Of a DNA stretch of 64,000 nt, positions 1 to 64,000 are shown one piece after another. The notes below the pieces were generated by a model. That model had not been told where the DNA came from, did not search any database, and saw nothing but the letters and a program-made list of their open reading frames with translations. Position 1 is the first letter of the stretch. Each line of letters opens with the position of its first letter. Source of the DNA: Cenococcum geophilum (Eukaryota); the NCBI GenBank assembly GCA_050273025.1, contig CP158635.1, positions 18,848,001 to 18,912,000 on the forward strand, read 5' to 3'. Both the position numbers and the translations under genes were made by a program.

Positions 1-1380
1 AGAGCATAGTTTCGGCGGAGTATAGGTATAGCTTAATAAAATTCTCTTCCTCCTCTTCCTTTTCCTTATTAACACTTTCCTCTAGTAATTACTACTTATA
101 ATTCCTCGTAGCATATAGGCCACCGCACTTACTATAGGTATACGGGAACTTGCAATCCTTGCCTAGGTTATACTTCCCTCTATTAAAGCTATAATAGGTC
201 CTTAAGATATTAGTACTTACTTACGCGCGTTTTAAGATAGATGCAAATTTATAAGTACTAGGATTGTAATAGATATCTAGGAAGTTACTAGAGATCTTCT
301 AGTTAGCTAGCTTTAACTAGTTCTTTTAAATAACTATAGAGTGGTGCTTTAAGGCCATAGTTATTAAGGGAGTAATTTAGTAGGTAGTAGATAGCTAGAT
401 AACTTAATTATAAAAGGCAAGTATTTAGGGAATAAGATCTACCGAAAGATTCTTATATATAACAATTAAAATCATTATATAGTTAAGGAAGCCCTCTACC
501 TACACTTTAACGGACGGGTAGTCCTTTATTATCCCTTCTTTTAGTCTTATAAAAAGGACGCTATTAACAATAAGGATATTATTCTAAGGCTTAGACTAAA
601 GCTGGTGTATCCAGAGGCGAGAGAGGTTATTAGGTAAGAAAGTACCCCGAAATACCTTAAGTATCTCTTTATTTAGGACGCTAGGGAAAAGGGTATTTAG
701 GATATTAGCTATAAATAGGAGCAACTTACCCGGTTTATTAATTAGGGTTAAGGATAACACTACCGTAGCTAATCTCGCTGTTACTATAGCAAGGCTTAAT
801 ATATAGAGTTTAGTCGCCCGATCTTCCTATTCTTTTTAAACGCGTAGTATTTTGGTACGGTTCTCCTATTCCTAAAGGAGTCTTATTTTTTAGTTGGTTG
901 CCTAGTCCTTAACCTTCTTTACCTAAGCTCTTCTAATCCTTAGGTCCTCCTTATATAGTTACTGGAGCCGTTCTTTAGCTTTTTTAGCGGCTAAAGTCTC
1001 GCGTTAAGCCGTGGAGAGAGGCGCCATTATAGAGGATAGAGACTATAACGCCGGCGTATCGCCTAAAAGTGTAGGGGAAGGTGAGGGAGACTAGTAGGTA
1101 ACCTCTAAGGAGTTTAGCTCGTCAAGTGTGTCGTTATTAGTTAAGTTTTTAAGGTTTTTATAGATAATTTACGAAGGTTTAGACGAGCGTATAGGTTATT
1201 AAGTTATCAACAGTAACAATTAATTATTAGAAATTAAGTAAATAAGGCATTAGCTCTTAAATAAGACTAATATAGAAAGCAAGCAAGTAAGGCTCAATTT
1301 TGTAAATGTTGATGATGTTAGTGTTGCTAAGATACAGGGGTGCTGCTGCAGTGCTCGCTTAGCTACATAGACATGTCCAT
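1..1380 (-). mobile_element. 5' part (gag/ORF1) of a RIP-mutated Ngaro/DIRS-like tyrosine-recombinase retrotransposon; continues beyond the left window edge
   Basis: Minus-strand translation of ~1190-85 ends in RTYYSFNRGKYNLGKDCKFPYTYSKCGGLYATRN. With RIP reversed this is C-x2-FN-x-G-x-C-x5-C-x3-H-x-C-x2-C-x3-H, the zinc-finger pattern of Ngaro-type gag. Many TAA/TAG stops. The 5' boundary near 1380 is approximate. Confidence 0.65.
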
Positions 1381-2225
1381 ATAGAGCCTTTATACATAGA
1401 GCTTTATCCCTTAACCCGTCAGCGTCCTATATTATTAATAAGACATGGTCCGTACATAGAACAACAAAGCAGAGCGAGGGCGGCAAAGACTCTTTACGGC
1501 TGCAACATTTACAGGATTCCGTTCTGCATAAAAACGATATACTAGCAGCCTTATATTAACTAACTTAATATTGGGAATTAAACCTATATAGGGCTCCTGT
1601 AAAAGGGGGGTCGGGTATTAGGGACTTTAAATATCTCAGCACGACCAAATATCTAAGCTACATGATTGGCCAGTTCTTATCGATAATGTAGGACGAAATT
1701 TGACGGGTTAAGGGATATAGAGCCTTATATAAAGCCTCGCGCAAAGCTTTATATAGAGCTTTGTATAGGGCTTTGTATAGAGCTTCGTATAAAGCTTTAT
1801 GCAGAGCTTTATATAGAGCTTTATGCAGAGCTTTGTATAGAGTTTTATATAGAGCCTCGTATAGAGCCTCTATACGCAGACCTTCGTGTAGAGCCTTGTG
1901 TAGAGCCTTATATAGAGCCTTATATAAAGCTTTATATAGAGCTTTATATAGAGCTTTATATAAAGCTTTATATAGAGCTTTGTATAGAGCTTCGTATAGA
2001 GCTTTATATAGAGCTTCGTGTAGAGCTTCGTATAGAGCTTTATATAGAGCTTTGTATAGAGCTTCGTATAAAGCTTTATGTAGAGCTTTATATAGAGCTT
2101 TATATAAAGCTTTATATAGAGCTTTATATAGAGCTTTATATAGAGCTTTATATAGAGCTTTATATAAAGCTTCGTGCAGAGCTTTATATAGAGCCTTAGT
2201 AGAGCTTTATACGGAGCTTTATAGT
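1381..2225. repeat. 12-bp tandem array (ancestral unit GCAGAGCTTCGT, mostly RIP-converted to ATAGAGCTTTAT), interrupted by a MITE
   Basis: Clear 12-bp periodicity. The unit is the reverse complement of the ACGAAGCTCTGC array at 46081-46614. Confidence 0.95.
1407..1715. mobile_element. 309-bp MITE with ~45-bp imperfect TIRs and TA flanks (Tc1/mariner-like)
   Basis: TA|TCCCTTAACCCGTCA..CGTCCTATATTATTAATAAGA at the left end and TCTTATCGATAATGTAGGACG..TGACGGGTTAAGGGA|TA at the right end; no ORF. Confidence 0.85.
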
Positions 2226-2239
2226 ATTTTTATTGCAGC

Positions 2240-2425
2240 CAAAAATTAGGGTCTGCTTAAGTCGCGATTTTAGCAATTTTAGTAATTTACAGCAACTTGC
2301 ACAGGCTACTTGCGTATTTACAGCAATTTGTATAGGCTACTTGCGTATTTATAGTAAATTGCTGCAAATTGCCGCAAATTGCTAAAATTGCGACTTACGC
2401 AGGTTTTGCAGACCCCGATTTTCGC
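2240..2425. repeat. Subterminal fold-back (inverted repeat) with an internal ~31-bp direct duplication
   Basis: GGGTCTGC-TTAAGTCGCGATTTTAGCAATTT pairs with AAATTGCTAAAATTGCGACTTA...GCAGACCC. Confidence 0.8.
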
Positions 2426-2469
2426 TTACGACAACGTGCCCAAAAAAAAAATTCCTGATGCGCCCTAGG

Positions 2470-3170
2470 AACCCTTTTATAGGCATATATACCCTCCACA
2501 ACTACTTACTTAGGCATATACTACTCTTAATACCTTTCACGATCGCGCTATCCTAACTATTTATAATAATACTGTAGCTAAGATTAACGAGGCTATCCTT
2601 ACGCGGCTCTGCGGCTCCCTAAGTATCTTTTATTCTACAGACTCTGTAGAGCAAAATAAAGAAGAAAATTATATAAAACTGCCGCTAGCAGAGCTCCTAC
2701 AAATATTTAACCCTAGTAGCCTACCTCCGTTAAAGCTTTCCCTAAAGGTAGGCGCGCCTATAATCCTTTTACGGAACCTCTACCCTAAGGAAGGGCTCTA
2801 TAACGGCACCCGTATAGTTATTACGCGTCTAGGCCACCGCTGTATTAAAGCTTAGATACTTAGCGGTAGCTTTTACGGCCAGCTACGGCTAATCCCTTAT
2901 ATTAAGCTTACCTCTATAAAGGGAGAACTGCCGTTTATTATTAGTAGAAGGCAGTTTTTAATTTAGCTATGCTTTACTATAACTATAAATAAGTTATAGG
3001 GGCAGTCTTTTAACTTTATTAGCGTTGACTTACGTATACCGGTCTTTACCTATAGGTAGCTCTATATTGCCCTATCTTAGGTTACTACTATAAATGGTAT
3101 TTTAGTACTGCTTCCCCTAAATTAAATAAAGATAGACAATATTATCTATCTAGAAGTCTTACTTTCGTAA
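2470..3170 (+). pseudogene. Helitron RepHel PIF1-like helicase, C-terminal part
   Basis: Translation includes LPPLKLSLKVGAPIILLRNLYPKEGLYNGTR, RRQF, CFTITINKL*GQSF, VDLRIPVFTYR*LYIALS* and NIIYLEVL. These are Helitron helicase motifs carrying RIP stops. Confidence 0.92.
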
Positions 3171-3299
3171 TAAGGTATATTATTTTATTATACAACTACT
3201 TCTATAACTGCCCTATAGGGCTAGCAAAACTTTTATAAATGCCCTATAGGGCCTAGTAAACCCCCCCTCTACCCCCCCTCCCCTACTCCTTATCCTTAT

Positions 3300-4422
3300 C
3301 CTCTAACAACTCCTCCTTAAGTATAGCCGCCAAATGGCGGAGCAGCCCTATAACCTACCCGCGCCGCCTAAGACGGAGGCGGATATAGGTAGGCGGGGCC
3401 TCCTCTAACTCCTCTAACTCCTCCCCCTCCTCATTATTATCGTCGTCGTTATTATTATTGTTGGCGGCGGCGGTAATAGGAGGTGCGTAGGCGTGGGAGC
3501 GGGAGTAGGAGTAGGCTGCGGTAGGGGAGGCGGAGGCAGTAGTAGACGCTATTATCTCTATTAGTTATACTTTTTACGGCTTATATTACTAACTTACAGA
3601 CTTAGAAGGAGCAGCGCGCCCCTTTATTACTATAATAGTAGTTAGTATAGCTACTGCGCAGCTAGCCGGCAACTAGTACACACTCTGTAAATAGGCTACT
3701 GCCCCGTATATACGACGCACAAGCCTGCGGGGCTATTATACCCCAGCTTTACGCTAGGGCGGCCTCCGTATTTAGGGCCCTAGCCTCTAGGCGGACCCCC
3801 TAGTAGACCCTAAAAGCTCTACCTAGGCCAGGAGCCTACCGCAGAGACACACCTTAGACGCGCGGCAGGGGACATAGCGCCCGCATTATAGCCGTATTGG
3901 CGGCGGCGGCTTTAGCGGCGGCGGCGAGCGCGGTAGGCGAGGGATTCTAGGGCGGGAGGGCGGCGGGCTGATTTACGGCCGTAAAGCTGGCTAGGGGAGG
4001 AGCAGCGGTAGTAGGGGTAGCGGGAGCGGCGGCGGCAGTAGAAGCGGTGGCAGCGGCAGTGGTAGGAGCGGGGAGGGGTCTAGCGGCAGCGGTAGCTACA
4101 GTAGCTATTTACATATCAGTATCTTCTTAAATTCTTAAATTCTTTTATAGTACTAATACTTACCAGCACACTTATCTGCTGGGACTAAAGTCCTATACGC
4201 AGGCACCTTAGCCTAAGACGGCGGTGGTAAGGGTAAGAAACGGCGGCCGGGCGCGGACATGGCGGCGGCAGCGGCGGTAGTAGTGACGGTGGTGGTAGTA
4301 GTAGTGGCGGTAGTAGTGGCAGTAGCAGTAGAAGCAGGAGCAGAAGACGCAGTAGCAGCAGCAGCAGCAGTGGTAATGGTGGTAGTGGTGGTGCTGTTAC
4401 TTAAGGAAGAAGATAATAACAA
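3300..4422 (-). pseudogene. Intron-containing, RIP-mutated gene with a DUF3716-like Cys-rich domain inside the Helitron
   Basis: About 3790-3600 reads ALNTEAALA*SWGIIAPQACASYIRGSSLFTECVLVAG*LRSSYTNYYYSNKGARCSF, which restores to CASCxRGSGPFTECV...CANCHY...RCSF. GTAAGT donors on the minus strand near 3596 and 4163. Outer limits are approximate. Confidence 0.65.
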
Positions 4423-5460
4423 TGACGACGATATAAATAGCTATTGTTAATATACGTCACGTGATTAATTATATAAATCTATATTACGCGATTATTATAT
4501 AAAGGCAGTTTTATATTACTATAAGGTAGCTATATAAATTCTATAGTAGTAAGGTAGTAGTGCGGCAGTAGTAAGGTAGTAGTAGGGTAGTAATAGGGTA
4601 GTAGTAGGGCAGTAGTAGGTAGTAGAGGGTAGTAATAGGTAGTAAAGGGTAGTTAAAGCTTTAATACTCTAATTTTTATTTTTTTTCCTACTCTTATCTT
4701 ATATAAATATATATATAAATATTAATAGTCTTTATAATAGTCCTTATAATAGGGTCTTTAGTATATATAATTATCTTATATAACATTTTTAAAGGAAGAA
4801 TTTAATTTTAAATATAAAATGTATTCTATAATATAAAGTACTCTTTATAATAGTAAAAGTAGTACTATATAAAATTAGAATAAAAGTAAAAATAAAAGTT
4901 ATAGCTATATCTTAAGTAGTAAAGTTAGTAAATTAAAAGGGAATTAATATAATAATAGTACTATAAATATAAATAAATATAAGAATAAAGATAAAAATAA
5001 AAATAGTTATAATATAGTATTAAAATTAATAAACTAATATAATAATTATAATGATGTAGAAATAGTAGTAATAATAATAATAAATTAGTAACTAAAGTAT
5101 TAGTAAAATATAGTATATAAGTAGTAATAAATATAGCTATAAATTAGGAAATAAAGATATATTAGGAGTAATAAAAAAGAAGTTATTTTAGTATTTAAAA
5201 GGGGAGTAGTAAAGGTAGTAAGGGTAATAATAAAAATAGTATAATGGTGGTAGTGGGTAGTATTAGGCAGTAGGGGGCAGTAAAGGGCAGTAATAGGTAG
5301 TAGAGGGTAGTAGCAGGGTAGCAGTAAGGCAGACTGAGTTTAGAAGGACAAAAGCCCGCCACAGGCGTGAGAATTCCGTTAAATTTCCCCAAGGAACCAA
5401 ATTGCTGGCTGTAAGTCAGCAATTTGGAAATTTTCCTTGGAAAATTTAACGGAATTCTTG

Positions 5461-7689
5461 TAAATAAAATACCAGAACCTAACTCACCGGAGCCTCTACT
5501 ACTATCCTTAAATACCTTAGTAAAGAAGCCGTACTATATCCCAGTTCTAACTAATAAAGCTAAGCTAAAGAAGAAGATTAATAGCGATATAGGAGAGCAA
5601 AACGTAGTTAAAGGAAAGAGACTTAAAGGACGATTAAAGATCTATACAGGCTTTTTTACTAACGTTACTAACCAGAGCCTTCTAGCTTAAAGATTAGCCT
5701 TTAATATAGGGCTTACATTTTATAAAAAGCTACACCGCAATTAGCTCCTACCGCCGCCTAGAAATTAGAAGGAGCTTTAAAAACATTAATATAAGGAAGA
5801 GTTCGCGGCTACTGCTTAGAAGGAGTATATAAACCTTTAAAATTAAGGAACGTTTTAAGTCGTTAATAAGACAATCTATATTAAAACCGTACCTATTATC
5901 TGGGTATTTATATATAAGACTAATATTAATAGATATCTAACAAGATTTAAAGCTCGTTTTTACGCATAAGGTAATTTATAAGAGTTAGTTTATAAGGACA
6001 CCTATACCATAACTTTAGCAGTAAGATTGTTTAGAGCCTTAATGGCTATTATCGCAATATTTAACCTAAACTGCTAGTAAGGTAATACTATTAATATATT
6101 CGCAAACAGCATAATTAATAAGGTCGTATACGTTAAGTATCTAGATAGATTTCTAATTAAGGGCAAGTGCCTACTTCTCTAAAAAGCGCTCTACGAATTA
6201 AGGCGATTACCTCTGATATAGCACGGTGACTTAATAATAACGCTAAAAAAGGAAGGCTTAAAGCCAGTAGCGGAGGAGCCTTGCCTATATTATAACGATT
6301 AGCTAATAGTCTTCTTCTATATTAATAATATTATAGCTATATTTAAGAAGAAAGACCTACTTAAGTTTTAAACCTTTAAGGAGTACCTTATAAGAAAGTA
6401 CAAGATAAAGGACCTAAGTGACTTTACCTAGTTCTTAGAAATTTAAATTATTCGCAATAAAAAGAATAGGAAGCTCTAGCTTAGTTAGGATTCCTATATT
6501 AATAAAATTACGATAAGCTTTAAAGTTAAAGATTATTATAAGATATATATACTAATAGGTATTAAGGAACTTAAGCCTAATCTAGAGTAAGCCTCTAAGT
6601 AGGATACCTACGCCTATTAGAGGAAAGTTAGATCTATGCTTTATATAGCTAATATTACTTATCTAGATATAGCAAAAACAGTAAGTAAGCTGTTAGAATT
6701 CTTATAAAATCCGTTACTAATTTATAACGCAGCTACTATAAGGGCAATTACCTACCTTAATTAAACTAAGACTTTTATAATTAAGTACTTAAAGGAGAAT
6801 ATAATAAACCAGATCTTAGCAAGGGTAAGTAATATATTATTTAGCAACAATTTAATAAGTAAAAAGAGCATAGAAGGCTATTTATTTACCTTATTTAGGG
6901 GACTAATTAACTAGTAATCTATAAAGTAGAAGTTAGTAATAAAATTAAGCATAGAAGTAGAGCTCTTAGCCCTATTACATATAGCTACCAAGTTAATTTA
7001 GTGGCAGCGATTCTTTAAAGAAATTAGATTTAACCCTAATAAGAAGTAAATAATATATTGCAATAACCTATAAACTATTTAACTACTAACCAAAAGCGAC
7101 GTAGAGCTTAACACTAAGCTTTAACATGTTAATATTTATTACTACTAGCTCCGCCAGGAAGTTTGTAAAGGAAGTATTAATATTAAATAGGTACCTACTA
7201 CGGACATAATAGTAAACGGCCTAATAAAGGCTCTGCCTCGTTAAAAGCACAAGACGTTTATTTAGTAATTAAACATCGTTAATATTAAGGATCTAATTTA
7301 ATTTAATTTAAATAATATTTAGGCAAGGTAAATATATAGAGGATTTCCTTTAACTTAACACTAAATTGCTATTGTAACTTTTTAGTATTTCTACAGCAGC
7401 CTAGAAGGCTTTGTGTAGCTAGGGGGGTGTATTAACCTAAATTAAAGTTCCTTACTACTATCGTAATACTGTCTGACGACCTAGATCGTCTATATGAACT
7501 ATGTCTTAGTTGTCTTATATCTTAAGCTCGTATGTCTTATCGAACATCTCATTACCTGTTTCTCTTAACTATGACCTACTACATGACGACGTCGTTGTTA
7601 CTGTATTTGGACCTACCTAATGTATATAAGAGAGCTTCTAGAGCCCTCTTTAATAAACAGAGTTCTAATTCCTGATCGTCCGTTTAACA
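5461..7689 (+). mobile_element. 3' part of a Ty1/copia element (RT, RNase H, PPT, 3' LTR 7430-7689)
   Basis: Degraded copia motifs (WVFIYK, FKARF, IEVELLAL, YCNNL, HVNIYYY*LRQ), polypurine tract AGGGGGGTG, and an LTR ending TTTAACA. Confidence 0.9.
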
Positions 7690-7883
7690 GCTCTAGAAGC
7701 TCTTTATATACATCAGGTAGGTCTAGACAACTAAGTCAAAATAGGTAATAGAAATAGGTAATGAGACATTCAATAAGACATTTAGTCATAAGTTGAGAGA
7801 CAACTAAGACATAGTTCGTATAGACGATCTAGGTCTTCAGACAGTAGTACGATGGTGGTAAGGGAATTCGATTCAGGTCGACA
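7690..7883 (-). mobile_element. Partial LTR of a related copia family in opposite orientation (the target of the preceding insertion)
   Basis: Reverse complement TGTCGACCTGAATCGAATTCCCTTACCACCATCGTACTACTGTCTGAAGACCTAGATCG aligns with the LTR starting at 7430. Confidence 0.85.
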
Positions 7884-9324
7884 ACTGCCGAGGTAGAGGA
7901 GTCGCGGCCGAGAGGTTGGAGTGAGGTGACGAGAACAGCACGAAAGCCTATTTTCATTAAGGAACGCGGAATCCCGATATGGATGGCCTGGTCCTTAGGG
8001 TTGAAGGTTTGACAATGATTTGCGTTTTCCGCTTTTAAGAATTGCAATATATGAGAGGCCAATGATGGCCCCATTCAGTTCCAGCAATGCTCAAATTAAC
8101 CGTGTAACCGTTGCGGAACCCTGGATGCCTAAATACTAAATTAGGACTAGATTAGTGCATAAATTGGGTAATTTCAATTCCGTTAAAGCTAGAACAAGAG
8201 TAAGAAGAAATGGTGCGGAACGACATTCTAGTAAGGCCATCACTAACTTCTATAAAATAATGAGCTACATTCTCTGAACTGATAGCTTCCCTTCAGTAGA
8301 CCTACCATAGACAAACTTCCAACCTTCTGGAAGCTCTTCCTGCGCGCGAACTACTTTCTTGACCCTGTCACATGTTTTTGCTCTCAGGACAGGCAATTCG
8401 ATCATTTCTTCTCTCTTCCGGAATCTCGGCTCCAGAGAAAATTGTTCCGCTAGAGTCGACCGTCTAAAAAGCGAGGCTGTTGAAAGCTGACAATGTTTGT
8501 TGGCAGGTCTTGTAAGTCTAGGAGGGAGCCTTGAGCCATTTGGGTGCTCAGTCCAGCTAAGAGCACCTTCTAGGGAAGCGGATATGTCCATGGCTCCCTA
8601 TCTAGTCTTCTCCTTCATGATCACGGATAAGACGTGGCTTACAAAGCTAAGAGACACCCGCCGAATCGGTTTGCTCCACATTTATAGCTCCCGCTTACTA
8701 AAACTGATATCACCTTGTAAAGTGTCTATCCAAAGCAGACCTCACGCCATGCATCCTAAAATCGTAGGGCCGTTGGCGATGAGTGGAACAGTTAAGGCTA
8801 ACGAAAGTTTTGAGTACATTCGTAAAGCTCTTAGTGTATCCTCGTTGGCTATGTGAAGGTATCAAACTTCCGCCTCCAGCGCGTAACAGCAGCCCCGCAG
8901 AGGCTGATACCGTTTCCTACCCTTTTAGCAGACCAGATATGTTTCGAAAGTTAACAGAAATCCTTGTGTCCAATAAGTTCGAAAGTTAAGTGTTAAGTTT
9001 CTAATTTCTCTATCGTTATATGTTTAGGCTTAATGAAGCGCGCGCCTAACCCGATCCTCTTGTGACCTCCGTTTGCTTCATCCTCACAGCTCCTGCGGCG
9101 ACTTGGAACGAATCATTTATTTTTATCATTCGATGCTCGATTTTTTAAAGAGTGGGATCTTCAGCCGCTCATTAGAGTATTCTGACGTTTATCCCTTATC
9201 ACTTTCGCAACCCGTCCCGCCACTCATCAACGTTGCACTTCATATTGTTAAAGTCTTCAATAGCAGGAGAGTTTTTTGCTTCTACATCCCAATTATTTGG
9301 TGCATCTTGCCAGGCTTCGTCAGT

Positions 9325-10476
9325 ATGGCATTTATTTTGGAGAAGTGTTCCAGTCTTGAAGCTGCTCTCGGCACAGTCTCCATAGCTTCTCACGACGCCG
9401 GCAGCGACTCCGGTTACTCAGACTCTCCTGGCGATCAGCATGAATCAATCGACAAAAAATTCCTCAGCGAACAGTCTTGGGTCCATAACGCTGGCGACAT
9501 GCTTTACCGTTTGAGAGGACTCTACATAACATGCGAAAACTATGAATCTCTACTCCAATGCTTCAGCAGCGATTTGGAAGCTCGACTGTTTACTACGCGG
9601 GTTATTGAAGTTCTATATTTTAAACCTTTACTTCTATCGGGCGAAGAGGCGTTGAAAACACTCGAAGAAAGCTGGAGCGGTAAACCCGAGCCAAACATCA
9701 GTGGTAACACTTCATCTTCGCCCATTTTCGCCCAAATCCATATCTCATATTACCTATCCGCGCAAGGGAAGGTAATCAAAGAGCTATCGTATCTTGCCGT
9801 CTCTCAAGATTCGCTGGACTTGCTCTTTAAATATGACGGCCGTTCCAAATACCTTAGTACACTATCTAAGCCGCATGCAATCACGAGCAACTCGAACATT
9901 CCTCCTCTCTGCGAAAGGATTCTCCAGCGCTCCGTACCAGATGACCTGAGCTCGGCTGTCGAAAAATCTGTCTTCTCTGTCAGGGCGGACCCCGTCATCG
10001 GAATGCTGTACTGTAAGAATTGGGTTGACGAAATGCATGGAATAGTCCTAAAACCAACTACCGATCTTGTAAATGACGTGTACAAAATGGTCAAAATTGG
10101 ACGCCGCGAGCCCACCGATTCATTCATCCGGTCATCCGAATTCCAGATAACGCGGCCTTTACCGGTCGAACCTTTGACTGGATTTGGTGGCGCCATAGAT
10201 GTTATCTACGATTCTGGCACCACTGACTTCCGCATGTTTCTGACTCGCAACATCCCTAGTGAAATTAGAAAGAGTGAAATAGGCCATGCGCTCGCCGATT
10301 GCTTGAAGAAACGACATTTCGGGAAGCGTATTCAATTCCATTGGCAAACCCAGCTACCCAAGGACAAAGTCAATCAAGTCTTTCAAATTGCTGATTCGAG
10401 TGATTCCCCACCGAGTCACGCAAAACATAACCCTGAAGTTTGCCGGAAGTGCAAAATTATGGACTTTTTGTTATAA
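9325..10476 (+). CDS. Intronless hypothetical protein, ~383 aa from the ATG at 9325
   Basis: 1.4-kb stop-free frame (9073-10476) in non-RIP-like DNA. The ATG at 9325 begins protein-like sequence (MAFILEKCSSLEAAL...). No domain recognised and the true start is uncertain. Confidence 0.75.
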   Translation: MAFILEKCSSLEAALGTVSIASHDAGSDSGYSDSPGDQHESIDKKFLSEQSWVHNAGDMLYRLRGLYITCENYESLLQCFSSDLEARLFTTRVIEVLYFKPLLLSGEEALKTLEESWSGKPEPNISGNTSSSPIFAQIHISYYLSAQGKVIKELSYLAVSQDSLDLLFKYDGRSKYLSTLSKPHAITSNSNIPPLCERILQRSVPDDLSSAVEKSVFSVRADPVIGMLYCKNWVDEMHGIVLKPTTDLVNDVYKMVKIGRREPTDSFIRSSEFQITRPLPVEPLTGFGGAIDVIYDSGTTDFRMFLTRNIPSEIRKSEIGHALADCLKKRHFGKRIQFHWQTQLPKDKVNQVFQIADSSDSPPSHAKHNPEVCRKCKIMDFLL

Positions 10477-10689
10477 GGCAAGAAAAAATTGCTATGGCGG
10501 AGGCAGATAGTATCAGATCTTGTAGCTTGCAACACATCTGCGATGCCTGATTAAGGCATCAAAATTATCAGCTGTCAGGTAGTTTCATTATCCCTTAACC
10601 CGTTGAGGCGCAACGCCAAGCTGGCTCGTGCATGAACACCGGTATGAGATGTGATAGTTCTCATCAATAGTATATCCATACTGTCTCTA

Positions 10690-11182
10690 AACCTATTGGC
10701 GCTTAAACGCAACTTTCTCGGTGATACTGGCCAAGTTATCCGCATGACCTAGATATCGTCGGATTTATAGTTCTTACTAGGATACCGATATGATGACGAC
10801 AGTGCGCCGAATCTATGTGTTGGTCGAAGCTTAACGTAGCGAAGAGTGGACCGGAAGAGCAGTCCCTGCCAGCCATGACGTCGCCTATCCAGACTACGAC
10901 GGGGATGGAGACTATGAGAATGAAGACGAAGACACAAGCGACAATAAACCTCATGCTACCAGCAGTGATACGCTACTTAACAAAGGTGATATGTGCTTAC
11001 GCAAACGAACGCGTGTACCGTGGTTGGAGTCGGACGAATAGCGCTTACTCTTGTATAAGGACAAGATGGGTATGCCTTGGAAGGACATATTTAAACGCTT
11101 CCCAGATCGGACGCCAGGCGCAGTGAAGGTGCGCTGGCACATTGCAAGAGAAATGATCCGTCGAGGCAATGAAAGGATCTGA
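10690..11182 (+). pseudogene. Myb/SANT-domain protein fragment
   Basis: FLGDTGQVIRMT*ISSDL*FLLGYRYDD, a frameshift, an acidic linker, then KRTRVPWLESDE*RLLLYKDKMGMPWKDIFKRFPDRTPGAVKVRWH (Myb W...W...W pattern). TAG stops are consistent with RIP. Confidence 0.8.
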
Positions 11183-11596
11183 GAAGGTACTTGGGCTCAA
11201 ACATCCATCCACACTCCCAAGCGTCATACGTTCAGATTGCATGAAGGGAACACGATGAGATAGAATGTCGGTTTAGGCGCTAGCTGACGGTGGGAGTCGG
11301 ACAGACTTCGCTACACAAAACCCATTTCCTGCAGCACAGGAAGATGCTTCTCGCTGAAACTGGAAGACACCGGTGCGTTGTGGGGGCTCGAGTCCATTGA
11401 AAGGATAGAAGTAGAGGGGCAAAAGGTATCACATCATCATAGCAAGTCACACCTTACCCTAAATGGGAAGGGACTGTGGTTAATGGCGTTGATTGGGTGT
11501 GGGAACGGAGCATCATACCGTCTGTCCCTCTTGGCAGGAGTCTGCTGATGCCGATGCCAACCGCTCTTGCGTCTGAAAGAGGTTTCGGCTAATATC

Positions 11597-12420
11597 TCAA
11601 AAATGTGGAACCATCTGCGTCCAATCTAGCGTATCATACGCCTTCCTTGGTAGATCGCGAATACTAATAAACGCCTCGAGAACAAGGTAAACCCTCGCAG
11701 CAGAAAAGCTAAGCCCACAAACAAACACCACAAACCCAAGGAATATGCTCTAGATTCTGCCCTTCGCCCCATCCATCCACCGCTCCCAGAATTCGTTCAA
11801 TGGGGGATAAGCGGCAGCGGCCCAGTTCAGGATTATCCACAGCCCACCCGCGAAACTAATGTAGCTGCATGAGGCACGCCATAGCCACTTCTCGGCCGTG
11901 GTAGAGAAATGCTCATTCTAAGCTGCAGCATGTAAACCTCCGTAGATGAAATTGCTGAGCCAAAGAATCATGCCGACGGTGAGACCGCCGACGTTGCGAA
12001 GGAGGTCGTCGTATGGCCAGTTTTGGATGTATGGTTTGAGCAGTTCGGTAGGTTGGGAGTGAATGCACACCTGGTTGGAGATATCCTCTTCGTCGATGGA
12101 GATTTGGGGGGGGGGGGGGGGGTGGGAATGTAGAATGAATGATTGGTCCTGGAGGATTGGATATGTTTGTAAGGCTTCAGCAGCAAGTTCCCATCGACGA
12201 ATGCGGATCGGAGTTAGACGGGTGGAGGCCTGATCTGCGATTCGAGGACGACGATCGAAGAAGGCAGTTTCGCTGGATTTACGCGCCTCTCGGATTGATC
12301 GGAGGTTTTCCAGAGATTGTTCGGAAGAGAGTGTGAGGGTAATACTATCATTATTATGAGAAGAGGTTGAGTTGAGACGGATGCGAGTCGTTCGAACTCG
12401 GGTATCTTTGAATATACTAT
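11597..12420 (-). pseudogene. C-terminal part of a widespread uncharacterised fungal multi-pass membrane protein
   Basis: TAFFDRRPR...RRWELAAEAL...IQNWPYDDLLR...IYGGLHAAA*NEHFSTTAEKWLWRASCSYI...ARVYLVLEAFISIRDLPRKAYDTLDWTQMVPHF*. TAG stops at 11918-11920 and 11750-11752; N-terminus missing. Confidence 0.8.
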
Positions 12421-12463
12421 CTGGTATACTCGGGGTCCCATCTCTGAGTGCGTGATTGCAAAG

Positions 12464-13267
12464 CTATGGTGTGCTGTTATTTGTAATTCTGCAAGACTCA
12501 TTATCTCTTCTAAGAGCATCCTTCAACTCATCTGTCCATTGACCAACTGGCTTCTCCCCCTCCCTCAACTCCCTGTAAAACGTTCTGAGCGGCTCCGAAA
12601 GATGGTCTCCGTCTAGCAATCCATCGTCGTCGACATACTCCTCCATGTACCCAATCATAGCCATTGCAAAGCTGCCGATACGCGTTCCGACGTCACGTGC
12701 GTACAGCCGCAGAAACGCTTCTAACAAGACAAGAGCACGGGGGAGAAGCACAGGGTACTCGGTAGAGAGCACGCCCGATCCGCGACCTGGTCGTCTCTGT
12801 GGGAGAATGGTCTGGTCGGATGCCAGCACAAGATATAAGGGAAGCTTGGCTTCCTGAGGCGATGAGAGGGATCCGTCAAGTGGTGGTAGGAACCACAGCG
12901 TCTCGGATTGGGGATACAGGTCCACCGTGACTTCCGAGTCGTCGATATGAATGTGGAAGGCTGGTGGCGGTGAATATCGTTGCTGTGGACTCGATGGGCA
13001 GAGTCCGCCTCGCAAACAGGGAGACAGGGTCCCGATTTTGAAGAGTGTCTTGATGCTGACGTGCAGACGGTCGTCCGGAATGACAAAATCGATAGACTTG
13101 AGCAGGTGTTATGGTCTGGAACTTCTGTGATGAAGGGCACTTACGTCTATGATCGATGGGACGCCGTGGATATTGAGGAGATACTGGCCCCAGAGGACGC
13201 AAGGCACCCGGGCCGAATTGAGAGCCCGTGCGATAGATGCCACAAAAGATAGTGAAAGATCTGGCAT
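12464..13267 (-). CDS. Two-exon hypothetical protein (251 aa), possible nucleotidyltransferase-like fold
   Basis: Exon 1 13267-13145 (MPDLSLSFVASIARALNSARVPCVLWGQYLLNIHGVPSIID), 48-nt GTAAGT...AAG intron containing an in-frame stop, exon 2 13096-12464 (SIDFVIPDD...) in frame with the listed 183-aa ORF. Confidence 0.8.
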
Positions 13268-13329
13268 AGTGTTTTCTTCTTTTCTTCAAAGGCGATTAAT
13301 GAATTGGGCGACGTTTACTAGTAACATGT

Positions 13330-13605
13330 TCCACCAGATAGCTTAACTGGTTGGGCTCTATGACTAGCGACGAAGGAGGTCTCGTACAAGTCGAGCCTGC
13401 TGCTCAAGCTGAGCAAAAGTACGCGGCGTCTCTACTGTCCATGCGACCCTACTGTCAGCTGCTGTCCCTAGTGGAGACGGTGTCCTGACAACAGTGAGCG
13501 ACGTTAAGACGCGCTGAGGATCGTACGGGATAAGTCCTATCGCTCGAAATCTACTTACAATGTTCTGCTCTGCGAATACTACTGTCCGTATTGCTGGGTA
13601 GACAG
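13330..13605 (-). pseudogene. Fot1/pogo-type transposase C-terminal fragment
   Basis: VYPAIRTVVFAEQNIVSRFRAIGLIPYDPQRVLTSL...TPRTFAQLEQQARLVRDLLRR*S*SPT resembles the post-DDE region of fungal pogo transposases. Confidence 0.75.
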
Positions 13606-16600
13606 AGGAACTCCTCCTTGTCAATGTGGAAGACTCCTTGGCGGGCGAGCTCTCCAATCTCATGTCCGTAAGCTCGCTTGTGTCAGAGAACGAGTTGGTG
13701 TCTGAATCCCCTTCCCAGCACGAGTCGGTAGCTAAGGATGGGTTTGATCGACGGGATGGGTAGGGATTTCGCGTCGGGGCGGCAGTGGAGGTGGCTAGCT
13801 CTCTTCGAGTAGTTCGTTTTGTAGAGGACGCCATTACAGCAGGAGGCGAGCAGTGAGCGTTTGTATGTCGATTTCGATCGTGTGAGCGGTCAACGCCATC
13901 AACGAATAGGAAAATAGGGTACAAAAAGAGGGGAATGCAGGCAAAAGAAAGCACTTCGTCGTTGCCGCAATCGTGAATTGAACTGGTGACCTTCTGAGGG
14001 GCAAAAAGAGAGACCTTCCGCAGTGTCGGACGGACAAGTCACTCATAAGAACTCTATCTATTAAAGCTGGCTCTAGAAGCTCTCTATATACATGAGGTCG
14101 GGGCAAAGGACTAACGACGATGCTAACGACGATTCTGGAGCTATTACTCAATCGCCACCAGGTCGATATTGCCACTCAGTCGGTAATAGGTAATGAATAG
14201 GTAATAGAAAGTAGATAGTAAGACATACAATAGCAAGAAACAGGTGTAAGTTATAAGGTGGTACTTGACAGTGACCTTAACGTTTAACATACCCCCCTAG
14301 CTGCTTAGCCTTGGCTGAGCAGCTGAATAGAAAATAGAAAAAGTTATAATACTAATTTGGTGTTAAGTTAAAGAAATCCTCTATAGAGTTACCTTGTCCA
14401 ATATCATCTAAATCAAATTAAATTTAATCCTTAATGTTAACGAGATTTAATTCTTAAATAAAGTCTTTATGCTTCTGGTGTAGTAGGGCCTTTATTAATC
14501 CGTCTGCAACTATAGCAGCGGTAGGTATCTAATTAATTCTAATTTAATTATTATATACTTCTTAGCGTAGCTAGTAGTAGTATATATTAACGTATTAAAG
14601 CTTTATAGAGAGCTCTTATCCATCCTTTATAAGCAGTTAAATTGTCTATAGATTATTATAGTAGATTATTTACTCCTTATCTAAAAACAATTTAATTTCC
14701 TTAAAGAAGCAACTCTACTAAATTAACTTAGTTCCTGCATGGGATAGAGCCATAAGCTCTACCTCTATGCTTAACTTTATTATAAGCGTCTGCTTAGTAG
14801 AGCGCTAATTAATTACTCCTCTAAATAGGGTAAATAAATATCCTTTTATGCTGCGTTCGCTTATTAAATCGTCTCTAAACACCGCATTACTTAACCCCGT
14901 AAAGGCTTAACTTCCTATATTCTGTCCTAAGTATTTAATTGTAAGAGTCCTCGTCTAATAAAGGTATGTAATTGCTTAACGAGCTACAGCGTTATATAGA
15001 GGTAAGGGGTTTTATAGGAACTTTAATAGCTTACTTAAAGCTCTAGCTATATTAGGCCTCGTAATATAGGTAGTATATAGTAGAGATTTAACTATCCTTT
15101 AGTATATATAGGTGTCCTATTTTAAAGCTTCTTTTAGATTAAATAGGAGCTCGTTAGTATCTATAGATATACTAACTAAGCGTATATTAGTTAGGTAAAA
15201 TAAATTAGTAATCTTTTTAATATAGAAGTCTTAATAGAGCTAAAGCTTTCTTTAACTTCTATCTCTTATAATTTAAATTCCTAAAAACTAGAATAGGTTA
15301 CCTAGATCTTTTATCTTATACTTCTTTATTAGTGCTTTCTTAAAGCTCTAAAGCTCTAATTAATTTTCCTTAGTAAAGGCGATATAGATATCGTCTACGT
15401 AAGAGAAGATAATTAGTAATTTATTATAGTAGAGGCACGGCTCCCTACTAACGGGTCTTAGCCCTAATTTAATAAGTTCCTTACTAAAGTTATTATACTA
15501 AAAACGTGGCGATTATTAAAGTTTATATAGAGCTCTATATAGTAATAGACATTTACCCTTAATAGTAAATCTATCTGGATATTTAATATAGATTATCTTA
15601 TTAATTAGGCTGTTTATAAACGCGTTAATAGCGTTACCATACTAAACATCTAAATTAAATACTATAATAACTACTACGAGAGCTCTAAAGACTCTAGCTG
15701 CTAGAGTTACCATATATATGTCCTTATAAGTTAACCCTTATAAATTACCTCTTACGTAGAGTTATGCATTAAACTTCGTTAGGTATCTATTAGTATTTAT
15801 TTTATATATAAATACCTATATAATAGGTACCGTTTTAATAAATAGAGTCTTATTTACGACTTTAAACATTCTATAATTATCTAGATTAGTATACTTCTTT
15901 ATAGCAGCCGCTAGGAACTCTGCCTTATATTAGTAGGTTAGCAGCTCCTTCCAATTTTTAAGTAGAGGTAAAAGTTCGTTATAATATATTTTCCTTTAAT
16001 ATTTAAGGCCTGCGTAAAAAAACTGCCTAGAGCGGTTAGAAAGTATTTACCTCTTTAAAATAAGTTATATAAGCCTTATATTGCTTTATTAGCTTCTTTA
16101 ATCTTCTTCCTTATATAATATTGTCCTTAGAGACCTTAGCTAAGTCTTTCTTCTATAACTCCTCCGGGTTAATTTTAACGTACTTAAAACTAGGGCGTTA
16201 ATAGGTTAATAGAGCGGAGGATCTAAAGGTACTTAAGGATTCTATATTAATAGGAATTGCTTAAGGCTCTAGCGTTAATTTTAGTGTAGGAAGGCTAAAT
16301 AGAAGATCGGTCTTAAAGGTATCTACTATAATTACGTTATTGCCTTAAGTATTTAGCTCCTTATAGTCCTAATTTCTATAAGAATCTACATATTAATTTC
16401 TATTATTTTTAACTTAAATTTTATCTAGAATCTTATTGTCCTTATTTATATCTTCTACTAGGTCTTTCTAGGGTGTCGTATTAAGGTTAATTATATTAAT
16501 TACTTCTAGTATTTAATTAGCTTTCTTCTAAAGCAAATTTACTAAATCTAGCTAGCTATTATTATAGACGAGTTACTTATTAAACGTAATGTCTCTTATT

Positions 16601-16627
16601 TAAATTACCTTTTTTTCGCTTAGTATA

Positions 16628-19600
16628 TATTACGGTACTGCAATAAAGTAGACTAAATAACTACGTTATAGTATAAAGAGGAGAAGAAGGTAAAAGGGGT
16701 ATTGTATATAAATAGTAGGGCCAGCCGCCAAGGCGCTAGTAGTAGGCTAGCTAATAGTAGGAAATAGTATAAGACAGTATAAGATAGTATAAAATAGTAT
16801 GTGTTAGGTTAGTGCTGTAATAGTACTCCCCTCTTTAGAAGATTTAGTCCCTAAACTAAATAAGTAACTTATTTTTGCTATAAAGATATTACTTTTACTT
16901 ACCGCTCTTAACTAAGCTAATAGCAATTTTCTATGCCGGGCATAGAAAATCCTAATTAGTTAGTTTAATAAATAAAGTTAGCAGAACTCTACACCGCCAC
17001 TACTTAGCGCTTCTTAGTAAAAAACTAACTAATTAAATAACTTTAACTGGCGGTTAAAGTTCTATAAGATCTTAACCACTATAAATTATCTTTATGGTTG
17101 GCCACGGTTTTAGTATAACTCTCCCTTATCTTATGCCCAGTCTAGGGGTTCTGGCTTCTTAGGGTATTGTTTATAAAACTTTAGTAGTGCGCGCTTGTAC
17201 CCTTTTAGAGATTTCTTAAGTTTCTAGGTTTCCTTATTATAATACTTCTACTTAATATAATATATTAAGAATCTTTTTAAATTCCCACTTATCCGTAATA
17301 TTACCGTTATTATCCCTTTTAGCTATCCTACCTATAATATTATAACATTCCTCTTTATTAATATATGCTTAACTAAAAATCTCTTTAGGGAACTAAAGGC
17401 GGACTTTTAAAGTATAGAAAGACTTATTAATACAGATATAGTTTAGGAGGTTAACTATAACTACTTTTTTATAGGCAGCTAGAACGGGCTAGGGTCCGTC
17501 TTAGTTATTATCCTACTTCCTCTTAGGCCGGTTAGTCTTTATATTTTTAAGGCTAACTATAACCATATTATCCTTTTTAAATATTATACCCTTATCTTAT
17601 TTTATATTAGCGTTATCTTTATAGCGTTGCTAAGAGATATAAGTTAGGGCTTTAAGCTAAGTTAGAATGCGCTTAAAGCGGTTAGCGATAGTATTAGCTT
17701 ATAGGTACTCCTTCTTTATATATATAAATAGGGCTAATAGCTAGGGGCCTGCTGGTTTAATACCTAGATATAGGTTATAGCTATAGTTAGTAAAGAATGG
17801 TGAGATTTCCGTGGTTTTATTAACCTAGTTATTTATAGCAAACTTAGTAAGAGGGAGCCAATCTACTTAGTTATTTTAGGTGAAGCTTATAAAGGCGTGT
17901 AGGTACTTATTTATTACTGCGTTAATAATCTTAGTTTAACTATCTATTTTAGGGTGCTATACAGAGCTGGGGCTTAGGGTTACCTTTAGGCGCTAGTTTA
18001 GGCGACGCTAGAAGTTAGAAATAAATAAAAAGCCTTTATTAGAAATAAGAGTATTTAGAGCGCCGTATAACTTATAGATAGTGTAAATAAATGCTTTAAT
18101 AAGCTCCTTAGTATTTAGGCTAGTAATAGGAATAAAGTGTCTTATCTTTATTAGGCGGTTAATAACGACAAAGATATATCTATATATTTTGCCATTATAA
18201 AGGCACTTAGGTAGGCCAATAACGTAGTTAATGGAGATATTAGTTTATAGGCGGACTAGTAGTTTTAGTAGTTTTAGAAAACCGGGCGGTACTAAGCATA
18301 AAGTCTTTATATAGAAGTAGAGAGCGCAGTCTCTTATAAAGGTAGCTATAAACTATAAAATACCTAGCTACTAATACGTTTGATTAAAAAGGTTTAGTGT
18401 TTTAACGCGGCCTGGGTAACCCGCAAGGCCTAAATTATATATATAGTATATAACTTCTAGTTAGAGTTTAAGTAAATTAGGGATAAATACTTAATTTCTA
18501 TAGTAGATTAGGCTATTAATAATTAAATATTTAGATTTATTATAGCGGAGTAGCTTTTTAATCTGCTTAGGCTAATAGCGTGCTTTATAGTCTTCCTATT
18601 TATATAGCGCAGCTAATATATTCCTAGCGAGTTTATTCTTTATATAGGCATTCTTAATAAGCTCCTTAAGGGTTTTTTTCTTAGGTTTTAGGTCTATTAC
18701 TACAATAAAGTCTTTAATATTCTAGTTTTAGGATTCGCTTAGGGCTACCTATAGCGTTTACGCAATGGGTAGCTACCTTCCTTAGCAATAAAAAGCTACA
18801 GCTCTGCTTTAATGGACAAATATAAAAAAAGGTAGAAATAGAAACAGGGATACCACAGGGTTCACCTATACCCCCTATTTTATTTCTACTATACATACGC
18901 AATATCTGCAGCCTACAAACAGAAGGAGCCTATTCCCTTAGCTATATGGACGATTTTGCAATTACGGTTACTTCGAACTCAGCTAAATCTAATTGTAAAA
19001 AGCTAGAGGGAATAGCGCTAGAGCTAATGTCTAGAGCTAAAGAAGCTGCTATTAGTTTTGATATTAGCAAAACAGAGCTTATACACTTCTATAATAAGCG
19101 TACCACTATAGAAGAAGGGCTAAAGCTAGGAGATATAGAAATATCCCCTAAACCCCTAGTTAGGTAGCTAGGGGTATTTCTAGACTCTAAGCTTACTTTT
19201 AAACAATACGTAGAAATAAAAATCTCTAAAGAAAAAACAGCCTTCTATTTAATTAGAAGACTAGGCAATATATAAAGAGGTCTATCTCTACAAGCTCTAC
19301 GACAGCTCTATATAGCTTGCGTTACTACTATAGCAGACTATGGAATACAATGCTGGTGGAAAAGCAAATCTAGAGACTACCTACTAGCTAGGTACCAATC
19401 TCTACAAAATAAGGCCCTAAAACTAGTTTTAGGAGCGTTTAGAGGATCTCCTACGCAAGCTATGGAAATCGAGGCCTCTATCCCTCCTCCTAGAATTAGA
19501 TTTAAAAAGCTTTGCAATAGCTATACATTAAGAATCCTAAAATTTAAAGAAAACCACGCAATTAAGAAGGCCTATATAAAAGAGATTAATAAGGATAGGG

Positions 19601-22600
19601 AGGAACTAGTAACTAGTTCTAGTTCTAGCCCTAGAAACTCTACTATAAGACACCTTCTACAGCCAAAAACTCAACTACTATCTCTAGCTTCTAGAGTCCA
19701 GCAACTAATTCAAAATTGGAAAATAGAGAAAATCTCTCTAGATTGGCAAAAACCGTGGTCTCCCCCTATTTCTGCATTCTTTTCTATCTCTAGGGGTAGT
19801 AAAGAAGAAGCTATATAAGAACATTTAAGACTAGTAAAAAATCTATAAGAATTCCTAGAATGGGACCTAGTAGATATATACTATATAGACAGCTCTAAAG
19901 ATAGTAAATTAAGTGCAGCGGCCGTATGTAAAATAGGGGAGAGAAATAGGATTAAATATGCAACGAATTGGAATCTAGGGCCTTATATAGAAATTATGGA
20001 CGCAGAACTTTATGCAGTCTATAGGGCCCTAGAATATCTAAAACAATAAAGACTAGAAGAGAAACAAGTTTATATCTTTATAGATAGCCAAGCAGCTATT
20101 AAAAGATTACAGCTTAATTTTCTTATAGGGGGACAAGAACTAGTCTTTAAAATTACACAAAGCTGCTCTTATCTAGCTAGTAAGAATATCTCTATTAACT
20201 TTTATTGGGTTCCTAGCCACCTAGAAATCTACGGAAACAAAATAGCAGATAAGCTAGCTAAAAAGGGCCTCTCTAGAAGAAAAATATAATCTTCTTATAC
20301 ATCCCTAGCCTATATAGGGAGAGCAGCAAGAGAAAAAAATACTAGGATAGTGGAAAAGCAACTGGCAACAGAAAAAAAATAAAGGAAAATACTATACTAG
20401 GATCTCTAGAGGAAACTACTCTTTATCTCTTAAAGCCCCTAAGGATAAATATCCTAAAAGGTTACAATCAGCTTTCTATTAACTAAAACTAGGAAAAGGC
20501 TTCTTTAAATCCTTCTCTAAGACAATAGGGAAGGATAAAGAAGGTAGATGCTTTAAGGACTATAGAGCTATATAGACTCCTAAGCACCTATTACTAGAAT
20601 GTAGACTATACAGGGAAGAGAGAAAAGAAATGCAAAGACAACTAAGCTCTTCTCTCTCCTTAGAGAAGCTCTTTTGTACAGAGAAAGAAAGAAGGGCGCT
20701 TTTCCTATTCCTAAGTAAGACAAAAATAGCTACTAGAAAGTGGCTAATGGAAGCAGAAGCTTTAAAAGGAGGTAACTCCTATTAGACTTCTAGTAAATAG
20801 ACAGTAGTGAGCAAAAGGATAGAAATAAACTATAAAATGTACAGGGGCAGGCGTTAGGATTCGTTTACCGTTTCTTTTACCGTTTTTCTACTGTTTTAAT
20901 ACTACCTAATAGTTGTCGTAACTTAGTATTTTACTAGGGAGCGGTAAACCTCTAGTTTAGAGGTTTATAAACTACTAGAACATAGCTACTAGTACATATT
21001 AAGCTGCCTAGAAAGGATTCATGTATATAAAACTATAGCGCCATAACCCAGAGGCTGTATGCGCAGTATTGTACGTAGTACAATACAATGGATATAAAAA
21101 ATAAAAAATAAAAAAAAGGATTCGCTTAGTAGCTCTTCTAGGATAGTAGGGTTAGTAGTAAGATAACGCGGTCTTAGTGTTATAGACGTTTATTATTAAT
21201 ATTAGTAGGTATAACGCCTAGAAGACGGCTAAGAGCGTCTAGGATTATGGCTTTAGTGCTAGGCTTATAGGTAATAATAAAGTTAAATTAGGAAAGGAAC
21301 TTAGTCTAGCAGACTTAGCACTAGTTTAATTATTTTATTACTATAAAGGTCTAGAGGTTCTTATAGTCCGTAATAATTTTAAACAGCTGCTTAGTTCCTT
21401 ATAGTTTAGGGCGCTATTCTTTTAATACCTTAATAATTGCTAGAAGCTCCTTATTGTATATTTTATAGTTATATTTAAGGGCTAAGTATTTAGCAGAGAA
21501 GAATATAACTAGCTTAAGCTTATTACTTTTATTAGATTAATAGAGCACTTTACCTAAAGTCTAGTTTAAGGCGTCTATCTCTACTATAGTCTTCTTTATA
21601 TAGTCGTAATACGCTAGGACCGGTACTATAGTAAACGCTATTTTTAGAGTTTAGAACGCCTATGTTTAGTTAGGGCCCTATAACCAGTTAATGCTCTTTT
21701 TTAGTAGCTTAGTTATAGGCTTAACTACCTTAGAGTAGCCTTAGATAAATCGTTGGTAGAAGTTCGCGAAGCTAAGAAATTACTATAGTTTCTTAACTAA
21801 TGTCGGGTCCTTCTATTCCTGTAAGGCCTGTACCTTCTTAGGGTCCATAATTATGCTATTAGTTAAGATAATTAAGCTAAGGTATTTTATTTTAGTAGTA
21901 TAAAACTTAGACTTATTAATATTAATCTAGAGTCTAGTATTACTAAGTCTCTAGATAATTTTATTTATATATTTTATATGCTTAGCGTGTGTTTTAAAAA
22001 AAATAAGGACATTATTAAGATACGCAGTATAGTAGTTATTAAGGGCGTTATATAAAATATAGTTAATATAGTTCTAAAATATAGCGAGTACGTTATAGAG
22101 ACTAAATAGTATAACTAATATTTTATAGGGCCTAAACTGGGTAATAAATACTATAAGCTACTTATAGCCTTCCGTAATCCGGATTTGGTTAAACGCAGTA
22201 ATTATATTAAGCTTAGTAAAGTACTTAGTACTATAAAGTATATTAAGTATCTTACGGACTAGTAGTAATAGATACCGATTTTTAATAGTAACTATATTTA
22301 GGCCTTAGTAGTTATAGCAAATTTATATACTACCGCTAGGTTTTATAGTAAGGAGGAGTAGTACAATAGCTAGTAAGGTCAATTCGCAGATAAAACCCTT
22401 ATCCAGTATCTTATTAATCCACTTCTTTATATAACTAAGTTTAGTAAGTAAAAGTGGTTAATTTTTATAATATAGGGCCTGCTTTCTGGGTATAATCTTA
22501 ATTTTATAGTTCTATGGTCGGTAAGGGGGTAGCTTATCTACGTTCTTAGGAAGGAAGTATTTAATATATTCGCGAAACTCTTTTAGTAAGCGTTATAAAA

Positions 22601-25600
22601 TATCTTCGCGGGTTAATCCTAGTTTACCTTTTAGAAATTTCTTAACATTAGTATTAACTATCTTTTGGCGTAGAGACTTAGACTTTATTTTTAGGTTTAT
22701 TTTAAGGAAGTTATAAAAATAAGGGGGTAGCGCTTTGCAGGCTTTATCTATTATATAGTTGCCTTCTACTAGCTAGTGGAAAGACCTTTCTAATAAGTTT
22801 AGTACTTTTATTAGGCCTATAAGCAGCTCCTTAAGCAGCTATTAATGCTTTTCTTATTTAACTAGTTCTACTAGCTCCGCTATATAGATCCTTATTACCT
22901 TTACGTCTTTTTATTTATAGAACTAGGTAAAATTAACGGTATAAGTGCATTTAATGTCGTCTAGGTTAGGGCGTATTTAGTTCTTTAGTGCTACGGCTAG
23001 GCTAGTATATCTTAGTTAGCCTAGGGGGGGCGGAAATAAGGTAGTGGCCCTATACGGTACGCGCGGGAGATAGGTATAAGATTAGGTGTTATAGGGAGGA
23101 GGTCTTAATTACTCTGGTTTTAGTCTTGGCTATAACGCCCTTAGCTATTATATATGTGGTCGCATATACGTATAGCAAATAACTTAGGGTTAGGTATCTT
23201 ATTAGCTAACCTAGGTTAAGCGGGTATATATAGGGGACTTATAGTTCTAATAGTGTTTATTTTTTAGGGAATAAGGTAGTAGTTTAGTCTTTTAGAATCT
23301 CTACTTAGTTTACTACGTATATTAGCTTACTAGTATTAGGTACCTCTTTTACTATTAGCTAACGGTATCTAAGTATTAGCCGTACAATATGTCCGCGTGG
23401 TGCTATTTAGTTATAGTTGGGAATATGCTATAGGAGATAGTTATAGGTATAGTAATTGGAGTTAAACTTAAGCTCTAGGGCGGGGAAGTCTGCCCTTAGG
23501 TTATACTTTTTAAGCTAGGGCATTTTAAGAATTACTAGTATAAAGGGTAATAACTTTATAACGTAAAAGAGTATAGATTCTATATAGTGGCTAATTGTTA
23601 TTATTGCTATAAAGTAGTGGGTAATAAACCTGGATGGGAGTCTATTAGTAAAGCGAAGCAGTTTTAAGACTAGGAGTCTTTTAATTATAATATTGTGCTT
23701 TTTTATAAGCGAGTCTATATCTATAAATGCTAGTGCTATACTACTAGTATTAATAAGGCTTACTGTTTTAATAAGAACTTATAGGAGTAGGTTATATAGT
23801 AAGAAAAGGTAGGTTTAAATAAGGATAGCATTTCTATCGCTATTTATTATTCTAAGGTTAAGTAGTAGCTAGCTTAAAATAAGGTTTAACTAATCTAGTA
23901 GCATAGATCTAATCCTTTTATCCTCCTCCCTGTATAGTTTTAACCCTTAGAGGCGACTTAGTCTAAGGGTTAGCCTTTTAATAGCTAAATTGTAGGGCTT
24001 AGCTAGTAGCTGTGGTTTTAGCTAGTATGTCCTAATATATTGGTCTCTAACGGTATATATATGCTAGAGGGTACTTTACCAATAATACGGCCGGTCTTAT
24101 AATTGGTAGTAGCATAGAGTACTTATCCGTAGTTCGCGTATAGGACTATTGGCTAAGGCTGTATTAGGGAAGGGAATTATAGGGGTGGATCTCTATATCT
24201 AAACCTATGTCTTTATCCGTGGTTACCGCCTTAATTACTATCCCCTCTATTAAAGAATCCACTATAGCTAGAAGGGGGTTAGCGTGGTAGTATTAGAAGG
24301 GGATTTAGGTTCTTTTAAAGGTTATAAGCATCTTTTTAGTAGCTAGGTTAACCACACGCTATATAAAGTCTGTTATCTATATAATATCTTTAGACGTTAT
24401 TAGAGAGACTATTACTACTACTACTAAACTTAACGGCGTTAAGGTCTATTAGGTTATTCTACAGTAATATAGGTTAATAGCTGCTAGCGGTACTTAACTT
24501 AGCGGTATTTAGCTTAGTATAGTAGGTATAGTTCTAGAGGTTATAAGCGAATATATCCATCTGCTTGCTCTAGCCTTTATAATTAGTATCGCCGATTTTA
24601 TAGCTAAGGGTAAAGGCTAGGTCCTTTATCTTAGAGGAAATATTCTTTTTAAGTAAATCTACTTTTTGTTCCTTAGTCTTGTTTACTTTTATTATTAACT
24701 TATTAAGCTCTGCTTTCTAAAACCAGTAGTTATGCTTACCTTAGCTTAAGGTATCCAGCTTATTTTTAGCTGCTTAGGTTATATCTATAGTCTTATAGTG
24801 CTTCCTTATATATACAAACATAGACTCTTAGTTAAAGAAGGTCCATTTACTTAAGTCGTTTAGGTATATGCGTAGCATATTAAAGCTATGCTTAATATAG
24901 TTATAAGCTTTATCTGTTAGCATATCTAATATATAGAGGACTTTGTCTATTAGGGTTTTAAAGCACTTTATATCCCTCCAGAAAACACCTTAGATCTTTA
25001 TTTTCTATATTTTAAAAATTTCTTACTTTTTAGTTAGTGATCCCTTACTATTAAATAGGGTTAGATTTTTTGCTTTACGCTTTTTTCTATAGAGCTTAGT
25101 TAGAAAAGGAGAGCTAGTAGTAGTATTCTTATTAGTAATGGTTTGGGTAAGTGTAGTAATCTAAAGGCTTAAACTTTATATGGTCTAAGTATTTATAAAG
25201 GCTTACTGTTTATATTGTTATATACGTGGTTTAAGCGTCTTAAGGGAGTTAATTCTATGCTAAGCTTCTTTATGTTAGAATTTTATAGTTCGGCCTTTAT
25301 TATAGACGGCTTAGAGACCGCTCTTAACATTAGTTAGGAAAGTTATATATATAAAGATGTACTAGAAGGTTCCTGCTACGTTAAGGTTCTTAGGGTACTC
25401 CGGGCTACTCCTAATTGCCTAGGCAATGTAGGTATAGAAGGTATTAAAAAGGCAGGCGAGTGCTTTACGTGTATTTACTGACGGGGTATTATCTATATTA
25501 TAGTTGCCCATTTTAAGGGATCTATATAAGGCAATTAAAGTCTATAAGGCTAGCTGTAGTACTAAGATTATTTATAACTGTGCTAGGGTTTTTTAGGACT

Positions 25601-25908
25601 TATAGTATAGTATTATCGGTTACGCCGGATTGTAATTATACTAGGAAAACGGGAATAATAGACTAGGAAAAAATAAAGGTTGTAATGGGGCGCAATTAGG
25701 GATACTACAAACTGTTACGGTGCTGTAATAAAGTAGACTAAATAACTACGTTATAGTATAAAGAGGAGAAGAAGGTAAAAGGGGGTATTATATATAAATA
25801 GTAGGGCCAGCCGCTAAGGCGCTAGTGGTGGGCCAGCTAATAATAGAAAACAGTATAAGATAGTACGAGATAGTATAAAACAGTATGCGTTAGGTTAGTG
25901 CTGTAACA
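16628..25908 (-). mobile_element. Ty3/gypsy chromovirus-like element (LTRs 16628-16822 and 25713-25908)
   Basis: Matching ~195-bp LTRs; TSD GTATA on both sides; degraded gag-protease-RT-RNase H-integrase order with a chromodomain-like end near 17150-17350. Confidence 0.92.
18743..21116 (+). mobile_element. 5'-truncated Tad1-type LINE with RT, RNase H and A-rich tail
   Basis: GIPQGSPIPPILFLLY and SYMDDFAI (RT); AELYAV, FIDSQAAI and WVPSHLEIYGNKIADKLAK (RNase H); tail (TAAAAAA)n; 13-bp TSD AGGATTCGCTTAG (18730-18742, 21117-21129). Confidence 0.95.
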
Positions 25909-27746
25909 GTATATATATCTAAAAGATATTTATTAAATTATACCCTACTAAATACCTAATATGGGCTCTAGGAGTAAGCTTTTAGATATAAGGAATATTA
26001 TATTTAAATAGGTATACTCTATAGCTATAGGCACGTAAGTAAGCTATATTTAGCTTAGTTAGTAAGAGACCTATTACTAATTAAAGCTTTTTAAAGGGCG
26101 TCTTCTAATTAAGCCGTCGGCTTAGTGTCCTATTTATTATATACGCAGCTTCTTTAAAGACCTTAGGCCAGAGTTCTTCTAGTAGTTATGCTTTAATTTG
26201 CATACATTAAGACTCCGTTATAATTACCCCCTTAGAACGTTCCGTAGGACCGTTCTATTCTAGTATATTTAGAGCTAAGTACTCTACTATAATACCTTCT
26301 TTAGTAACCTAATTATTAAATTTACCTCTAAGCGATAACTTGATATTGATATGGATTATAATAACTTTAAAGCCGTAGCGTTGCTTAACTATATTATAAT
26401 ATTTAATAATTGCTTAGGTAACTGATAACTTTAACGTAAATATCTTAACCTTATTTATTTGTGTTAAATCGTTAAGGAAATATATTGCGTATTTATATCC
26501 GTTATAAGCTTTAATTTCCTAAATTAAATCCGTATATATACGGTAAAAGGGCCTTATCGCCTTATTTATAGGTATCCTTTTTAATATTACCTTATAAGCC
26601 TTATTAACTATATAGGTTTTACATTTAATTATTATAGGGCCTTATATAATCGCCCTAGTCACTTTTTTAGGCAATCGCTTAATTATAGCACTTCCTATAT
26701 ATCCAAGTTAACTATACTAAAGCCATCTATCTATCTTTTAATTTAGTAGAGGTTCCGTTAATTAAGCCGTAAAGGACACGTCCTCTATTATATTTGGCTT
26801 TAATTTATTATATTTAAGAGTTACCTAACCGTAGTAATATCCGCAATATGCAAACTTCTTACTACCGCAACGGTAGAGGTAGTTTCCCTTATTATGCTAA
26901 AAGACACCCTTTTTATTAAGTCTTTAATTATAGATTAGATTTGTATAAAATCCTAGTATATATATAGCCTTATTTAGATAAATCTTCTACTTTCCTAATA
27001 GGGTAATTATTATAACTTTAGCTGTTCCAAAGCCTTTAATATTTTCTATATTAAATCTAGTATATAACTAATTACTAGCCAGTTGGACATCGCCTATAAA
27101 TCTCGCTTAGTTATTAATAATATACAAGGTTATTATAGGGTTAAGAATTACACTATTACGGAGAGTGTAATTAGATGCGATATAAGCTCTAGCTTAATAA
27201 ACTATAAAGCTTTCTAGTGGGTTGCTAGACGAGCTCTTTTGCTTTATACTATCTGGCTTTTTATTAGATAAGGCTTAGCTCCTTAGTTAATTAATTAAGG
27301 CCTTAAGTTTAGGTAAAGAATTAGTAAGCCTTTACTCTACTAACTGCATTTTTAAATCGGTTGGTTTCTATCCTAATGGCCAAACTAACTTAATAAGGTA
27401 GTAGCACCTCTTATATAGATAAGGCCTTCCGTATAAATATAGCGTCGTCTACCTCTTCTAATCTATCCTCCTTAAAGACTCTACTTCTAATTTAGCTTTC
27501 AGTTTAACCTCCAATTTAGCTTCCAATTTAGGCTTATTAATTGGTTCTCCTTTAAAGCTAGCTATATAGGATCTATGCTAGTCCCTTGCCTTCTAAGCAG
27601 ATATTAGGTAATAGTAATTTAATAGACTTCGATAATATTATAAAGGGTAAATAAACGTTCCTTCTTCCACTTAAGTCTCTATAGTTTATACTCCTAATAT
27701 TCTAACTAACTTAATGAGATAGATTTAATGGTATATATAAAGTCCT

Positions 27747-30700
27747 AATACATTCCAAAGGAGCTCTTGCTGCACCTGGCCTAAAAAGACCAAAACTAAC
27801 CAAAAGAACCCTGAAAAACACTCAGAGAATCCCCCTGAGATGCATGCATCGCAGGGGAGGCACACGTCAAACGACGGTGGCTCGCACTCGCGCGCGACCG
27901 CTAGAACTACGCCTAGCAATAGCCCTCTATAATAAAGACGGGCGAATATCACACTATAAAGCGGAAATACCTCTATTAAGAAGGCATCTAATAAAATATA
28001 AAGCCTATTAGACGCGTCTAGTATCTAGAATTATAGGGGAGTAACCGTTAGCTATAACAAACTAATACAGCTAGCAGAATGGCTCCGCCAGTCTAGTAAA
28101 CCTTAGGCGCCCCTCTAGTAAACCCTTAATTAAATCCTCTAACGGCTAAGTAAAATCAAAAATAAGTATAATCCCCCTTTACCGGCGAACCGCACTTAGG
28201 CCGCTATAGCTACGCTTTTACAGCATAGGGAACCCACCCCCCTTAAGTTAATAACTGGGTATATAATTATAATATAACCAAATATAGAATAAGTAGAGGG
28301 GCTTAGGGGATAATTAGAAATAGAAGTCCTTATAGAGATACGTAAAGAGGTCTATAACGCTATTATAGTCTAATACCTTAAGAGCGGAGATATTAGAGTT
28401 ACTTTAAAGAACTAATAGGTAAAGGAACGAGCCGTAAGGGCAGGGGATAGGCTAGGAAAACGTATTAGTATAAAAGTACTCCGTGAGGATTACCTAGTTA
28501 AAGTCCTAGTAGTTCCTATAAGCCTTAGGGTAGAAAAGGGACGCTAGGTAGATAATATAGTAATTATATAGGAGATAGTAAGATAAATGGAACGCTTTAT
28601 ACTAGGACTCGATAACACCTAAATCTAATGGCTTTAATAGGAAAATATAAACTAAGTATATAATAAGAATAATAAGAGGATATAAGGGTCGCTAAAGACT
28701 TATTAGGGAGACGCCGGACGAATATATAGCTCCCTTATTGTTAGTATATATATACCAGGAATATAAAAACTCCTTATCTAAAAAGGAATAATTATAAATG
28801 GCCTTATATATAATATAAGGCTTTATAACTATAGACTACGCCTAGAACAATACTATTGCTATATATAATAGGGACACACCCAATCTATATACGCAGCACA
28901 GGTGTGCTGCGGCCACTGTATAGGCCCCTATAATACAAGATATTGCTTAAATTAAGACTAAATAAAATACGTGAACTGCTACCGAAGTACACATAAGGCG
29001 TAGGAGAGAGAAGACTATATTAAATACAGGAGACGGAAGGTAAGGGCTTAACAGCTACGGGAATAACTGTACGCTAGGTCATACGAATAGAAACAACAGG
29101 CGATAAGTTAGGGGGACATAGGTGCCTTCCTAGCGTTTCCTACCTTTAATACTAGAGGGCTAGGCCAGCCATCCTAAGCCTTAACGGGCTAAAAGCGACG
29201 CCGCGCGATATTACTAGACCGATTAGGGATATAAGGGTCACAGGGGATATAAGGGAGAGGACGCCCCGTAGGAAGACCCCTATGGACAGCAATAATAGGC
29301 TTAAAACCAGGACAATTAAGAATTAGACTTAATGCGGTAAATATAACATTTATAGCCAACCTATAAAGGGCATATAGCCAACTAGTAAGAACAGGGGAAG
29401 AACTAGTAATAATAATAGATTTAGATATAGAAGCGCTAATAGGAACATAAAATACGGGAATGGAAAGCTCTATATAATAAGTAGTAACTAGGGTGTAGAT
29501 ACAAGAGATAGAAGCTCCAAATATTCTAAAGAAAGTGGAAATAAAAGAAGTAAGGAATAAAGGAGAGTTAAAGGACCCTTACTGGGGGTCCGCCACCTAT
29601 CTATTATATAGTATAACTGCGGTAACACAAACTACCGCCTTATAAGGCCCCTACTAGATAGTCTAGACTTAGAGAAATACTATATCCTTACTATATAAGA
29701 GCCGTATTATAATACCTTTATATAATTAACATACTGCCCCTAAGGATTCCAGCTCCTATATAAACTAAAAGCAGCCATACGCGTGTGCTTTATGATTAGC
29801 AAGGCCATTAGCCTATCCTTATAGTTATAGCAGGTAGTTAACCTAGATATTATAGTTATAATAATCCAAATATATAGGGGACCGGTACAAATTATTAATG
29901 TATATAACCCTAGGGTTAAAGGGGTCCCACAAACAGAGAATATTATATTAGTAATAAGCTTACTAGAAACCGAAGGTATAGAGTCTATCCTATTAGGAGA
30001 TATAAACCTCCACCACCCGCGGTAGGGGGGTATCTATGTTACTGCAGATTAATAGTTAGAGTGCCTACTAAGAGCTATAGATATTTGGGGCCTTAAGCTA
30101 GCTACCCCCCTAGGAGCAATTATATAGCAATAAGGCACCGCCAGAAGTATAATTAACCTCATATTTATGGACGAAGGCCTATACTAGAGACTTAAAAGGT
30201 GCAACCCTAAAGAAGAATAGGCACTTACCCTAGACTATATCCTTATCTAAATATAGCTAGACCTAGATACTAAAGCGCAACTAAATAGAAAAAGATACGT
30301 AATAAGGAAGCTTAAGATAGATAGTTTTCTTAATATAGTTAAATAATAACTCTAAGACCTAGAAGAAATCTACCTAATACCAAACAAGCGAGGCTTATTG
30401 GCCACCCCTAAGGAAATTGACCGAAGACTAGAAAGGATCTAGGTAGCAATTAAAAATAGGCTAGAAGAGCACTGCCCGATCTTAAAACCAGGCCCCTATG
30501 CGCGATATATATGGTTAATATAATACGTAGTTCTAGTTACTAGCTAATGACGAGCAAGAAGGAAATATATAAGTAGCTATAACCCTAAAGACGAGAGACG
30601 ATATAAAGATATAAGAAACTAGCTAAAGAATACCCTAAAAAAAGAAGTAAGGAATAACTGGAGATGGTTTATAAACGAGTATACTTTTAACCTAAGCCTC

Positions 30701-33296
30701 CCCCATAACAAGGGCCTTTAGGCTATAGCAAAATAGGTAAAGAAAAAGGTAGGGCGCCTAGTAGAAGACCTATACCTACCACCCCTATAAAGAGTAGGAG
30801 AATTATAGGCTATAAATAATAATAATAAGAAGGTAAAGATCCTTATAGAAAGGTTCTTCCCCTAACCGGCTCTAGTAGACCTTAGTAATATCACGGGCGA
30901 AACACTAGTGACTCGCCTACGGGTTAACAGCGATATAATAATAGAGGAAATGGCTAGAACTATTAGCCGCCTTTTAAATAATATAGTACTAGGACTAAAT
31001 AGGATTCCAAATAAGGCCCTAAAAACCTATAGGCCACTTATAGCACCTTAGCTTACAGATGTAGCCAGAGTATGCTTTACTATAGGCTACTACCCGCGAC
31101 TTAGAAGATCTATAATGATGGTTATCCTATAAAAAGAAGGTAAAGTAGATTACTTAATCCTAGGAAGCTACCGCCCTATTACCTTAGAAAATACCCTTAG
31201 CAAGATCTTAGAAAGGGTAATAGCGGAACATATAGTAGATATAGTAGAGGAATACGCCCTACTACTATAAAGCTAAATAGGGGCAAGAAAGAACCGCTTA
31301 ATACTATCAGCACTTACGCTACTCGCTACCACTATTAAATCTATATAGGCAATATAAAAGGACTTTGTGGTATTAATGCTTAGCCTAGATATTAGTAGTG
31401 CCTATAATAATATACCCCACAAGCGTCTCCTATATATCCTTAAGGTAAAGGGCTTCCTAGAATGGATTATATAATTTATTTAAGGGTTTACAGGCCAGAA
31501 AGAAACATTACTGGTCTTTAGCAGATACCAGAGCCCCCCTATTATAGTTGTAATAGGAATACTATAAGAATTACCCCTCTCGCCTATACTCTTCCTTTTC
31601 TTTATAAGTAACCTACTTAACTCCTTTAAGGAAGGGGCGACCTAGGGAATAGGCTTTATTAACGATATAAACCTAATTATATATAGGCTAATAGCCATAG
31701 AGAATTACAGAACACTAGAGAAAGCCTATAACACTTATATAGAATAGGCAAAACGTTATAGAGTCTAATTCTTACCAGAGAAATACTAGCTAATCCATTT
31801 TATAAGAAAACGTAACTAATCTGTAGATATCTAGTATATAATTCGTATTTAAGGCTTTAGGGGTTAACCAGTTTAGGGCCTAAGGGTATTAGAAGTATGG
31901 GTAAATAGCAAGCTCCGGTGGAGCGTATATACGGCATAAGCAGCCCATAAAGGCCAAGCACAGTTTATTGCTTTATTTAGGATTATTAATTCTATATAGG
32001 GTCTATGCTTCTAGAGGTTACGCCTACTATATATAGCAGTTGTCCGGCTAACCATGATATATAGATCCAGTATTTAGGCCATTGGAGAAACTAAGAAGGG
32101 CCCCCCTAAATTACTCCTTAAACCACTTTAAAAGGTCCAAATAGCCTACCTTTAGAGTATTATAGGCGGGTATAAGCAAACGGCCATAGTACTGCTTAAG
32201 AAGGAATCCAATATTCCCCCCCTATAGTTATATATTAAAGCCGCTGTAATATAAAGGACGTAAAATAAACGTAACTCTAATATTATAAAGTATATTAAGA
32301 TACGCCTAAGTAAACTATAGAGGGACCCTAGGGTGTCCTATAGGAGAACAAACCAACAACCCTAAAGTAGGGAAGAGATATTAGAGAAACAGGTAAAAAA
32401 AGTAAAAGAAAAATAGTGCCGCTTTAGGGCCTAGGCTTATATAGAGAAGGAAGGGAGACGTATAAGAGGTTAGTAAAGATAACAGTAAGATAGAGAAAGG
32501 AGCTAAAGTAAAACATATAAGAATGCCGGAAAACTATCTACTATAATATAATACTGGTTGGACCAACGCTAAAAAGGTAAATAGGAGTTAAAGGTATAGA
32601 GGCTGACTTAGGTAAGACGAACCTAAGCTATAGTATAGTTAACGCTATAGGGGGTAAATACCTAAGGGCTCTAAGAAGGCCTAATAAAGGCAGAAAATAT
32701 AATAGTAATACTCTTAAGAACAGGAATAATAGGACTAAAAGATTAGCTTTACTGGGTGGGTGTCTTAGTAGGCAGCCCGAGATGCGAATATAGCTAGCTA
32801 AGATAGATACCAAAACACGTAATACTGCTATGCCCCCTACGTACTAATTAAGAAACAATACTCTTAGTAGCTGGCATAGAGAACTATAATATACTACTCT
32901 TAATATAAAAAGGCCTTAAGGCGGTCACCTAGTGGGTTATTAGTTAAAATGTGCTAAATTAGTTCCGGGTTGTAAGGGAAATGGTAATAAAAGGTAAGGG
33001 GGCGAGCAGTAGGTGCCCCCTAGTAACTCTATAGTAGTAGAGTAAAAGTTTATAATACTAGCGCATCCGTAGGCTTGTTACGGCAGTAGTGGTTCCTAAA
33101 GAGGTTAAATAGTAAGGTAGTAGAGCACTATAGGTGACTTATAGGCGCTAAGTAGGCAAGTCCTAAAAGGCGGGGAGATGGATTACGGGGTTTTCTTATT
33201 TTTCTTAAGTAGAGTTTTCTCCCCATATGTAAATAAGGAGTAGTCCGCATGGGCCCAATAGGGATCTAAATCGGACGTTAAGCAATGAATTATTAT
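27747..33296 (+). mobile_element. Near full-length Tad1-type LINE (ORF1 with Cys/His knuckles; ORF2 endonuclease + RT), RIP-mutated
   Basis: 15-bp TSD TATATATAAAGTCCT (27732-27746, 33297-33311); LLGDINLHHPR (AP endonuclease); SYRPITLENTLSKILE and LSPILFLFFI (RT); short (TAT)n tail. Confidence 0.93.
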
Positions 33297-34581
33297 TATA
33301 TATAAAGTCCTTAACTGGTTAATTGCTATCTACCTTAGGTAGTTTAACCTTCTTATAATCCTTATACACCCTCTCCTATTTACGGAGCCACTTCTTAATA
33401 TTCTAACTCTTTAGGGCCCTCCTTATTTTAAAATATTAGGTAGCTAAGTTAACCTTTTAAGCGTTATTAGTTAGAGCGACTGCCTACTTAAGTAATATAA
33501 GGACATTATAGACGGTATTTCCTTTAAAGGTGTATTTAATATAGTTATAAGAGATCGTGCTAATAATATAGGTGTATAGAGATATAAGAGCTGCTTCCTC
33601 CTTCTTATATTGCTTATAGGCACAGTTATAGTATTTTTTATAGAGCTTAAAGCTCTTCCTTTTCGTCGTTATTAAGAGTTAAGTATATTATCTTTTAAGG
33701 ATTAACAACTAATAGTAAGGGCTCTAACAGTGCTCTATATCTAAATAAATCCTACTTCTTAACGCTCGGATTAATATATTCCTATATACCCTTACTGTCA
33801 GCTCTATACTTAATTACCCCAATCTATTAGTCCTAATCGTTTAGGCCAGCAAGGATTATAGTATAGGTGGTAATAAGCATTTCGGGTTATTAAGAGGATA
33901 TATTTAAGGCTTCTACTATATAGTTAATAATAAGGTAATTAAGACTTTAAATTAAAAGAGAATGTAATAGATAGCCCGGGCCTATAATTATTAAACGGAC
34001 AAGTTACTTATAAAAACTCTATCTATTAAAGCTGGCTCTAGAAGCTCTCTATATACATAAAGTTGGGGTAAAGGACTAACGATAACGCTGACGACGATTC
34101 TAGAGCTATTACTTAATTGCCACCAGGTCGATATTGCTACTTAGTTAGTAATAGGTAATGAATAGGTAATAGAAAGTAGATAGTAAGACATGCGATGGCA
34201 AGAAACAGGTGTAAGTCATAAGGTGGTACTTGACAGTGACCTTAACGTTTGACATGCAGTGGGAACTAGAACGGGTCCCGTTGAACATAAACCAGGCACT
34301 GCTATCAAACCATCCATTCTGGATCGCACTTCTGGGGCTCATCTAATCCTTTGTATTCGCATTCAGCCAAATACTCCACGCCGTCTCCCTTTAATCCCCG
34401 CGCACCATCGCCTCCCGCCAGGCACACCATCTAGAACGGTTAACAGCAGCGTATGCGGTCTCGTCGCTAGTCTGTCTATATCTTCCATCCCAGCGTCTCG
34501 CAGTGGGCAACCCCGATTTCCTTGCTCCTTTCTTACTTAGAAATCACCTGTCGAGGTTACCCTTCGCCTCCGAATCTAGCC

Positions 34582-34860
34582 ATGAGCCCGAAGACTCTCG
34601 AGCTTCCTCTGGGCCTATCTGCCTCCGATATAATCAGGGGAGGCACACCTAGGCTGGCTGCCTTAATTCCTCATACTCGAACGGTTCTCAAATTTTGCCA
34701 TGGCGATCCTGACAAGCACGATCGATGCGAAGCTCGAATGTATGAGCTGCTCAGCAAGTCAAACATCTTCAGACGGCTACCGTCCTTGTTATACGAGGGG
34801 AGGAGCAAGTGTGGTAGGGGAATACCTCTCCAACTCGCGGTCAAAGCGAGACCTCGAGGA
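34582..34860 (+). pseudogene. Protein-kinase-like N-lobe fragment truncated by an LTR insertion
   Basis: MSPKTLELPLGLSASDIIRGGTPRLAALIPHTRTVLKFCHGDPDKHDRCEARMYELL resembles a degenerate G-loop / VxK / helix-C region; it runs into the LTR at 34861. Confidence 0.5.
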
Positions 34861-36180
34861 TGTTGAGAATCGATCCTCTGGTGGCGTTGGGAGGCTGGGT
34901 TCCAGCCTCCTCAATATTGTATTATATAGCTACCAGCCTTCCCCAGATGGATGAATCAAGGCAATTAATGCATCTACACTCAACAGGTTATAAGCCCGGA
35001 TTATGCAGAAATTAAAAGCTAAGTCTTCAAGTACCTTAAATTAAATACATAATCTACTAAAAAATATATATTACAGGGGAACTCTATAGTCTTACAACTG
35101 CCTTCCGCTACGCATCTCTGCAATATATACACTATCTAAAATCTAACGCTATGGGATATAATAAAAAAGGGGAGACCTCTTCTGAGGAAGTTGGGCGTTA
35201 AGATACTAAAACTCAACTTTCTAAATTTCTTTAGAAACCATTAAACCCCTATACTAGCCTTCTATTCACAGGACAACCATACGTCTAAATTTTAAAATAG
35301 TTATATATCCTATCCAAAATTACTATAATAGTAAAGAAATTAATACCTTAATAATTACGCCAAAGGCCTAAAAGACCGCTTCTATACTAATTACAACCTT
35401 AACCTTTATAACTAGCATGGTTCTACCGCTTCCTTAATATCTTCCTTTACCTTTATATGGTTAAAGATATTAATAAAGACAATACCTATATCTTTATAAA
35501 AGACTTTAAGGATTAAGATTTTAACCTTAATATTATACTCAGCTATTCTAGTGATTTAGATGCTCTTTAATATCTAATAGTATACTTTCTATAGCTAGCT
35601 TAACCAAACTCTTCGACTTTAAAATTTAAACTCCGTAATTACCTCTTAAGACTATATCTAACCTATTGGATACGCTAAAGGATTCCAAAACTACATATAA
35701 ATCTATTAAATTAAAAAAATTAGAAACACTAAACCCCTCTAGCTCTATTACTAAGGACTTTAACTCTTTACCTAAAACTTTAACAGATTTACCTAAAACC
35801 TCCTAAACCTATTGTCGCTTATATATTACCTTTATATATCTTCTCTAAATATCCTAAACCTCTTTCTAGGCCCTAATAACTAAAACTATCCCTAATAAGC
35901 TTAAGAATTCTCTATTAGTCTTACTAAAGATATCTATAATTAAGGTAAAGATAAGCTTTACAGCTGAAAAAGGGACTAGAGGGCTAGATAAGATAAGAAA
36001 GCTAGAATCCACTATAATATAGATAGAGTTTATTAAATAGATACGCCTCTACTTATTAATAAACGGATATCGGGATCTACTTAAATAGAATATAAAAAGA
36101 CTAGAATAAGGGACCCTATTAAAGACAGTATATAAAACTAAGTTAAATACTTGGCTTAATAAACAAAAACGAGTATATAG
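34861..36180 (+). mobile_element. 5' LTR (34861-34985) and leader/gag of a copia-like element; 3' part not in the window
   Basis: TGTTGAG...CTCAACA termini followed by GGTTATAAGCCC, a post-LTR motif similar to that of other copia elements here. Confidence 0.7.
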
Positions 36181-38514
36181 TGTGGTAGTGTAGATTAGAC
36201 GTCGCCTACTGTTTTAGCATTTTCCTATATTTATAGAGCCTTCGGCTTTCTTCCTCTTCCCTCTAATATATATTTCACAACCTTACCAGTTACCGGAAAT
36301 ACACTCTTTTCTTTCTTTCTTACTAACTGTTCTACTGACTAATTACGACTAACCAACTAACCAATAGACAGATAGACAGATAAATAGTACTGTGGCTTTC
36401 CTATCTAAGAGTGGTCGTACCCTCCCACAATAGTATTATCTAAAATAGACTAGGTTATAACGCTATAAGGGAAGTTAAAGAAATTAAAAATATAAATAAG
36501 ATCCTTACTAAGCTAAAAAAACGTTTTTGTCTAATAGGAAGTGCAGTTTACTAATACCGAAAAAGATATTACTAGGAAGTTACTTTAAATACCTATAAAG
36601 GGGTAATAAACTATACGGAAAAGCTATAAAAAGCACAAATAGAGATTATAGAGCTTAACCTAACTATATAATTAGTAAAATCTCCCTAGTTAGTAAATTT
36701 CTAACGGGACTTAGCCTAGACTATAATATATTCCTAACCTCCTTCTACTAAAAATACTCCATTTTACTAGAATGAAATAAAAAGAATAAGATTATAAAAG
36801 TAGCTATTATATTTAATAAAGCTATATAAGCGGCAGAAAGGGAAAAATAGAATATAAAAGGACGGGAAGATAATAAAACTGCCCTACTAGTAATCTTCTA
36901 AAATACTTAAAGATAAAGGGTGGCGAGTACTGCTATAAGCTTTATTATATAAAGGATAAGTATTTGAAATTATATCTAGACCTTAGAAGAAAATACTATA
37001 AGGAAAAGTATAGGGAAAGGAGAAGAAAATAGAGTAACTTCTATAGTAAGAAAAACAAGAAACCTAAAGGCAGAAATAATAAACCTATAAAAGAAAACAA
37101 AATCTAACCAATAGTAGGACTAAGCTACTCTATATTAGATAGCATAGAAGCTATTTACCTTATAGTAGCTGTCGGGAATAAGGCAAGCGGTCGTCACGTA
37201 ACACCGCGGCACTAGCGTGGCGAGGAGTCTTAAGCTCCTCGCCCTTCCTTATTTTAATCAAATAAGCTTTATTAACCAACATTACTATAACCTACTCAAG
37301 TAGTCGTTATTAGTGAGTCACCCTATGTAACTAATACTGATTAGTGGTTAAATATATAGTTAACTATAGAGTAGCTAGGTTTTTAAATAGAAGAGACAGT
37401 CTTATATAAGGGTGCTATATGCGCTTATATGGAATAGATTCCGGCAATACTATGCTACCTTAAACTTACGGAAAACTAGTAATAGAAGTATTACTAAGTA
37501 CTAGGAGATACTAAGTTGCGTCTATTATATAGAACAACCGCGTTTACAAAGATTTAGTTAAGCACTTTAGGTTAGAAATGTTACTAAACCTAGGGTCCTA
37601 AGTTAACGTCTAAAACGCGTTAAAAATAACTACCTTAATACCCTCCGTGTACCTTTGTAGACCATAAAATCATAATTACTACCCAATTACACGTCAAACA
37701 ACCCTTATTTTCCTTAATCTTTTTATTAAAACGCGTTAAATAACTACCTTAATACCCTCCGTGTACCTTCGCAGATTCTATTATAGCGTTAACCTATCTA
37801 AAAAAGTACGAGAAGGATATTAACCCGGAAATGTGGAATATTAATATAATTGACTTTATAAACGCTAAGTAATAAGACTTAAACGGATTCTTGTTATACC
37901 GTATAGTATACTATAAAGACAGCGAATACAATAACACTATACTATAGTACTGTATAAGGGAGGATTTTATTAGATAGATAAAGGGAACACAGACTTTTAT
38001 AAAGAAGGATATTATATAAGACTTCCGTAACTTCTTACGGGAGTATAAAGTATTTATACCTATAGATAGGGGTACTATTAAAGACAATATTTAGGAGTAG
38101 GTTATTAACGTAAAAGAAGAGCACGAATAAACTTAATAAGAGGTTAAGCACTAACTACGCACTATAAGGAAGCTTAACTCACGATAAAATCTAAGTAATA
38201 TACCTTTAGAGACGAATCTACCTTTACCTTTAACTCCTCTGTATCCAATCTAACCCGTAACTTTAATTTTAGATACTATACCCTAATAAGAGCAGGTATA
38301 GGATTCTATTACTTCGCAATTTAATAACCTTTAGACTCTACTAACTTAACCTAAGTCTCTACTATAGCCTATAATATAACTTCTACCTCCTTTATCTTAA
38401 TCTTAAATCGGAGGTAGTTTAAAATTGCTTATAGAGCTTATAAAGCTCTATTTGGATTAGGAGAACAAGTTTAGCAGGGAATTATATAATATTCTTAATT
38501 CGAAATTGCGTATC

Positions 38515-38707
38515 TGTGACGGCTCGAACCATCGAACAAATGTCTCAACAGAGACTTAAACGAATGCTTGCAAGATCAAGCGAACGAATGCTGTATTACG
38601 AAGATATTAAGCTAAGGAGCAAGAGAAGGTGGTGAGGCCACGTCTATATACATATGCCAAGTCTTAAGCGAACCCCTGACTAGGTGACGCGCTCCAGCGC
38701 CGTTATA
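38515..38707. mobile_element. Solo LTR, 193 bp
   Basis: TGTGACGGC...GCCGTTATA inverted termini with TSD GTATC on both sides. Confidence 0.88.
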
Positions 38708-38952
38708 GTATCTTCTATAACTATTACTAGAAGGTAGGAATAGAGTCTAATTAATACTACAACGCCTATTCCGTTATGCTTAAGGGCTAAGCTAGTACCT
38801 TCTATTATAATTATTTAGCAGGAAAAGGATATAATTTTGACCGTATAATATATAAGTTAAGATACTACTTTAAAACAGAAGAGAATAAGTAGTAGTATAT
38901 ATTAAAATAGAGAAAGACTACTTTTTTAAGGATTATTACTATAAACCTAGGT

Positions 38953-39037
38953 AGCCGTCGAAATCGGACTCTGCACCTGTACGTAGTGACGGCTACGAAC
39001 CTGGTCTTTGAAGTTTAGATCCAGAGCCAACGCAGAG
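38953..39037 (+). ncRNA. HDV-like self-cleaving ribozyme at the element 5' end (RIP-damaged copy)
   Basis: P1 (A/G)GCCGTC:GACGGCT, P2 CTCTGC:GCAGAG, P3 ACC:AGT (one G>A), L3 TGTACGT, P4 stem, J4/2 G-C-C-A-A; 85 nt. Confidence 0.8.
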
Positions 39038-39968
39038 ACGTCGCATAGCGTGCGGACAGGACCTGGTGGTGGTCGTAGGCGTTAAGGGCGGTGGTAAAAA
39101 ATTTTCGGATAGTGAGATCTTGAAAACCACTACTGTTGGCTCTCTACAATACGACGATTACTACGCTATTCTCCTATCTAGGGCACCTGTACGATCCAAC
39201 ATGGATATACAGTTTTCGATAATATCCCCTATCCCCCAGTAGAAAGCATTAACGACCTTATATTAATGAATAAATAAACGTAAATAAATAAACGAACGAG
39301 CAAATATACGGCCCCTCCTAACCCCTAGGGCGATCGCCCGTGGAGCATACGGTTACTCGCTATACTGCCGTAATACTACTAAAACCAATAGCCGGATAAC
39401 CCCGTACAGTTTTCCTTATCTCCTCTTAACAGAGTAGTGCCCTTAGAGAGGGCCTAGTGACTAGGGCCTAGGTATAAAAGATACCCAGATATATATCTCG
39501 CTTTCGTCTTTTAGTATTAGGATAGTAGAACAGATAAATCCCCCTTACGCCTTTAATAGGCCTTAGGGGGGAGGGAGGTATAGTATATATAGCAATAGTT
39601 AATAAGAGACAGTATATAGGGGGTAGTTAAGATATAGGATATAACTATAAGCATACGGCAATTAATCGGTAAGGCCTAGCTAGGACGTAGTGAACCCTAG
39701 CTTTAAATAAGCTAGAGAAGGAAGTAGTAGTTCCTAAGGAGTTTAAAACATCTAAGGAGGAGGACGTAGCTATAGGCCTATAGGGCCGCTGCTACGTACA
39801 GGCATGGCAATTTGGGTTTTTTTATCTTACTAAGGTGGCTTATAGGGTTTTTCCTCCCCCCTAATAGCAAGGGGTTTTTCCTATTAATATTACTTTCCCC
39901 TTATATACGGAGTAGTCTGCGTAGGCCTAGATAGGATCCGTATTAGATATTAATTAAAGAATCTACTA
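38953..39968 (+). mobile_element. ~1-kb non-coding non-LTR retroelement (SINE-like), copy 1
   Basis: Flanked by ~16-bp TSD (T)ACTATAAACCTAGGT; (CTA)n tail; no ORF; homologous to the copy at 56949-63875. Confidence 0.88.
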
Positions 39969-42900
39969 CTACTATAAACCTAGGTATCCCTTGGCTTAAT
40001 TATCTTTAAAAGCTCTTTAATTAACTTTAGATAATTTAGTGTGGTTTATCCAAATTATATTAAGAGGATTTTAGCCTATATAATTAAGTTATTAATATAT
40101 ACTAAGGTGTTAAAGAATATAACCTTACTCTTTTTAATCCTGTAAATACTTATAAAGGTATATATACTTAATTAAGATCTTCTATTAGCATCGCTCTACG
40201 CTTTTAAAAAGTATAGCAATTTAATGCCTAACCCTAACTGTTGGAAACATAGGGCAAATTACCAATACTACTTAAGTAGATACAGTAATGGAAAAGCTTA
40301 TTATTCTAAATAGGGGAGGGTAAGGAATTTAAGGTTCCTTACTATACTAGTGCCGCGACGGTATATGACGGTAAGTTGCCTTATATAATGGTAATATACC
40401 GCACGTAAGGGCAAATTGCCTTATTCCCAACACTAGCAACTCTTCTTTTTGTGGTTGCTATCTATATATAAATAGACAGTATATAATAATACGACCGTAG
40501 GCAGACTATAGTAGAATTTGGTAAGTAATACGCCTTATTTTACTAACCCGGACTTTTACTAACTAATTACGATTTTCTATCCCCGGGATAGAAAATCGCT
40601 ATTAGCTTGCTTACCACTAGCGCCTTAGCAGCCCTTGCCGCATTTTCTACTTCCTCTTAACCTAACCTTTAACTTATATACGTAGAGTATTCGTATTAAC
40701 AAACGTCTCTAGTGCCTTATTTAGGTTTGCCTTTATTATTATATCTACTAGGTTATTTTAGCCATTAATCTATTAAATCTTAAAGAGTTCTTAACGCTCG
40801 TAAGATTGCCGTAGTGCTATAATATTAATTATAAGGCGCTTCTCCTTTGTAGTACTAAGCTTAACTAAATACTTATAAAGGGAATATAAGTTAGTATATA
40901 CAATTATAGGGATAATAGGGAGTTTAAGTCGATCTATAATTATCTTTAAGGTAGTTCTAATTGCAATTACTATATTAACTCTACTAACTATTTTATATAT
41001 CTCTAACGCTAGAACGCTTTAAGTGACGCGTTTACTCTTAGTTAAGCTCTAATAGATAAAATTACCGTAGATTGTAAAGTCACTCTCTCTAGTAGATTCG
41101 TTCGCGATAATAATCTTATATTCTAGCTAGAAGCTAAAATCTTTATTATTTATAAACGATCTATTAACAAATATAAAAAGCTTAGTAGTAGGAAGGTTAA
41201 TAGGTACGTAGAGTAGTCCTTAATTAAGATAGCTCCTTTGCTAGAAAAGACGCTTATTTAGGGCAAGGATGTCCTTCTTAGTTAGTTCTTAGTATTAAGC
41301 GGCAATAGAGAGATTAAAGAAAGCTTTGGGTTAATAGATAGAAGCTATATAAGCTCCGCAAGCGCGTTGCTCCACGTATCCTTACTTTAGAGAATTAATA
41401 TTAATAACGTTAATCTTCTTACCTTAACCTTTCTAGCATAGGGCAATAGAATCCTTATTTAGGGAAATAATACATTTATTAAAGAGTAATAGTGTTATTA
41501 AATTAAGTCTTTCCTTTAGCTTTGCTATAAGATTTACCTTTACTAGCTTATCTTCTTTAAGAGCTAAGAATTAGTTGTCTCTTAAAATAATTATATTATC
41601 TATTTATATGCCAACGATTCTAAATAGAGTTCCTATAGCTGCGATAAGGAAGTAGGGATTAAATATAGAAGTAGTTATTAAAAGCTTCTCATTATAGTGC
41701 TTGCTATAGGTAGCCTACTAATAAGTTCCTACCTCTGTAATTCTATATAGTGGCTTAAGCACAACTATAATTGTATCTTCGGGATATTGGTGGCGAATTT
41801 ACTCTAGAAGGTATACTAGTATTAAGCGCTAAAGGCGTATCTCTAATTAGGTATAGGCCTAGATAATATCTTATAAATAAACCGCTATTTTATTCTTTAT
41901 TAAGAAGGGAGCTAGCGCAATAATAACTCGCTAACTAGCTTATTAAATTATAGGGGATTGCGTAAGAATTACTTCCTTACTATTATTGTTATAACCTTAA
42001 ATAACTAGCCTTAACTTCTTAAATGGGGTATTAGTAGCTTTGCCTTTAATCTTATTAACTATTCTTAACCTAAATATGCGAACCCTATTAAACTTAGTAG
42101 GGTTATACTTTTTAAACTTAAAGACTTCTCTTGCAATAAGACCGTTAATCTCCTACTTATTAGATGCTTGGAAAGGAGCTCCTAAAGTTATAATACAGCC
42201 TTCCTTTTAGAGCTGTTTTGCAAGCTTAAAGTTAGCCTTCTCTTTAGCTATTATAAAGGTCATTAATAGCTTAACTCTATTCTTAATAGCAATAATAAGT
42301 TGCTCTTTAAAATTAATAAGGTATTAGCGGTTTTGTAATCCTTTTGGGCGACCTCTACCGCGTTATAGTTGCGGCGTATCTACTATAGTTATATTAGGGT
42401 TGTAGTTGCCTTTTAGGGCACGTTAATCGTAGTTCTCCTCTAGGGTATTTCTTGGGGTATCTTCTAGGGTATCCTATAAAGGCTTAGAACTATTATCTTT
42501 ATAGTAAGGCTTAATAACAGTTAAATGGAATTAAGTAGGTCTATAGGGCATCTAAAGAATATAAGTCTAACTATTAATTATAATAAGTTTATATAGGCCT
42601 AACTATTCTTCCTTTTTACGCTATACGCGTACCTTAGATTAGAGTAGTAGATTAAGCGTAGTTAAGGTATTTAGGCCATTTCTTATTCCTAGTACGTTGT
42701 TAACCTAGCGCGTAGCGTAGAGATATCGTACCTCCTTTATTACCTTATAAATTGCCTTAGCTCGTTATATAATAGAGGGAAATAGTAGAGAATTATTAGT
42801 TATTTAAGGGTAGGCGCTAAAGACTAGTAGTATAGGTACGAGCCTATCTAGGCTAGCAGTATTGTTAATAGCCTTAATAGCCATCTATAGGATAAGCTCT

Positions 42901-45550
42901 TTTTTAGTACCCTTTAGTTTTAAAGAAATAATCTTATATACGCGGCGTAATGGCGTATAGTATTATTCTACCTTTTTAATACTATTATATGCCTTAACGG
43001 GGACTTCCTTAACCTTAATTATTATTACCTTTACCTATTATTAAAACTCTATAAATAAGAAGTTCTTTTCTACGTTATAAATAATTTAATTAGGGGGTCC
43101 TAGGTAGACATTAATCCAGTATAATTAAAGAGTATCCTATACGTTCCTAGCTAATATATCTTTTAAAAAGCGTGCGGCTTAGAAGAAGGTTAAGAAGTTA
43201 ATAACTTAAAGTATTGGCTTGCCGCTAAGATATATAATATCTATAATAATATAGAAGTTAAAGTTATAGTTATCTTTAAGGGTAAACTTAAATCGGCTAG
43301 GGGACTTCTGGTTTATTTAGCAGTAATAGCAGTACTTTATAAGATGTTTAATCGCCTTAACCTTAACTTTATAACCTACTTATTAAAGAACCCTAAGCAA
43401 TTAGTAAATAGATAGGTGGCTAAAATAATAATATAGTTAACGTAGCTCTAACTTAGTTAAGTAACTTTAAGCAACGCTCCTTTCTAGCTATTAAAGGAGC
43501 AACTAAGGGTAACCCTACTTACGTATAATGGGCACCCGATTATCTCCCTAAATAAGTATATTCTTAAGGTTGCTAAGCTTAACGCCTAATTTATCTATAT
43601 CTTAGATGCAGAATAGAAATAGGGTATTTATGGGAATAATATAGAAAGTAATATATTCTAATAGGGTTTGGACCTTAATTATACTAAAAGAGATTATAGT
43701 ACCCTTGCTAAAGCGAATTATATATTAGCCTGCCGTTAATTAGTTAATCTAAACAAAACTATTAAGCTACTAAAGAGCTTAGACTTAAGGTTCTCCTACT
43801 ATAAATACTCCTATAGCTCTAGTATCTAGTATAATACTATAAAAGACGTTCGCTAAGTATCTATTGTTAAAGAAGAACGCGGAATTTTCCTTTAGCTTAT
43901 TAAAGATATCTAACCTTATAATAGAATGGAGTGTAAATTAGTTATTAAGGACAGCAACGGTTTATATGCTATTTACCTTACTATACTTAGTAAAGTATTA
44001 GTTAGAAGAGTAGTCCTTAATTTCTATATCTATAAGAAGCTGTTTAGCCTCGTTAATCTTACCCTTAAGATCTTCTTCGCCTTTATATTAAACTAGAAAG
44101 CTTTAAAAGTAGGCTATAGTAACTTCTTAGTTTCTAACGTTTTGTGCGCTTTAGCAAAACTTATTATATACCTCCTTTTGTTTATTAAGGGGGTATCTAG
44201 TTAACTAGTAATTTGGCTTCTTATAAATATAGCATTTCTTCTACTAATTGTTGCGAAATGAACCTCTATAAGGACCTCTATAATTGCTTTATAGTTAATA
44301 TTAATTATACCCTCTACCGTATCCCCTACTATAACTACTATATATTTAATTAGTCTAGTTATAATCGTGTTAGTTAGCCAGGTTAATTAAAGTAGGTTAG
44401 AGTTAGGCGTTAAATTACTATACTTCTTAAGAGCGTAGGGCGGTGCTAATAGAGGATCTTAATTAAGTATATACTCCTTTATAAGTACTTATAGGGTTAA
44501 AAAAAGTAAGGTTATATTCTTTAATACCTTAGCATGCGCTAATAACTTAATCGCGTAGGCTAAAGTCCTTTTAATATAATTCGGATAAACTACGCTAAAT
44601 TATCTAGAGTTAATTAAAGAGCTTTTAAAGACAATTGAGTTAAGAGGCACCTGGGTTTATAGCAATAATTCTTAGAAAGGTAGTCTCTCTCTACTCCGAT
44701 ATATACTGCTACTTATTCTCCTTTATTTTAAAGTGACATCTTATTTCATATATTATTTAGTTAAAATTATATCCTTTTCCTACTAAATAATTATAATAGA
44801 AGGTACTAGCTCGGCCCTTAAGTATAACTAAATAAGTAATATAGTATTAATTAGATTCTAGTCTAACCTTTTAGTAATAGTCGTAGAAGATATATAACTT
44901 TAAATTAAGGATATTATACAGTTCTTCGCTAAACTTCTTCTCCTATTCTAAATAGAGCTTTATAAGCTTTATAAGCATTTTTAAGGTGCCTCTAATTAGT
45001 GTTTAGCTATATTATATTATAGGCTGTAATAGTAACATAGATCTAGTTGGCGGAGTTTAAAGGTTATTAAACCGCGAAGTAAAGGGATCTTGCGCTTATT
45101 AGGGGTTATTAATTAAGGCTATAGGTTAAGCTGGTTAATATAGAGGAGTTAAAAATAGAGGTAGAGGCAATAGATATAGAATGTTAGAACTTGTGCCTAG
45201 AGTAATAGAGTTAGAACGCGTCTCTAGTGGTATATTACTTGGGTTCTATCGTAATTTAAGCTTCTTTATAGTACGTAGTTAGTACTTAATCTCTTATAGA
45301 GTCTATTTATGCTCTTCCTTTATATTAATAACGTGTTCCTAAATATTATCCCTAATACTACCCCTATCTATAGGGACAAATACTCTATACTTCTAAAGGA
45401 AGTTACGGAAGTCCTATACAATATCTTTATTTATAGGAACCTATATTTCCTTTATTTATCTAATAAAGTCCTCCTTTATACAATACTTATCGGGAAAATA
45501 TTCGCAGGATGAGATTTAAGTAGACTTTGGTTTTCGCGTTTCGCGTAATT

Positions 45551-45905
45551 GACATGCAATTTAACCAACTCGACACGTAATTAACCAACTTAACACGCAA
45601 TTGACCAACTTAACATGCAATTTAACTAACTTAACACGTAGTTGACCTACTTAATATACAATTTAACTAACTTAATACGCAGTTAACCTACTTAATATGC
45701 AATTTAATTAACTTAACACGCAGTTAACCTACTTAACATGCAATTTAACTAACTTAATACGTAGTTGACCTACTTAATATATAATTTAACTAACTTGATA
45801 TATAGTTAACCTACTTAATATACAATTTAATTAACTTAATACGTAATTGACCTACTTAATATACAATTTAACTAACTTAATATATAGTTAACCTACTTAA
45901 TAACT
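45551..45905. repeat. Tandem array of ~20-21-bp units (TAACACGCAATTGACCAACT-like)
   Basis: Visible periodicity with alternating 20/21-bp variants. Confidence 0.9.
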
Positions 45906-45974
45906 TTAAAAGCTAACTGTATATTTCTTAACGTGCGATTAAGGTAAAGTTATATACTATATATTTAACTATTA

Positions 45975-46066
45975 TATATAATCCTATATAATCTTATATA
46001 ATCTCATATAATCTTATATAATCTCATATAATCTTATATAATCTCATATAATCTTATATAATCTTA
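45975..46066. repeat. 10-bp tandem array ATATAATCT(C/T)
   Basis: Direct reading. Confidence 0.9.
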
Positions 46067-46080
46067 TAGTCTTATTACTT

Positions 46081-46614
46081 GGAGGCTCTGCACGAGGCTC
46101 TATACGAAGCTCTGCGTACAGAGGCTCTGCACGAAGCTCTGCGCATAGAGGCTCTGCACAAAGCTCTGCACGAAGCTTCGCATAAGGCTCTTCACGAGGC
46201 TCTACACGAAGCTCTGCGTACAGAGGCTCTGCACGAAGCTCTGCACGAAGCTCTGCACGAAGCTCTGCACGAAGCTCTGCACGAAGCTCTGCACGAAGCT
46301 CTGCACGAAGCTCTGCACGAAGCTCTGCACGAAGCTCTGCACGAAGCTCTGCACGAAGCTCTGCACGAAGCTCTGCACGAAGCTCTGCACGAAGCTCTGC
46401 ACGAAGCTCTGCACGAAGCTCTGCACGAAGCTCTGCACGAAGCTCTGCACGAAGCTCTGCACGAGGCTCTGCACGAGGCTCTGCGCGAAGCTCTGCGCGA
46501 AGCTCTGCGTACAGAGGCTCTGCACGAGGCTCTGCGAGAAGCTCTGCGTACAGAGGCTCTGCACGAGGCTCTGCGCGAAGCTCTGCGTACAGAGGCTCTA
46601 CACGAAGCTCTGCA
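46081..46614. repeat. 12-bp tandem array ACGAAGCTCTGC
   Basis: Long run of perfect units at about 46230-46460 with variant units on both sides. Confidence 0.97.
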
Positions 46615-46744
46615 TCGGGTCCCCGCTATATTCCCGATAGCCTCTACACGTGCCTCTACCCTATGTAACCACCTTATTTTTTACCCTTCCTTCCTTCTTT
46701 ATATCCTCCCTACCTAGGGAGGCACTAGAACGGCAGCCAGCAGA

Positions 46745-47030
46745 GGACCGTTGCTAGAACTAGACGACCGTCGCCAGAACCAGATGACCGTTACCAGAAC
46801 CAGACGACCATCGCCAGAACCAGACGACTGTCGCCAGAACCAGACGACCGTCGCTAGCCAGACGACCGTTACCAGAACCAGACGACCGTTGCCAGAGCCA
46901 GACGACCGTCGCCAGAACCAGACGACCGTTGCCAGCGCCAGACGACCGTCGCCAGAACCAGACGACCGTTGCCAGAGCCAGACGACCGTCGCCAGAACCA
47001 GACGACCGTCGCCAGAGCCAGACGACAACG
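46745..47030. repeat. 20-bp tandem array GCCAGAACCAGACGACCGTC
   Basis: Direct reading. Confidence 0.93.
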
Positions 47031-47084
47031 ACTAGCCAGCCAACACTATAAACGATTCGATCGATTGATCGAATTAAGGTAGCA

Positions 47085-47520
47085 CAGACAGGTAGGCACA
47101 AACAGGTAGATGCTAATGGGTAGGTAGATGTAAACAGGTAGGCAGATGCAGACAGGTAAGCAGATATAGATAGGCAGGCAGATGCAGATAGGTAAGTAGA
47201 TGCAGATAGGCAAGCAGATGTAGATAGGTAGGTAGATGCTAACGGGTAGGTAGATGTAAATAGGTAGGTAAATATAGACAAGTAGATGTAGACAGGTAGG
47301 CAGATATAGATAGGTAAGTAGATATAGACAGGTAAGTAGATATAGATAGGTAGGTAGATGCTAACAGGTAGGTAAATATAGATAGGTAGATAGATGTAGA
47401 TAGGTAGGCAAATACAGACAGGTAGATGTAGATAGGTAGGCGATGCAGATAGGTAGGTAGATGTAGATAGGTAGGCGATGTAGGTAGGTAGGTAAGTTAA
47501 TAGGTATAGTAAATAGGTAG
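47085..47520. repeat. Degenerate ~18-bp tandem array (AGATGCAGATAGGTAGGC-like)
   Basis: Direct reading; purine-rich plus strand. Confidence 0.85.
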
Positions 47521-50500
47521 AAGAGAACCATCGCTATATTATATTAAATTATCTAAAATAATAATATTTATTTTGCTAGCCTTATAAATAGCTTTAAAAT
47601 AGCTTTTATTTATTTAAAATATGCTATTAGTATAAAAGAGGTAAATATAATTATGGTTGCTAAATGCGCAGATTACTAGCAGGTTGCGCGCAGGTTGCGC
47701 GTAGGTTGCGCGTAGGCTGCGCGCAGGCTGCGTGTTAAAAAAACACGACATAGGCTAGTCGGTCGAGTTGCCAAATGACCTCAACTGCGCGCTAATTGCG
47801 TTAACCACCAACCATTGAGGCCATTGAAAGGGTACTATATTTTGCCGATGCTATAGCGCGGTATTATTATATTTGCTATCTTTATAGTGTTCTATACGGT
47901 ATACTAAGAATCTATTTAGGTCCTATTACTTAGCGGTTATAAAGTTGGTTATGGCTTTATCCTATATCTCTGGGTTAATATCTTTCTTATACTTCTTTAG
48001 ATAGGTTAACGCTATAGTAGATAGAATTAACGAGGTATTATATATCGAAGGTAGGTAGGATTTTCGGTTTTATAGGATCTTGTAGGTTTACTATTCAAAG
48101 GTAGGCAATTTAAGATATTATTTAACGCGTTTCGGATATCGACTTAGGACCTTAAGTTTAGTAATACTTCTAACCTAAAGTACTTAACCAAATCTTCGTA
48201 AACGTAATTATTCTATATAATGGATGTAACTTAGTATCTCCTAGTACTTAGTAACACTTCTATTACTAGTTTTCTATAAGTTTAAGGTAGTATAGTATCG
48301 CCGGGATCCATTTTATATAAGTGTATATAGCACCCCTATACGAGACTGTTTCTTCTATTAATAACCTAGCTGCTCTATAGTTAACTATGTATTTAACTAC
48401 TAATTAGTATTAGAAATACAGGGCAAATTACTAATACTACTTAAGTAGATATAGTGATGGAAAAGCTTATTGTTCTAGATGGGGGAGGGTAAGGAATTTA
48501 AGGTTCCTCACCACGCTAGTGCCGCGACGGCACGTGACGGCAAGTTGCCTTACGTGACGGCAATATGCCGCACGTAAGGGCAAATTGCCTCATTCCCGAC
48601 ACTAACCTACTTTAATCGACCCGCCCGACTAATATAATTATAACTGGACTAATTAAATATATAGTGGCCATAGTAGGCAATATAGTAGAGGGTATAATTA
48701 ATAACTATAAGGTAAAGGTAGAGGTCCTTATAGAGGTTCATTTTAAAGTAATTACTAAAAAAAGTGCTATATTTATAAGAAACCGAATTGCTAGTTAATT
48801 AGGTATTCTCTTAATAAGCGAAAAAAGGTATATAATAAGTTTCGCTAGAGTATAAGAAACGTTAAAAATTATAAGGCTATTATAGCCTACTTCTAAAGCT
48901 TCCTGATTTAATATAAAGGCATAAAAGATCTTAAAGGTAAGGTTAATAAGGTTAAATAGCTCCTTATAGATATAGAAATTAAGAACTACTTACCTAACTA
49001 ATACTTTACTAAGTATAGTAAGGTAGATAGTATATAAACCATCGCTATTCTTAATAACCAATCTACGCTCTATTCTATTATAAAGTTAAATATCTTTAAT
49101 AAGCTAAAGGAGAGCTCTATATTCTCCTTTAACAATAGATACTTAGTAAATATCTTTTATAATATTATACTAGATACTAGAGCCGTAGGAGTATCTATAG
49201 TAGGAGAACCTTAAGTTTAAGCCCTTTAGCAGCTTAATAACTCTATTTAGATTAACTATTTAACGGCAGGCTAATATACGATTTGTTTAGCAAGGGTACT
49301 ATAATCTCTCTTAGCACAATTAGGGTCTAAACCCCCTTAAGGTGCATTACTTTCCATATTATTCCCATAAATACTCCATTTCTATTTTATATTAGAAATA
49401 TAAATAAATTAGGCGTTAAGCTCGATAACCTTAAGAATATACTTATATAGGGAGATAGTTAAGTACTTATTATACGCAAATAGGGTTACTTTTAGTTACT
49501 CCTTTATTAACTAGAAAAGAGTATTGCTTAAAGCTACCTAACTAAGTTAGAGTTATATTAACTATACTATTATTTTAGCTACCTATCTATTTATTAATTG
49601 CTTAGGGTTCTTTAGTAAGTAGGGCATAAAGTTAAGGTTAAGGTAATTAAGCATCTTATAAAGTACTACTATTACTACTAAATAAACTAGAAGTCCCTTA
49701 GCCGATTTAAGTTTACCCTTAAAGATAATTACAATTTTAACTTCTATATTATTGTTAACGTTATATATCTTAGCGGTAAGCCAGTACTTTAAGTTATTAA
49801 CTTTTTAACCTCCTTCTAAGCCGTACGTTTCTTAAAGGATATATTAGCTAGGAACGTATAGGATACCCTTTAATTATACTAGATTAATATCTACTTAGAA
49901 CCCCCTAATTAAATCGCCTATAATATAGGAAAGAACTTCTTATTTATAGAGTTTTAATAATAAATAAAGGCAATAGTAATTAAGGTTAAGGAAGTCCCTA
50001 TTAAGGCATATAATAGTATTAAAAAAGTAGAGTAATATTATACGCCATTACGCCGCGTATATAAGATTATCTCTTTAGAACTAAAGAACGCTAGCGAAGA
50101 ACTTACCTTATAAATAGCTATTAAAGCTATTAATAATTCCACTAGCCTAGATAGACTCGTACCTATATTACTAGTCTTTAGCGCCTACCCTTAAATAACT
50201 AATAATTCTTTATTATCTCCCTCCATTATATAATAAGCTAAAGCTATTTATAAGGTAATAAAGAAGGTATAACGTCTTTACGCTATACGCTAGGTTAACA
50301 ATATATTAGGAATAAGAAATAGCCTAAATACTTTAACTACGCTTAATTTACTACTCTAGTCTAAGGTACGCGTATAGCGTAAAAAGGGAGAATAGTTAGG
50401 CCTATATTAACTTATTATAATTAATAGTTAAACTTATACTATTTAGATGCCTTATAGACCTACTTAATTCCATTTAACTATTATTAAGCCTTATTATAAA

Positions 50501-53500
50501 AATAATAGTTCTAAGCCTTTATAGGATGCCCTAGAGGAAAACTATAATTAATATGCTCTAGAAGGCGACTATAATTCTAATATAATTATAGTAGAGGTGC
50601 CGCAACTATAACGCGGTAGAGGTTGCCTAAAAGGATTATAAAATCGCTAATATCTTATTAATTTTAAAGAGCAATTTATTGCCGCTATTAAGAATAGAGT
50701 TAAGTTATTAATGGCCTTTATAACAGCTAAGGAGAAGGCTAACTTTAAGCTTGTAAAACAGCTCTAAAAAAAGGTTATATTATAACTCCTAGAGCTCCTT
50801 TCTAAGTATCTAATAAGTAAGAGATCGATAGTCTTATTATAAGAGGAGTCTTTAAATTTAAGAAGTATAACCTTACTAAGTTTAATAAAGTTCGCATTTT
50901 TAAGTTAAAAATAGTTAATAAGATTAAAGGCAAAGCTACTAACGCCCTATTTAAGAAATTAAGGCTTATTATCTAAGGTTATAACGATAATAGTAAGGAG
51001 GTAATTTTTATATAATCTTTTATAATTTAACAAGCTAGTTAGCAAGTTATTATTACGCTAGCTTCCTCCTTAATAAAGAATAAAATAGCGGTTTATTTAT
51101 AAGATATTACTTAGGCCTATACCTAATTAGAGATGCACCTTTAGCGCTTAATATTGGCATACCTTTTAGAGTAAATTCGCTACTAATATCCCGAAGATAT
51201 AATTATAGTTATACTTAAGCTATTATATAGAATCGCAAAGGTAAGAACTTATTAGTGGGCTACCTATAGTAAGCACCATAAAGAGAAGCTTTTAATAACT
51301 ACTTTTATATTTAATCTCTACTTCCTTATTATAACTATAGGAACCCTATTTAGAATTGTTGGTATATAAACTAATAATATAATTATTTTAGGAGATAACT
51401 AGTTCTTAGCTCTTAAAGAAGATAAGCTAGTAAAAGTAAATCTTATAGCAAAGCTAAAGGAAAAGCTTAATTTAATAACACTATTACTCTTTAATAGATA
51501 TATCCTCTCCCTAAATAAGAATTCTATTGCTTTACGCTAAAAGGGTTAAGATAAGAAGATTAACGTTATTAATGTTAATTTTTTAAAGTAAGGATATATG
51601 GAGTAACGCGCTTATAGAGCTTATATTACTCTTATCTATTAACCTAAGGCTTTATTTAATCTCTTTATTGCCGCCTAATACTAGAAATTAACTAAGGATA
51701 ATGTTCTTGCCCTAAATAAGCGTCTTTTCTAGCAAATAAACCATTTTAATTAGGGACTACTCTACGTGCCTATTAATCTTCCTACCGCTAAGCTCTTTAT
51801 ATTTATTAATAGATCGTTTATAAATAATAAAGATTTTAGCTTTTAGCTAGGATATAAAATTATTATCGCGAATAAATTTACTAGAGAGAATAACTTTATA
51901 ATTTACGGTAATTTTATTTATTAGAGCTTAACTAAGAGTAAGCGCGTTACTTAAAGCGTTCTAGCGTTAGAGATATATAAAATAGTTAGTAGAGTTAATG
52001 TAGCAATTATAATTGGAACTACCCTAAAGATAATTATAGATTAACTTAAACTTCCTATTATCCCTATAATCGTATATACCGACTTATATTCCCTTTATAA
52101 ATATTTAGTTAAGCTTAGTACCATAAAGGAGAAGCGTCTTATAATTAACATTATGGCACTTTATTAATCCTATAAACAGTAAAAACTCTTTAAGATTTAA
52201 TGGATTAACGGTTAAAATAACCTAGCAGATATAATAATAAAGGTAAACCTAAATAAGGCTCTAGAAACGTTTATTAATATAAACATTCTATATATATAAG
52301 TTAAAGGTTAGGTTAAAAGGGAGTAAGAGTATAATATTCTATAGACCCTAATTTTAACTAGCCAATTAGGATTTTTTATACCCGGCATAGAAAATTGCTA
52401 TTAGCTCGCTTATAACTAGCGCCTTAGCGGCCCTAATATAATATCCACCTATAACTCTAAGCAAGAAAGCACCACGTGCTAAGAGGCAAATTTTAGAACA
52501 GCGAGACTTATATTATAATAGCGATAGTAAATAAGGAGGATTAATATTTGTTATGCTAGTTAAGCAGTATTTATATATAGATAGCAACTATAAAAGAAGA
52601 ATTGCTAATATTGGGAATGAGGCAAGCGGTTGTTATATAACGCCGCGGCACTAGCGTAGCAAGGAGTCTTAAGCTCCTCGCCCTTCCTTATTCCAATTAA
52701 ATAAGCTTTATTAACCAATATCACTATAACCTACTCGAGTAGTCGTTATTAGTAAGTCACCCTATGTAACTAATAGTAGCTAATATAGATATAGACCTTA
52801 TAGTAATCTTTTTCCTTAACTCCGGCTACTCCTACTACTTTAGCTGCTAAAAAGAAGACTTTATAGAACTATAAAGCTATATTAGTAAACTACTTAGGGG
52901 CTTTATAGGAGCGTGGGAAATATTAGAAGTAATTAGAACTATAAAACTATTCTACTTTATTAATAATAAAAATGTATACCTATATCTATACGATACCCTC
53001 TATTCTAAAGGGGGTATTAATCTAATTTCTATATTAAAACTGCGGGTAAAAGGAGTAAAAATAGGTTTTAATAATAATAATATAATAATTACTATAAAAG
53101 GAACAAAATTTAAAGTATCCTTACTCTATAGCCTATACGCTTTTAATATCTAATAATTAGAACTACTTTTAGGATTAACTGCCTATATAATTACTACTGC
53201 TTAGTATAAGATCTAGTATTAAAAAAATAGACTACTTAGGGGAATAAAATCTATAAAGACTTAAAATAATATTAACTAGAATAGATCTGTCTCTAAATAA
53301 CTGTATATATGTTTTATATATCTAAGAATAAATAAAGAAGAAACTATATAAAAAGAAGTTTAAACTAGGAACTTGCCTTCTTAAATCTATCTACACTAAT
53401 ATTGCTAGCTTTTTCCCTATTATAGGCTATGACCAAAGCTAATACTAGGTTATATTTCTTAACGACTATATATATAGCTAAAGCCTACCCTATTGCTAAG

Positions 53501-54295
53501 AAAAGCAAGTTTTTCCGCTATCTTTAATATTTTATAGAAAAGTACTTCCGACCTAAACGCCGCTATTAATATATTAGACTTAACTAGGAAGGAAAAAACC
53601 GCTTAAATAAATTCTATATCTTATATATAGACAGAGGAATTAACGTTAAAGTTATAGCTATAGAGTAGCACTAATAAAATAAAGCCGCTAAACGATTAAA
53701 CAGAATCCTTATAGATAAACTTTACCCTATACTACTAAACGTAAATCTATATAAAAATAAGTGGCTAGAAATCCTTATCTCTATTATAAAAATCCGTAAC
53801 TATAGCCCTAGTACCCGTATTGGTAAAATACTATATAAAGCCTAGTATAGCAAGAAACCAGACCTATTTTTTTTAATTTAATACTAGGATATAACTGCCT
53901 AGTACTAAAACTAAAAAAGAAATAGTAAAAACTTGCTAATATAAAATCAATACCGTATAAACTCCTTAGCTTTAAAGAAAGTTAAAACAAATGTATCTTA
54001 ATAGAAAATGGCATAATTACTCGCTCTATAAATTTCATATTTATAGAAAAAAGACTTTATTTAAGTACCCTAAGTACTAAAAGGGAGACATAAAAATAGC
54101 CGAATAAATAACTAGTTAAAGACCCTATAGGTCTTAGTAGGGCTCCTAAATAACTAAAAGTGCCTTATATAAAAGATTTATACCCTATTAATAGGGAAGA
54201 CAGAAATCTAGTAGACGGCGAGTTACTAGCCTAGTTAGAGAATCTTAAATCTTCTAAAACCTTTTATTAGATAACGCATTAATTGCGATTGTTAT

Positions 54296-56569
54296 TGTCG
54301 GAATATATGGACAGGAATGTATGGACAAAGGTTACGTGGTCACGTGTTGCTGATTAGTCACCCTTACGGTGACTCATCAGCCCCCTACTTAGGCACCGCG
54401 ATCCTTACGATCCTCTGCTTTCGATACCTATTAGACAAGAATTAATTCAACAGTTAATAGGCCAATTAAGTGCACTTGGGTGATACCGACATTAATTAAT
54501 AGTTAACCTTACCGGTTGGCTATAGAGCAATAAGGTTCACTGCCGCCCTAGTAGCTTCGTTCAATCAAAAGCAGTAACCCAGTACCTAGCAGCAAAACCA
54601 CACTAGTAAGCTTAGAATATATAAATACGCAACCTATAAGATATTCTATAGTATAAGACATTCTATAGCACGCAAATTAACACCTAGTAGTACTACGGCA
54701 GCGCTCTAGCCGTATATAGTATACTAGCTTCTACAGTACCCAACATCCAACTACCTAACAGCTTTACGCAGTACCCCAGCGTAGCTACGCAACCTAGCAG
54801 CAAACCACCCCCTAGTACGCGTCTTAGCATACAAATCAATATCTAATAGCCTTATATAGTACTCCAGCGTCACAGCAACCTAGTAGTGTTAGCAGCACCC
54901 AGCACCCAATAACCTAGCGGCATTAGCAGTACTAAAATACCCAGCTACCTTAGACTTGCGGAAAACCAGTAATAGAAGTATTACTAAGTACTAGGAGATA
55001 CTAAGTTACGTCTATTACGCAGAACAACCATATTTACGAAGATTTAGTCAAGTACTTTAGGTTAGAAGTGTCACTAAACCTAGGGTCCTAAGTTAACGTC
55101 TGAAACGTGCTCCCCTCTACCTATAATCCTAATACTGTCTGCTACCTTCCTTGCAGATCTGCCACGTTAAATACCACGTCCAACAGCGCGCCTATAACGC
55201 TAGCGCGCTCCCTACTCTCTACCCTCTTAAATCTGCCGGCGTCTGCGGCAGCTATAAACCCTTAATGGCACTACCTTAACTTTCTAAAGGATACAAAAGC
55301 GGGAGCTGTATGGCTACTGGGCGGCGTTATTATATTAACACCTATAACAATAAAGCCTAATAGGAGTTTCCAACTACGACTGCTTATTAAAAACAGATTT
55401 AGGATATATAAGATATGGTTTAACAATAAGAGTAAACTTTTAAAGTAAAATTACGCCAGTAGCAAGATATTTTGGACCTATATTAACAGTAGTACGAAAA
55501 AGTCTAGAAGGCGTATTAAGAGTAAAAGGAAGAGATTAAGGAGTTATAAAGCGTAGTTTAGTAATTATAGCAGCAAGCTACACTAGCGCAAGCTCCGCTA
55601 GCTTTACCCTTATTAACTAAAGCTAAGGAGCCACGGCAGCCAAGCTTATATAAGCCCCCGCAACCTTAAACCTGCGAAAAGTGCTCTACTACGTTCCCTT
55701 TAGGTCAAGCGTTCTTTAAACATTTGCTAGATTATCAACCATTTTAATGTACTAAGTGCGAATCTATATTCCCCTTAAATACTACTCTCCATAAGCATAT
55801 ACGGGAATATTATTATCTAAAAGATGTAAACGGGAATTCAGGTGTTAAGCTTTGTTAGGATAAAGGTCTACCAACTAAACAAACGATTGTGCCGTTACGC
55901 CTGCAATCTATCTGACGCTAGCACCGTACTGCCCATACCACCGACAAACTGATAGCGCCGCTATGCCTGCTATTACGATACTGATTGCGCCGATACGCCT
56001 GCGATCTACTAACCGAATGATCGTACCTGTACGCCTATAATTAACCAACCGACTGGTAGACAAGCTCTATGCTTAACCACTATTACTACCACTACTGGTA
56101 CCGTACTACTACCCGGACAGACCGCTGCCATGCTTGCAGCTAATTCCGATTTAACCGTTACTGCTTTGCCTGCAGCTAAACCAATACCTTACTGCCTTCC
56201 TGCAGCACTACAATTGACTTCTACTGCTCCACCTATAGTAATACAATCGACAACTACTGCTCCGCCTATAGTACTACCACGAACTCGTACTGCCTTCCAC
56301 CTCTAGCTAAACTAACACCTTACTGCCTTGCTACCTTCTTGTAGCGCCATAAGTATAAAGAAAGAACTGCCAGTGTCGGAATATATAGACAGGAATGTAT
56401 GGACAAAGGTTACGTGGTCACGTGTTGCTAATTAGTTACCCTTACGGTGACTTATTAGCCCCCTACTTAGGCACCGCGATCCTTACGATCCTCTGCTTTC
56501 GATACCTATTAGATAAGAATTAATTTAACAGTTAATAGGCCAATTAAGTGCACTTGGGTGATACCGACA
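54296..56569 (+). mobile_element. 2274-bp non-autonomous LTR element D (LTRs 54296-54491 and 56374-56569)
   Basis: Near-identical 196-bp TGTCGG...CCGACA LTRs; TSD GTTAT; no pol motifs; shares a ~165-bp leader segment with elements B and C. Confidence 0.9.
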
Positions 56570-57482
56570 GTTATTTTATTTCCTTTAAGGGTATAGACTA
56601 GGAGTGTCTTGGCTATTTAATTTAACTATATATATTAAGGCTTAATAGCCTATATTAATTTAATAGAGTTCTCCTTCTTAACTGCACTGTTTAATAGTTA
56701 TAAGCCCAGGCCATCTACTGCATTAACTTTAATTTAAAGGCTTAATTACCTTATTGTTAATATATAACTGTAGAAGCCTTAAATATGTCCTCTTAATAAC
56801 CTAAAATGCTTATTACTACCTATACCGTAATTCTCGCAGGCCCGAACAATTGGGACTAATAGATTAGAGTTATTAAGTATAGAGCCGACGTTAAGAATAT
56901 ATAGAAATATATTAATCTAAGTGTTAAAAGATAGGATCTACCTAAATAGTAGTAGTTCTTTGATTAACGTCTAATATGGATCCTATCTTGGCCCACGCAG
57001 ACTACTCCATTACAGGGGGGAAAACTTATAATTTACATAAAGAAAACCCTGCAGTTGGGGGAGGAAAAACCCTATAAGCAGCCTCAGTAGGATAAAAAAC
57101 CCCAATTTGCCATGTTTACACGTAGCAGCGGCCCTACGGGCCTACTGCACGTCCTCCTCCTTAGATATTTTGAACTTCTTAGGAACTACTGCTTTCTTCT
57201 CTAGCTTATTAAAGCTAGGGTTCACTACGTCCCAGCTAGGCCTTACTAATCGATTGCTGTGTCTTATTGTCTCTTTATATCCTATATCTTGCCCATCCCC
57301 TATATGCTATCTCTTATATAGACCACTGCCATATACGCCTTGCCTCCCCCCCCCTAGAGCCATTAAAGGCGTAAGGGGGATTTATCCATTCTAACCACCG
57401 TAATACTAATAAGCGAGCGGGATATTATGTATTTAGGTATCTTTTATACCTAAGCCCCAGCTAGGCCCTTTCTAAGGGTTAC

Positions 57483-60400
57483 TGTTACGGGACACCCCCG
57501 TAATACCTTGCACACATTTACCTATTTCCACCGACTTAGCAATTAGAGACTAACCGCGAAATGGCAATCTAACGGCAATCTAATGGCAATCTAACGGCAA
57601 TCTACGGCATTCTGCTATATTCTGCCAAGTTCTACTAAATTCTGCTAAGTTCTACTAGGACTATGACCTGAACCCTATTCTGCCTATATATGTGTTAACT
57701 AAGCAACCAAGTTAACAATATATGCCCTTTCTTCCCGTTTTCCTACCTTTTTTTCTTATGCAACGTCTTAACCTCCTTATACAGTTTATGTATATAGCTT
57801 AATAATATCTACCTTACTATATATATTATCGTCGCTTGTACTTACTCCGTAATACTACGTTGTATTAACTACCTACACTACCGTTAATATGCAGAACGAA
57901 CCTAAAGCCCCTATAACGGCCGCTGGTATTATAACCGCACTTTAAAAATAATTAGTAGGGATATAGAAGTCTTTTATAGACGCCCTTAAATAGAATTAAG
58001 CTACTTTAAATTAACGATAAGCCAAATAAGAAGCACAATACCAGCAATTAATTAAGGACCTCTAAGAAGAAGTCCGTGCCCTTAAAATGCCCACGCTAGG
58101 ACCTTAAGACTAAATGCTATCTCCGGAGATAAACACGCGAAACGCGAGCCCCGAACCCGCAGTAGCCACTTACCCTAAGCCGACTACTATACTAAAACGA
58201 TCCAAACAACTACTAGATCCCTTAGTATTTACTAGTAAACGATAAAAGCTCTAATTATTTCTAAGCTAGCTTAAAAATAAGCTAACTAGTAACGCTAACC
58301 GTTACCTAACTAAAGCTAACCAACTCTGTTACGCCCTAAGTTAACTAGGAGGAGATGCAGCCGACCTTATTAAACCTCTTTAGCTAAACTTAGTGTAAAG
58401 CCTAGTTATACTTCTTAAAGCTATATATAGTGACCCAAACCGCTAAGCTACTACTTAAAGAAAGATAAACTATATAACTTAAGGAACAAAAAGTTTCCTA
58501 GTATACTTCTCTAAATTTAACCGTTACGTAAAGGAAATAGGATGGAATAACTCCGCACTAATTAATAGCCTTATTAAATCCCTAAGCCCTAAACTAAAAA
58601 CCTCCCTAATAGGCGTAGACCTACTGGGAGCCCTTAATACCTGCGTAAACGTTATTAATAAACGGTATAATGATATACTACGCCTAATACTAAAGCCTAC
58701 CCCCTAATACAATATAGCAACCCCACGAACGTCTACTAAGCCATCTTAGCTTAAGTACCCTAACGCCATAGATATTAACACTAGGACCCTAGAATATGCC
58801 CTACTAGGGTCCTTTAAATAAGAATAACGCATTAAGCTAGGCCTCTGCTTTAAATATAGAAGTAACTCCCACCTCTTTAACTACTGCTCCGCCCCTTTTT
58901 AAAAAGACCTATAAATAGCTAATGCTAGTAGCCTACCGCCCTAATTCTCTAGCTACCGTCCCTAATCTTTATCTAGCTCTAGCTTGATAATTAGTAAGCA
59001 CCGTTTACGAGGACGAAGCTCCAACTAATATCCTATAAGAACCCCACCCCAATCGCCTCCAAAAGGAAGGTCCTAGAGCTAAGTCGCTCTCCGGGACGGC
59101 TCTACTACAGGATCTCGTTAAACGCATTTAACGTTATAAACTCCGACTCTTGGGACCATAGCATAACTATTAACTGTTATCTTTGGTAGAATAGTTAATA
59201 GGCTAACGCTTAAATCCTAATTAACACAGGAGCTAGCAGCATAGGATTTATTAATAAGATCTTTATGTAAGATAATGGTTTTACCCTAATCCCCCTTAAC
59301 CGGTATATTAACGTATTTGGATTTAATAGTAAACGCACCGTCTTAGGCCGTATTACCTATGTAGTAACCCTAAGACTCCAATACCTAAACCATGAAGAAC
59401 TAATTAAGCTTTTCGTTACTACCCTAGGTTACTTAGTGATCCTTAGACAACCCTAGATAAAGCTATATAAGGTAACTATTAATTAAAACAACCTTAAGCT
59501 TCTATTTACCACCTCCCGTTGCAAGTAGAAGTGCTTTATAACTTGCTGCTTAGACCCAGAACTAAAATCTAAAGAATCTACCAGATTCCACCAATATAAG
59601 ATTTCCACCGAATTTTACCGATATAAGAATTCTACCGACACCCACTAAGGATCCGAAAATTCTACTGAGCTCTATAAGTTATTACTAAGCACTACACCGC
59701 CCTAAACTAAATAGAAACTTAAGCTTAGCACACGAAACTACCAGAAGGACTGGTATCCTATAATAAAAAGAATACTTAAAGAACCCAAACCCAAATCTAA
59801 TACTGACTCTATACCTAATACTAAACCCAAACCTAAATAAGAAACTATAGACGAGCCGAACGAGCTCGGTACCCTAGATATCCGCATAATTAGAGCTACT
59901 CCGTTAGCGTAACTTGCTAAGAAACCTAAACATACAATCTTTGCTATTACTATAGCTAATATTAAGAAGGCCTTAGCACTAAAGAAGTATACTAACCCTA
60001 CTACAAAGGTACTAGTAGAGTACCATAACCGCCTAGAGGCATTCTTACAAAAGGAAGCCAATAAGCTACTAGAATACCGATTGTACGACTATAAGATTAT
60101 ACTTAAAGAAGGAAAGCAGCCTGGATTTGGACCCTTATACGGGATATCCTAAAACGAACTCTAAGTACTATAAAAGTATTTAGATGAGAACCTAAGCAAA
60201 GGATTTATTAAAGCAAGCTTATCGCCTGTGGCCGCACCAGTAATCTTCGTTAAGAAACCCGGCGGCGGTTTACGCTTCTGTGTAGACTACTAAGCTCTTA
60301 ACGCCGTTACTATTAAGAACTAATATCCAATCCCGTTAATATAGGAGACACTAAACTAACTAAGTAAGGCTTGTTACTATACGAAGCTTAATATTATCTC

Positions 60401-63385
60401 TATATTTAACCGTCTCCGCATTATAAAAGGGGATAAATAGCTTACTACATTTCGTACCCAATATGGACTATTTAAGTACTTAGTAACACCCTTCGGCCTC
60501 ACAAACGCCCTAAGCTTGTTTTAACATTATATAAACAACACCCTGCGCCCTTACTTAGACATCTTCTATACTACTTATATCGACAACATCCTAATATATA
60601 GTAATAACCTAATTAAATATCAGAAACATGTTAACCTTATCCTATAAGCCCTATACGGAGCTAGTTTATAATTAGATATAGATAAATGCAAGTTCTATAA
60701 AACGGAAGTCCTATACCTTAGACTCCTTATTTCTATAAACGGTATACAAATAGACCTAAAGAAAGTTAAAGTAATTGTAAACTAGCAAGAACCTAAGAAC
60801 GTTAAGGATATAAGAGCCTTTATAGGATTTACTAATTTCTACTAACGGTTTATTAATAACTTCTCCGCCCTAGTTTTACCCCTTATAGCTCTAACCTAAA
60901 AGAATAAAGTTTTTATCTTTAATAAGAAATGCAAGAAGGCCTTTGCCTATCTAAAAGTTATGTTTACTACTGCGCCCGTGCTCTAATACTTTAACCTAAA
61001 CTGAATAAGTGTTATAGAAGCCGACTTATCTAACTACGTCACTAGAGGCATCCTGTCTTAATATAACAAGGATGGAGTATTATACCCTATAGCATACTTC
61101 TTAAAACGACTAAGCCCAGCTGAATGTAACTACGAGATCTACGATAAGGAATTGTTAGCTATTATTAGGTGTTTTAAATAATGGCGACCTAAACTAGAAG
61201 GCGCTGGATTTCTAATTAAGGTCCTTAGCAACCATAAGAACCTATAGTACTTTATAACCACGAAACAGCTAAGTCATTATTAGGCCCGCTAGTTAGAATA
61301 TTTATCTCATTTCCGATTCTTAATTACGTACCGCCTAGGCGTCTAAGATTAAAAGCCTAATGCCCTAACCTAACGCTCGCAAGACGCGCCAGCCCTAGAA
61401 GAAGCGCGCTCTTACTAAAATCAGACCCTACTTTACCCTAAACTATTTAACCCTCCTACTAAAGATCTTACGGTATACGTCCTTGAAATAACCAATTAAT
61501 TAATTAAATAGATTATAGTCGATGAATACCTAAATAATGAGTTTATTTAAGAGATGCTTAAGCTAATATAAGATAGCATCAGATACTCTAAAAAGATTTC
61601 TCTAAGTAAATACGAAGCCCGTGGAAACCGCTTATATTACTAGAACCGTCTAATTATCCCTAATTATAATAAGCTTAAGCTTAAACTCTTTAAACACGTA
61701 TATAATCTACTTATTACCGGCTACCTGGGCCAAGGAAAGACCCTAGAACTACTCTAACGGGAGTATTATTGGCCAAATATGTATAATATAACACGAAGGT
61801 ATATCTCTAGCTGCTATACCTACCGACGAGCTAAAGCCTCGCATAAGACGTATAACGGTCTTTTAAAGCCGCTACCTGTTCCAAACTAAAGATAGAAGGA
61901 TATCTTAATTAACTTTATTATTAACCTTCCTAATAGTAGAGGCTGCACGAATATTATAGTAGTTGTAGACCAACTATCTAAAATAAGACACTTAATCGCC
62001 TGCCCTAATATATTAACGCCTGCTGTTACCCAACTATTCCTAGATTACGTATAGAAACTCCACGGACTCCCTAAAACAATTATCTCCAATAGAGGTAGCC
62101 AGTTTATCTCAGTATTCTAAAAAGAACTAACTACTTGACTCTACATTAAAGCACTATTGTCTACTATATATTACCTAGAAACGGATAGCCAAATAGAACG
62201 CGTAAATACTATAATAGAACAGTATATTTGGATATACACGTCGTATTTATAGGATAACTAGATTAACTGGCTCGTATTCGCCGAGTTTACTATAAATAAT
62301 TCCATCTCGGAAACCACGAAAGTCTTCCCATTCTTAGCCAATTACGGCTAGCACCCATAAATGGGTTTTGAACCCTTTAGTAATATTCCTTACCCTACTT
62401 ATTACGCCTTACAAGTTATAGAAGTAAATAAATTCGTAGAGAAGATAGAGAAACTATAATAGTTCCTTACTAATAAGATAATATAGGCTTAATCTATCTA
62501 TAAAGCCGCAGCGAATAAGAAATAAACCCTAGTACTAGCCTACCAAATTAGTAATTTTATCTGGCTAGATATAAGAAATCTAAACACGAAACAACCTACT
62601 AAGAAACTTAATTAGAAGAACGCTGGCCCTTATAAGGTTAAAAAGGTTATCTCTCCTTATACCTACTAACTGAAGCTCCCTAATACGGTTAAAATCCACC
62701 CCGTATTCTATACGTTAGTCCTCCGCCCTGCTACCCCTATATTAGACGCCCTGCCTAGATAGATATAAAACCCTCCCCTACCAGTTGAAGTAGATAGTAA
62801 GAATAAGTACTTTATTAAAAGAATTAACGATATTAAGTATGATAAACGGAAACGCTAATATATATATCTTACGAAATGGAGAGGCTTTATTAAGTCCTTA
62901 TAGGAACCCGTTAACTCTATAGGACTTATATAAGCCATAAAAGACTTTTATAAACTCCACCTAGAACTACCATAGCCCCATCTCGCAGAAGCTCAAGTTT
63001 AAAGGGGGGGTATTGTCACGGGACACCCCCGTAACACCTTGCACACGTCTACCTATTTCTACTAACTTAGCAATTAAAGACTAACCGCGAAATGGCAATT
63101 TAACGGCAATCTAATGGCAATCTAACGGTAATCTACGGCATTCTGCTATATTCTGCCAAGTTCTACCAAATTCTGCTAAGTTCTGCCAGGACTATAACCT
63201 AAACCCTATTCTGCCTATGCACGTGTTAACTAAGCAACTAAGTCAACAATATATACCCTTTCTTCCCGTTTTCCTACCTTCTTTCCTTACGCAACGTCTT
63301 GACCTCCTTACACAGTTTATGTATATAGCTTAATAATATCTACCTTGCTATATATATTATCGTCGCTTATACTCACTCCGTGACA
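57483..63385 (+). mobile_element. Full-length Ty3/gypsy chromovirus-like element (LTRs 57483-57854 and 63014-63385)
   Basis: 372-bp LTRs; [48 protein letters not shown], integrase and chromodomain-like YLTKWRGF; PPT AAAGGGGGGG. Confidence 0.96.
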
Positions 63386-63789
63386 GTTACCACTCCGTTA
63401 AAAGGAGATAGGGAAAACCGTGGGTCGCAATCCAAGCTGCTAGGTAGTATTTAGTAGTTGAAAACGGCAAGTAACTATATGCTCCGCGGGCGACTGCCCT
63501 AGGGGTTAGGAGGGGCCGTATATTTACTCGTTCGTTTGTTCACTCGTACGCTCGTTCGTCCGTTAATGTAAGGTCATTAATACTTTTTATTAGGGGCTAG
63601 GGGATGCTTTTAAAAGCTGTTTATCCACGTTGGATTATATAGGTGCTTAGTAGGAGAACTAGTGGCTATATTATAAAGGGGTACCATTAGTAGTAGTTTT
63701 CGAGATCTTACCATCCTATATAAAAACTTTTTACTACGCCCCACGACGCATATAACCACCAGGTCCTACTTACACGCGCTGTACAACGT

Positions 63790-63875
63790 CTCTGCGTTGG
63801 CTCTGGGTCTGAACTTCGAAGACCTAGGTTTGTAGCCGTCACCACGTACAGGTGCAGAATCTGTTTTCGACGGCC
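63790..63875 (-). ncRNA. HDV-like self-cleaving ribozyme at the element 5' end (core intact)
   Basis: GGCCGTC GAAAACAGA TTCTGC ACC TGTACGT GGT GACGGCT AC AAAC CTAGGTCT TCGAAGTTC AGACCCAG AG C CAA C GCAGAG: P1 with G1-U wobble, P2, P3/L3, P1.1, P4 and J4/2 in HDV order. Confidence 0.88.
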
Positions 63876-64000
63876 GGATCTACCTAAATATAGAGCCCCG
63901 TTAGAGCTATTACTATTAATTATTAACCCTTAAAAGACTACGTTCTTAACTCTTAGTAATAATAAAAAGGAAGAGCTTTAAGCTCTATAGAAATACTATA

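Follow-up and report, generated by a model that had tools for sequence, protein, structure and literature searches.

A short repeat inserted twice in the window

The window analysed here, a stretch of 64,000 nucleotides, is AT-rich and full of repeats, with a few GC-rich islands. It harbours two copies of a repeat of about 1 kb, a Gypsy-type LTR retrotransposon nested inside the second copy, and a RIP-degraded LINE (Table 1). The head of the repeat is predicted to fold as an HDV-like ribozyme, with an intact core in copy 2 and with RIP damage in copy 1.

Copy 1 begins with AGCCGTC at 38953. A BLAST search of 38900-40400 against the window revealed that its two flanks match one continuous stretch (44693-44396) and that the two matches overlap by 14 bp, so that this stretch corresponds to the empty site with the target-site duplication. 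An A also stands directly after the 3′ duplication (39986), and the start of copy 1 may therefore be 38953 or 38954. At position 1 of copy 1, a G1>A mutation and an A derived from the target are indistinguishable.

Copy 2 spans 63875-56949 on the minus strand and is split by the Gypsy element; its first bases are GGCCGTC. On the plus strand of the Gypsy element, the search with Pfam detected RVT_1, RT_RNaseH_2, Integrase_H2C2 and SH3_Tf2-1, corresponding to remnants of reverse transcriptase, RNase H, integrase and a Tf2-type SH3 domain. Similar to copy 1, the flanks of copy 2 match an uninterrupted paralog of the host repeat (33627-34022) continuously, in this case with an overlap of 15 bp. 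After excision of the Gypsy element in silico, copies 1 and 2 each measure about 1.0 kb and are colinear throughout. BLAST within the window aligned 38954-39438 with 63874-63389 (minus strand) at 74% identity, and 39440-39971 with 57478-56947 (minus strand) at 81% identity. The host repeats of the two copies are unrelated to each other. The initial annotation had read the copies as two independent insertions with the same start, and this is confirmed by the different duplications of 14-15 bp and the unrelated host repeats with their empty-site paralogs; the first nucleotide is the same in both copies, to ±1 nt for copy 1 because an A follows either copy of its duplication.

Compared with the consensus of the family described below, copy 1 has an identity of 85.8% and 140 differences, among which C>T and G>A account for 94; of these, 47 occur in a CpA/TpG context and 31 in CpG. 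For copy 2 the identity is 83.8%, and 83 out of 158 differences belong to the same two types. Such an excess of C>T and G>A is the signature of repeat-induced point mutation (RIP).

Table 1. Position of the elements, of their insertion sites and of the predicted ribozyme parts in the window
Feature	Position	Strand	Basis or remark
Copy 1, whole non-autonomous retroposon of about 1 kb	38953-39971	+	3′ end ...AAAGAATC(TAC)3
Copy 1, 5′ target-site duplication CTATAAACCTAGGT	38939-38952 (38953 if A counted)	+	exact repeat; A at 38953 may belong to it
Copy 1, 3′ target-site duplication CTATAAACCTAGGT	39972-39985 (39986 if A counted)	+	exact repeat
Empty site in uninterrupted paralog of copy 1 host repeat	44649-44693	−	BLAST and alignment
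Copy 1, predicted HDV-like ribozyme, RIP-damaged	38953-39037	+	covariance model built here, 105.9 bits
Copy 1, P1	38953-38959	+	
Copy 1, J1/2	38960-38968	+	
Copy 1, P2	38969-38974	+	
Copy 1, P3	38975-38977	+	
Copy 1, L3	38978-38984	+	
Copy 1, P3′	38985-38987	+	AGT
Copy 1, P1′	38988-38994	+	
Copy 1, P1.1	38995-38996 with 38979-38980	+	
Copy 1, P4	39001-39024	+	
Copy 1, J4/2	39025-39031	+	
Copy 1, P2′	39032-39037	+	
Copy 2, 5′ part	63389-63875	−	BLAST, alignment
Copy 2, 3′ part	56949-57478	−	BLAST, alignment; end ...AAAGAA(CTA)2CTAC
Copy 2, 5′ target-site duplication TATTTAGGTAGATCC	63876-63890	−	exact repeat
Copy 2, 3′ target-site duplication TATTTAGGTAGATCC	56934-56948	−	exact repeat
Copy 2, empty site in uninterrupted paralog (33627-34022) of host repeat	33738-33752	+	BLAST and alignment
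Copy 2, predicted HDV-like ribozyme, core intact	63790-63875	−	descriptor match at 63875; covariance model built here, 112.8 bits
Copy 2, P1	63875-63869	−	GGCCGTC
Copy 2, P2	63859-63854	−	
Copy 2, P3	63853-63851	−	
Copy 2, L3	63850-63844	−	
Copy 2, P3′	63843-63841	−	
Copy 2, P1′	63840-63834	−	
Copy 2, P1.1	63833-63832	−	
Copy 2, P4	63827-63803	−	one A-C mismatch
Copy 2, J4/2	63802-63796	−	
Copy 2, P2′	63795-63790	−	
Gypsy-type LTR retrotransposon inside copy 2	57476-63381	+	LTRs 57476-57850 and 63007-63381, 91.7% identical (BLAST)
RIP-degraded LINE, candidate autonomous partner	27747-33296	+	Pfam; 3′ homology; 15-bp duplications 27732-27746 and 33297-33311

The predicted HDV-like fold and its conservation

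The first 88 nt of intact members possess all sequence-level features of HDV-like ribozymes, in the order of a nested double pseudoknot: P1, P2, P3, L3, P1′, P1.1, P4, J4/2 and P2′. P1 comprises 7 bp (GGCCGUC with GACGGCU) and is closed by G1-U. J1/2 reads GAAA(U/A)CGGA, P2 comprises 6 bp (CUCUGC with GCAGAG), and P3 comprises 3 bp (ACC with GGU). L3 reads UGUACGU, and its GU pairs with the AC after P1′ to form P1.1. P4 is a hairpin, and J4/2 reads AGCCAAC, with GCCAAC just before the GCAGAG of P2′. In HDV and CPEB3, the catalytic C lies in J4/2 and is followed by N-A-A, just before P2′. This motif is also present in the family: consensus positions 76-82 (CCAACGC) have a mean column identity of 0.984, and the commonest J4/2 variant, GCTAAC, alters the N position only.

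The ribozyme alignment contains 120 sequences, corresponding to 118 loci from metagenome contigs and the two window copies, with 83 distinct sequences. Standard pairs were found in 98.3% of 2101 cells (26 pairs, 83 distinct sequences), compared with 27-45% when the 3′ partners were slid by 1-3 columns. The pair closing P1 at position 1 is G-U in 79 of the 83 sequences, A-U in three (copy 1 among them) and another in the remaining one. P1, P2, P3 and P1.1 are almost invariant and show no covariation, in a family that is young and with alignment columns 20-45 dictated by the search pattern. Changes on both sides of a pair are confined to P4 (three pairs, 31 cells). This number of cells was reached by none of 500 shuffles; counted by pairs instead of cells, the double-sided changes do not exceed the shuffled level, as 347 out of 500 shuffles reach the observed value. 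P4 also occurs in shortened variants, giving ribozymes of 77, 78, 80 and 81 nt in which the hairpin stays fully paired on an unchanged CUG/CAG base. The changes in P4 are transitions, and RIP could produce such changes too.

Conservation was determined in 36 full-length copies, with a polymorphism counted as common when its minor allele reached 10%. The core columns that the search did not fix (the 5′ strand of P1, two bases at the J1/2-P2 boundary, part of J4/2, and P2′ with the two bases after it) include no polymorphic column (0 of 22), compared with 12 of 40 in J1/2, J1.1/4 and P4 and 368 of 923 in the rest of the element. The difference is significant against the rest of the element (Fisher, p = 2e-5) as well as against J1/2, J1.1/4 and P4 (p = 0.005). 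The constraint on the core proposed in the initial annotation is thus supported by these columns, and likewise by the P4 hairpin, which was kept via compensatory changes and deletions.

Between copies 1 and 2, the ribozymes differ at position 1, at three positions in J1/2 and the first base of P2, at single positions of P3′ (33) and J1.1/4 (45), and four times within P4, and they are identical in positions 2-7 of P1, in L3 and in J4/2. P2 is unlike only at its first base, where copy 2 still pairs (U-G); in copy 1 it is perfect (CTCTGC with GCAGAG), as described from the start. The differences lie mostly in J1/2 and P4, with P1 2-7, L3 and J4/2 unchanged, again in agreement with the first description. 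They are real, but those in J1/2 and P4 have another meaning than first assumed, as they are mostly differences between subfamilies and not decay.

Alignment of the family copies and reconstruction of a consensus, which had been suggested as a check, identified G1>A, G33>A, C58>T and C65>T as the private changes of copy 1. This copy belongs to the subfamily with an 87-nt ribozyme, and G33>A turns its P3′ from GGT into AGT. The two damaging changes, G1>A and G33>A, were correctly recognised as TG>TA, with the caveat that the A at position 1 may be derived from the target. With A-U in place of the closing G-U (G1>A) and a C-A mismatch in P3, the ribozyme of copy 1 is probably dead. Other family copies almost always have G at position 38985: it was read in 1430 of 1434 and in 146 of 146 aligned RNA sequences, and the contigs of two DNA runs (55 and 43 covering this position) show it nearly throughout. 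Reads aligned to copy 1 differ from it mostly by A>G and T>C.

The fold descriptor matched the window twice: one match falls exactly at 63875, and the other lies in TATATA-rich sequence at 15073. When the window was shuffled forty times by dinucleotides, an average of 0.125 matches per 128 kb remained. This background is indicative only, as the descriptor had been adjusted with the sequence already in view. A loose descriptor gave 73 matches in the window and was uninformative, and a strict one missed copy 2 via the single A-C mismatch in P4, with 0 real matches compared with 0.15 per shuffle. The covariance model built here detected only the two known copies in the window, the next best match having 14.8 bits. 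In 80 loci, the same model revealed one extra RIP-damaged copy (L057, 1260-1346), and in the 313 kb of flanks of these loci it detected no diverged sister ribozyme family.

At the gathering thresholds of Rfam, no match was found in the window, including none to tRNA, 7SL or 5S RNA, the sources of the internal RNA polymerase III promoter of SINEs in the strict sense, and the search with copy 1 at E values up to 10 retrieved nothing HDV-like. For a 141-nt stretch around copy 2, the best of 4227 Rfam families was HDV-F-prausnitzii (RF02682; 17.5 bits, E = 0.23), the whole model (1-74) aligning to 63875-63782 and starting at G1. Among six intact loci tried, one (L113) matched drz-agam-1 (RF01787) with 16 bits in an alignment that also begins at G1, and the other five had no HDV-like Rfam match. 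The gathering scores are far above these values (44 bits for RF02682 and 37 bits for RF01787), and by this criterion the element is outside the families RF02682, RF01787, RF00094 and RF00622. P3-L3-P3′ is nearly identical to that of RF02682 (CACCUCUaCGUGGuGa compared with its consensus CACCUGUACGUGGUGA), and J4/2 GCCAAC and L3 UGUACGU fit the pattern of this family. RF02682 and RF01787 both align as whole models from G1, but their J1/2 and P4 differ from those of the element.

The minimum-energy nested fold takes P2, P4 and two alternative hairpins, and not P1 and P3, in five out of six sequences, and the nested-fold z-scores range from -2.0 to +0.05. For one intact sequence (L031), the energies were -24.4 kcal/mol for P1, P3 and P4 together, about -8 kcal/mol for the isolated P2 duplex and -32.0 kcal/mol for the nested minimum. 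According to these estimates the pseudoknot would be roughly as stable as the nested minimum, and thermodynamics appear neutral.

Family members, transcripts and a candidate partner LINE

The search of metagenome contigs with the 26-nt core CTGCACCTGTACGTRGTGACGGCTAC revealed at least 121 further loci. As the pattern needs the ribozyme core, 5′-truncated copies of the short element would be invisible to it and may exist. Forty-one loci with 300-nt flanks (L081-L121) were included in the analysis of the 5′ boundary and in the ribozyme alignment, and not in that of element length. Similarity begins at GGCCGTC in all 118 listed loci with at least 40 nt upstream. In these 118 loci the upstream flanks are unrelated (mean of 27.2 mismatches per 40, minimum of 10), and the first 18 nt of the element show a mean of 1.3 differences. 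Position +1 is G in 115 loci, A in two and T in one, and both loci with A are preceded by T, which is the RIP context. No copy extending upstream of G1 was found among the 118 listed loci. The 5′ end is accordingly defined and not random, as had been claimed from the two window copies.

Element length was determined in 49 listed loci that extend 1300 nt or more downstream and 20 nt or more upstream, considering as duplication a repeat of at least 10 nt, with at most one mismatch, of the sequence abutting G1. Such a repeat is present in 42 of the 49 loci, most commonly with a length of 15 nt (16 loci) or 14 nt (12 loci). Six loci were left out because their repeats are probably spurious (L058 and five others giving lengths of 633, 862, 1175, 1388 and 1963). 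The 36 loci kept have a canonical length of 936-1038 nt and a duplication of at least 10 nt flush with G1. BLAST against a canonical copy identified nine full-length canonical elements and four interrupted ones (L022, L055, L074 and L039) among the remaining 13 loci. In total, 45 of the 49 are uninterrupted elements of about 1 kb and four are broken by insertion.

None of the 49 listed loci continues into LINE coding sequence, and longer copies reaching LINE ORFs, sought as the observation that would speak for ordinary truncation, are thus absent from this set. The initial annotation had set a defined end against LINE truncation. The copies are indeed not truncations, but the element is a short non-autonomous retroposon, and the alternative that truly competes is a fixed start of transcription. 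No stop-to-stop frame of the family consensus is longer than 96 codons. The tail is (TAC)n or (TAT)n, and the 3′ end reads ...AAAGA..(TAC)n, without poly-A. Target-site duplications that vary in sequence, a 3′ tail of simple repeats and the absence of coding capacity are hallmarks of non-autonomous non-LTR retroposons copied by target-primed reverse transcription. Judged by these characters, the element classifies as a full-length, short, non-coding, LINE-dependent retroposon and not as a truncated LINE.

The copy 1 sequence was found in sequencing runs labelled organism A and organism B and in several soil metagenomes. Reads of four runs were mapped on 38850-40070 at 80% likeness. One of them, X21, is a raw RNA-seq run of 2026, in which 13,577 reads aligned; these are mostly 80-95% alike and therefore derive from other family copies and not from copy 1. 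Pairs with the first mate on the minus strand exceed those with the first mate on the plus strand about 5- to 100-fold in most bins, and in usual stranded libraries such a bias corresponds to sense RNA. The family is abundantly transcribed in the sense direction. Depth in X21 is 0 over 38850-38931 and past 39998, and 504 molecule ends are stacked at 38965, 12 nt inside G1 (38953). The RNA starts at the first base of the element or at most 12 nt from it. Library construction can lose the extreme 5′ end of an RNA, and the offset of 12 nt may correspond to such a loss, to alignment clipping or to a real end. An RNA-library contig (X15 record 9) includes 925 nt upstream of the ribozyme, and may represent read-through RNA that escaped cleavage or a DNA contaminant.

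The search with nhmmer using both copies revealed one further match in the window, at 33071-33293 (plus strand, E 1.8e-9), corresponding to the last ~260 profile positions. It lies at the 3′ end of the RIP-degraded LINE, which encodes RVT_1 (E 5.8e-12) and a possible Exo_endo_phos_2 domain (E 0.0025; 18.1 bits, below the Pfam cut-off of 27.4 bits). The last ~230 nt of this LINE (33071-33296) and its (TAT)n tail resemble the 3′ end of the short element, the shared stretch comprising about 60-230 nt, and in several loci the last ~65 nt of the short element are 78-85% identical to the LINE. A (TAT)n tail is the expected RIP product of (TAC)n. The LINE is a candidate supplier of the enzymes for the short element.

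In three copies of the LINE (the window, L041 and L023), the conserved 5′ body starts with GGAGCTCTTGC, at 27760 in the window, and no similarity between the LINE 5′ end and the ribozyme head of the short element was found in these three. A permissive P1/P3 scan for an HDV-like fold at the LINE 5′ end detected weak candidates only, lacking P1.1. Pfam analysis of the LINE pieces in L023, L012 and L045 identified no families in 9 frames. In a short internally deleted element (SIDE), both ends come from the same LINE by internal deletion; with the LINE seen here, this does not apply to the short element. A different ribozyme-bearing LINE may be present elsewhere in the genome.

The constant 5′ end and its relation to known systems

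We consider it likely that 38953-39037 is the RIP-damaged 5′ head of an approximately 1 kb LINE-dependent retroposon, whose intact heads are predicted HDV-like self-cleaving ribozymes that define the 5′ end. According to this model, the element would be transcribed, probably often within a longer transcript begun in upstream DNA, and the predicted ribozyme in the first 88 nt of intact members would cut just 5′ of G1. The freed RNA beginning at G1 would then be reverse-transcribed at a TA-rich target by the machinery of the partner LINE, which would recognise the shared 3′ end and the (TAC)n tail. With the RNA released at G1, each full-length DNA copy would begin at G1, flush with the duplication of 14-15 bp.

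A constant 5′ end could also be a transcription start from an internal promoter in the first ~100 nt, similar to Pr77, the internal promoter at the start of L1Tc. The HDV-like fold would then be non-catalytic and kept as a DNA promoter or as RNA bound by a LINE protein. A defined start is expected for any full-length retroposon and needs no ribozyme, transcripts are abundant with no aligned read upstream of the element, and P1 and P3 are not favoured by nested folding. As covariation is absent from the core, sequence rather than pairing could be conserved there. Nevertheless, all sequence-level HDV-like hallmarks occur together, with the predicted cut exactly at the first nucleotide after the duplication, at a chance level of about 0.125 descriptor matches per 128 kb, and the families that Rfam matches best are HDV-like and aligned in exact register. 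The P4 hairpin is maintained through compensatory changes and deletions, which argues for constraint at the RNA level and not at the DNA level. A promoter and a ribozyme can moreover coexist, as is reported for L1Tc (PMC3383444), and we regard a promoter with a non-catalytic fold as unlikely.

More doubtful still is that the resemblance to HDV is a coincidence and that the 5′ segment is conserved for an unrelated reason. This would agree with a descriptor tuned post hoc, whose looser version gave 73 matches and whose stricter version missed copy 2, and with Rfam matches below threshold. It is at odds with seven independent structural requirements in the right order and spacing from nucleotide 1, with the 98.3% of paired cells compared with 27-45% after sliding, and with J4/2 GCCAAC and L3 UGUACGU, which fit the pattern of the Rfam-aligned family. 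Copies 1 and 2 could finally be ordinary 5′-truncated LINEs that broke at the same place by chance, for which the sole point is that the search pattern is blind to ribozyme-less copies, so that 5′-truncated short elements may exist unseen. However, of the 49 loci that extend 1300 nt or more downstream, 45 carry an element of about 1 kb fixed at both ends and four carry this element broken by an insertion, none of the 118 listed copies shares upstream sequence, and the 5′ end of the LINE itself differs; we give this explanation practically no credence.

Insects, nematodes, other animals and trypanosomes are known to have non-LTR retrotransposons with an HDV-like ribozyme at the 5′ end. Release of the RNA at G1 by a ribozyme would be a known type of mechanism, here in a fungus, and probably the first fungal case. 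In the sections of the literature considered here, the R2 SIDEs and R2/R1 hybrid SIDEs of Drosophila are described as short non-autonomous non-LTR elements with a 5′ HDV-like ribozyme and a LINE-recognised 3′ end, and their ribozyme is said to make a precise 5′ end by cutting the co-transcript (Eickbush & Eickbush 2012, PMC3414825). In the R2/R1 hybrid SIDE, which makes duplications of 14 bp, the 3′ end is that of a LINE other than the source of the ribozyme (PMC3414825); among the systems covered by these sections, this hybrid is the nearest precedent, with a ribozyme head on the 3′ end of another LINE, as here. SIDEs are reported there as site-specific in rRNA genes and rare, whereas the element described here is dispersed at TA-rich sites in more than 120 copies. 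The ribozymes of SIDEs derive from R2, whereas no ribozyme-carrying LINE was found for this element. The host also differs, being Drosophila for SIDEs and a fungus here, where ribozyme activity is a prediction.

In trypanosomatids, an HDV-like ribozyme is described in the first ~77 nt of both the LINE L1Tc (L1Tc/ingi clade) and its short derivative NARTc, where it frees the RNA from co-transcripts (PMC3185411, PMC3383444, PMC4035085). That head is common to the LINE and its short partner and doubles as internal promoter, whereas here the LINE 5′ end differs in the three copies seen. A review, in the part considered, reports that R2, L1Tc, baggins and RTE elements, as well as some SINEs, carry an HDV-like ribozyme at the 5′ end, and describes hundreds of ribozyme copies between conserved downstream and differing upstream sequence, with promoter-less elements relying on read-through (PMC6765202). 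The metazoan RTE, baggins and SINE ribozymes thus show the same downstream-conserved and upstream-variable pattern as the family here (PMC6765202), but these examples are metazoan and the present host is fungal. No fungal HDV-like retroposon surfaced in the portions of the literature examined, and a prior report is possible.

We tentatively propose, without going so far as to call it likely, that this is the first fungal HDV-like ribozyme family, an abundant, transcribed and promoter-less "ribozyme-headed SINE", whose head was acquired as a module independent of the LINE and which would spread from any read-through transcript. For annotation, a sharply bounded repeat of about 1 kb without protein or Rfam match is now explained. 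If the ribozyme is active, the family would extend the mechanism of ribozyme-made 5′ ends to fungi. It would also provide a natural set of more than 80 variants, with four length classes of P4 and RIP-damaged copies, for structure-function work. Furthermore, an active ribozyme would make the family a clean case of a ribozyme head on a LINE tail, with the head absent from that LINE, which bears on how non-autonomous retroposons are assembled.

Predicted ribozyme: folding and copies that carry it

Nested folding predicted two alternative hairpins competing with P1 and P3 of the HDV-like fold, in the ribozymes of four metagenome-contig loci (L031, L069, L019, and L071) and at 38955-38968 of the window. 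The first one, CCG(U)/(A)CGG, pairs the 5' strand of P1 with J1/2, and the second one is formed by CGUGGU/GCUACG. According to these predictions, both hairpins together could constitute an inactive conformer of the predicted ribozyme. In the sequencing run X15, obtained from an RNA library, record 9 is a contig of 1039 nt whose positions 926-1021 align to 38958-39054 of the window, with 925 nt present upstream of the ribozyme. This record corresponds either to an uncleaved read-through transcript or to DNA in the library. The metagenome-contig locus L057 carries two ribozyme-bearing copies; the one on the minus strand is RIP-damaged, lacks the exact core, and was detected only by the covariance model built here.

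Internal block and repeat context

The retroposon family possesses a GC-rich internal block with an identity of 0.962, the highest conservation among its internal segments. In every contig-based run, the contig depth on this block was 3-7x that of neighbouring positions, and therefore other repeat families may share it. The Gypsy-type element nested in copy 2 retains remnants of RT, RNase H, integrase, and a Tf2-type SH3. The GC-rich islands of the window, surrounded by RIP-like repeats of ~0.30 GC, are probably genes or unmutated sequence.

Coordinates of features in the window and in locus L057
Feature	Location	Strand	Remarks
Hexamer at duplication start, copies 1 and 2	38939-38944 and 63890-63885		
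GC-rich block of the retroposon	39301-39341		Many short palindromes (CCCCTAGGG, GCGATCGC, CCGCGG); family consensus about 351-400
Imperfect direct repeat run	45521-45737	-	GTTAAGT...AATTGCAT... units; among loose fold-descriptor matches
Gypsy-type LTR retrotransposon inside copy 2	57476-63381	+	LTRs of 375 bp, 91.7% identical
GC-rich islands	3001-4000, 8001-14000, 34001-35000, 46001-47000		0.44-0.55 GC
Ribozyme-bearing copies in L057	1260-1346 and 2479-2566 (L057 positions)	- and +	Opposite orientation, ~1.1 kb apart

Insertion sites and the candidate partner LINE

In the loci L001-L121, insertions preferentially have a TA-only hexamer opening the 14-15 bp duplication, at positions -15 to -10 before G1. 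Among the matches listed, no single position from -14 to -10 carries C or G in more than 8 of 118 loci. The preference for this hexamer suggests a TA-rich nick site of the partner endonuclease. Between the 5' duplication of the candidate partner LINE and the shared alignment start of three LINE copies, 13 bases (AATACATTCCAAA) are found at 27747-27759, which are possibly untemplated additions at the 5' junction. The LINE copy of L023 possesses an A-run in their place.

Two kinds of 3' ends are present in the retroposon family, and six loci (L015, L036, L051, L059, L061, and L065) differ in this respect from most other loci. The first kind reads ...GACGTTAAT(C/T)AAAGA..(TAC)n, and the second kind reads ...GAC(G/A)TTAAGCAAT(G/A)AAT.., followed by a short TA-rich repeat of TAT, TAA or AAT units. 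The 3' end of the LINE in the window, at 33270-33296, is near-identical to the second kind. Judging from these sequences, the two kinds of 3' ends may correspond to two partner LINE lineages.

What the first reader, a model, noticed from the sequence alone, without database searches (positions are those of the whole stretch)
63790..63875. HDV-like ribozyme forms the exact 5' end of a fungal SINE-like element
Seen: on the minus strand the first 86 nt after the TSD fold as a nested double pseudoknot. P1 is GGCCGUC/GACGGCU (7 bp, G1-U wobble), P2 UUCUGC/GCAGAG, P3 ACC/GGU around L3 UGUACGU, P1.1 is 2 bp, P4 is CU(A/G)GGUCU/AGACCCAG, and J4/2 is G-C-C-A-A with the candidate catalytic C at 63800. 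G1 (63875) abuts the TSD directly. Known: HDV-family ribozymes cleave just 5' of G1 and process the 5' ends of R2, L1Tc and some other non-LTR elements. Inference: this non-coding element is cut out of read-through transcripts by its own ribozyme, so it may need no tRNA-derived Pol III head. I do not know of this specific family being described, but cannot verify novelty.
Basis: partly seen in the sequence, partly recalled or inferred. Interest (0 to 1): 0.92.

Follow-up and report, generated by a model that had tools for sequence, protein, structure and literature searches.

The report
Ribozyme-headed non-coding fungal retroelement
A 1-kb non-coding jumping element of a fungus begins, to the base, with a hepatitis-delta-type self-cutting RNA fold, an arrangement known from insect and trypanosome elements but apparently not yet described for a fungal one.

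Summary
On the minus strand, 63875-63790 fits every helix of the HDV-like nested double pseudoknot. G1 abuts a 14-15 bp target-site duplication.

The element is about 1.02 kb, not about 0.5 kb. Copy A is split by a nested LTR retrotransposon, so its 3' half lies at 57477-56949. A second full copy lies at 38953-39971. Both are RIP-decayed.

A 22-nt core pattern recovered 121 copies from metagenome contigs:
- Flanks are unrelated up to position -1, and 115 of 118 copies have G at +1.
- In 40 of 51 testable copies the duplication touches G1.
- The fold is 98.4% paired. P4 varies in length and shows compensatory changes, while the core is invariant.

The element has no ORF and no tRNA-like head, and it carries seven T-runs. 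It is therefore not a Pol III SINE. Stranded RNA-seq shows abundant sense RNA, with coverage starting within the first 13 nt.

Self-cleavage is untested and the autonomous partner is unknown. Precedents exist in NARTc/SIDER, R2 SIDEs and fungal HDV ribozymes, so I call it a new member of a known kind.

The parts
63790..63875 (-). HDV-like ribozyme fold, element nt 1-86 (copy A). P1 5' 63875-63869; J1/2 63868-63860; P2 5' 63859-63854; P3 5' 63853-63851; L3 63850-63844; P3 3' 63843-63841; P1 3' 63840-63834; P1.1 3' side 63833-63832; P4 63827-63820 with 63810-63803; J4/2 63802-63796 (candidate catalytic C76 = 63800); P2 3' 63795-63790.
63386..63875 (-). Element copy A, 5' half (nt 1-490), ending at the nested insertion
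56949..57477 (-). Element copy A, 3' half, ending in a CTACTACT tail
63876..63889 (-). 5' copy of the target-site duplication ATTTAGGTAGATCC (15 bp if T 63890 is counted)
56934..56947 (-). 3' copy of the same target-site duplication; the uninterrupted paralogous host repeat is at 33627-34022 (+)
57483..63385 (-). Nested LTR-retrotransposon-like insertion that splits copy A. 372-bp LTRs at 63385-63014 and 57854-57483, TG..CA termini, 5-bp duplication GTAAC (63390-63386 and 57482-57478)
38953..39971 (+). Element copy B, full length (1019 nt), RIP-decayed. The ribozyme at 38953-39041 has A at position 1 and a C.A mismatch in P3
38938..38952 (+). 5' target-site duplication of copy B, (A)CTATAAACCTAGGT. 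The 3' copy is at 39971/2-39985. The empty site in a paralogous repeat is at 44662-44649 (-)

Best explanation
This is a roughly 1.0-kb non-coding, non-autonomous non-LTR retroelement of a RIP-active ascomycete-type fungus. Its first ~86 nt encode a canonical HDV-like self-cleaving ribozyme.

Proposed mechanism:
1. Any transcript that starts upstream of the element folds into the double pseudoknot and cuts itself just 5' of G1. HDV-like ribozymes need no upstream sequence.
2. Every template RNA therefore begins at G1.
3. A LINE reverse transcriptase supplied in trans primes at the 3' simple-repeat tail and copies the RNA to its 5' end.
4. New copies begin exactly at G1, next to a 13-15 bp target-site duplication.

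Shown: the fold, its exact position, uniform 5' ends, duplications and tails, lack of coding capacity and of a Pol III head, and abundant sense-strand RNA bounded by the element.

Inferred: catalysis, the trans-acting LINE, and a likely internal promoter working alongside the ribozyme, as in L1Tc.

The two window copies are decayed fossils. Copy A keeps an intact core. Copy B is probably dead.
For: Fold:
- All five helices are present, L3 matches U-N-N-N-C-G-U, and J4/2 matches G-C-N-A-A.
- The strict descriptor hits only this site in the window and gives 1 site in 199 and 1 in 200 shuffled sets. It gives 0 hits outside the known copies in 222 kb of related loci.
- When the ribozyme alone was searched against 4227 Rfam families, the two best of 4 hits were HDV-type families: RF02682 at 13.8 bits and RF01787 at 13.7 bits. 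Both align from model position 1 at G1 with P3 and L3 in register.

Family (121 metagenome copies):
- In 118 copies with at least 30 nt upstream, pairwise identity is 0.349 in the 20 nt before G1 and 0.927 in the first 20 nt of the element. G is at +1 in 115 of 118.
- Of 51 loci with enough flank, 42 have a duplication of 11 bp or more. In 40 it touches G1. Median duplication is 15 bp and median element length 1010 nt.
- On 85 distinct sequences, 98.4% of cells are paired, against 27-45% when partners are slid.
- P4 has three pairs with changes on both sides (32 cells). The ribozyme comes in eight lengths from 79 to 94 nt, nearly all of it from P4 deletions that keep a stem.

Window: both copies start at the same base and have empty-site paralogues.

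RNA: in run X21, depth on the sense orientation is 390-6240 against 9-118 on the other. 501 of 1253 molecules end at element nt 13. No loose end at G1 appears among the listed rows.

Element: the longest sense ORF is 13 aa and there are seven T-runs of 4 or more. No tRNA, 5S or 7SL match was found.
Against: - No cleavage assay exists.
- P1, P2, P3 and P1.1 hardly vary. Nt 21-42 were fixed by my search pattern, so covariation supports only P4, the least diagnostic helix. Those changes are RIP-type transitions inherited by subfamilies, so they represent few independent events.
- No Rfam HDV family comes near its gathering score: 13.8 against 44 and 13.7 against 37. Searches over a wider stretch gave no HDV hit.
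- Pseudoknot-free folding is unremarkable, with z-scores from +0.42 to -1.37. RNAalifold prefers an alternative pairing of the P2 5' strand with a second CAGAG at the base of P4.
- RNA-seq ends pile up at nt 13, not nt 1, and there is no pile-up exactly at G1. This fits the loss of terminal nucleotides in second-strand cDNA synthesis (recalled textbook knowledge) but does not pin the end.
- The 50:1 sense bias points to a promoter of the element's own, which could define the 5' end without cleavage.
- Well-folded HDV-like candidates in trypanosome SIDER1 elements were inactive in vitro (PMC4035085, passages).
- My strict descriptor was written after seeing the candidate.
- Copies were collected by nt 21-42, so 5'-truncated copies were not sampled.
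Confidence: 0.78

Rival explanations
1. The fold is a real, conserved RNA structure, but the 5' end is set by transcription starting at G1 from an internal promoter. The pseudoknot would then serve another purpose, such as binding the reverse transcriptase or protecting the uncapped end, and it cleaves little or not at all.
For: Sense-strand bias of about 50:1 suggests an own promoter. R2 protein binds a pseudoknot within its ribozyme region (review PMC6765202, passages). Pr77 of L1Tc is both promoter and ribozyme (listing). Some well-folded SIDER1 candidates are inactive.
Against: The core nucleotides needed only for catalysis are kept in nearly all of 119 copies: G75, A78 and A79 are invariant, and G1 (with its wobble to U42), C76 and C77 are at least 90% conserved. 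An X15 contig of 666 nt (depth 44) runs 295 nt upstream across G1, so upstream-initiated RNA or DNA exists.
Confidence: 0.12
2. It is a once-active ribozyme inherited from a LINE ancestor. It is now an inactive relic, carried along only because it lies in the element's 5' end.
For: No activity data exist. The two window copies are mutated: copy B has A at position 1 and a P3 mismatch.
Against: The core is unchanged across subfamilies that differ by 8-12% elsewhere and that have reshaped P4 while keeping it paired. That pattern points to selection on master copies.
Confidence: 0.07
3. The resemblance to the HDV fold is due to chance.
For: A loose descriptor gives chance hits in this window. An earlier scan note (e1-7578702) records a chance HDV look-alike in another ascomycete repeat.
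Against: The strict descriptor gives about 0.005 hits per window-sized shuffle. The hit falls exactly on an independently defined element boundary. The two best Rfam hits are HDV families aligned in register.
Confidence: 0.03

Closest known systems
L1Tc / NARTc and SIDER elements of trypanosomatids (L1TcRz within Pr77)
   Same: An HDV-like ribozyme occupies the first ~77-90 nt. Cleavage is at +1. The ribozyme heads non-coding, non-autonomous derivatives. Insertions are dispersed and flanked by duplications. A dual promoter-plus-ribozyme arrangement is plausible here too (PMC3185411 and PMC4035085 passages; PMC3383444 abstract).
   Different: The host here is a fungus with RIP. The element is about 1.0 kb with (TAC)n, (TTA)n or (TC)n tails instead of poly-A. 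No autonomous partner sharing the ribozyme was found. Activity is untested.
R2 elements and their SIDEs (short internally deleted elements) in Drosophila
   Same: [quoted passage not shown] ORF-less derivatives are mobilised in trans (PMC6765202 passages; PMC3414825 abstract).
   Different: R2 inserts site-specifically in 28S rDNA and is co-transcribed with rRNA. This element inserts at dispersed A/T-rich sites.
drz-Agam-1 (RF01787) and the F. prausnitzii HDV ribozyme (RF02682)
   Same: These are the best two Rfam hits. P1 starts at model position 1 = G1. P3 ACC/GGU and L3 U..(C)GU align in register, and J4/2 is GC(U/C)AA.
   Different: Scores are far below the gathering thresholds (13.7 against 37 and 13.8 against 44). 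P2, P4 and J1/2 are unrelated in sequence.
Fungal HDV ribozyme variants (Li and Breaker 2017, PMC5640933)
   Same: HDV-class self-cleaving ribozymes in ascomycete genomes, present in many copies (230 in 26 species) with 'widely variable gene associations', and validated in vitro (abstract, passages and Table S1).
   Different: Those variants have C-G at the cleavage site, an E-loop in P4 and an extra nucleotide between P2 and P3. This one has G.U, a plain P4 helix and contiguous P2-P3, so it is the canonical type. That paper's main text never mentions transposons or repeats (0 occurrences). Its alignment files could not be read.
Classical fungal SINEs (tRNA-derived, Pol III; names recalled, not checked here)
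   Same: Short non-coding retroelements mobilised in trans and flanked by duplications.
   Different: This element has no tRNA-like head and no 5S or 7SL match. It has seven internal T-runs and is about 1 kb long.

Membership tests
HDV-like self-cleaving ribozymes (structural class) | Nested double pseudoknot: P1 stacked on P1.1 and P4, P2 stacked on P3, in the canonical strand order (PMC4908430 passages) | tested here: met
   All helices are present in copy A. The strict descriptor hit is unique in the window. 98.4% of cells are paired in 85 distinct copies, against 27-45% when partners are slid.
HDV-like self-cleaving ribozymes (structural class) | Cleavage site at the first nucleotide of P1, with no upstream sequence requirement | tested here: inconclusive
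   The first nucleotide of P1 (G1, wobble-paired with U42) coincides with the element's 5' end in the window copies and in 115 of 118 other copies. Upstream sequence is unrelated among copies. Actual scission was not observed.
HDV-like self-cleaving ribozymes (structural class) | Conserved core nucleotides in L3 and J4/2, including the catalytic C | tested here: met
   L3 UGUACGU matches U...CGU in the consensus lines of RF02682 and RF01787. In J4/2, G75, A78 and A79 are invariant, and C76 and C77 are at least 90% conserved in 119 copies. The match to HDV and CPEB3 G-C-N-A-A is recalled, not tested.
HDV-like self-cleaving ribozymes (structural class) | Mg2+-dependent self-scission giving 5'-OH and 2',3'-cyclic phosphate ends | not testable with these tools
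   Needs in vitro transcription assays or mapping of 5'-OH ends.
Any curated Rfam HDV-type family | Score at or above the family's gathering threshold | tested here: not met
   No hit at E up to 10 in 4 kb of the window or in 4.7 kb of loci. With the ribozyme alone: 13.8 bits against 44 and 13.7 bits against 37.
Fungal variant HDV ribozymes (Li and Breaker 2017) | C-G pair at the cleavage site, E-loop replacing part of P4, extra nucleotide between P2 and P3 | tested here: not met
   This element has a G.U pair at the cleavage site, a regular 5-8 bp P4, and a P2 5' strand directly followed by P3 (features taken).
Non-LTR (target-primed) retroelement, non-autonomous | Variable-length target-site duplications, a 3' simple-repeat or A-rich tail, and no ORF | tested here: met
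   Duplications of 14-15 bp with empty-site paralogues in the window. Duplications found in 42 of 51 loci, median 15 bp. Tails are (TAC)n, (TTA)n or (TC)n. The longest sense ORF is 13 aa.
Non-LTR (target-primed) retroelement, non-autonomous | An autonomous LINE partner sharing the 5' or 3' end | tested here: inconclusive
   No other HDV-like site in 222 kb of loci. No LINE-type ORF among 33 ORFs chosen from 77 of at least 110 aa; the one RVT_1 fragment lies between 197-nt direct repeats. The contig records cannot be searched and no whole genome is held.
SINE in the strict sense (Pol III transcript) | tRNA-, 7SL- or 5S-derived head with internal Pol III promoter, and no internal T-run terminators | tested here: not met
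   ARAGORN finds no tRNA-like gene in 4 full copies or in the window. No Rfam tRNA, 5S or 7SL hit was found. Seven T-runs of 4 or more occur in the consensus, which is about 1030 nt long.

The most novel reading that the evidence does not exclude
This may be a distinct kind of fungal non-autonomous retroelement. It would be 'ribozyme-headed', Pol II-transcribed and very highly expressed. Its canonical HDV-like ribozyme, possibly coupled to an internal promoter, would replace the Pol III head of ordinary SINEs. Mobilisation would be through its trinucleotide-repeat tail by a LINE that does not itself carry the ribozyme. If so, many 'orphan' fungal HDV ribozymes with variable gene neighbours could in fact be 5' ends of such retroelements.
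Probability: 0.3. Interest if true: 0.65.

Novelty: new member of a known kind. Interest (0 to 1): 0.55.

Why it matters
It extends ribozyme-defined 5' ends of non-LTR retroelements from animals and trypanosomes to fungi. It also offers a concrete biological role for HDV-class ribozymes in fungal genomes, whose function was left open when they were reported.

It is strongly transcribed and has clean duplications. That makes it a convenient natural system for three questions: how a 5'-OH, uncapped RNA serves as a retrotransposition template, how a ribozyme and a promoter coexist in the same 5' end, and how RIP erodes such elements.

For genome annotation, it supplies a diagnostic 5' signature for an otherwise featureless 1-kb repeat.

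Tried and rejected
- Whole-genome access: none is held. The autonomous partner therefore could not be sought genome-wide.
- The loose HDV descriptor gave 19 sites, mostly in palindromic tandem repeats at 1.7-2.2 kb, and scores barely separated the candidate (61 against 60). I dropped it as a test.
- Rfam over wider stretches gave nothing relevant.
- Pseudoknot-free folding (RNAfold, RNAalifold) neither supports nor refutes the fold, as expected for a double pseudoknot.
- The covariance model R1 found only the two known copies in the window. The next hit scored 13.2 bits at E 0.18.
- The Atlas search of a 467-aa ORF gave no taxonomic lead. Pfam on window ORFs gave little.
- I first considered AGGTAGAT near 63347 as the 3' duplication. 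I rejected it because it lies inside the LTR of the nested element and recurs in the other LTR.
- I considered that the 375-nt segment after nt 490 belongs to the element. I rejected this: it is an LTR with TG..CA ends and a 5-bp duplication.
- Earlier-scan look-ups by place and by sequence found nothing for this genome or element.
- Not held: Webb 2009, Webb and Luptak 2011, Ruminski 2011.
- Searches that found no fungal HDV-headed retroelement in print.
- The RNA metatranscriptome contigs (X15, X16, X18) cover the element heavily, but contigs cannot show ends or strand, and DNA may be present in those libraries.

Full report
**1. What is in the sequence.**
Read on the minus strand from 63875, the RNA fits the HDV-like topology helix by helix.
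- P1 is GGCCGUC (nt 1-7) with GACGGCU (36-42), closed by a G1.U42 wobble.
- J1/2 is 9 nt.
- P2 is UUCUGC (17-22) with GCAGAG (81-86).
- P3 is ACC (23-25) with GGU (33-35), around the 7-nt L3 UGUACGU.
- P1.1 is G27-C44 and U28-A43.
- P4 is CUAGGUCU (49-56) with AGACCCAG (66-73), with one A.C mismatch.
- J4/2 is AGCCAAC (74-80), with C76 at 63800.

**2. Is it more than chance?**
A loose descriptor is useless here. It reports 19 sites, 15 of them in palindromic tandem repeats near 1.7-2.2 kb (14 on the plus strand, 1 on the minus), and their scores nearly equal the candidate's.

I then wrote a strict descriptor with these rules:
- G1.U plus six Watson-Crick pairs in P1.
- Three Watson-Crick pairs in P3.
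- L3 of 7-8 nt, with its positions 2-3 pairing to the two bases after P1.
- P4 of at least 5 bp.
- C-N-A-A in J4/2.
- P2 of at least 5 bp.

It hits only 63875(-) in the whole window. It found one site in 199 dinucleotide shuffles of the window, and one in 200 64-kb sets made by shuffling the element's own 5' 500 nt. It found nothing outside the known copies in 221,919 bases of related loci. I wrote this descriptor after seeing the candidate, so these numbers are somewhat generous.

Independently, when the ribozyme alone was searched, the two best of 4 Rfam matches among 4227 families were both HDV-type ribozymes. They are RF02682 (13.8 bits, E 1.1) and RF01787 (13.7 bits, E 1.2). Each aligns from model position 1 at G1 with P3 and L3 in register. 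They are far below gathering scores, and wider searches show no HDV hit at all.

**3.
A self-comparison of the window and reading of the junctions give the following picture.

Copy B (38953-39971, plus strand, 1019 nt) sits in a repeat whose uninterrupted paralogue lies at 44898-44396. The paralogue overlaps itself by 14 bp at the insertion point. This gives a 14-15 bp duplication, (A)CTATAAACCTAGGT.

Copy A starts at 63875 and runs to 63386. It is then interrupted by a 5.9-kb LTR-retrotransposon-like insertion (57483-63385). That insertion has 372-bp LTRs, TG..CA ends and a 5-bp duplication GTAAC. Copy A resumes at 57477 and ends at 56949 in a CTACTACT tail.

The flank left of 63876 and the flank right of 56948 are the two halves of one host repeat, which is uninterrupted at 33627-34022. 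They overlap by 14-15 bp, ATTTAGGTAGATCC.

In copy B the base at position 1 is A. This is either G1 changed by RIP in a TpG context or one more base of the duplication.

**4. The family.**

*5' ends.* In 118 copies with at least 30 nt upstream, pairwise identity is 0.349 in the 20 nt before G1 and 0.927 in the first 20 nt of the element. Position 1 is G in 115 of 118. The first seven bases are GGCCGTC in 103 of 119. Positions -12 to -10 are almost only A or T, which indicates a target preference.

*Duplications and length.* Of 51 loci with enough flank on both sides, 42 show a duplication of 11 bp or more. In 40 it touches G1 with no gap, in 2 there is a 2-nt gap, and 9 show none. Median duplication is 15 bp and median element length 1010 nt. 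Tails are (TAC)n, (TTA)n or (TC)n.

*Ascertainment.* Copies were selected by nt 21-42, so 5'-truncated copies were not sampled. Among copies that have those bases, however, none starts at nt 2-20.

**5. Structure across copies.**
I aligned 119 ribozymes: 117 loci plus the two window copies. L008 and L085 were dropped because they lack the 3' part. L035 and L103 were dropped because the contig begins inside the ribozyme.

With the five helices written as a pseudoknotted structure, 98.4% of 2150 cells in 85 distinct rows are standard pairs. That compares with 27-45% when partners are slid by 1-3 columns.

Changes on both sides occur at three pairs, all in P4 (32 cells). The ribozyme comes in eight lengths from 79 to 94 nt, nearly all of it from P4 deletions, and the shortened P4 versions still form a stem.

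P1, P2, P3 and P1.1 are almost invariant. Part of that is forced by my search pattern, so covariation says nothing for or against the catalytic core. The P4 changes are RIP-type transitions shared by subfamilies, so independent events are few.

The overall pattern is an invariant core, an invariant G75/A78/A79, and a plastic but always paired P4. This is what is expected of HDV-like ribozymes, whose core is formed by L3, J4/2 and the base of P2-P3 (PMC4908430, passages).

Nested-only folding is unremarkable, with z-scores from +0.42 to -1.37. RNAalifold prefers pairing the P2 5' strand with a second CAGAG at the base of P4, which is a possible inactive conformer.

**6. Nature of the element.**
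- A majority consensus of 51 full copies is about 1032 nt with 49.5% G+C.
- Its longest ATG ORF is 13 aa in sense and 39 aa in antisense.
- It contains seven T-runs of 4 or more.
- ARAGORN finds no tRNA-like sequence in four full copies or in the window. Rfam finds no tRNA, 5S or 7SL match.

It is therefore a non-autonomous non-LTR element, not a Pol III SINE.

Window copy B is 87.0% identical to the consensus. Of its 131 substitutions, 92 are C>T or G>A. These concentrate at CpA (49 of 106 sites) and CpG (29 of 112), against CpC (6 of 159) and CpT (7 of 131). This is a RIP-like signature. Neighbouring ORFs hit fungal-type domains (DUF3716, NACHT N-terminal helical).

No autonomous partner was found. 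There is no other HDV-like site in the loci. I scanned 33 chosen ORFs out of 77 of at least 110 aa, and the only reverse-transcriptase fragment lies between 197-nt direct repeats. Neither the whole genome nor the contig records can be searched.

**7. RNA.**
I laid one stranded raw-read RNA run of the coded organism B (X21) and three metatranscriptome contig sets on a near-consensus copy with its flanks (L002:1381-2600, G1 = 1481), at 85% likeness.
- X21 gave 17,893 reads from about 12% of the run.
- Depth with the first mate on the minus strand is 390-6240 across the element, against 9-118 on the other orientation. For the usual stranded chemistry this means sense-strand RNA.
- Depth is 7-12 upstream and 1-11 downstream. 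Those flanks belong to one metagenome locus, so low depth there means little.
- More telling, 501 of 1253 molecules end exactly at nt 13. Bin arithmetic implies that most of the others stop within a few bases of it. No loose end at G1 is among the listed rows, but 491 rows were not shown.

So the RNA has a sharp 5' boundary within the first 13 nt. It is not at nt 1, and there is no pile-up exactly at G1. Loss of the terminal 10-20 nt in RNase H-primed second-strand synthesis (recalled textbook knowledge) would explain this. The data fit a G1 end but do not prove one.

One 666-nt X15 contig (depth 44) continues 295 nt upstream of G1. It is either an uncut precursor or DNA.

A further 905 molecules end on the 3' side at element nt 672.

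**8. Mechanism.**
The best reading has five steps.
1. Transcripts are made either from a promoter inside the element (suggested by the 50:1 sense bias) or from upstream.
2. Those that begin upstream fold the ribozyme and are cut 5' of G1.
3. The resulting RNA is copied by a LINE enzyme in trans, starting at the simple-repeat tail.
4. Full-length cDNA ends at G1.
5. Insertions therefore start at G1 beside a duplication of about 15 bp.

Steps 2 and 3 are inferred. The products of steps 4 and 5 are observed.

**9. Comparison with what is known.**
The arrangement matches L1Tc/NARTc and SIDERs in trypanosomatids, and R2 with its SIDEs in flies. In those systems an HDV-like ribozyme heads autonomous and ORF-less elements alike (PMC3185411, PMC4035085 and PMC6765202, passages; PMC3414825, abstract).

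HDV-class ribozymes are also known in fungi. Li and Breaker 2017 report 230 variant representatives in 26 species, plus 11 canonical ones found earlier, with 'widely variable gene associations' (abstract, passages, Table S1). Their variants differ from this one. They have C-G at the cleavage site, an E-loop in P4 and an extra base between P2 and P3. Their main text never mentions transposons or repeats.

Six literature searches found no fungal retroelement headed by an HDV-like ribozyme. However, Webb 2009, Webb and Luptak 2011 and Ruminski 2011 are not held. The alignment supplements of Li and Breaker cannot be read. I therefore cannot exclude that this ribozyme is among the sequences listed there.

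**10. Verdict.**
The element is a new member of a known kind. It is well supported by anatomy, copy statistics and expression, and it lacks only the cleavage assay and the partner LINE.

Noticed in passing
window 57483-63385 (-): LTR-retrotransposon-like insertion of 5.9 kb nested in element copy A. It has 372-bp LTRs that are about 92% alike, TG..CA ends and a 5-bp duplication GTAAC. The same LTR family appears upstream of a metagenome copy (L083 flank).
   Followed up: partly
window 1715-2223 and 46082-46615: Two related arrays of palindromic tandem repeats (unit about 12 nt and multiples of it). They produce many false hits with a loose HDV descriptor.
   Followed up: no
element consensus nt 351-400 (window about 63525-63476 minus strand; 39300-39350 plus strand): A second strongly conserved block of the element (0.936 identity to the consensus, against 0.72-0.90 elsewhere). 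My search pattern does not bias this region. Its function is unknown.
   Followed up: no
L002:2152 (element nt 672): In RNA run X21, 905 molecules have their 3'-side end here and depth falls from about 2500 to about 520. This may be a shorter RNA species or a divergence artefact.
   Followed up: no
positions -15 to -1 before G1 in 118 metagenome copies: Insertion-site preference. Positions -12 to -10 are almost only A or T, and most duplications begin with TA.
   Followed up: partly
window 2514-2852 (+); 18826-19164 (+): An ORF fragment with a Pif1 2B helicase domain. Separately, an RVT_1 reverse-transcriptase fragment lying between 197-nt direct repeats (16630-16825 and 25715-25911), probably another LTR element.
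   Followed up: no
window 38772 (-), 52209 (-), 29824 (+): A/T-rich chance hits of the loose HDV descriptor. None passes the strict descriptor.
   Followed up: yes
ribozyme nt 17-21 with nt 71-75 (window 63859-63855 with 63805-63801): The P2 5' strand can pair with a second CAGAG at the base of P4 as an alternative, and RNAalifold prefers this pairing. It may be a competing inactive conformer.
   Followed up: no
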